Source of the DNA: Bugula neritina
Lineage: Eukaryota; Animalia; Bryozoa
Length of the DNA: 64,000 nucleotides
Assembly: GCA_964035545.1 (NCBI GenBank)
Contig: CAXIUT010000289.1
Coordinates: 62,001 to 126,000, forward strand
Reading direction: 5' to 3'
Positions 1 through 64,000 of the stretch are shown in pieces (position 1 is the stretch's first letter; every line of letters begins with the position of its first letter). The notes beneath the pieces were generated by a model. The model searched no databases. It saw only the letters and a list, made by a program, of their open reading frames with translations, and was not told the origin of the DNA. The translations under genes were made by a program, and so were the position numbers.

Positions 1-33
1 TAGTCAATTATGTAAACTCTATTTTGTACATAC

Positions 34-172
34 CAGGGTTGGCGCGCTTTGCTGCAGTCTTCTGAGCCGGGGACTTCCCCAGCATCTCCGATGCAGACCG
101 CCGCTTGCAGTTCCTGACTGGTCTTCCAGACATGATCTTGTATTTCACACAAATGAAATATTCCAATGCCTC
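34..172 (-). CDS. First major coding exon of an unidentified gene that runs off the left edge (basic N-terminus MSGRPVRNCKRRSASEMLGKSPAQKTAAKRANP)
   Basis: GC-rich island bounded on the minus strand by acceptor ttcag (173-174) and donor gtatgt (33); ATG at 133-131; frame open across the whole exon. No family recognised. Confidence 0.6.
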
Positions 173-1838
173 CTGAAAGTAAATAGCAAAAATGTAAATC
201 TAACATTGCCTATGAGCTATCTATGTACGATCTATGTAAAACCTCTGGTAGATGGAATTTTCAAGTAGGTACCAATACAACGGAAGAAATATTAGCATAA
301 CTTTATTCGGACTGAGTAAATAAATTACAAGCATCAAAATTATATTAATCAACAATTTTTTTGTAACATCCAATTATTGAGTTTGTTATGCATTGATTTA
401 GTAATGATCATTGACTTTGTGAAAGTCACGCTGGTACTGAACTTAAATTTCTTATTTCAACCACAAAAGGCATCGAGTTTGACTAAATTTAACACAGTAT
501 GAATGGCAATATTAATATTTATAGTTTTAGTGTACCACTACCCATTGAATATCAGACGCACTGTGGACAAATAGGCTAAGCATATGAACACCAGCCATTG
601 CAAATCAACATTAATTATATATGCTATTAGTATTGGCATTACTTATGACTAGTTTAATGTCTAATTACATTCACTCTAATAGGTACAACAATGGGGTGCC
701 AGACTAATAGTGATATTTTTATTCACTTTGATTAGGACTGCAGAATAAATGGCAATCTGATTAATAACCATGATGATAATGCCTTGAAGTTGTACTTCAA
801 CTTGTCATGGTGATGGTTATAAATAAATGATTATGGCTTCCACGACACAGTTCTATAGATATCCCCATCATTATTACTTTATAATGTTGAGGTCCACTTA
901 CCATGATTTTCAGGCTGAGCCTGAAGGCTTCGAGTCTCAGTTTGCTAGTGTGATTGTCTCATCAAAGTGAACCCATTTTGGTTTTATAGCGATAATCAAT
1001 TTGAATTTGTTATCAGTTATACTTATATTTATTATCATTATCATAAAGGCTATAAGGTTTAAGGCATAAGCAATTTGAATTTGAATTTATTTTTAGCATA
1101 AGCAGTTGCACAAAGGTGTTTAATGTTTTACCTGTAAATTTAATTTACACTTACAGTTAATGTTTTAGTATCGTATCAGTGCGGTTTATGGATTTGAACA
1201 ATTACAAGCACAAGTGACTGTGAGTTGGTCTTAACTCATTAGTCACTACTATTACTATTAGTATTACTATTACTATTAGCCATTACTCATTAGGCTTAGC
1301 AGATAGTCATAGTGATACTCATACGGATATGGTAATAGTACAGTACTAATAGTAGTTAAGCGTAGCCTGAGCAGCCTACACAGTGTGAGTGCCAATAACA
1401 CAGTTCATGGTTCCGTAGCCGTAGGACTAGAAGTAGAAGAAGGACTAAGAGTAGGTGTAGCTGGCAGTGGACTAGTGAACTGTGAATATCGAAGTTGAAT
1501 TTAAAATCAACATTCAATGCCGCCACGGCGCCAGTCATTTTTAATTTTTTATTAGAGCACAACTCAGTGATTATTACACCTGTTTTCTTCTGATGACTAT
1601 TAGTAATGAGTAACAGTAAATCGCACATTTTATTTATTTTTATTTATACTGAAAAAGTTTAAAAATGGGACTATCAATTTGTACTAATTTGAAAAGTGGA
1701 AAAGTAGGAATCGCACTGAAATTATTAACGTGATGCTTATGAAAAATATAAAAAAAATCAGCTAAATGAACACGTCAGCAATCTTTTTATTTTGTAAAAT
1801 AGTAGAAGAGGTGTCTAGGAAAAAAATAACAGCCATAC

Positions 1839-1930
1839 CTTGACGAGTTTTATTCCAGCTGATGGACAATTTGAAGTTTTCTAGATAGTTTGTAAATGTG
1901 AGCACAGCGATTCTACTAGCGCCATTTTGT
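1839..1930 (-). other. Putative non-coding first exon / TSS region of the minus-strand gene
   Basis: Minus strand starts with CAAAATGGCG (YY1-like motif) and ends caag|gtatgg at 1839/1838; the ATG there meets a stop after 14 codons. Confidence 0.4.
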
Positions 1931-4907
1931 GCGCTTAAAATTGTTTTTAATGGCCGGGTGGCGCTCCTATTTCCGTTACAGATGTATTTATAACCATTTG
2001 AAAAATCGGAGGTTTATGAGAATAAAACTAAGTTAAAAGTGGCGCGACTACAAACGTCAAGTTGTAAACACAAGACCATGAATTAGAGGAGAAGCCTGAT
2101 TCAATTTCCTGAGTCACAGTCACATACACCTAAGATCGATAGTTGAATCAGCGGTCACTTCATTTGTTTCAGTGTTTTTACTAGAAATATTACCGATATT
2201 AAGGTAAAATATTGCCCGTAATTTACTTAATCGTAAGGTAGAGTTTAAAATGTATTTTTGTTTTTCTTGAGCATGATAATGATGATCATGATGTCCACTT
2301 GATGATGATGACGATGAGACATGATCACTCAGTCTCATAATCATAATGATAATGATGGTCATCATCATCATCATGGATGATGCCTGATGGACATCGACAT
2401 GTAATGATAATACTAATAGTAAAATAAATATAAATAAAATTTGAATAATGAATATGATTCATAATTATCTTTGATATTCTTATTGAATTTAATATTAAAT
2501 TTTATTATCTTTGCATTATTAAATTTAATTATTAAATTTGTTATAAATATGATTGTCATTATCATTATGACTGTAATTAATATAATTGAGTAATTTTTAT
2601 TATGATTGATATTATCATTATGATACTGATAGCGATACTGATAGTCATAGTATTAGTTTCAATAGTTTGATATTCGTATTAAATTTTATATTGATAGTGA
2701 TACTCATACTGATGCTGAGACTCATGCTTATAGTTATACTGGTACTCAAAGTGAAAGTAATAGCGATAGTCATACTGATGATGATACTCATAGTGACTAA
2801 CTCTAAGATTTGAAGTTAAGGCTGACAGTGACTGTTAATGTAAGTCTATGACTATGAGTATCATTGTGATTATAATTTTTATAGCGATACAATACTAGAA
2901 AGTCTAAAGGGAAACCTCTAGTGACAACTTATTTTAGACCAGGATTTAGTTCTTGTTACAGCATTTGCTGTTTTAAAATTAGTTATTATATTCTTCCCGC
3001 ATTTTACGAATTGTTTGTGGCAGAAAACTAGTGTGTAACATGCTTTTCTTAGCTGTACCAATACTGACCCTGACACACCCACTGTCACTGTGATACTGAT
3101 AGTGTCAGTAATAGTAACACCAATAGTCATAGTCATAGTGATACTGAGAGTCATAGCAAAACTGAAAGTGAACATGATGCTCATATTCGTACTCACACTA
3201 ATACTGTTAGTCATAGTGAGTAATACTGGTATTCACACTAATTCATACTGATTAAATTCGAATTTAATTTTTACTACTAATAGTAATACTTTAGCTATTC
3301 GTATAACTATATCTATTGCTAATAGTATTAGTGAATTATGATTATTTCTATAAAAAATTATGCGTAAGTTATTAACAAATATTAATTTACATCAGTATTA
3401 AATTTAATATAACTAATTAGTAATTATAGTAATTATAACATTGTACTTTATATGTAAATTTTGATTTAGGAATATTGATAAATGTATTTATAGCCTATAA
3501 TTTAGTTTTACTTAGCTTTTCCAGGACACAAAATGTAATCATAACTCTTCTAGTAAACTTTAAAAAGATTTTAAAATTACTTTTGTGTATTTTTATTTTT
3601 ATTCATTGTAGTTATTGTCCTTTCAGCTACTCATTTAATCAAGTAGGCCTAATGATTATAGAGTTAAAGTTAAATTAAAAAGTTTGTATTCAATGTTATA
3701 ACTATTTGTTATTAGATTCAATTTTCGGTTGATAATTATGCTCAAATTTATAAACTTGTATAAGTATTAGAATTAATACAACATTGTTCGTAACTGTATA
3801 CGCCTAATTTTACCCAATTAAACATCACAAGTATACTAATAGGTAATACTTTATAAGTAACTAGAACATAGTTTTACTCTAAAGTCTAGTAGTAGATAAA
3901 GTTGCACTTACTCAGTTTAAGTAAAAATACCTGAGTTAGTTTAATTTCAGAGTTATCATGATAATTTTGGGTATAATAATAAATTTATGCAAGTGCATTT
4001 CCTGTAAGTATAATATTTATATTTGCATTGCTTTTTCTTTATTGGCTTTTTCCTTATTGGCTATTTGGTTTCTCTTTAATATTTTGGTAAGAAGTGGGAT
4101 AAAATGAAAAGTCGAACTTGATGGGCTACAATAATTATAATTATAGCTATTATAATGCTAAAGTAATATATAGGACTAATCACAATAATTTTAATTTTAA
4201 AGCACAGTATTCCACCACTTAGAAATTTAATTATAATACTTGAGTTTATGTTTTAGTTTATGTTTTTTTTAAATTAATAATTGTATGAATATTATTAATG
4301 TTATTTAACTTTAAGTAAAATACAAGTTTTAATTCAACTATATAATTTTAAACCTACCTTAGACAGAGTTGTAATATTTTTTGAAGTTGCTTTGTAATTT
4401 AATCCCATTCACTTGACTTTTAAGTGGAAGTAAATAAAATATAGCTGTAGTTCATACCAGTGAAGTAAAAAGTATGGTTTATTGTGAACATTTTTACTTT
4501 CTAAATGCATTTTTTTGATTAACATAATTTGCCCAAGTATTACTCTATGTAATGTGTTTTTATTGCCATGATTTCTATGAGTGATTTTAGCTTAAATAAA
4601 ATGATTTATATTAATATCTCTCTTATCTAAGGTCAAAATAATTTTTCATTTGCACTCAGATAAAATGTGCAAGTGATTCAGTGACTAAGTGAGGGCCACT
4701 CGATTAGTATTAATCATCATATACTAGAATTTGCATCATATTCTTCAGTTCTTAACATTATTTCAACTATATGATACAATATGACTTTCAATATGCACTT
4801 GACTGCATTTGGAAATCTGCTCGCATATATATTGTAGATTGGCCGAACACATTGTGGTGCAACGCTGAATAGAACACTTCAACTTATAGTAAAACACATC
4901 TTTCAAA

Positions 4908-7738
4908 ATGCCAAACATAGAAAGTATCCTTTAAAATGCTGCTAATAACTTTATCCTAATCATAGCCATAAATTTGGCTCTGTAATTAACTCTTGTTTTA
5001 TAAATTTTATGGGTTTCACACTTTTAGAAAATTCCAATCAGTGGTTTTTCAGATGGAAAATTTTTTTTTGTAAATTTTGTTCAGATGTGAAAAATATTTT
5101 TAATAACACTTGAAAGCCATGAAATTAAATAATTTGTTTATCAACGTATAAATAATTATTTTTTAATATTCTTTAACTTTAAATGTATTGAAAACTCAAT
5201 GCCTATACTCTGTGTGGTTATTAATTATTGTTGTTTAGTCTTTGATTTTTCAGTAAACCAACTTCATATTTACATTAAGGGGTTTTCAAAGTATAAGACA
5301 GGATTAGAATTCACTGAAGTTATTCCTTAGCAGCTCTTTCCAGAGGAATTATTTAATTTAAAGTTTGCTGCAAAAGATCTAGAGAGAAATGCAAAGAAGT
5401 CTGAAAAATCAGAAAGGGAAGAAAAAGTGAAATTGAAAAAGGTAGGTGTCAAATTGTGCCAGTGTTTATATAGAGGGTCAGCAACCTAATGAAAAGCTGA
5501 ACATCTTGCTACCCTGTTGAACATGAAGCTGGTTGTATATAGAGTGTGAGTAGGGCTGTGGAATTGTCTCACCGTGTACTATCTAGTAGTGAGTACACAA
5601 ATATAGGTCTAGGTTCTGAAATCGTACTTGAGTCGTATCTGTTGGCCAACGATTAGTGGACGGTAGCTGGTTGCAGTGTAGTTATCAGTATAATTAGTGT
5701 GACTTGTGGTGTTAATGTACAATAATTTATATTGGTGCTCAGAACTACCTGCACTGCAGCTGTTATAGTCCTTGCATTTTAGTAATTTTGGCTTACAGCT
5801 CTTTCACTGTGACTAGCACTAACTAATGCTTGGTTGCTGGTTTTTCTGCAAGAAAGTAAAGTGTAGCTGCTTGTTTGTACACAAACTTTTTAATACTAGA
5901 ATATAATAACTATACTGTATCTCCATTTTTATTAATCCTGTTCCTAAAATTAGTTATCTTCTTTTTTCTACTGATAATAGTTTTTTATATAATGAGGAAT
6001 TATTCTGTTATATGATAATTATATTATTTAAATATTAAATAAATCATGAATTGAACGTGTTACTAACTTCTGAAAACAATTGGAAATTTAAAGGAGTTGC
6101 TGATAATACAATCCTGTGCAAGTTAGTAGATTGTGTGTTTCGACCCAATGCTATTTACTTTGAAAAAAAGACAACTCCTACTATTCTTTGGAAAAAAGTT
6201 GCAAAGTTGTCAGTGCAGTTTAGAGTATAGATCTACTTATAATATGTAATAACATAATCAAATTTTTATATATTTATGGCTTCATTTTTGTATCAATAAG
6301 AAATTCAACAGCATTACTTTCGTCACAGGTTAAACTATTGTTGTGAATATCGGTTAGTGTCACTGTGATTACTATATGAATATGTGCTTTCTAATGCATG
6401 AATCTCTCTGTTTCTAGGCGATACAAAAAGGAAACATGGAAGGTGCAAAGATTCACGCAGAAAATGCAATCAGACAAAAGAATCAAGCACTCAACTATCG
6501 ACGAATGAGTGCTCGTATAGATGCTGTCGCTGCCAGAGTTCAGACTGCTGTCACAACTAAACAAGTCACCAAGTCCATGGGAGGAGTAGTGAAGAGCATG
6601 GAGTCAGCAATGAGGTCAATGAACTTGGAACAGGTAGTCAACACTGTCTATTCACAGTGCACCCTCAACTCCCTAATATAACTTCTTCTGTATCCACTCT
6701 CCCCACTATAACCAAATCTGTATCCACACTCCCCCCTATAACTTATTTTGTATCCACTCTCCCCCTATAACCTATTCTGTATTCACTCTCACCACTATAA
6801 CTTATTCTGTATCCACTCTCCCCCCCCCTATAACCTGTTCTGTATCCACTTTCCCCACTACCAACCTATTGTTATAGTGGGATCCTCTATTACATAACTA
6901 TTCACATTTGGCTGCTGTAGTTAATTCCTTGTTGTATTCTGTTGAAACTACCAAAATATGTTTACCTTCATTAACAAAGAGCTGTTTCCTCTAACACCAG
7001 GATGTCTCTAGGAAAGTTGCCATGGTTACTGTAACTATTTCTGATATTGGGAAATCTCTGAATAATTTTCAATGGAAAGAGACTCACTAGAATATTGTGT
7101 AATATGTATGTCTGTGTGTCTCCAACGTGTAACTTTGAGTACTAGTTGCACTATTTCTCACTCAAGTTGGTTGCCAGTATAAAATCATATACACCTTATG
7201 TTTTGTGATTGCGGCACAGGACCTATATGCAAGAGTAATCCCTGCACCTTGATAAATCAACAGTACATTACCAACATCTGTTTCTCTTTGTCACCTACCC
7301 TTAGCTCTTCTGTTCCCTTTAAATATCATAGTAGCCTTAGCTCTTCTGTTTTCTTTAGATATCCCAGCTAATGGACAGGTTTGAGACTCAGTTTGAGAAT
7401 CTGGACGTGCAGAGTCAGGTGATGGAGAACACTATGATGGCCTCCTCCACTCTAACCACTCCCCAGGGAGAGGTTGATGCGCTGATGTCAGAGGCAGCTG
7501 ACGAGGCAGGGTAAGTGTTGGTTTCTTACCTCCTTGTGACAAGAGATTGCTGTCTGTTAGCTAATACTCCACTCACTCAGACTATAATTAAGCTGTGGTT
7601 ATGTTGTCTTTTGGTACTTTTAGTATTGAGCTGAACATGGAGCTGCCTTCAAGTGCTACATCCACAGTCGGGGCGAGCGCTCAGTCCACCGAACAAGATG
7701 AACTATCACAGAGATTACAAAGGCTAAGGAACGTCTAG
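4908..7738 (+). CDS. CHMP1B: Charged multivesicular body protein 1B (ESCRT-III, Did2/Vps46 family), ~198 aa, 5 coding exons
   Basis: Exons 4908-4923, 5344-5441, 6418-6633, 7359-7510, 7624-7738 join in frame: [18 protein letters not shown]...[15 protein letters not shown]...[17 protein letters not shown]...[24 protein letters not shown] and the C-terminal MIM1 motif fit 1B rather than 1A. AATAAA at 8065. Confidence 0.95.
4924..5343 (+). other. U12-type (minor spliceosome) GT-AG intron
   Basis: 5' site GTATCCTTT; branch-like TTCCTTAGC at 5323-5331 close to the 3' CAG; removal restores the CHMP1B frame. Confidence 0.85.
6675..6870. repeat. Intronic minisatellite, ~29-nt unit (ctataacttattctgtatccactctcccc), ~7 copies
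   Basis: Tandem units visible in CHMP1B intron 3. Confidence 0.9.
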
Positions 7739-9343
7739 ACTCACCCTTTCTCTGGGTTTAGTTCTAAATCAGAATCATAACATGCTGTATTTTATATCAT
7801 ATAAAGTTATGCCACACCCTACTGGTTTATTTTATTTAGGATATTATATTTTTATTGTTTGTATAATTATAAGTATATTGTGGTTATGAGTAAATGCGAT
7901 GTATTATGTGGGAAGAAATATTATATTATGTGCTTATAAACCCAGCTATGTTGGGAATACAACTGAATGTTTATTGTTGGTATTTTAATAATATCGTAAA
8001 TAGTATCTACATAATATTAAAACTTGATGTACTGTGATTCAATACTGATGTTATCCAAATTGTCAATAAATGCAAAATAATTCACTCTAATTGAGTCAAA
8101 GGTTCTCTTGCCAAAGAAATTGCTTAGTTTCAGAATCTTTATTCAGAAATACTTCCACCAGATACCACCAGCAGTAACTTATATTAGTAGTCTTTATTTT
8201 CAAACTAAAACCCAAGCAGTGAACCCAATGTTCTTGCGCTGTTCATCAGTGTGGGTTTCCACCTGGTCTTACATAACCATTGTCTAGGCCCTAGGATATA
8301 TGAACCCTGAAATACCAATAGGCAAGCTGTGACTCATTATTTGGTGGTGTATTGTTTTAATGACATTATTATATATAATAATAGTGTGTGAACAAACCCG
8401 TAATCCAAATGTGCATGAACGGTTGTAACATTCATATAAAAAAACACACTGCAGAAACTTGCTTAAATAAACTAATATTTTACTGAAGCCATGTTCCTGT
8501 CTATCTGTTATAAGGGTTTATTGAACTATCCAATCAGCTTTGGCATCCAGCTGGCTAAGTAACTTATAGTCTATTAATCCTTGCCAGCATCATGGTGACA
8601 AAGCAACTTCACATCTATGTTGCAATATGTAAAATATTGTTTTTTTACAAAGCAATGACAATGTAGTATTTTATTGTTTAAATTAATTTGTTATATATTC
8701 CTAACCAAATTGTTTTGCGTGTTCGGCAACACGTAGCACTGAAATTATATAAGCATTAACTATTCAAACTAACGTATAACTCGAACATAATCTGTTGCAA
8801 TGTTAATCTAATATACAAGAGTATCCTGACCTCTAATAACAGCTATAGTGCTATAGGAAACTGATTTATATGTAAGTAACTTAAATTCAAGACTTACAGA
8901 CATGATCTACTTCAACACTGTCAAAATATTCTAAAAAACATAAACTTTAAAAAAGTAGCATTAAGGCATCGATTTTTACAGGCATGTGATTATCAAATGT
9001 ATTTTCCAACGTAAAGGTTTAGAAAATTTACTAGTTGTCACATACATCATACTCTAATATAGATATTAAAGCAGTTTCTAGGCAATGAAAGCCTTCAAAA
9101 ATTATTGAAAGAATGTACAAAAATAAATTTAAAATTCATAACCTAGAGAAACATTGTTAACAAATATTTTGTGCTTACAGCAAGTGGAGTGTAGTTTTTC
9201 ATCAGAAAGTGGGCGCGGCAGTTTGCTTTAACATAGGCTCGAGTTTTACATTTAGCGTGTGCAGCTACGGAATAATACTATAATTACTTGGCTCACAGGC
9301 TCATTATGCCTACGACCGTAGTTACTTTTCCGGGATTTTCTGC

Positions 9344-9401
9344 TCACGTGACCAATCAACCGATCTGGTTGATTGGTTTTGCAATCACACCTGTATTTAA
9401 A
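9344..9401 (+). promoter_or_regulatory. Catalase proximal promoter: E-box, inverted CCAAT pair, C/EBP-like site, TATA-like box
   Basis: TCACGTGAC 9344-9352; ACCAATCAACC-gatct-GGTTGATTGGT 9351-9377; TTGCAAT ~9379; TATTTAAA ~9394; ATG at 9539. Confidence 0.6.
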
Positions 9402-9538
9402 CCGTTGCTGGCTTATGTGCACCCACTATTAATGTAAGCATTGTTGCTACGACTGGCTGCAGATTATCCACTAGAACTTAGTATTTACATAATATTTTTT
9501 TCCAGCGTGCTAAAACTTTTGCCACAATCAATATCATA

Positions 9539-17743
<8,205 letters not shown>

Positions 17744-18206
17744 ATAGGACAAATATTCGGGTTAGTATGATGTAATTACATGTTCTCTTATGGAATCACT
17801 TCCATATCACGGTGGTGGTAGCGCTTTTCCTTGCCTCATCTTCTCATGAATATCACTCTGGTAGACCAGGGAGTTTATTTGCTGCTTAAATAAGCTGGAT
17901 TTTGTAAAACTATTTATAAGCACAGAACTCTTAATGGTCCAGTGAAAAGATGAGACTTTATTGCACTGGTAGTCTGTCTTAACTGGGTTTTAAATATAAT
18001 TATTGAATGTATATTTTTCACTAACAAGTCATAATTGATAGTTGAACGGGGTAATTATTTTGTCAACACTGCGAATGATGGCTTGGCATTTGGAAAGTAA
18101 ATGGTGCTGGGTTTGTGGTATAGCATGAGGCAAACTGTGCATACGTATGCTAACAGTGTTTGTATGCTGTGCATCACTATTTCCACTATTGTATGTGCTG
18201 TTTTAG

Positions 18207-18224
18207 ACAAAGTCTAACATCTGA
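18207..18224 (+). CDS. CAT: Alternative terminal exon of catalase (TKSNI*)
   Basis: gctgttttag|ACA AAG TCT AAC ATC TGA, phase 0 like exon 17729-17743 (TPNL*); AATAAA at 18484. Confidence 0.65.
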   Translation, partial: TKSNI

Positions 18225-18935
18225 GACATGACATTAAAGACTGCAGGCTATGGCCACTGGAGCTTTCCTTACATTCTAAATAATCCAATTCTATTTCATG
18301 TTGGTTATGAAGGGATATAGTCATACCGTTGATTTTATGGTTCTAAATTATTCAAACTTGATTTTATTGTTATGATTGTTAAAAGTATACAAATTAATCA
18401 TGATGAGTTATCATTTATTTACATGGTGACTGCATTTTGCTATGATGCATGATTTTATAGACGAAATTGTTCATAATATATTAAATAAAATACTTCAAAC
18501 TAAAATATATTTACATCACTTTACTATTCATACATCTAACTGTAAAAGTTAACCATAACACGCACTAAACAAAAATTACATGACATAGATTTTGCCCAGC
18601 CACCTGTGTGTAGAGAGCATTAATGTTCATATCAAGAGTTGCCTTTTCTTAGTGTGAAGTGAAGCTGAAGGGAATAAGTAAAGTACGGAGCATCAGGCAT
18701 CTCATATGTAAGTTGGTTACTGCCTTTGCCTGTAGACTACACATTGCTACTGCAAAGTTAATTCTTTGAGACCAGGAGAAGATAACAATTAATTTACTTC
18801 CACTACAAAACTGCCCAATGTTTTAAAATATATTACTTCTGATAGGCTGGAAAATTTTTTATGGTAATTCATTCCATCAGTAATTAATGTTTATGTACAC
18901 ACAGTAAGCTCTAAGCAATGTTCATGTCTGTGACT

Positions 18936-21900
18936 TCAGTCTACATCATCCTCTACTTCACTAACTTCTATGCTATTGATCCGTATAACGGTGAGAAAGT
19001 CTTGTATTACTACAACAGAATATTATTATATGTAACACTAAAGAGTACTACATCCAACACTACAAAGCACTACATGTAATACTACAAAGCACTACATGTA
19101 ACACTACAGAGTACTACACGCAACACGACAGAGTACTACATGTAATATTACAGAGCACAACATGTAACACTACAGAGTACAACAGAATAAGAAGTACTGA
19201 AACTTACATCTCAACTTCTTGACGCCTTTCCTTCTGATGAAGTAGAACCATATTTTTCTGTGACTTAGAGTTTTCTCTACTACTGTTGCTTCTACTCTGA
19301 CATTGCTGCAAATAATTGCACATTATTATATTCTAACCCAAGGTGAATATAATAACTATACACAGCACATATTCTAGTACAATCAAATCAAATACCAATA
19401 TATTCAAGTAGCATTTAGTCTGTTTATAGTAAAGTCCAGGGAGCAGCAATGACTTGAATACAAGGTTAGTGGTTTGAATCCCGGTGTCATTGGTGATGTT
19501 ATAAAAGGCACTCAGATATACTTGCTTGTTTGCAACAATAGAAAACCAATCTAGCTCACATTAAAAATCCTTTCCAATCAGAGGTTCTTACAGGGATGCA
19601 GACTATAAACTCACAGGAGCGTTATTAAATGGAGAGAAAACCTATATATCTGAGAACACATACTTTAAAAGTGGTCGTCCAATCATGGTGAAGTCTTTTC
19701 CTCCAACTAGCAGTACCTTAAACACAAATCAGTGGATGGTTAGAGCCATTGTGGGTGGCCAGATATAGTTTCAGCAATATAGCAATAAGTTGAAGCAAAA
19801 ACACGTTACCTTCTCTATGCATATTCTGTCCCCCACATCTGGAAACCGTCTGTTAGTACGAATGAGTAACAGGTCTTCGGTTGTGACCTTGAACTGATGA
19901 CCCCCGATGTATATCACGGCAAACAACCTCCCGTGTGAATTATGTGATATCTGCTCATTGATTCTGTCTGCCACTCCTGTCACCAGACAACATGTACTTT
20001 AAGGTTCTACAGTCTTAGAAGTGATGACTATACATTAATTATAACTCACTGTGGAGTTGTCTCCCTGAATTCATATAGACTACGAATTCACACGACGTAT
20101 AATACATCCTTATCAAGTAATTTACTTGCATAACATTAACTATTTGACTCGTACTATCAAGTACTCGACAGATAAAACACCTAACCTGTGGGTACAACTT
20201 TGTACTAAGATAACTAAGTCACACTACAACAGCTAGAGCTATGCACGAATTAGCCTCATTGCTTTCAGGTGAACTAAAAAACCTTAAATCTACTAATTAC
20301 AGCCATTAATTATCATCAGAGCTGAGCCTAAGTCAAGTAAGATCAAAGCCAAAATACTAAATCAACTTCAAGTTAAGTATAACAACTACTTGAGTAGACA
20401 GGAATAAGTTTGATATTACTTAAATGAAAGAGATATAAATAGACCATTGAATTGCATGTAAATAATAGTAATGATGAGTAGTTACATACTTCTAGTAAAT
20501 CTAACAGAAAACTAGCCTCAGTTTCCGTTATTCTACAACTAATGTTGATTTATATTTAGTTCAAAGTAATATATTAATAAAATGAGTTGCTGTAATAACA
20601 AGTTAAATCTGCATTAGAGACCATTAGGTCATTGTAAAATAATCAAACTTTTATTCAAAAGTTATTATTTTATGCTGAATATAATTCAGTCCAATCACTC
20701 CAATGCTTGTTTTAATAAATAAAACAGTGAATGAATTCAACTTGTATAACGTTCCATAACTTGCAACAAGTTAATTAGAAATTTAAAGTCACGTGAAGTT
20801 GAGTTAAAGCATCTTAAGTTACAGTGACTCCAAGCTAGCTCTAGCTATTATTAAGGCCCCATACCATGTGTAGAAGGTGTGACAATATGAGAGCTAGATT
20901 CTTCTAGACTCAAACTGTTGACAACAGATGTTGAGTTGTGACGATTACTGGGGATTCTTCTTTGAAAATTCGCTGCAGTAGTTGAGAAAGAACTTTTTTC
21001 TAAGTCTACAGAAAATTAAAAATATAAATTTAATAGGACGTTGTTAGATGAGAGTTTTCCTGCATCATTTAAACTAAGTAATAACTACAGATGACTTCTA
21101 TAATACACAAGAGTTCAACAAAAATTAAGTAGTAGTACAGCTAATAGTAATCATACCATACAATTGAAGTAAACACTTTTAGTTTGTTAGTTGCAAGTTC
21201 TGTAATCAGCAAATCACTAAAATTCAATGTCAGCACTAATCGATGTAACTTACAAATTCACTTACTTAGTTCTGTAAGTTAAATGACTGTGCAACTGAAA
21301 TTACAACCGCCCAAATCCAATAAAATTCAATTATCAATATGAATATGAATATGCATCAGATCAGTAAAACTAAAAGTAAAATTTAAGGAAAGTATTTACT
21401 ATTAGTATTAGTATTATTATTACTATTAGTATTAGTATTACCAATAGTATTACTATTAGGGCCTACTAAGTATTAATTTAAATTACATTTACAATTAGTG
21501 AATTAATATAGCAATTGTATAGTAAATATAATTATAATATTTACCGCTTATAACTATTCATTGATAGTAATATTACTAGTAATGGTAGTAGTACCGCTTA
21601 CACTACCTGTATTCAGTACTGTACTAGTACTACTAATTCTAATTCAGTAATTGTAATACAGTAATACTAATACTAGTTGAGTACTAGTAATACTATTACT
21701 ATCACTATCAGTATTAATATTACTCTAATTATTACCAACTACTGTTACATTTAGCTTTACTGATTAGTTATTACGTTTAACACATCAGTTATTACCGAAA
21801 GTGAATGATATTGATTAACAGTCACACTCGCAGTGATTACTGATCTCATTCAAATTGAAATTGCAAATTAAAATCAGAATGAAAATGTTACGCTAAACTA

Positions 21901-22065
21901 AAGTTACCATCTACATTTTACATTTAAATTTTGGTATTCACAGTTAAAACAACACATACGGGTTATAGAAGGCAGTTGCATTGCTTTGGCAGCATCTTTT
22001 GACCAAAAACTATAGTTAAAAGCAGTCCGAGAGCAAAATCTCTTTAATGATCGTAAACATGCCAT
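18936..22065 (-). CDS. MRPL21: Mitochondrial ribosomal protein bL21m, ~212 aa, 6 exons
   Basis: Exons 22065-21960, 21005-20865, 19976-19810, 19716-19664, 19305-19208, 19009-18936. Motifs RLFAVIYIGGHQFKVTTEDLL, EKVLLVGGKDFTMIGRPLL, VRVEATVVEKT, TVIRINSIE; Arg/Ser-rich presequence-like N-terminus. Confidence 0.93.
19030..19190. repeat. ~22-nt intronic tandem repeat (tactacatgtaacactacagag), ~7 copies
   Basis: Fills most of the last MRPL21 intron. Confidence 0.85.
19438..19612 (+). mobile_element. Degenerate copy of the tRNA-derived SINE seen at 49513
   Basis: B-box-like ggtttgaatccc, cattggtgatgtt core and ggttcttacagggat...gactataaact tail shared with 49513-49712. Confidence 0.55.
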
Positions 22066-22256
22066 TTTTTTCCGGAAATGTAAATATAAATCTCAAAGTT
22101 GGCTGCTGTTATATAAACAAATATTATAATAACTTTTGTTAACAAAACATGACTCAGACTTAATTTCAATTTTTAAAACTATTTTAAACATGCTTTTGAC
22201 AAACAATTATAAAGTAGTTCATCAAAAGACTTTTTTGACAAGAGTTACTTTTCAAG
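22066..22256. promoter_or_regulatory. Bidirectional promoter between MRPL21 and CSTF2
   Basis: Divergent ATGs only 191 bp apart; ETS-like CCGGAAAT at ~22072, AP-1-like TGACTCA at ~22150. Confidence 0.75.
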
Positions 22257-25200
22257 ATGTCAGCCCCCTATATTGACCGAGAAAAGCAGCTAAGATCGGT
22301 TTTTGGTAATTATCTAGCTATTGTATTTCTGTCACTATCAGTCTATGGTTTTCTATAAAGTCAGCAGTACGACTTTTGCTAAACTGTTATTTTGATGACG
22401 TTTTATGTTTGTAATTTCATTTTAATAAAGTAGTATATATTGGAAGCGGAGGATCATTATCGTACACTTAACAGTTAACACTAACAGTAACAGTAACTGT
22501 AAGTGTAACAGCAACACTAACTTACTCTAACAGTAACAGTTATTGTAACACTAACAGTAACTCTGGGTCAGTTTCACTTAGTAAGTGTGACTTGGTTTTA
22601 CAGATACTGTTACACTTACTATTAGTATTACTATTAGTGCTTCTAGTTCTACAAAACTCGTAGTAGTACTTGTCAGTGAAGATGCCGTTGTCGTTGAGCT
22701 TAATGACTATGAGTGTGAGTTAGAGTAAGTCTAACAGTAACAGTAAGTGTAACACGGCCCATGACCAGTAGCATTATCATGATCTGCCATAATTATGAGG
22801 ATCACTACATGTACTCGCTATGACTATGACTAGTACTACGCCTACTGAGTACTGACACTTGCCCATTTTAATTGCATAAAAAAGTCGTAATGTTAATAAT
22901 AATAATATCTTTAGATATCTTTGAAGTTTGAAGTTCAACATATCGAGCACACTGGGACACTCAAGATCTAAGACTTATTAGATATTGTGATTATGATTGT
23001 CATTAATTTAGATGATTGGTTATACTGATATGGTTATAGTCTACAGGAGTGCCTCATTTGGTCTAACTTTACATTGTGAAATTCATTTGACTACAGCCAC
23101 AGGTTAAGCAGATGTTAATGATTTGAATTTTTTAATCTTTATTCTTTCTGGTGTTTTTTAGTCTAGTAATTGTGACTATAATTTTAGTTGGCAATATCCC
23201 GTTTGATGTTACGGAGAGTGAGCTTCGTGATAAGTTTGAACAAGCTGGTCCTATTGTTAGCTTCAGGTACGTGAGATCTTGTGATTTATCTCAGTCACTA
23301 GGTGATGTTTAGAGCTCTACTCAGACCCTGTGTGCATTGGTTTTGTGGGTAAGTTTGCATTCTGCTGGGATGTTAGTGGAAATAAGCCTCATTTTTTATA
23401 TTATTTTGCATTATATGTGTTCATTATATGCTAGTGATAGTAATCATTAAGGGTTAGATTTACATAATGTGGTACTACATGTAACTGACTTGAAGCCAAA
23501 GAGAACCGGCTATTAATAGCTGTAAATTACGACCATTATATCATAATGCCTTCTGCTATTAAGTTAACAATATTTTGATGACTCATCAAACACAGAAAAA
23601 TGATTCAATCTTGTTTTAATTGTAAATATGAGTCGCTCTTTGTTGATAGGTTCGTTTTAGTTTAAAGTTGTTCATGTAAGTTAATCTGGTCACCTATTAT
23701 AGATCAGTTGCTGTTATAGATTAGTCCATGATCGTGAAAGTGGTAAACCCAAAGGTTATGGATTTATTGAGTACCAGGATGTAGCGACGGCCAACAGCTG
23801 TGTACGGAATCTCAACAATGTGGAGTACAATGGCCGACCTCTAAGGGTCGGGCCCGCTGCCGGGGGCGACCAGAATAACGAAAATATTAAAGCCCTTCAG
23901 CAAGCTTTAGGAGGCCTACAACAGGAGTCTCCTTATGGGGACCCTGTTGATCCTACTGATGCACCTGAGGCTATATCTAAAGTAGGCCACTCCGCATTAC
24001 AATATTACAGTAGTTACTGTTACTAGAGTATACGGTATACTGAGTAGTTACTGTTACTAGAGTATACAGTATACGGAGTAGTTACTGTTACTAAAGTATG
24101 CAGTATACTGAGTAGTTACTGTTACTAGAGTATGCAGTATACTGAGTAGTTACTGTTACTAGAGTATACAGTATACTGAATAGTTACTGTTACTAGAGTG
24201 TATAGTATACTGAGTAGTTACTGTTACTAGAGTATACAGTATACTGAGTAGTTACTGTTACTAGAGTGTATAGTATACTGAGTAGTTACTAGTTTACTGA
24301 TTGGCTGTTGAGTTTAAGGTTGATTTTGATAGGCTGTCTCTAGTCTGCCCCCAGAGCAGATGTTTGAGCTGATGAAACAGATGAAGCTGTGTATACAGAA
24401 TAACCCCAATGAGGCTAGGAACATGTTACTACAGAATCCCCAGTTGGCATATGCACTGCTTCAGGCTCAGATTGTCATGAAGATAGTTGACCCTCAAGTA
24501 GCTATGGTAAGCAACTGTTAATAGTGCAACTGTTGATAGTGTAGCTGTTGCTAGTGTAGCTGTTGATAGTTTAACTGTTGCTAGTGTTGCTGTTGATAGT
24601 GTAGCTGTTGATAGTGTAGCTGTTGATAATGTAACTGTTGATAGTGTAAGTGTTGATGGTGTAACTGTTGATAATGTAACTTGGTTTAGGCGCTGCTGCA
24701 CAGGGAAAGGGATGCAGCGCCTGCTTTAAAAACTGACGACCCCCCTAAACCTGTCATACCCACCCCTGCTGTGAGCAGACCAGGTGGAGGGGGACTCCTA
24801 GGGGAACATCCCGGGGATCACACCCCTGCCCCCTCTAACAGACCACCTGGATTATTAGACAGGTTAGTTTTGTCATTTAGCTTTGGTATTGATCGCTATT
24901 ATCAGCTCTGCATACCATTATCTTTCTATGGAATAAGTTCCTATGGAAATTCTCTTTTGCTCAACTTCTATTTTGTGTTTTACTCCTACTTTATAGCCAC
25001 GAGCCTGCCATGACCCACCAGTCTGATAGGTGGTCCGGCGGCTCTGGGGGGTCCGATCCACGCGGTCCTTCCAATATGTCCCGTAATATTGACCCTCGGG
25101 GGCCTCCAGTTGAGCTAGACTATAGAAGAGGTGGGCCCGGTCTGGACCCTAGAACTGGTCCAGGAATGGACCCTAGAGCCGGGCCTGGAATGGACCCTAG

Positions 25201-26569
25201 AAGTCGACCTGGTATGGACCCGAGAGGTGGACCTGGAATGGATCCTCGTGGTGGGCCCGGAATGCGAGGCGGGCCAGGAATGGACCATAGAAGTGGCCCA
25301 GGAATAGACCCCCGCGGTGGCCCAGGCATGGATTCCCGTGGTGGTCCCGGAGTTGACCCAAGAGGTAAGGGCACACCATCGAGTGTTAATACTGACTGAG
25401 GGTTAGTAGTGACTAAGTGTTAGTAGTGACTGACTAAGTGTTAGTAGTGACTGACTGAGTGTTAGTAGTGACTGACTGAGTGTTAGTATTCACTTAGTGT
25501 TAGTACTGACTGAGTGTTAGTATTCACTGAGTGTTAGTATTTACTGAGTGTTAGTATTCACTACTATTGGAACATCTCATAGTGGAATTACTTTTGATGA
25601 CACCATTACATTGCCTCTTTTAGACAGACGTGATGTGGACTACCGAGGAATAGATCGAGATTACCGGAGAGATCCCCGTGATTCACGACCTCCTCCAGGT
25701 CACTGCATAGTATTTACTCTAGTCAGCTGAAAACATTAGTGTTAATATCATTCTCTGTGTCGTCGCGCTCTATCAAAGCTGATTAGATTATACTTCTGTG
25801 ATTCCTTTATTTTGTTTGTGAGACTCTTTTAACCAATTTCCTTGAGTTATTCAAATAAGGAATCAAACTTTTGTTTTGGTCTCATGTATGGCACCATTTC
25901 CTTCACTAGCTCGTTTTTGCACTTTACGTTGTTTCTGTGCTATTTGTTGTTTCTATGCTCTATGTTGTTTTGTGTTTCAGGCGGCCTATTAGATCACCCC
26001 AGGGACGACATGAGGTCATCAATGGGTGCTTCCGCCAGACCTGGACCACCCGGTAGTTCGCAATTTTCTCCGAGACTTGGTGGAGCTCCCGGGAGAGCCG
26101 CACCAGCATCAGCTGTAAGTTACATTATGCCAGCTGGCTGGTGGCTGACAGACCCCGCACTGTTCACGAGTCAGTTTGCTCTATTCACGAGCTGTAACCG
26201 CCTGCTTGTACTATTCACCAGCTGTAACAGTCTGCTTGTACTATTCACCAGCTGTAACCGCCTGCTTGTACTATTCACCAGCTGTAACAGTCTGCTTGTA
26301 CTATTCACCAGCTGTAACGGTCTGCTTGTACTATTCACCAGCTGTAACCGTCTGCTTGTACTATTCACCAGCTGTAACCGTCTGCTTGTACTATTCACCA
26401 GCTGTAACTGTCAGTTTGCTCTCTGCAGGGTTCCAGTGATGAGGATAAAGAGAAAGCAGCTCTCATAATGCAAGTACTTCAGCTCACAGATGAACAGATA
26501 CAGCAGTTGCCACACGACCAGCGCCAGAGTATCCTCATACTCAAGCAGCAGATAGCTGGGGGACGCTGA
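22257..26569 (+). CDS. CSTF2: Cleavage stimulation factor 64-kDa subunit (CstF-64), ~484 aa, 9 exons
   Basis: Exons 22257-22305, 23188-23266, 23720-23981, 24333-24506, 24690-24862, 24997-25364, 25624-25698, 25981-26114, 26429-26569. RRM (RSVFVGNIPF...DRESGKPKGYGFIEY), hinge (SLPPEQMFELMKQMKLCIQNNPNEARNMLLQNPQLAYALLQAQ), C-terminal domain (EKAALIMQVLQLTDEQI...QRQSILILKQQI). AATAAA at 26661. Confidence 0.96.
24009..24291. repeat. 34-nt intronic minisatellite (gagtagttactgttactagagtatacagtatact), ~8 copies
   Basis: CSTF2 intron 3. Confidence 0.95.
24512..24681. repeat. 15-nt minisatellite (gtgtagctgttgata) filling almost the whole intron
   Basis: CSTF2 intron 4 (24507-24689). Confidence 0.93.
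25381..25563. repeat. ~17-21-nt minisatellite (gagtgttagtagtgactgact)
   Basis: CSTF2 intron 6. Confidence 0.9.
26180..26410. repeat. 30-nt minisatellite (ctattcaccagctgtaaccgtctgcttgta), ~8 copies
   Basis: CSTF2 intron 8; contains cagct-gtaac resembling the upstream donor cagct|gtaagt. Confidence 0.95.
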
Positions 26570-27470
26570 TAGAACCCCTACTCTGCTGATTAGACTTGTA
26601 GTTCACAGGCTGCTAGTTGATGGAATGTTTCTGTGTTGTCATATACTGTACATAAAGTGTAATAAACAAAGCATTGATAGTTCTTTCTCTGTATTTCCTC
26701 TCTCAGTTGTCTTAGCTGATAATAAATTTTTTATTTTAATCCTAAAACACTTTATTTGTACTCCTCAGCTTGCATCCCCTTCAAGCCACTCTACCAGTGT
26801 ATTGCTGCATTATGTAATGTTTCACAGTTGCTGCTGTTGAACATACCTAACGTATTATACCAAGTTTTAGCTATATCCATGGGTACAGTTGTTTTGTTAC
26901 ACTCTTGGTGGCATACCTGTATAATAACTGAAGTTTGAGTAAAGTTACCTGTTAAACCTTATGCTAAGAGATCTGAGAGTGGGCTGTATGTTGCACCCCT
27001 CATCATGTTGGTAACATAGCCTGAGGGCTCACCATAGCAGAAGACACCATAAACAAACACTTTGTTCCACTTCACCAATAAACTTGATGTTTGAAAAACT
27101 GAGCATGTGTGCTCTTTACCATATTGATATAGGTAAACGCAAATATAAACTTTAATCTTTGCTCCCATTTGAAGGTTGCAACATGGATACATCTATTGAT
27201 ATGAAACTGTTATCTGCTCTCAGTTTGATACTTGAAGATTATATCGCATGTAGCTTGCAGTGGGATAAACTCTAACATTGCTTTAGTGATGCACTCACAC
27301 TGATTACAACATCTTCAGCTGTGATTTCTATGAGCTGCTGTTGGTATTCCTTCAGCTAGAAGCCGTTGCTATCAGCTTCTGATCTTATGTTAGCATACAG
27401 GCAATAGACTGAGCTCCAACCCAGTACTAGATCTTCACATTTGAAAGAAGGAGATTCGCAACCGACAGAT

Positions 27471-30439
<2,969 letters not shown>

Positions 30440-32023
30440 CAAACTTGTAATTTGTTGCAACTTTTTACACCGATATACATATCTCATCATTCACTTCACT
30501 TGACTAAAGTGTTATGTACCCAATACGGGTTTTGTGCATGAATTCATCTTTCAACAGAGATTTGAAAATCAATCATGAGTTTTTTGTCATACCATCAACT
30601 ATAATGTAAATATTTTAATTTATAATTGAACATTCAAATTAAAATAACATATTATTATAGTCAAAATAATTCAAACTACATTTTTGTCTTAATTTTACAA
30701 AAATAGATTCCTTCAAAAATACATTGACAGCGTCATTATTTGCTTGTACATTATACCCATTGAGTCTATGTTTAACTCTAGGTGTTGAACTTATGCATAA
30801 ATTAAAAACAATTTTGAGGTAATAACTCTCCAAAAACTTACAAATAAGCTTTTTGTTGATTGTGTCATCAAAATTTAAGAAGATTTTTGTTGTTGTTCAT
30901 AGAATACATACATGTTGATATCTTATTTTTCATTATGAGACTGTGCAGTTTTTTTCTTTAAACAAGATGTTATTAGTCAGCCTAATCATCAAACATTATT
31001 GATTTGCAAAACTGCTACTTGTTACAGTGTATACGCTGTAGATACTTTGCAACCTCAAGCTTTTAGTCACATTATTTGGCTTGAGCTCTAAAATTTTGAA
31101 AATGTGCATTTTACAAAGAGCTAGTTACACCAAACAATTGCACTACAACTTACAGCATAGCATACGATGTAACAAAATTGGGTGTACACTAATTTGCAGC
31201 ATTTTGGACAGTAAGTGACTAAACATACTATCTTTGTGCCATACCTATTTATACAATTTACAACTTTGCTGGAGGCAGGTATAGCATATGCAACTCCTGA
31301 GCCATATAATAATGTGTAGGCTGTTTTTATTTTAAAGCTTACTAATAGAAAGACATTTTGAACTATGCAATGTGAGGTTAGCAGTTTTGTTGTCATTTTT
31401 CACAACAATCCAAGTTATTGAAAGTAACAGAAACAAAACTGCATGGTATGGCATGTCAACAGGACTTCAAGGCTCTGTAATCAATATTCTCCACTTTAAA
31501 GTATCTACAATTAACAAAAGTTATGCAATAATTAAAAGAAAACTATAGAACATAACAAACTGTAGAGAATTTTAGTTCATGTACATTGGAAAGGCAACTC
31601 TCACCCCAATACTCTATTACCCTGGCGTGCATCAAAGGTGATGCACTCAGCCTGATACAGCATGTATGTTACGCTACTGACGTTCAGGACAAAGGAATAG
31701 GATAAGTAAGCCAATCATTATGTTTTTAGCTTGACTAACTTGCACCAATCATCTGGGGCCGCTGTAATAAACACGGTTTACATTTTTTGTTATATAAGGT
31801 TTTATGGACTAGCGCAGAAAATTTCCATATCTAAATATTTTTAGCTACTTCTTTGGTGTGCTGCATAAAGTTCTACTTTAAACACATTTCCTAAAAAACT
31901 GGTATCATAACTTTAAAATATTTAGAAATGTAATTTATTGTAAGCAAACTGTTGTGAAAGTTTCAAAAGATTTTAAGCATTTTTCATTTTTCATTTGTGA
32001 TTGCAGTCCTAATAGGTACTTAT

Positions 32024-32779
<756 letters not shown>

Positions 32780-34661
32780 TGGCAGCGCTTATAAGCCTTC
32801 CAAGGACCGTCTCTAAAAACTATTCTTGCAAAAGTATCTGCATATGATGAAACTCAGTATCATATTTCTGCACATTCACTCCCAAAGAATGACCTTGCTT
32901 TGCCATTCTAAAATGTTAGCCTAAATTAAATTCTTGACCTACTAAATGACAGTAAGTTTTAGGGTTATTATTTTGCTCTACTATTTTATATTTAAACTAA
33001 GTACAACAACAAAGTAACTGGTCATTTTCTTATAGCACTTATACTAATGTGTGTATATTAAAGTTTGGCTATGAGCATTAAATACAATACACTACTAACC
33101 TGTTCCTTACTATGTTCCAAGTCCAAAAGGGTATTTAAAATTCTTGTTTTTGCTTTTTCTATTAAATTTGCACCTTTTCCAGCAGCTAAAATATAGTTGA
33201 AAGTCATTAATTTTGTAATATCTCAATGTATTTATTTAGTTGATGAGCTTTAATATTACATAAAATGAAAATGTATATATGGTTGCTGTGTATGCTAATA
33301 TTTTATGCTGATGTAGTCAGTTTTAGATCAAATTACAGTACCTATAATAATATATAGTCACTGCTATGTATGCATTAGGAATCTTGCAAAAAAAGTGAAT
33401 TTTACACTGAATAAAACTCCTTAAATTTGACATGAGCACTACTGAACTGTTGAAAGCTTATCAGCTCAAAATACTTTTTTCCAAAGAGAATATTGTAACA
33501 CCGAGCCAAGGTGACACAGTCTCAGCTGTCTTTTAAGCATAAACAGCTTATGTACTCAACGTATAACACATTGGTTATTTATTGAAGCTGCTTTACTTTA
33601 GCTGAATGCATTTACAATATATAGATTCATGTACAGGTGCGTTAAACGTATATGTGCCTGTCCCTATAAAATACCTTCTGTCTCTGTTGAGTCACTTTCT
33701 TCTGCATGACTTTGTTTTTTAAATTGAATAAAATTTGAAACTCTACTTTCAAAAGAAACTCCACAGCAAGCGAGAGCAACCCCTTGCCGTCTTGCTCTTG
33801 TGCGCTCGTTACCTGCAAATGCATATTAAAGTATAGATGAATGGCTAATGGTTAGTGGTATTTCATAGTAATAAAATGTAGGCCTAAACACAAGCATGGA
33901 TGCTACCCTTGACCTACTTGGTAAGATGACATTGAAAAAAATTGGAGATAGAAGGTCAATGTAAAACATTTTCATCATCAAGTATCAACCCAAAAAAGTT
34001 TACCAGCTAATGAAAATTTATACAAATAAAACACCATAATAATAAACAAAGTTCAAAATAAGCTACATGCAAGTAAAAGCCTCATCAAAATCTTAAAACA
34101 ATTTGGACATGCAGAGCACTGCTCTGAAATGTACTATAATTATACCACCATATACACAAAGAAATCTTTCTGTGCTTAACTAACCACAACCAACAAACCA
34201 ATAATATCATAACCAATATTCAAAGCAGTTTTAGAGTCTGCAGTCAAAACAGTTGTGAAAGGTGAGTAATTCGCTAGAATTTAGACAACATGATTGCTAA
34301 CAAATTATGGCACAGCAGAAATAGCCAATTACACATGCAGTGAAAAAATTGCTCCTTATCATACTATAATAGGAAAACTTGCAAATGTGTCAAAAATATC
34401 ACACAATTAGTTTAAGAAGTCATTACTATAGCAAAATTATGCTCAGAATATTGCTGAAAAAGTTAAAACCTCATACTGAAATTATTTTTTCAGATTTCAA
34501 TGATGTTTCAATTGATTGATGAAGAAATACCGTCAGCTATTATAGCTATTACCATGAATTCATTGGCATTAAGAATGCTTTTGATCAGGTTATGTAACAA
34601 CACAACGCATTCTTAAATTTCTTGGTCGCCTACATCAGTGATAACTTCGTATAAGCAATAT

Positions 34662-35070
34662 TGTAGTGAATTTTGCCAGTTCACTATTATTATTTGTGGG
34701 TCTACTTAATCAAAGCCACTGCGACAGGTTGTTTACGATAAGATACTTTATTATTTACACAAATACAAGAAGGTTATTTACTGCTAGCATGAATAGAAAA
34801 CGATTACATAATTAGTGAGCTTTAATACACAACTGTTCTAAATGAAGTCCCAAGCTGCTCTGCCGGCTAGCTACTCAGCGCACTGCAACTACGAGTAGCT
34901 AGCTCCACCTGCTATCAATTAGTGTGACTGTCCTGATTGGTGGCTACTAATGGTGCCACTACTATCCATAGTTACACTCCGACAGTGTCGAACTCACAAG
35001 ATACATAAACAATATAGAGTAAACCTTTTCGATTAATATAATAAGAATTGCACTACTAAAATCTATCACA
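34662..35070 (-). mobile_element. Solo LTR (409 bp), 4-bp TSD ATAT
   Basis: TGTAGTG...ATCACA termini, ATAT on both sides, homologous to 37273-37689; AATAAA on the minus strand suggests the orientation. Confidence 0.8.
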
Positions 35071-36084
35071 ATATGCAATTCCTATAAAAAGAACGCATAA
35101 AATGCAGGTTTTAAGGGCAACCATTTAAGTGAATCATTTTCTACAATAATTGCTAGTGTGAAACAGGGCAGTCAGGTCATGTCAAAAATACATAAATTGA
35201 AATGGATAACATTACATGACTTTACAAAAGCCATTGACAAGACAATTGCTCAAGGCATCGCGCCAAGATACTAAGGACAAGGAGGTAAGAAAACTCCGAA
35301 AGAAGCATACTGGAATGGAAGATTAAAGAAAAGACTGCCATAATAATATTGTCCTGTCATATAAAAACAAAAGATGATTCTGATGAATAGAAAATGCAGT
35401 AATGCTCTTGTATATAGTGTTTATATAAATGGCATTGTCTGAGTACTAAGCATAGAATAAATTCTTAAAAAAAAACATCTTTTCAAACCAATGGTTTAAA
35501 AAAATGTAAAACATATTTTGTTGTCAAGACTGTGATTTTCCTTTTATATAGGTCATAGTAGTCAAAACTTTGATGTATACTTATAGTAAAGTACATTGTT
35601 TAACTCCGATTTGCAAAACTTATTTTACACTTACGAATGCAGGGAGAACAAGCCTGGTGTCCACAAGGTAAGTCATGCAGTGTATATTCAGACTTGTCGC
35701 AGCAAAACACACAAACTTTTACACCTTCTTGCTCATACACAACATCAGCAAAATCTTTGAAACAAGACTTTGCAGCCATAGCTCTGGTAATTGAGAACGA
35801 AGCACCGTGTTTGATGATCTATGTTTCCTTAGAAAATTGCTACAAATAAGCAGAAGCTGCTAATTTAATTAATTATATAATTTTCTCATCAGATTTATTT
35901 AGCAAAAATTTCATTATTCTGTATGCTAATTAAAATGACAATGCCTTTATTAAATTTTAATAAAAGTCTGAATTTTCCTTATATAAACATAGAATAGGTA
36001 AATATTTTCAGTTTAAGTTTTTTTTGAAAATTTACCTAGTTATTATTGAGCTTATTTCCTATTTAAATTTATTAAAACATAATT

Positions 36085-36225
36085 TCATTTTAAAAAATAT
36101 ACCAAAACATATTAAATATGTTTTGTTGCATTGAGTATAGTTTGAGCTTTATGAGTTAATAAAGATCAAACTATACCCAATACAACAAAAACTTAGTTGA
36201 TACGTTTTGGTAATTTTTCTGCAAT
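36085..36225. repeat. Imperfect long palindrome (MITE remnant or hairpin)
   Basis: ttttgttgcattgagtatagtttgagctttat pairs with ataaagatcaaactatacccaatacaacaaaa (3 mismatches in 32); pairing extends outward. Confidence 0.75.
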
Positions 36226-37272
36226 AAAACCAAGTTGTTATATTATTAGAGCAGAATAAAGTAATGGAACTGGCATACTATAAGCAATTTCTCACCCATA
36301 TCATATAGTGCAGCAACTATATAAATGTTTATTACAGTCTCTTCTTTTCATTGGGATGTACTTGTACAAAAAACACCTACCAAGTTTAAAGGCATGTTGA
36401 AGAGTGCTCATGCACATGTAATCAAGTTAGTGAGATCATATAAAATGAAATGATAATCTATAAGATAACGCAAAACACTGCAGATAACCCTATCGAAATT
36501 CATACCTCAAGAAACATCACTTAGTCAGAATTACATGGTATAGAGTGCATTAGTATATCTAGCACAGCCACTATGTCTATGAGTATAACCATTTGAGAAG
36601 GGAGGGAGGGGAGAGCGCTGTAAACTGTTGACAATCTTAAGTATTTTAATTTCTAGATATTTGTTGACTGACTAACAAAGTGCAAAAAGATGCAAGCGAA
36701 TCACAGGCATATAATACATAAGTTGGAATATATTCTAACAAAGATACACCAGCTTAGCTAGCATGCCTTTACTCAAATATAGATGTGTTTCTTCTAGTCC
36801 TTAAATTCAAATCACATAACATATTGTATAGGTTATTTGGCAGCGGTCTATTTTGCTGTCGTGCCCTGCTACATATACTGTGATGCCACATATAATGCTT
36901 TGAACTATTATGTCAACAAAATGTAAGTTATGTGCATCTTCAAATAAAAGAAAAACTATAGTAAAATTGAATACAGCTAACTTTCCTCCTTTACTACTTT
37001 ACTGTAGCTGCGCTGACTCACCCCATAACATTGACAGCCAACAGTCAACAAGCTATTGCAAAAACCTTCCATCAAAAGCTTTAACCAAAACACTTTGTAA
37101 TTGCAGCTATACTATTTGCTATATACTAGCTTTAATATTCAATATATATGAGATTCTAGTAGCTGATATTCAGTTGAAGGTCAGTCTTATTCATATGCTG
37201 CGTATTCCCTAATTACTGCTTTTCCATCAGCATAAGACCAATTGCATTAATATTTACAAATCATGCAGTTAT

Positions 37273-37689
37273 TGTAGTGAATTTCGCAATTCACTATATT
37301 ATATGTGGGTCAACTTAAACAAAGCCACTACACCAGGTTGTTTACGCTAAGATAGTTTATTATTCACAAGATACAAGAAGTTTTATTTACTGCTAACATG
37401 AATATAAACGATTACATAATTAGTGAGCTTTATACACAACTACTCTAAATGAAGTCCCAAGCTGCTCTGTCTGGCTAGCTACTCAGCGCGCTTCCACCAC
37501 GAGTAGCTAGCTCCACCTGCTATCAATTAGAATGTCAGTCCTGATTGGTGGTTACTAGTGGTGCCACTGCTGGCCATAGCTACAAGTCGCAGGAGGTCGA
37601 TGTAGTCGATCTCCACAATAGTATACAATATAGAGTTGGCCCTTTCGATTAATAACTAACAATAAATTGCACCACTGAAATCCATTACA
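37273..37689 (-). mobile_element. Solo LTR (417 bp), 4-bp TSD TTAT, same family as 34662-35070
   Basis: TGTAGTG...ATTACA termini, TTAT on both sides, colinear similarity throughout. Confidence 0.8.
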
Positions 37690-38009
37690 TTATTTCTTAT
37701 ATGTCAATCAAAATAATGTAGTTTGGCATTCCTATAGCTATGTATTGTTTCATATTTATTTTTCAAATCACTTCGACAAAGTGATTAAAGTTTGATATAT
37801 CATTTTGTGCTTTTTTAAATTAGGTGCCTCTGGAATCAGTACAGCAACAGGAGCTATCTAACAATTTAATACTACAGCAAAGTCAGCAGCTGGAATAGCA
37901 GGAGTTGCTGGAATCACAGCTGGTTCTATGGGAAGTGCTTGGTTAATGTCAAAAGCAGCAGATAAGTGTAAATATCTCATAGGAGTTGATGACAGAGGTT
38001 ATATGCTAG

Positions 38010-39811
38010 ACGACCATAGCAAGTGGTAGCTGTCGACCTGGTCTGACCCATGCCCCCAACTCCCAGAGGCAACAGCTGGATCCTGGTATTAACCGACCAC
38101 TTCACGAGGTGGGCTGACGCTCTAGCTATCCCAGACACGTCGGCTCCGACAGTGGCCAGGATGTTGGATCAACATGTATTCTGTTATTTCGGCCTTCGGG
38201 AACAGATACATTCAGACCAAGGCACTTAATTCTAGTCTCAACTGATGAGCAACCTCTGCCGTCTCTCGGGAGTAAATCAGAGCACGACCACCCCCTACCA
38301 TTCACAAGGTAACGGGGTGGTGGAGCGCAACAACCGGATTCTAGGTGATGCGCTCCGGAGTCTGCTCCTAGGGCGTAGTCAGGAGGAATGGATACAGTAC
38401 TGCCGCAGGTCATGCGCGCTTACCGCAGCACACCACGCACCAGCACTGGTGAGACCCCAATCTTTTATTGCTCGGTCGAGAGGCTCGGGTCCCCGAATAC
38501 CTTACCTACCATGTTCCTGAGCAAGACAGCTCGGTCCACGAGTACGCCAGTGAACTGGTAGAGCGGATGAAGGCCACGCACAAAATGCTGCGAGAGAAGA
38601 AGTGACAGGTGCGGCGTGAAGATTCCGATGAGTCACCCTTCTATCAAGCTGGAGACTGGGTGTGGATGGTCAATCACCGTAGGCGTCGCGGACAGGCGGC
38701 TAAGTTAGAGCCTAAGTTCGTGGGGCCGTACGTAGTAGTCGAGGCGATGCCCAACCATACCTACAAGATTGAGCGCTCAGGACAGGTGTCTATCCAAAAT
38801 GAGGCTCGCTTTAAGTCGTATTGGGTTAGCCCCGACGCGGTGGAAAAAGGCCCGCCTCCCTGTTGTTGGAGCCCCAGGGGCAGACAACAACGCGTGGGCG
38901 GCAGCGGCGTGGACCCGAGTATGAGGAGGTCATGCCGCGGGAGGAAGACCTGGCAAAAGACGAGCAACCACTTTTGCCGGGAGAAGTGCGTCCGCTGCCT
39001 CTAGCGCCAGGCCTGGCACCATCACTTCCGGAACCCGAGCCCGGAAGGGCAAACCCCCACGGAGGGAGGGGCTCCATCTGGAGAAATCAGAGAAGAGCCA
39101 GTCACTAACAGGCCGGAAGCCCCGCCAGTGGAGCTTGATAGTCCACCGGTGAGTGCACCATCCTCTCTAGAACAAGGACAGCGTACTAGACAACCCCCAG
39201 CCTACTTAAAAGACTTCATATGTGACTGCATTCAAAGCGGCAAATATGTAAGTGCAGCGGGGTGCCGTACGAACAAACTATCGGTGAAGAGAAGGTTCCG
39301 TGCCCGTCAAGCTAAGCATCGGTCCCAAACACAATAACAATAATCTTTACAGAGGTGAGGAATTATCTATGAGTCATGTCCTTCCTGGAAATTCTCTGTG
39401 GACAACGTTGTGGTCATTTAGATGACGTTGTCCCATCTTCTTATATAAGTTGCTGACGCATCCGATAGTACTTTTCTCTCTACATCTGACCTTGTATTTT
39501 TTTGATTATTTCTTGTTATTGCTGTTCTTATATGGGTAATGTAATATGTGTTTCTTCTTTTTCTATTATATTATTATATGAATGTTATTACCAGAAAATA
39601 GGCTTTCTGCTGGTGGGGGCGGTGTGGTGGCTCACTGAATTACTCTTATAATAGAAAAGGGGAGCGTTGTTATTCCCCTTCTAAGTAGACTGTTAGATCA
39701 TTGCGTACACGAGGAAATGGCCTGATTGTGACGAACCCTCCAATAAAAATACACTTGGACTATATTATCGAGGACAGTGGTTTCCCGCGCAGTTGTTAGT
39801 AGTGTCGAACA
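38010..39811 (+). mobile_element. Decayed 3' part of a Gypsy/Ty3 LTR retrotransposon (integrase, PPT, partial 3' LTR)
   Basis: Frameshifted integrase: VAVDLV..PRGNSWILVLTDHFTRWADALAIPD, QIHSDQG, TTPYHSQGNGVVERNNR, KLEPKFVGPY (GPY/F), RTRQPPAYLKDF. Purine tract gggggcgg then TGTGG at 39623, AATAAA ~39742. Right boundary uncertain. Confidence 0.85.
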
Positions 39812-40434
39812 AAAATTTAAATAAAAATTTATAAAATAAAATAAATTATTGTATATTGTAATTTATTACTGAATTGATTAACTGAATTAAATAACTGAAT
39901 TAATTTGAATCAAATTAATTTGAACTTCTGGTTTAGTCAGATTGGTCAGTTAGAATGAAGCAAAGTTACTTATTGGCTTTTAGTTTCAAAATTTTTTTAT
40001 AATTTGCAATTGATTAATCAAAGCTAAGAGTTATCTTTGCTCGACAAATATTATTGGTTTGGAAATCATGTAGTAATGTATATGCGTGGTTCTAGTGTAT
40101 TGTGTAACGGTTAGCACTCGGGTTAATATTCTGTGAGACAAATTTGGGATTTGCTCCCCCAGAAGAATTGAAATTATAATGTATATATTTTGTATAATAT
40201 GTATATCTATTTGATAATAATATCAAAGCAAGCAAAATTACAATAGCAAAATATTACAAAAATGAACCAAACCAAAACAAAGATTATCCTAGCGATCCTT
40301 TGAAATCTTGCTGTGTTTACATTATACTAGCAAACATAAATTGATAAGTCTGACAATCGAAATAGACAAGTTATTCAAACTAAATACACAAAGGAATTGC
40401 AGTTAGAACATCAATATTAAAATATTTCCTTTAA

Positions 40435-41160
40435 CATAAACTTGTGCAGCCTTAAAATAAATTTTCCAATATAAATTTGTGCAGCCTTGGAATAAATTTT
40501 CTCAATATAAGTTTGTGCAGCCTTGAAATAAATTCTCTCAATTCAAATATTTCTCAAATATAAATTTGTGCAGCCTTAAAATAAATTTTCTCAATATAAA
40601 TTTGTGCAGCCTTGAAATAAATCTCTCAATTCAAATATTTCTCAAATATAAATTTGTGCAGCTTTACAATCCAAATATTTCTTCAATATAAATTTGTATA
40701 GCTTTGAAATGAATTTTCTCAATTCAAATATTTCTCAAATATAAATTTGTGCAGCTTTTAAAATTCAAATATTTCTTCAATATAAATTTGTGCAGCTTTA
40801 AAATTCAAATATTTCTTCAATATAAATTTGTGCAGTTTTGAAATAAATTTTCTCAATTCAAATATTTCTCAAATATAAATTTGTGCAGCTTTGAAATAAA
40901 TTTTCTCAATTCAAATATTTAATCTCAATATAAATTCGTGCAACTGTAAAATTCAAGTATTTTTCTCAATATAAATTTGTATAGCTTTGAAATAAATTTT
41001 CCAATAACTCAACAATTTTCCTCAAATAAATTTGTGCTGCTTCAAAATCAATAAATCAATTCAAACAATTTTCTTCAAAATAAATTTGTGCTGCTTTTAA
41101 AAATCAATAAATCAATTCAAACAATTTTCTTTAAATAAATTTGTGCTGCTTTTAAAATAA
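40435..41160. repeat. AT-rich complex satellite built on aatataaatttgtgcagc(c/t)ttgaaataaattttctc (~33-52-nt units)
   Basis: Roughly 18 copies of the aaatttgtgc(a/t)gc core. Confidence 0.9.
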
Positions 41161-42274
41161 CATCAATAAATTCGTTAGTTCAAATAGGACAAAAGGAGAT
41201 TAACACACACATATATATATATATGTATCCTTAACATAAAATTGTAAAATTACTTACTGCAATCAGTCTATGTCACTGATACGTAAATCAACTAGTCAAG
41301 TTTCTTGATATTTCTTCTAATACTAATATTATTGTTACTGCTGCTATTGCTGCTATATCTTCTATGCTCCAATTGTCTTCAGTTGCCTTTGTCTTCTTTA
41401 TATCTTCATTTTCTCGTCGTCGTTATTTTCTAGAGACTCGGCGTCTCCTTTTATACTGGATTCTCTTGGCAATGGTTCAGAATTTAAAGATGCTGGCAGT
41501 AACTGACCAATGAAAACTGGCGACAGACTGACGTAGAATTTGGTTAAGTATGTTGTCAGCTTTACAGCCAAGATGGAGATTAACGTAAGAAGGATCTGTT
41601 GTTGTTGTTGGCTCATCTTTGTATATTGTGGGCTATATCATCATTAATTGTACAGCAACCCTTAATCTAAAGAATAAATCTTTTTAGACTATGATATGAT
41701 AACATGTATCAGCCGATGCTCACGTGTTGATTTTTGCAATGGGCTATATTAATGTTAAATAATTTATTAAGCATTTAAATTATTTTATATCATCCATATG
41801 TTGGTGTAAATAAATATTCACACATATACGTATGTATATCTCTATCTCTGAACAGCATCTGTTATATATTCCAGGTTTTTATTCATTTCCATTTGTTCAT
41901 CAATTAGTGTTTTATTTCAAAAGTCAATAATTACAAATTTCAACACGTGATCATGGCATGTAGTAATGTCTCAACATCGCAATTACTTATTTAAAAGCCA
42001 CACTACTAAATAGTATTATTTGCATTGCCAAAAAGCTATAAATTTATGTGTCATATATATATGTATAATATATTAATGCATTCTTTGTTTAGAGCAACTT
42101 CTGTGTAAGACCAAAATATCTAACTCACTCAAAACTTGCACATTTAAACTTTAACTTCACTCATTGGGCCTATTACTTTTTGAAATGTACTTTATATTCT
42201 TCCTTGAATGTTGTAGATAAACTGTAGTCTACATACCGTGGTGGAACAGACATAATAATTTGCAATTGCATCAG

Positions 42275-42470
42275 CCTACTGCAGCGGCCACCTTACTAGG
42301 AGTCTTAAGCAAACCTCAGCATCGCCAAAGTCATATTTTAGTGAGCTGACAGAACATCTCAGAGACATAGCTTGTGAAGTACAGGAGTAAGAATTAAACA
42401 TAAAAGAACAGTCAGTATATGTACAATCATGCCTCCTATCAAGAATATAGCTTTTAAGAATTTTTCTAAG

Positions 42471-42544
<74 letters not shown>

Positions 42545-42722
42545 CTTTAGCTTTATCACTTATGACATAATTATTAGACATTCTACTTCTAACCTCAATG
42601 CAAAATATTCCCACGGTCCTTGCAGGTTTCATGGTAATGAGGCTATTAGACATTTTCTGCTGTTTACATTAGCAAATAATTTCAGTCTTGATGCTGGTCA
42701 CCATGAGGACGCAACTGTTTTG
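42275..42722 (+). other. Two exon-like segments of an unidentified gene or pseudogene
   Basis: 42275-42386 (YCSGHLTRSLKQTSASPKSYFSELTEHLRDIACEVQ, donor gtaag) splices in phase to ~42627-42722 (EFHGNEAIRHFLLFTLANNFSLDAGHHEDATVL); no start, end or family recognised. Confidence 0.3.
42479..42541. repeat. (TA)n microsatellite
   Basis: Direct reading. Confidence 0.95.
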
Positions 42723-42766
42723 GTACTTCTATTCTCATCAATAAAATAAGCATAAAACTAGTTTTA

Positions 42767-42868
42767 TTTATCTTGGTAAAGCCATTATTTATCTTGGTAA
42801 AGCCATTATTTATCTTGGTAAAGCCATTATTTATCTTGGTAAAGCCATATTTATCTTGGTAAAGCCAT
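42767..42868. repeat. 21-nt tandem repeat (tttatcttggtaaagccatta) x5
   Basis: Direct reading. Confidence 0.92.
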
Positions 42869-45481
42869 TTTGCAAGGTCATAATAAAGCTTGACACAGGA
42901 AACTATTTTGCAATATCACGTTGAAGTCTGAATTTCTTCTTCATCACTTTACCGCAAGCTTTTAAGCTATACAATATACATATGTATATATTCAAATCAT
43001 CCGCTCCAATCACAGTCACTATTAGCATATCATTTTGTAAATACATCAAGTTGCTGTGCAGTATCTACTCTGCAAAAATGTATAGTATATTCCTGATCTG
43101 ACAGTAGGCAGGAGAAATGTAAACACTTGACTAGGTTGTTGTGAAATTGTCAGAGTAAATGTAAAGTTTTATTGTTATATCTTTTCTATAAATATAATTA
43201 TCCATTGTCACGTAACTACATTGTGGAGTTGATTTGGATTACCAACAATGTGCTAAATTGAATATACACTGATAACCCCTACAAGAGCAAATTATAACAA
43301 TACACAACAATAGTTGCTTAACTTTTTTCAATGCTTTACAATGGTTATTAATTTACTTATTCCGCCTGTACGAGTAGCTATATGTATATATAGCAAATAA
43401 TATTGACTATTACGTCTTTATTCTGTCTTAATTATTTAGTGAGCGGTTCATTGATGAGATCCAGTAGCCGTAGGTTAGAGAGTAGAGTGGGACCGTTTGG
43501 GGAATCCCCACTCTAGTAGTTCCCTACGTCGTATTATTACGTTCGCAATAATAATATCAATATTATGCGATTGGGTTAAAAAAATAGTTAGAGAGCGATC
43601 CCAGTAAATATTCTTGTTAAATAAAATTCCTCCTCCTCGTGCATTTGTTTTTAATTTTAATGTTGACCCCACAGACGTTTGCATATGTAGCGCAACGACT
43701 AGTGATTAGATGATAAATTTATTTGTTCAATTCAAAACATAATCATAATGATCATAATAATAATAATAATAATACTAATAGTAATAGTAAATGTAATAGA
43801 TTGTGCGGTCATGGTGATACTCAGTATCATACTCATACTGATGGTGCTGTAGCCTCAGCCTGTAGCGTAGGCGTAGCCGTAGGTCAACATGAACATGTGA
43901 CTTGAAGTTAGAGTTAGTTAGTGTTACTAACTACAACTCAATAAGTTAAGTCACAACTTATAAGTTATCACCATGACTAACGGTCTCAATTTTAGGGTGT
44001 GAGATTGTATACTGATACTCATTTATATGAGTTATAAGTTATACTTATAGTTATAGTAAATTACTATTTCTATTTGTAATAATAATAGATCATTACATTA
44101 GTGATTAGATGTTGATGTTAAAGCTAAACGTTGCAGATAGAGCTACTACTAGTACTAGTACTACTGTATTACCAGAAGTAGATATTCGCAGTCATCAATT
44201 ATTTTAATCAGTAAATGTAATGTAGGTTATTTAACTTTTAAGTTTTAAGCATTGGCTGAACATAAATGTTACGTTCAATTTGACATTAGACGTTAGTCAT
44301 ACTCATTCAGACATTCACATTGTCAATAAATAATAGTGTGTGTTAAATCAAACCAAGTTAATTAGTTATCTGCATCAGTGCTTGGTATTCGGTTTTACCA
44401 TTAAATTTAAAGATTGTGTTTGATTTTTAACTTTAAGTAATTAATTTAATATTTTAATAACTTTAAGGAATGCGTCTGCTGTTGGACTTAGTACTATGTC
44501 GACTAGTGACAATGCCAAGCCTAATAGTAGTATAAGTACTAGCAGTATCTACTGCTAATAGAATAATACTTGTACTAGTATAACGCGCTAACTGTAATGA
44601 GCAATGCAAGGGTCATGTAGGGTTATTCATTGTTAATGTAACTTGTGATATAAAATCTTCAAATACTGTTAGTGTTAGTGCTTCTAGTTCTAGAAAACTT
44701 GTAGTAGTTGTCAGTGAAGATAAAGTTGAGCTTAGTTACTCTTTGATTGTGATATTGATTATGATAATAATATAGATGCTAATGGTTGTAGTAAAATTAA
44801 GTTTAATAGCAAAACTAACGACCCAGTCATTGTATATAGTAGTAAGTTAGAGTTAAGCTTAGCCATTACTTCTACCCTTATAATTTAAATCAATGACCAC
44901 TAATCAATATTTAACTGTTTTTTAAATCAAGAGTAACTGCCTATCTTTAATGCTGTTGTAATATTTACACAGTTTATGTAAATTTGGAGTTACCTTTTCT
45001 TGATGTTATGGCTGATCAATTGATATTCTGTTTTTGAAAAATATAGTCACTTCCTGTTTGACAAACTGTAGTGCTTGATTAAAACAATTTGAAGATGAAA
45101 ACTAATCCACTAATAATTGCTAGATAAATAGACATCTAAAGAATAAAACACTTCTAGTTAGTTTTGCAACAGCATATTGGAATAAATTGTGGGTTCTGTA
45201 AGAATTTTGACGAGAAAACACAACTCTCTGTATAGCAAAAAAGAGAAGGCAATTCAATGTGTAAAATGTCTTTATTGGTATGCTTCCAACGAAAAAGTAT
45301 AAAAATCTGTATGAAGATAGTGTTCCCTCCGAGCTCCAGCAGTAGACTGAATCTATGCTGGCAAACTCTTCCTTTTATATTATAGAATTCGGACACTTCA
45401 AATTCACTTCAGCACTGCTTTGTATTGTCCTCACTCTAGTATGTCATCATATTTTTATTTATCTGGTTTCTAGAGTTTGAA

Positions 45482-48400
45482 ATGACCAATACTGCTGCTT
45501 CAGCTAGCAAAGTTGCTTGCTGCACTCTTTGTAAGGAGATTTTTACGCAGCGGCAAACTGTCCGGCCTTCTAAAAAATGTAGCAACTGTGGTAAGTGCCC
45601 AGGCAGTTTAGAATGTATCACAATATTTGTCAACTCACAACTCTTACTATATTTTTACCATAGCTTCTGTAAAATCTTAACTAAAGTAACAGATAACTCT
45701 ATAAAATACAGAAAACTAAAGCAGTTTATAGTTGTATAATAATTATTTGAAGTTATTTTCTAATACCCTCACAATTGTTAGCAGTACTGAAGTAGTACCT
45801 AAAACTGAATGCAGGATGTTACAATAACTAAATAGGAAATGGTTGCAGAGCTGTAGTTACTTCCTGTAGGCTATGCTGTTTACTACTGCATTGTTGTTGA
45901 TGTTTTAGTGATGAAAAGAAGATGTCCACACTGTCAGCATGTTATGGCGATAAATGCTGCCAATTGTCCTGGCTGTGGTGAGTCAGTAGGACTAACATTT
46001 ATATTGCTGATTCCAAGTCTCTTGGGGTATAACTGTTCCTGTGAATATGGCTGTTTGTGTTTGCTGGTGCTATTCTAGTGTTTGGTTTGATGTTGTTTTT
46101 TGAAGTATCTGTAATATTCCATTATATTTGATGAAATGATATTTTTTACTATAAAAAGTCTATGCAGTTAGATTTTTCAACTCCTAAGCAACATTTACGT
46201 GTGCACAGGTCAGTCTATGAAGTCATTGACAATAAACAGCAAACTGAAAACATTAAAGAGACAGTTTGAATGTGGAGAGCAACATAAGAGAGGTAATGGC
46301 TACACGAAACAGAGGATGTGTAACATGGTAAGCTCGTTCAGATCATAAGTTTGTTGGCAAGTGAGGTATTTAAATCTTATCCTCACTTATTCTCATCTCT
46401 TTCTGCTTTTATTTTTCGGTATTCTTTAGTCTTTTAAAATATTCCTTCCATCTGTCTTTGATGCCCTTATGTTCACTTATGATCTTGTCTTAATTGCTCA
46501 TATTTGTTGAACACTATCCTGTCTGTCCTGTAATCTCCTCTGCCTTGCCCTTGCTAACCTGTATCTTTCCATCTGGACATTTTCTTCTAAATCTTTATAC
46601 AAGTCTTCATAACCTGTCTCCTTTGCTATTGTACACTTCTCTTTGCTCACTTTATTCAGTCTTTTCAATGCCAACTGATCTTCTCCCATCTTAGACTTCC
46701 TCGTTCCACCACCAGAATTTTTTCTCTTTGTACTTTTCTCTCTCTACTGACCCCAAGTGACTCCTTCGCTGCTTCAATTATTCTCAGGTATGCTCCATTC
46801 TATACGTCAAATTTCTCACTTCACTTCTCTGTAACTTTGTAAGCCAGCCCATCTCCCTCCTTCCCTTTGATTTTTTACCAGTTGATTTTCATTAGTCTTG
46901 CTCACTATCTTTCCTTTCTGTGATCTTGCAATCCGTTATCAAAAGCTTGTGTTGTAGTGTCATAGGCTCATCTGAGATAACTTTACAATCTCTCACTTTA
47001 CCAACATGTAATCAATCACTCTCTGGTTTAAGCCGCTCTTGTATGTATAGATCTTCTCTTCACCTTGGCAAAGAAAGTATTAGCAAGCGCCAAATCTCTA
47101 CTTCTTACATAATTTAGTATCTTCTCTCTATCGTCATTCCTCCTGCCCGCTAACTTTTTTCCATGCCATCTCTCAAAGCCCTCCAGTCTATCTGTTCCGG
47201 CATGTTCATTCAAATCACCTGCTAATATCAGCTGTTCTGAGGCCGGGATGCGTGTAGTGATTCCTTATAGTTGGTTTTCTTTCTCTTCATATCCTTATCA
47301 AGGCGCTTATACCGTCACTATGTTGTATGTCTCTTTAGGTGTTACTTATTTCATTTTAATGACTTCTCAGATGCTCTCTCGGCCGCTATTACTCTACCTC
47401 GCTACTCCCAACTAAGGCATATCGCAACTCTATGTCTTGGTCTTCTACCTCCAATACAGTATAGTGTATAACCACCTCTGATATTCAAATCCTATACAGC
47501 CAAGCAAATAATAGTTCTGCCATCTTAATAACTAGATTTTGAACTTGGTCAAACTTTTCAGTTCATGATGGCTAATAATTGTTTTGCCAATCAGCAAATG
47601 AAAAAACTGTAGTTATTTTGCAATTTCATTAATACAATCTAATTGTACTAGACAACAATTGGTTTAATAACTTGTTAATTTCTCTTTCTCTCGCCAATTT
47701 ATTGCTGCCAGAGCTATTCTAACACTATAAACTGATAATTTATAAAATTAGAGTATCATTGCAATAGATATATTCAGGGATGTCATTATATTTCAGTCAG
47801 CATTTGCTCATGGAGCTGGTTTTGGAGTGATAACTTTTATGCTGAAGCCGAATTCACAAGATCAACTGACAGTAATCAGCAGTGGAGTGTCCAGTGAACA
47901 TACAAAGGAGTCTGTTGAAGCAATGAAAGACCTGCTATTAGGTTCAAGTAAGATTCTACATCAACACACAATATCATCAACATCAGTCCATAACCACAGC
48001 TTCGTGATTGTTGAATAAAAGTAGTAAACAGGTTTCTGTAATATCAGAGTTATGTCCTCTTTACTGCCACAGATTATAGTTTAGACAATTCCTAAGACAT
48101 TTATTTTCAGCAGCAAAGCAAACTGTGATGTTATTAGTGTATTCAATCTCTGAGAAAAGTTTAAATCATTCTGATTTCTGTAAAAGTAATATTTGGAGCA
48201 CCTGTTAGTATATTTAAGTGCTATAAGCTGCTTTTCACTAGTTTGTTACTTGGTAATACTAAATCTAGTACCAATCTTCCACCACAAAGTCTACTTTCAC
48301 TGAAGACATACTGGGCTGTAGGGCAGGTCACTCATACATGAACAGATGCTCTACCAAAGAGCATGCAGCTAACATATGATAGCTTTCTAATGGTTTTGTA

Positions 48401-49910
48401 TTGATGTTAATTGGCTGCCTTTTTTTATTTATTTTAGTGAATCAAATTTACAATTTGAATGAAAAGACTTCTATGAAAAATTATAAGAAAAAAAGTGCCG
48501 TAACTCGAACTGCAGCGGCTACTAATACTGAGACATCTACTAAGAGTACTGCTACTCCTACTATCACTCCTACTTCTACTTCTACTCCTACTGTCACCAC
48601 TACTCCTACTATTACTGCTACTCTTACTATTACTACTACTCCTACTGTCACTACTATGACAGCTACTACTACTCCTTCTATAGAAAGGACAACTTTTATA
48701 AATACATGTTCAGCTCCTTTGATTAGACCACCCACAGAGAAGTGTTCAGTTACACCGAGACCTTCTACAGCCTCAACCACAACTTCAACTAACAGACATG
48801 TTGTTCACGCTACACGCTCCACTCACATCTACGCTGCTATTACCACAACACTGACTAACACTTCAACCACTGCTTCTTATACTTCAGCCACATCACAGCT
48901 CCCAGTTTCAAGAAATAATCTATTAGCAACAAAAGGTAAGATTTAAATAAATAGAATTCTTGGGAAAGAGTTTTCTTTGATATTTTCTGGTAATTTTAGA
49001 AAAGTTGAGAATAATAACTGAAACAGTTCAACAGTGTTGTGAGTGGCAGCTAAGCATTGTACTACTGTTTGATTGTAAAAACAAGTCAGGATATTTCTAC
49101 AACTTTTACGGATATGATTAAGCCATTGTCATAGTTGCCACCTTATATTATGTTGCTTTGACTTCAGGTAACAAAAGAAAGCTGTGGGCTATAGAAAAGA
49201 TTAATAGAGTCAGAGGAGCTATGGCACTTGTGAAATGGAAAGGTTACAAGTAAGTTGTGTAGACAACTCTACAGTTATTTTCTGTCCACTGTGTGTGCTG
49301 CAGGTGCTTCGGTTGTAAGGATATGGTTGTGTTTTCAGAATTCCAACGTGGGAACCAGTGAGAAATGTGAAGCACACAGTTTTCTACCAGCAGCTGATGG
49401 TAAGAGCACAGCACAGCTGTTGATGTTATTCATTGTTATTTAGTAAATGCTATGAAATGGAGTTGAGTTGAACCCGAATTTAGTTTTATAACTGCATAAG
49501 ATATATTCAATGAGGGAGCTGTCTAGGGGGTAGAGCGTTTGCCTAGTAAACACGAGGTCATGGGTTCGAACCCTGACAAAGGCCATTGGTAATGTTAAGA
49601 AGAGCATCCAGTCATAATTGCTCCTGTATCTCATTTAAATAAGTCCTTAGCCCTCTTTAATAAAAACTATTTCCATCGGGGGTTTCTCACAGGGATAGTG
49701 ACTATAAACTTGCATAAGTTGTATAAGATATATTCAATATAGATAAATAGATATATTTTCTATTTATGTTATTTGTTCATCTTTTATAAATTATAATAAA
49801 GCAAAAGGTAAAGTCTACTTTTTATGTGGTAAAAGTAAACCAATCAAATGTCATATTTTATTGTGTTTTAGAAAGAAGATAGAAGTTTTGAACAGCCATC
49901 AACAACTTAG
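45482..49910 (+). CDS. Uncharacterised protein: N-terminal CxxC zinc ribbons, Thr/Pro-rich linker, C-terminal chromodomain (~375-388 aa, 8 exons)
   Basis: Exons 45482-45590, 45870 (or 45909)-45977, 46209-46327, 47797-47947, 48438-48935, 49168-49249, 49339-49399, 49872-49910; all seven junctions are GT-AG and in phase. CTLC..CSNC, CPHC..CPGC; LWAIEKINRVRGAMALVKWKGYKIPTWEPVRNV. Confidence 0.8.
46385..47460 (-). mobile_element. Decayed RTE-clade non-LTR retrotransposon fragment (APE endonuclease and linker)
   Basis: Broken frames read AGDLNEHAG...GRRNDDREKIL...DLALANTFFAK, CKVISDEPMTLQHKLL, WWWNEEV, YEDLYKDL...YRLARARQR. Lies in intron 3 of the chromodomain gene. Confidence 0.8.
49513..49712 (+). 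mobile_element. tRNA-derived SINE (tRNA-Thr(AGT)-like head)
   Basis: A-box-like tagggggtagagcg, anticodon arm ttgcct-AGT-aaacac, B-box ggttcgaaccc, then a core and tail repeated at 19438 and 27920. No proper acceptor stem, so not a functional tRNA. Confidence 0.75.
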
Positions 49911-49925
49911 CAAGCTTTAATTATG

Positions 49926-50200
49926 TATTAGATATTGTATATATACTATATTGTATATAGTATATATACTATATTAGATATTGTATATGTACTATATTGG
50001 ATATTGTATATATACTATATTGGATAGTGTATATATACTATATTGGATAGTGTATATACTATATTAGATATTGCATATGTACTATATTGGATATTGTATA
50101 TATACTATATTAGATATTGTATATATACTATATTGGATATTGTATATACTATATTGAATATTGTATATATACTATATTAGATATTGTGTATATTATATTG
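49926..50200. repeat. ~20-22-nt tandem repeat (tatatactatattagatattg), ~12 copies
   Basis: Immediately after the chromodomain-gene stop and before AATAAA at ~50219. Confidence 0.92.
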
Positions 50201-52264
50201 TATATTTTTTAGTATTTAAAATAAAATTTAAATGTTGACACCTTATAGTGTTTTGATTGTACTAGAATAAATAAGTGCACAATACGTTAGTACAAAGTGT
50301 AGTGATTGTACACATTGTATGATAGTTATATTTAGCATTGGCAGTTCTAACAAGGCTTATTTAGATTATGCATGATAGCTCAGTCAACTGTATATAATAA
50401 GATGTAGGCTAACTTTTGAACTGGGTACTAAATATAGCACAACATAGTAGGTAGCATGATTATGTAATCGTAGGTATTTATTAGTTTTGATGCGCACAAG
50501 TGCCTCACTTGAACATGTGTTGTTTTACCTGCAGTAAAATGCTATTTCTTAATGAACATAATAATATTTTGAAATTCTTTTGCACTTTAAATATAACAAG
50601 AGAAATTTATCTAATCAGCTTCCCACAGACAAGGTATTGACCAGTAGGTAGGAGCCAGGTTACTCTGACACTGCTGTCTAGTTACTAAACATTCCTTAAG
50701 CTGCTAATAACTGTGTACTAGCTGTTACAGGTTATACAATCTGAAGGTACAAATTAAATTAATAGTGAGTGCCTAGACTTTAGATAAAGTAAATAAAAAG
50801 ACTCTCCGTCATGACTTCTATTGTCCAGTATTTCAGTTGAAATACAATATGGCGCCCTAATTTCTTAGCAACTAGAGTCTATGCCTGTTGGAAAAATAAT
50901 TGTGGTAAATATATGTAACTGAAAAATGGTTTTGCTTATTGTCCACAACACATATTTCCATTTATGAATCTATAATCTAAAAGTATACAAACTGGTTTTA
51001 TTTACATATATAATAACAGTTAATATGCTTTAAAAAATTTTACATCAATATAGAAACAAAAAGTAACATACCTAATGCTCACATGCAATTATTTAGGCAG
51101 TACAGTGTAAGTTATGTGAATCTTCATAGCTATAAGAGAAATAAACACAGCTAACTATCTTTCTTCACCACTTCAACTTCACTGACTCGTATCATAACAT
51201 TGATAGCAATAAACAGTCAAAAGCCTTCTGTTGCAGTTGTCTGCACCATTTTTTCAACGCAGGTGATGCGCATTCACATATCACTACAGATTTCTTTTAT
51301 AGCAGTGTGTATTAAGTTTTATAATATCTGGATTGTTAATCTATTGATACTTTAACAAAAGTTGTGCACACAAAAAAATGCTAGAAATCTATGTACATTG
51401 CAAGTCTTCAGGCTGCCAACTGTTTCCATTATGGAAAAAATAATTGCAGATGTCATAGCAAAAGCTTCCGAAGTTGAAACCGCACCAGTTATATTTTATT
51501 AACTGCATAATTATATAAGTAGTTAGGTTTTGCTCTACCCTATAATAATGTGGTAGTATACAGTAAAATCTGTCTAAATATATGGACTGTTGAGTGAGCC
51601 AATCACCGTTTAAAATAAATTTTTGTCTGTCAACTAAATAATCCAAACATCTTGCGTTGTTAACGAAAAATTATTTTGAGCAAATGCTATAAATACAGTG
51701 AGAGAGGTAACGTTAATTAATCATTCTTCACCCCTGAACAATCAAGATCTTTTAATTATAGTCCACCTATTAAATTTTATCAAATTAACTTTTTAGATAC
51801 CTAATACATAACAAAACTTCATATTATTTACTAGTTTTATATATGGCTTCATATTGTTATAATCCTTGCGATTTTGTTACTGTGATGGGTTTCATGTGCC
51901 TTCAACTACTGCATTTGTAATTATGCTATCGAGAAGAGACGAAGCTTGATGTACCGTATGAATAAGAATGTATATTTACAACAACATATAAAATATAAAA
52001 AGACTTACATTTAGTTATGGCAAGATACATAATATTTGATGTCAATACAGCAAGATATATATCATCTATCCACAGCTAGCCTAGTCGCTCTACTACTCGG
52101 CTCTACTACTCGTGTTCCTGTAAGGTCTCCGGGTAAATGTTTGTCACGTGCGTTCTCGGCAATTGATTGGAGGCTCGTATACTGGCCACATTGCCTCTCT
52201 GCATTACAAACGGGGTTGTAGAGCAAACGCCATGACTATACTTCTATTAGCCATTACAATATTA

Positions 52265-52540
52265 CATTATAGTATGGTGTATTACAGCGTATTAGAGTAT
52301 ATTACGCACGTATGTACTGTATTGTAAGTACTGCATTGTAGAGTGTTACAGCGTATTGCACATTATGGTCTATGACAGTGCATTACATAATATTTCAGCG
52401 TATGACAGTATATTACAGTGTATTGCAGTATTTTTTAGTTAATTACAACAAATTGCAAGCTATTACAGTGCATTACAGAGTATTAAAGCTTATTACAGTG
52501 TATTAAAGCATATTATAGTGTATTACAGTATATAATACAT
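52265..52540. repeat. Degenerate 10-11-nt tandem array (tattacagtg)
   Basis: Direct reading; a similar unit reappears just beyond the Gypsy insertion (~57580). Confidence 0.75.
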
Positions 52541-52742
52541 ATGCAATATTGGAGAATATTACTAGATGCCGCCAGGACTATTTAAAGCTACCTTGGGTGG
52601 TCCTAACGCTGACCAAAAGCTTCTCTCACTTGATAACACCCGATCTCAGAGAAAAGGCATGGCCAATGCATCTGCGGGTAATTTCAGGTGCCGGGTAATT
52701 TTAGGTGCCGGGACTGCTAAAAGTACAAGCAGTGCTGAGTAC

Positions 52743-55700
52743 TGTAACAATGTGGATTTCGTGTAAAGGGAGAGTAAAAGTTTATTCTGCACTGCTTGCA
52801 CTCGCTATAACAACTGACTGCTTTACAATCAAGCACATAATAATATTGCACTCAAAACCATGACTAATAAAATAAGTACATTAACTTTTCACACATAATT
52901 GGTAAAACAGATGTGGACACTTAGCCAGGATACAACAACCCTTTCTTTCTTGAAAAAGCTTTAATACTAGCATAATAAAAATTTATAACAATTCAACAAA
53001 CTTCAGGTAAACCAAAAACATAATAACATAAAATTAATACTGAAATAAACTAAGTAAAGCCAAATTACAGTGAACCTTGAAAAGCTATAGTTTACATAAA
53101 ATGCATAATATCAAACTAAAGCAACTAAACTAAGTACAGTGAGCAGTGTGAAATGAGCTGAGGGCAAACCTGCAATGAAGGACACACAGAGCCACCACCG
53201 AATCCCACAGCCACAACACACAGCCCCAGCAAGACACGCCAACCAACTACTAGCAAGTATCAGACTGGTCCAGATTACACAAGTCTCGAACCAACACAAA
53301 CACTAAGTAAACCAGTCAAGTCACCCTGTAAATTGCAATATGAACTCTACAAACTAATGAGACTAACAACTAATAAACTAATCTACCAAGCAATAAAGAA
53401 TTTAATGAGTCACTGTGACCCCATATCTATCAGGAGGTTTCCTGTTTCTCAAAGGCCTATCAGTAACAGCAATAGCCTGACTCGAAGTTGGAGTCAGTGG
53501 CTTGACATCCGACACATTTCTGCGTTTCTCAACACCTTCTTTAGACTGGACTACGACCTCTGACCCTTGTTTGCTAACAACCTGTTGAGACTCCGGATTA
53601 TATGTTGCACTGAGCTTGTCAGTTTTATTCTGACGAATCAAGACTTCATCTCCTACACTGACATCGGGTATATGAGCCTGATTACTTAAGTAACTCTTAC
53701 TCTTCTCCTGTGCAACTGCTTGGCGGTCTCGTACCTCTTCATCTAGTCTGTTTGACTTCTCTAAGCAAGGAAGCTTCGTTTGGAGTTTTCTCCCCAACAT
53801 GAGTTCTGCAGGAGAAACACCAGTAACAGAGTGTGGTGTTGAACGATAACTTAGCAGAAATTTTCTCAACTCAGTTTTATGGTCTTTGCCTGAAATGTGA
53901 GCTATCTTGAGTGCTTTCAATAGGCTCCTATTTTGTCTCTCCACTTCACCATTGGCAGCCGGCCACATTGGTGTGGTGGACATCCAGAATACACCATACT
54001 CATTTAGAAATTCCTGAAATGATTGACTAACAAACTGTGGTCCATTGTCAGTTCTAATACTTGATGGAACTCCCCATCTACAGAACATAGCTTCAATAGC
54101 TTCAACTATTTTTGTAGCAACTGTTGACCTCAGAAATGCTACCTCAAAATAACGACTGTAATAGTCAACCACTACGAGAATACTCTCTCCATTGGGTAAT
54201 GGACCCAGTAAATCACAAGCAATGTGTTCCCATGGCTTGTCTGGCATTTTTGTACTGGACATGGGTGGTGGTCTGCTCGGTGCACTGACAAGCTGGCACT
54301 CATAGCAACCTTTACAAAACCTCTCTACGTCCTGATCCATGCCTGGCCACCACAATTTTGTACGCAACAACTGTTTTGTCTTACTTGTACCCTGGTGACC
54401 CTCATGAGCCAACTCCACTGCTACTGACCTTAATGACACAGGCATTACAATCCTATTGCCCCTCATGACTACTCCTTCAACTTCAGCTAGTTCAGTCATG
54501 ACAGCTTTATATGCAGGAAGGCAGTTTGACCATAGGCCACTGATTAGTGACTTTCTAACCTGGCCCATCTCCAAACATTTAGCAGCAGCCTTTTTAATTT
54601 CATTAAAACTCATTGCCTTGGGCACTGACAGTTTAGCTATCATCATTACATACTCATCAGCAACATTATTCACATTATAAGGGGTATGCTCATCAACTGA
54701 CAAACGAGACAGTGGGTCAGCTATGTTCATTGACCCCGGCTTGTAGACCACCTCATAGTCAAATGCTTGTAGCCTAAGCACCCAGCGTTCAATCCTAGCT
54801 GATGGTTTTGAGTTTACACGATTGAAAATAAATTCCAACGGTTTATGATCAGTCACTAACCTAAACTTAGTTCTAATCAAGTATATGGCAAAGTGTTCAC
54901 AGCCCCATACTATAGCTAAAGCTTCCCTCTCAGTCTGAGAGTATCTGCGCTCCACGGCTGACAAACTGCGATGCCCATATGCAACAACTCTCTCACAACC
55001 ACCAACACGTTGACTTAGAACAGCACCTAAACCATACGGACTAGCATCAACTGTAACAGTTGTCTCAGCATTTGGGTTGAAATAAGCTAGTGTTTTGCTC
55101 TGAGCCATCATAGATTTGATTTTATCAAAGGCAGCTTGCTGCTCACTAGACCACTGAAACTTACTTGCTTTCTTTACTAACCTCAGCAGAGGCTCAGCAT
55201 GTGTAGATAAATTAGGAATGAATTTACCCACAAAGTTCACAAGACCTAGGAAACTACAAAGCTCTGTAACATCCTTTGGGACCCTAGCTTGTACAATTGC
55301 TTTGACTTTCTTGTCACTTACTGATATACCTTTGTCTGAAATATCATAGCCTACATAAGTGATCTTGCTACAGCCAAATTTGCACTTTTCAGCATTTAAT
55401 GTCAACCCTAGTTTACTCATGCGCTTGAGAAATGCTCTAAGCCTAGCATCGTGCTCTTGTTTGTTACTGCCATATATAACAATATCATCAGCATAATTTT
55501 GGCAACCCTCCAAATCTGCTATAGATCTCTGTATGTGATACTGATAAACTTCACTAGCAGATGCTACCCCAAAATTAAGCTTCTTATATCTGAATACCCC
55601 AAATGGTGTGGCAAATGTTGTAATAGCCCTAGAGGCTTCATCAAGTTCTAACTGATGGTAACCAAGTTTTAAATCTGCTTTGCTAAAAACTTTAGCACCA

Positions 55701-57557
55701 TTGAGATTGTACATCAGCTCTTTGACTGTAGGAATTGGATGCCTTTCCCTAATTATTGCTTTATTAGCTTGTCTCATGTCTACACATAAACGTGTATCAT
55801 TACCATCCTTAGGCACAGTGACAATAGGACTAACCCAAGGTGTAGGACCCTCAACTCGCTCAATAATATCGGCAGCAAGCAATTCATCAATTTTAGCCTT
55901 AGCTTTATTCCTATGACCAAATGGCATGCGTCTTACTGGTTGAGCAACTGGCTTGACATTAGGATCTATGTGTAAAGAGACCTGCAAATCCTTCAACAAA
56001 CCAACACCCGCAAAGCACTCAGGAAACATATCCAACCACGACTGCCCATCACCGCTAGCAAGATCCGATGAAGCAAAGTGAACCCCCTCACCTACAGGAC
56101 CAACCCTCAGCACACCCAACTGCTCAGATGTACTTTTACATAACAATGTAGTAGCAGTACCATTAAATATGTAAAACTTAGCATGCACACATTTACCAGT
56201 AGAAGGCACAAAAACATTTACATCAGTTTCACCTATCAAGTCTAAGCATGCAGATTTGTTACCATAAGCAAATAATTGTTTGGTTGTTGGTTTTACTACA
56301 CAACCTACTAATTTAGCAGTATTTCTATCTAATAAATTGCTAGAAGCTCCTGAGTCAATTAGTACAGATAAATTGGTATTGTTCACCTGAACTGAGAGCT
56401 TAGCTGACCTTGCTGCATTGATGTTGAACATCTCACCTCCAGTATTGTCACTAACAGTAAACAAGGCTTCAATATCATCCTCAGTATCAGCAGTATACTT
56501 CTTAGCACTATTATCCATAGAGTTTATCTGTCCCTTAGCTCCTCTGCAAAACTTGGCCCCGGCAAAATGTCCTTTCTTGCCACATGATCTACACATCTTT
56601 GTGCGAGCTGGGCATTCCTCTGAAGAGGCTACATGCCTTGTAGATTTGCACCTGAAACAGCTCTTTTCCTTTGACGTATAATGTGTGTCTTTCTTGTGTG
56701 GTTTACTTCTGCCATTCCTCACATTATTTACAGCAGCTCCAGAGCTATGAATGTCCGCACTTTGCATACTGACAGCTTCCTCCGTTTGAGAAATAGAAAT
56801 TACATGAGCCAGTGTCAATTCTGAGCCTCTCTCTAGTAATTTCCTACGTAGATGACTAGACTTACATTTTTCAATTACCTGATCTCTAATTACATTGTCC
56901 ACATCGTCATATTCGCAGGTAATAGCAAGCTGTCGTAGTCTTGTGATGTAGTTTGTGATTGTCTCCCCACTTGTCAGCTCTGTTCTACGAAAAACTGACC
57001 TTTCATAGGGAATGTTCGTCTTGGGTGTAAAGTGAGTATCTAGTGCTGCCATAGCCCTGGCATATTCATTAGCACCCTCTCCAGCTGGCAGTACTTCAAA
57101 TATGTCTTGCACTTCTTCGCCAGCCATGTTTAATAGCAGTGCCTTTTTCTGAGCAGCATTTGTAACCCCTCTCCCTACAACAAAGTACTCAAACGCCCTC
57201 TTCCACTTCTTCCACCTCGATCCAACAGTCAGGGGATCTGTAGACACAGAAAAAGTCCTCACGTTGCTTGTACTAGTGTCCAGAGAGACAGCCATGGTTA
57301 GAAATTGCCCAGAGTAGTAATATTCCAGTTGTAAGTAATATAGTTTATATTCTCGTCGCCATTGTAACAATGTGGATTTCGTGTAAAGGGAGAGTAAAAG
57401 TTTATTCTGCACTGCTTGCACTCGCTATAACAACTGACTGCTTTACAATCAAGCACATAATAATATTGCACTCAAAACCATGACTAATAAAATAAGTACA
57501 TTAACCTTTCACACATAATTGGTAAAACAGATGTGGACACTTAGCCAGGATACAACA
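52743..57557 (-). mobile_element. Full-length Gypsy/Ty3 LTR retrotransposon (Mag-like), 4815 bp
   Basis: 195-bp LTRs 52743-52937 and 57363-57557 (TG...CA, one mismatch), 5-bp TSD AGTAC, PBS TGGCGACGAG (tRNA-Ser type) at ~57352-57361, PPT AAGAAAGAAAGGG at ~52939-52951. Confidence 0.97.
53402..57295 (-). CDS. Single-frame Gag-Pol polyprotein, ~1297 aa
   Basis: First ATG after the PBS (MAVSLDTS...); two CCHC knuckles, protease LIDSGA, RT YADD, RNase H VDAS...EREALA, integrase HHCC and D,D,E. No stops or frameshifts. Confidence 0.96.
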   Translation of the reverse strand: MAVSLDTSTSNVRTFSVSTDPLTVGSRWKKWKRAFEYFVVGRGVTNAAQKKALLLNMAGEEVQDIFEVLPAGEGANEYARAMAALDTHFTPKTNIPYERSVFRRTELTSGETITNYITRLRQLAITCEYDDVDNVIRDQVIEKCKSSHLRRKLLERGSELTLAHVISISQTEEAVSMQSADIHSSGAAVNNVRNGRSKPHKKDTHYTSKEKSCFRCKSTRHVASSEECPARTKMCRSCGKKGHFAGAKFCRGAKGQINSMDNSAKKYTADTEDDIEALFTVSDNTGGEMFNINAARSAKLSVQVNNTNLSVLIDSGASSNLLDRNTAKLVGCVVKPTTKQLFAYGNKSACLDLIGETDVNVFVPSTGKCVHAKFYIFNGTATTLLCKSTSEQLGVLRVGPVGEGVHFASSDLASGDGQSWLDMFPECFAGVGLLKDLQVSLHIDPNVKPVAQPVRRMPFGHRNKAKAKIDELLAADIIERVEGPTPWVSPIVTVPKDGNDTRLCVDMRQANKAIIRERHPIPTVKELMYNLNGAKVFSKADLKLGYHQLELDEASRAITTFATPFGVFRYKKLNFGVASASEVYQYHIQRSIADLEGCQNYADDIVIYGSNKQEHDARLRAFLKRMSKLGLTLNAEKCKFGCSKITYVGYDISDKGISVSDKKVKAIVQARVPKDVTELCSFLGLVNFVGKFIPNLSTHAEPLLRLVKKASKFQWSSEQQAAFDKIKSMMAQSKTLAYFNPNAETTVTVDASPYGLGAVLSQRVGGCERVVAYGHRSLSAVERRYSQTEREALAIVWGCEHFAIYLIRTKFRLVTDHKPLEFIFNRVNSKPSARIERWVLRLQAFDYEVVYKPGSMNIADPLSRLSVDEHTPYNVNNVADEYVMMIAKLSVPKAMSFNEIKKAAAKCLEMGQVRKSLISGLWSNCLPAYKAVMTELAEVEGVVMRGNRIVMPVSLRSVAVELAHEGHQGTSKTKQLLRTKLWWPGMDQDVERFCKGCYECQLVSAPSRPPPMSSTKMPDKPWEHIACDLLGPLPNGESILVVVDYYSRYFEVAFLRSTVATKIVEAIEAMFCRWGVPSSIRTDNGPQFVSQSFQEFLNEYGVFWMSTTPMWPAANGEVERQNRSLLKALKIAHISGKDHKTELRKFLLSYRSTPHSVTGVSPAELMLGRKLQTKLPCLEKSNRLDEEVRDRQAVAQEKSKSYLSNQAHIPDVSVGDEVLIRQNKTDKLSATYNPESQQVVSKQGSEVVVQSKEGVEKRRNVSDVKPLTPTSSQAIAVTDRPLRNRKPPDRYGVTVTH

Positions 57558-60368
57558 AGTACAATTGCCAATCGGAAAGTATTACAGCTTATTAAATTGT
57601 CTTATTTTTCAACCATTCCAATCAAGTAGATGATCCTTGAATCAATACACCTCACAGGTGAAACTACTCATAGTTTGTTTGAAACGTGTTTACAGAGTTG
57701 AATTGAACATGAGGCTGGTCACTGGGAGAAGACACATTTGTATTATTCAAATTTATTTAGGAGAGTTAGGCATGGCCAATGCTACCAATATAGTTAAGAT
57801 AGAAACACTTCATTGTCTAGTCAACATATTCACACAAAGAAAGACTAGACATGGGTTGAAGAGTTGATAGAAATTATCCTTAACTGCATTCTATTTACTT
57901 TCTTAATCTGTACTTCTTTAGTTACATTTAAGCCGGATATTTGTTCAGTTTAATTTTACATCAGTCGAAAAATAAACTAAGTGTTTTGCCGCCACTGTAT
58001 GCTAATATATAGTACATGATTATTGTATAGAAGAAAAAGCTGGCAGTACAATACACAATAACCTTATTTGTTACCTTATTTGTACTAAATATTATAGATC
58101 ATCTAAGATATAGGCCTACTTCTTTCTTAAGTAACTCAGTAGTGAAAGCATCCTCTTTCTCCAAAGAGAGTTTCAACTTTGTACATGAGAGAGGAGTTAA
58201 AGTGGTGCATAATTATCTTCTGTTCTCACAACCTTGAAATCTTGAACTTGTTCTCCCTGTATTTGTAAGTATAATAATATGTCCTGCAAAAAGCTTTTAA
58301 AAATGTTCTTTTACAGTACAATTTTGATAATAAACATAGCAGTGACTCTTTGAAAATATTTTTAAATCGGAAATTGGTAAATCATCATATTAAAATTAAA
58401 AATATATTTCAAAATATTCTTTTCTTCACTCTGTATATTGATAATTAGGAAGTAGTTTGAGGTAACATTTTTAGCTCCAACTTTGACAATGTTGCAGTAT
58501 ATATAAACAGTTTAAAAAAAAACTTTAACAAATTTAGCTTCACCTCAGTAAAATATGTTTTTTCTTTAATTAAATTATTGTAGCCATAGTAGATTAATTA
58601 TGCATTCTAATTAATTATTGGCAAAATTCCTAGTAAAGTAATGATATTACCATAAACAGCTAAATATAATCATTTAACATTAATTAAAAATAGACAATGC
58701 AAGAGATGCTTTAAAACCCAAGCAGCAGCAGCAAGCTGGTATAAGAAAGCTTTGAAAAGTTGCTTTTTTGTAATTCACCTTCAAACAAGTTATATATATA
58801 TAAAGTGGGTCTTCTCATATGACATCAGAACATACACGGTATCGTTGATCATAACCAACCCTTTTCCAAAGGGCTGTTTGAAGGCTCTCAACAATGGCAG
58901 ATGATTCATGATCACACCACTGCCTTGCTTTACCGTATTCATTGCTGTAGTTAAGCTTTCCTTATCTTTTTCTCTGTTTGTTTTCCCACATGTAATTCTA
59001 CACTATTCTGAAAACATTTGCAGAGACTAGAATAGTCAATAATTGTACACTGTTGACTTACAATTTTATTTGTTCTACTAGGACTGAATGTATGTTTGGA
59101 TTTATATTTTGATGGCAGGAAAAATTTAATTGAGAAAAATATCAGCTTAAATGTAAAAATTGGTGTGCCTTATTATAATAAACATGGTGAAAAAAATTTG
59201 TAGAGCAAGTTGTACCTGGTTCAACTCGCCCCACTTCGAATGTGGCTCAACTAACCGTTAACTGTCACCTACAAATTATTTTCAACATAGTTGTTATAAG
59301 TGAGATATCTCTGCAACTTATGGTTAATACCCAGCTTTGAAAGCATATTGAGAATACATGCCTGAATTTTCTTGACTGAGCTCTTACAAGCATATGCAAC
59401 GTTTAATGAAAAAATATATTTTTAGTTTATTTTGCATAAAAAAACAAAAAAAGACTTGCTCAACTGGAAACTTTTGCTTTGGTTTCCTATATTTCCATAT
59501 GTTTACTGGTTCACCTAAAGGGTCCTTAAATAAAGGAGACTATATAAATTATATAATGATTTAAAGGGACAATTGAGTTGTGGTTCAATAGCTTTGTAGT
59601 TTACCTAGCCTAACTCTCCCCTATACGTGTATTACAAAAAAACTCCCTTAACATCAAGCTCTACTAAATTAGCCACCAGTAGGCCTAAAGCGAAAAGTAG
59701 CAGGTTTCGCCCTAAATCACACAGTTTGAATACAACTTTACAGTGAATAGCTATAGTTGGTTGGAATATTCATGATGATTTTAGCAGTGTACATGCATGT
59801 AGTAAATAAAGTTGATATTATAAACAAATAACTATTTTCTCTATAATTGTTGGAATTATATACGGAAAACTAAAACATTTGCATGTCTGTAGAATTATAT
59901 AAACATACTGTTATAATTTTGTCAATTATAATATTTAGGGTGGATTCTGGGTGTGCAACTATGCTCTTGTTTAGTTAATAGTTACAAGGATTACTCAGAA
60001 GATAACATGATAAAAGAACTATATTTAATTATACATAAATACAAAATAAAACAAAGATATACATCCAGTGTCCGCAATACATTTACAGTCTATTCCAATC
60101 TACTATCTCCATCAATGCACTACGCCTAACTAACTATTGTAATGAATTTGCATCCTCTATTTGTTCTGAAGTAACTGGTGCGTCAGTATTATAATTACTT
60201 AGTGCATATCTTTTTCAATGCTGTTAGGCTATTACAACTAAGTGAGGTAGCTTTCTAATGCCCAAGTATTGTAATTGTTGTTAAAGCTTTCAGCATAATG
60301 TAATTGCACTGAATACGAATTCTGAAGTTATGTAATATTTTTTTACTAATGTTGCTTTTCTTTTACTA

Positions 60369-60600
60369 AGGTTGCCCGAGATTAGCATTTCGGACTACCG
60401 AAATGCCGAGATGCCGAATGCCAAATATCGGCATTTCGGACTTCGGAAGTGCTGAATATCGGCATTTTCGGCCTCCGATCTCGGCAACAGAGGAATCTTT
60501 CTTTGTTCTCTGTATATAAAAGCCAGCGAGTTTCAGTGTAGTTCAGTCTACTACTGGAGCTCGCTGGAAGAAGACCTACTATTATCTACTCAATAAAGAT
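60369..60600 (+). mobile_element. Palindromic GC-rich repeat followed by a TATA / R-like segment (MITE or LTR fragment)
   Basis: GTTGCC...GGCAAC ends, internal catttcgga/ccgaaatg inversions, TATATAAAA at 60514, AATAAA at 60592; the TATA segment recurs inverted at ~45330-45385. Confidence 0.5.
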
Positions 60601-61257
60601 TGCTATCAACTCCACTACCTTCAACATCTTGTTCTCTTTTACAAAGAGCATGTTCAAGCATTAGTTGCATTCAAACCCACAATTCTATCACACTATCTCA
60701 TCCTCCTGAAACATTCTGCTCCGCAGTGGGTAGTCACGTGCTTCGACATTATTGGCTATTATGAACGTGTACGATCTGTACGCTTCATTAGCCACTACAA
60801 CACTACATCTAAGCTTAGCAAGCAACCAACTATTGAGGCAGCCTTCTATTTCAAAAACATTGAGCTACCATATTGTTGCAAATTTTACAAAATATTGTAC
60901 AAACCCATCATATAGTTATATACAATATTATCTAGTTAAGTAATGGTGGTTAAATCAAATTCAAAAAGCTAGTTTATTTTACAGCTTTTAGTCATCACTA
61001 TAAAACGTTAGTTCTCTAAGGTTTTCAAGATATTATCTTTTATTGCGAATCGAATGTTACTAGAAAGTCAGTTTTAGCCATTGACTGCATGAGGCAGCAG
61101 TGTTAGAAATAATAGCTGTAACTGTCTTTTTTATATACCATTGTTTGAATGTATGATATTATACCCTCATTTCCCAAGTGTAAGAAAATTTAACCATATC
61201 TCTTGGATCATTATAATATTTACTGGCTGCTGAGATATTGTAGACAATGTCATGTTT

Positions 61258-61301
61258 AATGGTATGGTTTTTCTATAGTCCTATAGAAAAACCATACCAT
61301 T
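61258..61301. repeat. Perfect 21-bp-arm palindrome with a 2-nt loop
   Basis: aatggtatggtttttctatag-tc-ctatagaaaaaccataccatt. Confidence 0.95.
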
Positions 61302-61599
61302 CTATAGTCTTTATCATGGTCCAGTGTATTGTTGTACTAAAACATTTTAATGTTATTTATATATAAAATGTGCCGTTACTAGTGTGATAGTTTTGTGGTT
61401 GCACTCTATATTATACTACTATATTTAACATATAGCCCAATAAACATAACTAGATATATGCTGATCTTGTCAATGCTGCAGTAACTAGTTTGCATGGTCA
61501 TTTGATTTTAGGATATAGACCACTACCAGAAAGCAATTTAACTAGTAGACTATGTTGATAAAACAATGATATTTTACTTTACCACGTTACGGATGTTAT

Positions 61600-61890
61600 T
61601 GTACAGAGACCGGTAGAGGAGGCTGAAGAGCTGACAAACCAGTCCCAGTCAGCTCCCCCACCTGTGGAACCGGCTGGCATACCTGCAATTCCAAGTGTGG
61701 TAGAAATTCCTCAGAATAATGAAGATGATAGAGCTGTCAAGGACCTGCCTGTACTGGTGGACCCCTCCGTACTTGAGACACCACCCATAGTAGTAGTTAC
61801 ACTAAGTACAACAGTGTCCTCAGTAATATTAGAACGTAGCCAATGTACTAGGGGTTTTCCAACTTAATTGAAAGATTTTTATAGCAGCTT
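61600..61890 (+). mobile_element. Probable decayed 3' tail of an LTR-retrotransposon pol ORF
   Basis: Pro/Glu-rich tract ending ERSQCTRGFPT*LKDFY, like the RRSxRxRxxPxxLKDF tail of Gypsy integrases; an LTR-like TATA/AATAAA segment lies at ~63540-63690. Confidence 0.4.
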
Positions 61891-64000
61891 AGTTGACTGG
61901 CATTCCATTCTATCAGTGGAAATTGGTTGCAATAAAAATTTGGGACCAACAAATGAGAGTTGCGGTTTCCAGTTAGAATATTCAAATTAATTCAACTGTG
62001 GGCAAAAACGTTGGTGGAGCCAATTCACCGGTTGACTGAAGATTGCATCAGCTATCTCACCAGGTGTACCACCTTTTTCAAATGTAACTCTAAAAGTGAT
62101 AGCACGCACTGGTGACAGCTGGTAAGCTACGGAGCCCGGTTTAACAGCAACAGCTACCGTTGAGAGTATGTCTACTAGTAAAATTTTTTTCATTAATTAA
62201 AATTTAATTTAGTAGTCCACAGCAGTCACACTTTATCATAATGATAGAGCTGGAACTCCTGATGTCAGGTGAGCTCACTGATGGCTTGGAGTTGAGTAAT
62301 CGCCCGGATGGTTTACTAAAACCAGGAGGTTGATTGATTATTTGATTTGGTCAAGGTTTTGTACTGACTGGGTGGAGTACCCTACAAAAGACTGTGTGAT
62401 TTGATGACTGACTACAGTTCTGAATCTGTGTACTCTGTTGCAGGTAAGATTGGCCCCGGTTTGCCGGGGAAGCGGGCAATGATGGATCTACCTTCCATTC
62501 CTTGGGAGGTGATTTCCACCGACGGACTGGAGCTCTTATCCAACTTACATTTTTCGTCACCATCAGCTGAACAGCCACCACCTGATGTTCAGGCTGTAAA
62601 ATCTTCTACCATTACGGGTCACTTAGAATCACCTCAAGTACTGTTAAATAAATCTGCATGAATCACTCGACACACCAAGTTACTTATAAAAGCCATCCTT
62701 GTGGCCGATCAAAACAGACAATGTACCGAATGTTTACTATGGAAAGATTAACAGTACTTGCTCCACAACATTTTGCCGTTTTATTCTGCCACTGTGGCGT
62801 GCATCATTTTTATCGTGACTATGTTCTTAAACAGCAGCGTATGGCTGGATGTTATGTATAGGGCACATCTATGAGGTAGATAAGGACAATTATCTTAAAT
62901 TCGGGATCTTATTCTTTCCCATGTTCCATCATCAGCACAGAGTGTGTTCTTTCTTCAAGGTTTCCCCAACACTAGGCAAACCGTGAAAAGTGACTTTGAC
63001 AATATAAATGCATCCCCGGATCTAGTCGGCCCTCTTCCATTTGTCGCAGAGACTCGTCCCCTCTGTGTAGTGGTAGCCCGTCCTGACCAGAGAACTTGCA
63101 CTTTAGCCAACAACATTTCTCCTTCTTTTTCATCTCTTTCAGTTCTGCATCGTAAGAAAAGACAAAAGACTGAGGCAACCCCTAACCCTAGTGAGATTCT
63201 TGACTGGGACATCTAAGTCCAAATGGACAAGTTGCTGCGGCGCTTCTCTCGTCTGTGCAAAGAACAGCGCCGCACCACCTTAGAGCTGACCCGCCTACAA
63301 GACTTACTACGTAGCAGGCAGTCTCTCACAAATGATTAATATCTACTTTGCTTGGTAATACAAGGATGTCCTGTGTTCATTCCTAGTGTGCTGCACTCGG
63401 CTGGTGGTGGTGTAGGTTTTAAAGTGCTTTGTTTATTATATTCTTCCCACTACCATCTATACGCTCTGTTGCCCTTACAAATTGATTGGTTGCTGACTAC
63501 CTGACTGAATGAATACTCTACATCAGCACAAGGCTGTGTGTATATAAAAAGACAATCTTGCACCAGCCCTACATTGTATAGCAGTGGAATCAGCTTAGTA
63601 TAGTAGATCTGATTCTTGTACTTTTCTTACTCATGTAATGTTTTCACTCTTTTAGTTTTTGGCACTTCGTCAATAATTTAGCATGCAATAAATATTGGAT
63701 CATATTATACTCGTACTGTTGCTTCATATAAATGGACTATATTCACTCGCACCATACCAGCTCATGCTCTAATCTAAATAACCTTTCAGGCAATGTGAAC
63801 TATCGGTATAAATTCACAACAATACTTACTCCACTAATTTATTCTTACAGGTAACATTGTGAAACTAGTAAAGCATTACTCCATTATTTGTAGACATTGT
63901 TGAGTAAATATCTTAAACCAGCACACAGAGTGTTATTGTCTCGAGTAATAGAGTGATGGCAGTATCTTGGCGTTTCATAGAATTTGCCGACCTTTTTGTA

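Follow-up and report, generated by a model that had tools for sequence, protein, structure and literature searches.

Introns of five neighbouring Bugula neritina genes carry abundant, polymorphic minisatellites, a few of which repeat splice junctions

Five neighbouring genes of the bryozoan Bugula neritina have introns crowded with tandem repeats, and some of these repeats contain copies of the adjacent splice site. Does such a pattern call for a process directed at gene bodies or at splice junctions, or is the ordinary turnover of minisatellites enough? The genes lie in a 64,000-nucleotide stretch of DNA (contig CAXIUT010000289.1, positions 62,001 to 126,000), referred to here as the window (C298), which is a haplotig of scaffold C3. 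The exon/intron structure was rebuilt from conserved reading frames and, for catalase, from spliced transcript contigs. TRF identified 19 tandem arrays in 17 of the 29 introns of CHMP1, catalase, MRPL21, CstF-64 and a secreted Kunitz gene, making up 24% of the intron bases (13 arrays per 10 kb) and as much as 92% of single introns. The units are 12–43 nt long and all different, and are present in 2.7–25 copies with 80–100% matches in most arrays; they run head to tail within the 10–100 bp unit range of minisatellites, or VNTRs, and higher-order periods of 59, 66, 90 and 129 bp also occur. All arrays listed for the five genes in a preliminary description, each with its own unit, were recovered in place. 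The accompanying claim that arrays stop at or before the exon holds in that 19 of 19 are intronic, but the array at 15114–15380 enters its exon by 8 nt through its last partial copy. Features are given in window coordinates, on the forward strand except in MRPL21, which is on the reverse strand, and copy numbers are those of the window unless C3 is named.

In catalase, two RNA data sets, assembled into spliced contigs, define the junctions 12233|12640, 12690|14447, 15564|15662, 15814|16174, 16346|16875, 16992|17285 and 17443|17729, and by these all arrays of the gene are intronic. Intron 12234–12639 contains a 19-bp unit repeated 14.8 times at 12299–12580 (27.9 copies in C3). Intron 12691–14446 contains two arrays, a 17-bp unit with 23.8 copies at 12850–13253 (11.8 in C3) and a 16-bp unit with 25.4 copies at 13469–13866 (27.3 in C3), the second of which has a further allele, 167 nt shorter, in run X7. 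Most of the 97-nt intron 15565–15661 consists of a 16-bp unit repeated 3.6 times at 15599–15655 (7.6 copies in C3), similar to its own acceptor region and absent from the earlier list. A 19-bp unit with 3.1 copies at 17193–17251, in intron 16993–17284, is equal in both haplotypes, and a 19/43-bp array at 17465–17561, in the last intron (17444–17728), occupies 470 nt in C3. Catalase intron H also harbors a 689-bp inverted-repeat element that is polymorphic.

Two further catalase arrays repeat an acceptor, and arrays of this kind, whose unit spans an exon-intron boundary, are known in amphioxus as mirages. At 15114–15380, a 28-bp unit (9.5 copies; 2.5 in C3) comprises the last 20 intron bases, including the AG, and the first 8 exon bases, and its last copy is the true acceptor, with the exon starting at 15373. 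At 16597–16875, the 19-bp units (15.1 copies; 33.9 in C3) end in TTTAG or TTTAA and comprise the acceptor AG and one exon nucleotide; the last copy is again the true acceptor, with the exon starting at 16875 (contig ends 16346/16875 in runs X7 and X10). In assembled contigs of runs X7 and X10, which represent the main transcript, the exon-nearest copy is the one joined at both 15373 and 16875. Splice signals are thus multiplied in some arrays, as had been proposed, and at the contig level the main mRNA of the two catalase acceptor arrays is normal despite the repeats. A non-canonical joint, 14617|15364, was dismissed as a 9-nt alignment slip because its literal reading puts a TAG stop in frame.

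A donor is repeated in the Kunitz gene, where the signal-peptide exon (ATG at 27471; end at 27543, defined by the frame) is followed by a 21-bp array of 8.2 copies at 27540–27711 (6.2 in C3), delimited by TRF and reading frames. The unit includes 4 exon bases plus CAG|GTGAGT; this donor (CAGGTGAGT) is present in seven of eight units, while the remaining unit reads CAGATGAGT. The 21-nt period is in frame, and the reading frame stays open. A protein-word search found no transcript-derived Kunitz protein product; the one contig it yielded, from a marine metagenome, is unrelated, and its 21-bp repeat (73% similar) was rejected as chance. The other Kunitz array, a 12-bp unit with 7.8 copies at 29148–29242 (intron 28825–29315), is longer by three units in C3.

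CstF-64 has the most heavily occupied introns: a 34-bp unit with 8.3 copies at 24009–24290 (10.0 in C3) fills 80% of intron 23982–24332, and a 15-bp unit with 11.3 copies at 24513–24681 (one unit more in C3) fills 92% of intron 24507–24689. A 17-bp unit is repeated 10 times at 25381–25562 in intron 25365–25623, and a pyrimidine-tract repeat (18 bp, 2.7 copies) at 25928–25974 lies 6 nt upstream of the acceptor at 25980. In the last intron (26115–26428), a 30-bp unit has 7.7 copies at 26181–26412 and 1.7 in C3. This unit and the donor 64 nt upstream have the 9-mer CAGCTGTAA in common and nothing more, a match suggestive of derivation from that donor as judged from the letters. Separate from these arrays is an exonic, coding 24/90-bp repeat of Gly-Pro-Gly-Met-Asp-Pro-Arg-like type at 25127–25359, which, unlike most intron arrays, is equal in length in both haplotypes.

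The CHMP1 array, a 30-bp unit with 6.3 copies at 6669–6860, lies 35 nt downstream of the donor in intron ~6634–7358 (placed by reading frames) and has equal length in C3. In MRPL21, a 22-bp unit with 7 copies at 19030–19184 takes up 75% of the last intron (~19001–19207), and intron 1 has two low-complexity arrays of (TAGTAA/TACTAT)n type at 21391–21459 and 21626–21693, beyond those listed before, whose unit family is seen again at other loci. Units that span a boundary, splice signal included, are therefore those at 15114–15380, 16597–16875 and 27540–27711, and not those of the other 14–16 arrays; the earlier statement that units copy the neighboring junction stands for these three, with 26181–26412 as a suggestive case. 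Similarly, of the single junction duplications claimed, the one in CHMP1 is clear from reading the sequence (two copies of the acceptor region at 7300–7362, period ~37 nt, ~24 of 26 bases identical, with AA replacing AG in the upstream copy), while that at ~12615–12650 is marginal.

Copy number varies between alleles. Of the 19 intronic arrays, fourteen are not equally long in C298 and C3 (for example 9.5 vs. 2.5 copies), and several differences are exact whole units (−7.0, +4.0, −6.0, −2.0 and +3.0), so the arrays are true VNTRs and not artefacts. The three units tested are all locus-private in the 216 Mb assembly: the 28-bp catalase unit has its sole locus at 15114–15380, the 30-bp CstF-64 unit is found at its own locus, and the 21-bp Kunitz unit is private save for two chance near-matches. 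Among 74 arrays, one low-complexity family alone is common to different loci. In orthologous introns of related species, represented by short-read contigs, which break at repeats, intron positions are conserved and the arrays are absent; two relatives, for instance, lack the array at 24009–24290 in the corresponding intron. Since the units are private and the relatives lack the arrays, these are lineage-specific, as suggested previously. The suggestion that they lengthen introns finds no clear backing: the array-free orthologous introns are equally long or longer. CstF-64 intron 4 with its array collapsed retains 29 nt of unique sequence, which in our judgement is probably less than a functional intron needs; arrays would then be more than mere additions to old introns, a point that weighs against the neutral explanation favored below.

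We consider it likely that these arrays are ordinary, if unusually abundant, VNTRs with a neutral origin in place. A local 12–34-nt stretch would be tandemly duplicated where it stands, founding each array, and replication slippage or unequal exchange would then make the array grow or shrink, in a genome that appears minisatellite-prone everywhere. Purifying selection would clear arrays from coding exons, so that the survivors in a tightly packed gene block would be almost all intronic. A founding duplication that chanced to span an exon-intron junction would yield a mirage, whose splice-site copies would be tolerated because the spliceosome takes the exon-nearest copy, a choice that exon definition and probably the decay of mis-spliced RNA would help. 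The slippage or unequal-exchange step, the neutrality and the way in which decoys are ignored are what we infer.

The strongest competitor is a transcription-linked process, such as repair or R-loop slippage, that duplicates intron DNA in gene bodies, lengthens introns and multiplies splice signals. It would account for the contrast between 24% array coverage in the 29 introns and 5.5% in a random genome sample (180 kb; 2.3 arrays per 10 kb) or ~6% in the neighboring 15 kb without genes. The local density is 3–4 times above a uniform neutral model, although the window was picked for its striking look, which may inflate the figure. The gene-poor half of the window has minisatellites too, just as polymorphic between haplotypes, and if all introns matched the block, the genome mean would exceed the observed 2.3 per 10 kb. 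The comparison of introns with intergenic DNA used the 180 kb sample and a crude codon-bias exon finder. In the sample, 17 arrays had exon-like islands on both sides where chance predicts 10.7 (P ~0.01, at a lenient threshold only), but overall enrichment near such islands was only ~1.5-fold, and about half of the arrays lay more than 600 bp from any. A precedent exists in green algae, where repeats are frequent in introns and near junctions (PMC3887541); on the other side, we found neither an enrichment of junction-derived units nor a sense-strand motif bias. The gene-body focus suggested in the preliminary description is thus not upheld, and we regard such a process as unlikely.

Nor is a special link to splice sites apparent. 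Under a model in which the founding duplicated segment is equally likely to fall anywhere in the intron or across either of its junctions, 3.9 junction-spanning arrays are expected among the 19, and 3–5 were seen; because the numbers match this geometric expectation, a splice-site-directed process is not needed. This founder-segment model superseded a first null model, in which whole arrays were placed uniformly in present-day introns (P = 0.004). The random sample contained a further donor-type mirage (L018:3654-3762). Intron gain through tandem duplication of AG|GT, also raised earlier, finds no backing, as intron positions are common with relatives and the Rogers-type signature was absent: when the 3' end of the intron was compared with the end of the exon before it, cognate pairs agreed at 4.7 of 14 positions and non-cognate pairs at 4.5 (P = 0.22), and for the 5' start of the intron against the start of the exon after it the figures were 3.3 and 3.7 (P = 0.90). 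Searches of the units gave no convincing branch-point-like, splice-dinucleotide or sense-strand bias and no common core motif, only a bias in composition towards AGTAT/TACTA and away from A-runs. Units with palindromes of at least 8 nt were in weak excess (14 vs. 8.2 ± 2.7), and a TATCA core was mildly enriched (11 vs. 5.8 ± 2.3). PF00069-guided intron sampling was useless for host introns because matches were swamped by intronless kinases. These kinases, which lie on small contigs and read through TAA/TAG, come from ciliate-like contaminants.

That the arrays are functional, with repeated sites or motifs tuning splicing or expression and the Kunitz donors providing extra in-frame heptads after the signal peptide, appears improbable to us. 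The open-frame 21-nt Kunitz unit, with a consensus donor in seven of eight units, would fit such a role, yet an open frame is expected by chance in two of three frames of such a unit, and use of the acceptor decoys, with periods of 28 and 19 nt, would break the frame. Two mirage arrays are predicted to fold more stably than shuffled sequences (z = −4.4 and −3.5), which could mask decoy sites, and in C. elegans a link between intronic minisatellites and splicing decisions is known (PMC4039745). Against this, copy number varies freely between haplotypes, relatives lack the arrays, and every unit is different.

Collapse or inflation of repeats by the assembler is barely credible: tandem repeats do assemble error-prone and copy numbers differ between the assembled haplotypes, but both haplotypes hold arrays at matching sites with flanks 96–100% identical and differences of exact units, short-read contigs of runs X1 and X3 run into arrays from both flanks, and run X7 supplies a further length allele. 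Equally remote is the idea that the arrays are repeats inside mobile elements, or introner-like insertions. Although transposable elements are active here, as the element in intron H indicates, the units are mutually unrelated, the three tested occur at the two alleles of their own locus rather than with their flanks at many loci, no terminal repeats or target-site duplications were found flanking the arrays, and intron positions are conserved in relatives.

Identical splice sites beside the real one provide a natural test of how the spliceosome chooses a site, and since the two chromosome copies differ several-fold in decoy number, allele-specific RNA-seq could measure the cost of decoys. The high load (~5% of sampled DNA) has to be reckoned with when the genome of this species is assembled and annotated and when markers are designed. 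More speculatively, and with the balance leaning against it, this may be a lineage in which minisatellite birth and turnover are heritably raised and overwrite introns. Were that true genome-wide, and more pronounced where DNA is transcribed, it would indicate that lagging-strand or repair processing has changed specifically in this lineage, and it would furnish a natural allelic series (9.5 vs. 2.5 and 7.7 vs. 1.7 copies) for 3' and 5' splice-site choice among identical competitors.

The phenomenon is already known, with precedents in amphioxus mirages, the human F7 IVS7 VNTR and junction-proximal repeats of green algae. The arrays resemble generic VNTRs in their 10–100 bp head-to-tail units, higher-order periods and length change by gain or loss of units. 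What sets them apart is the load, which is very high at 5.5% of the DNA sampled and reaches 92% in single introns. Human minisatellites have a GC-rich core, whereas the units here are AT-rich, enriched in AGTAT/TACTA and poor in A-runs. In Chlamydomonas and Volvox, tandem-repeat density peaks in introns and is higher near intron-exon junctions (PMC3887541); that annotated survey of plants and algae is genome-wide and silent on junction-copying units, whereas the intron enrichment here concerns one gene block. In human F7, intron 7 contains a VNTR of 37-bp units that begins with an element lying across the exon 7/IVS7 boundary, and splicing was shown by experiment to use the most upstream donor and to leave the pseudo-sites silent (PMC1557585). 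The Kunitz array at 27540–27711 has the same layout: its first element lies on the boundary, identical pseudo-donors come after the donor (seven of eight units), and the minisatellite is polymorphic, although its 21-nt period is in frame and it is described here from DNA.

Amphioxus mirages are minisatellites that repeat exon-intron boundaries, described in Adh3, the globins BflGb6/9, troponin C (TnC) and PGBD5 (Canestro et al. 2002, cited through PMC3087553; PMC3902484). Somatic length instability is reported for Adh3. The globin mirages have units of ~150 nt with sizeable exon parts, unlike the 19–28 nt with 1–8 exon bases found here. The host genome also differs, with 216 Mb in nine chromosome-scale scaffolds, compared with ~0.4–0.5 Gb and 19 chromosomes in Branchiostoma. 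In both systems, units contain the junction on the donor as well as the acceptor side, the main mRNA is spliced undisturbed (here for the catalase acceptors, at contig level), copy number depends on the haplotype, and many other intronic minisatellites surround the mirages in a highly heterozygous marine invertebrate. Mirage minisatellites now extend beyond amphioxus, at a frequency that needs no special mechanism.

Between 5.3 and 30.5 kb the window carries five tightly packed genes with an intergenic share of only ~3 kb, their exon structure being inferred from conserved reading frames: CHMP1 (+), catalase (+, 11.0-17.75 kb), MRPL21 (-, ~18.9-22.1 kb), CstF-64 (+, ATG at 22258, stop at 26566) and a secreted multi-Kunitz gene (+, ATG at 27471). 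This is AT-rich animal DNA, with ~35% GC in the window overall and ~50% in exons. The starts of MRPL21 (-) and CstF-64 (+) lie head to head with ~165 bp between them (22092-22258), probably a shared bidirectional promoter. Tandem Repeats Finder, run on the whole window, recovered every array listed in the preliminary description at its position; units are 12-43 nt long and no two are alike. With junctions set to GT..AG and arrays counted at a period of at least 10, the block has 29 introns totaling 14.55 kb, and 19 arrays in 17 of these occupy 24% of intron bases. The largest shares are 92% (CstF-64 intron 4), 80% (CstF-64 intron 3) and 75% (the last MRPL21 intron). CstF-64 also has a coding 24/90-bp repeat (25127-25359, Gly-Pro-Gly-Met-Asp-Pro-Arg-like), likely the counterpart of the vertebrate CstF-64 repeat region, which, unlike the intron arrays, has equal length in both haplotypes.

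The window is an alternative haplotype of the chromosome-scale scaffold C3 near 18.45 Mb (~G000:C3:18452188-18512400), with which its contig is collinear and 2-6% divergent with numerous indels. Array lengths were compared by anchoring on unique flanks, and Tandem Repeats Finder was also run on C3. The haplotype comparison that had been proposed showed length differences in 14 of the 19 intronic arrays, several by exact unit multiples. Copy numbers in the window and C3, respectively, are 14.8 and 27.9 for the array at 12299, 23.8 and 11.8 at 12850, 9.5 and 2.5 at 15114, 3.6 and 7.6 at 15599, 15 and 34 at 16597, 7.7 and 1.7 at 26181, 8.2 and 6.2 at 27540, and 7.8 and 10.8 at 29148. Public RNA run X7 contributed an additional length allele in catalase intron D (12691-14446). 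An assembly artefact is thus ruled out. Nearly all arrays in the window, including non-genic ones, vary in length between the haplotypes. In the 74 arrays of all DNA examined, the only repeat recurring between loci was a low-complexity (TAGTAA/TACTAT)n family. This (TAN)n-like hexamer/18-mer type (TACTAT, TATTAG, AGTATT, TAACAG), the one repeat that different loci have in common, has members at 1238-1292, 9605-9681, 21391-21459, 21626-21693, 22469-22561 and 48547-48656, and at two fetched loci, L014 and L019.

Three arrays contain the working splice junction itself, and we call them mirages, after the amphioxus term for a minisatellite whose unit spans an exon-intron boundary with its splice signal. 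The unit of 15114-15380 consists of 20 intron bases up to the AG followed by the first 8 exon bases, that of 16597-16875 terminates in the acceptor, and that of 27540-27711 comprises 4 exon bases, GTGAGT and 11 more bases. A search of the whole 216-Mb assembly with three units (15114-15380, 26181-26412 and 27540-27711) matched them only at the two alleles of this locus, apart from two chance near-matches to the last. Scoring of every unit against all 46 junctions ranked the array's own junction first for the three mirages, and likewise for the acceptor-like unit of 15599-15655 and the donor-like unit of 26181-26412; in the latter the likeness consists of one common 9-mer and is about borderline after multiple testing. 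The remaining arrays had no convincing likeness to any of the 46 junctions, with 24513-24681 borderline. Two single duplications had also been described: that at 7300-7362 is clear, with two copies, while that at ~12615-12650 is marginal.

Placing whole arrays uniformly in present introns gives 0.39 expected at a junction vs. three seen (P = 0.004), a calculation we discarded as the wrong null for array origin. In a founder model, where each array is collapsed to one unit and the founding segment is uniform over the intron and both junctions, 3.9 of 19 are expected to span a junction vs. 3-5 observed. A special link between arrays and splice sites is not supported: the number of junction-derived units agrees with geometry. 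Conversely, there is no visible shortage of junction duplications, so additional copies of the same splice site are tolerated.

Contigs from four public runs were aligned to window positions 12000-17999, and spliced catalase transcripts were present in two, X7 and X10, from different studies. Their junctions are 12233/12640, 12690/14447, 15564/15662, 15814/16174, 16346/16875, 16992/17285 and 17443/17729. A joint at 14617/15364 (CA..TA), which taken literally places TAG in frame, was rejected as a 9-nt alignment slip, the last 9 exon bases resembling the last 9 intron bases; the true junction, 14626/15373, restores the conserved His-Ile-Lys-Thr-Asp-Gln-Gly. By these junctions, all eight catalase arrays are intronic. 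At both repeated catalase acceptors the last, exon-nearest copy is spliced, at the level of assembled contigs, where rare use of decoys (the extra site copies) could escape. In the 28-nt acceptor unit (15114-15380) a branch-point-like CTRAT precedes the following AG by ~22 nt, so that each copy is a self-contained branch-site-plus-acceptor module; the choice of the last copy, we infer, must depend on exon context. Catalase intron H carries, on the C3 haplotype only, a 689-bp insertion (G000:C3:18468779-18469467, opposite window ~16559) with inverted ends CCCTT...AAGGG and target duplication TTAT, which has the appearance of a short non-autonomous DNA transposon, polymorphic in this individual.

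In the Kunitz gene (27471-27725 for exon and array together), the 21-nt donor array follows the signal-peptide exon, and its period leaves the frame open, repeating Ser-Gly-Glu-Leu-Leu-Pro-Val. Judging from the reading frame, splicing from a later donor would insert seven residues after the signal peptide, and each of the intact donors would keep the product in frame while lengthening its mature N-terminus by extra heptads. Two mirage arrays are predicted to fold as RNA more stably than shuffles (z = -4.4 and -3.5), which could help mask decoys.

The preliminary description proposed a gene-body-focused duplication process. Array density is 7.5 per 10 kb (14.5% coverage) in the five-gene block vs. 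2.7 per 10 kb (3.8%) in the second half of the window, which is poor in genes and rich in TEs and whose arrays are equally polymorphic. The window also holds a (TA)n microsatellite of ~373 repeats (32021-32776), a GC-rich retrotransposon integrase fragment (37860-39400) and a pol-like open frame of 1340 aa (53405-57424, minus strand). Eighteen 10-kb loci, two from each of the nine chromosome scaffolds (fixed at 3 Mb and 9 Mb) and treated as random, averaged 2.3 arrays per 10 kb with a coverage of 5.5%, a high load everywhere, with counts over-dispersed among loci; given this lower average, the block is a local hot region. A crude codon-bias exon finder, trained on the window and run on these loci, placed exon-like islands on both sides of 17 arrays vs. 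10.7 for random placements at a lenient threshold; the excess was not significant at stricter thresholds, and about half of the sample arrays lie >600 bp from any such island. Intron enrichment is thus real in the block relative to its surroundings and unproven as a genome-wide rule. The sample contained a further donor-type mirage (L018:3654-3762, minus strand; G000:C4 ~3.0037 Mb), in which an exon ending in CATTGAG is followed by GTAATGAGT and then five degenerate copies of a unit made from those bases, so mirages are not peculiar to the window. Elsewhere on this scaffold, a 42-kb run (G000:C4:7108115-7150546) contains >30 exon matches to fibronectin type III, all on a single strand, and probably marks a giant titin/twitchin-like or receptor gene.

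In contigs of related species (exon nucleotide identity 74-82%, protein identity up to 86%), catalase intron E and introns 2-4 of CstF-64 have orthologues at the same positions, which are 114-550 nt long and contain no arrays. These are short-read contigs that break at repeats, so a clean absence means an intron fully bridged by one contig: catalase E in one species, and CstF-64 introns 3 and 2 in two each. By this comparison, the introns are old and the arrays recent. The closest relative at catalase exon f (86% protein identity) is on ENA host-associated metagenome scaffolds (L032-L034; one BRYA16-1). Small contigs of the B. neritina assembly (e.g. C206, C190, C72, C66) carry >100 intronless protein-kinase matches read through TAA/TAG; next to the host animal, the assembly therefore holds many contigs of an organism whose genetic code is of the ciliate type.

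The preliminary observation is therefore upheld and its interpretation only in part. The best explanation, which we consider quite probable, is neutral birth and turnover of VNTRs in a minisatellite-prone genome: arrays would arise and turn over in situ, selection would filter exonic ones out, and mirage-type arrays would appear at the rate geometry predicts. Intron birth by tandem duplication of exon sequence left no sign in these introns, and no sense-strand bias of units for branch-point-like or splice motifs was found. Relative to non-repeat DNA, AGTAT/TACTA is over-represented in the units and A-runs are under-represented, with a weak excess of 8-nt palindromes.

These arrays are chiefly valuable in that they offer decoy splice sites in a natural allelic series. 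The phenomenon is already known in kind, and this is a further case. Tandem-repeat density in Chlamydomonas and Volvox is greatest in introns and close to junctions (PMC3887541), and in C. elegans an intronic minisatellite is tied to splicing decisions (PMC4039745). In human F7 intron 7, the first unit of a 37-bp VNTR spans the donor and the pseudo-donors are silent (PMC1557585). Boundary-repeating minisatellites were first called mirages in amphioxus Adh3, according to PMC3087553, and later found in further amphioxus genes, those for globin, troponin C and PGBD5 (PMC3087553, PMC3902484); there, as here, haplotype lengths differ and splicing is normal (PMC3087553, PMC3902484).
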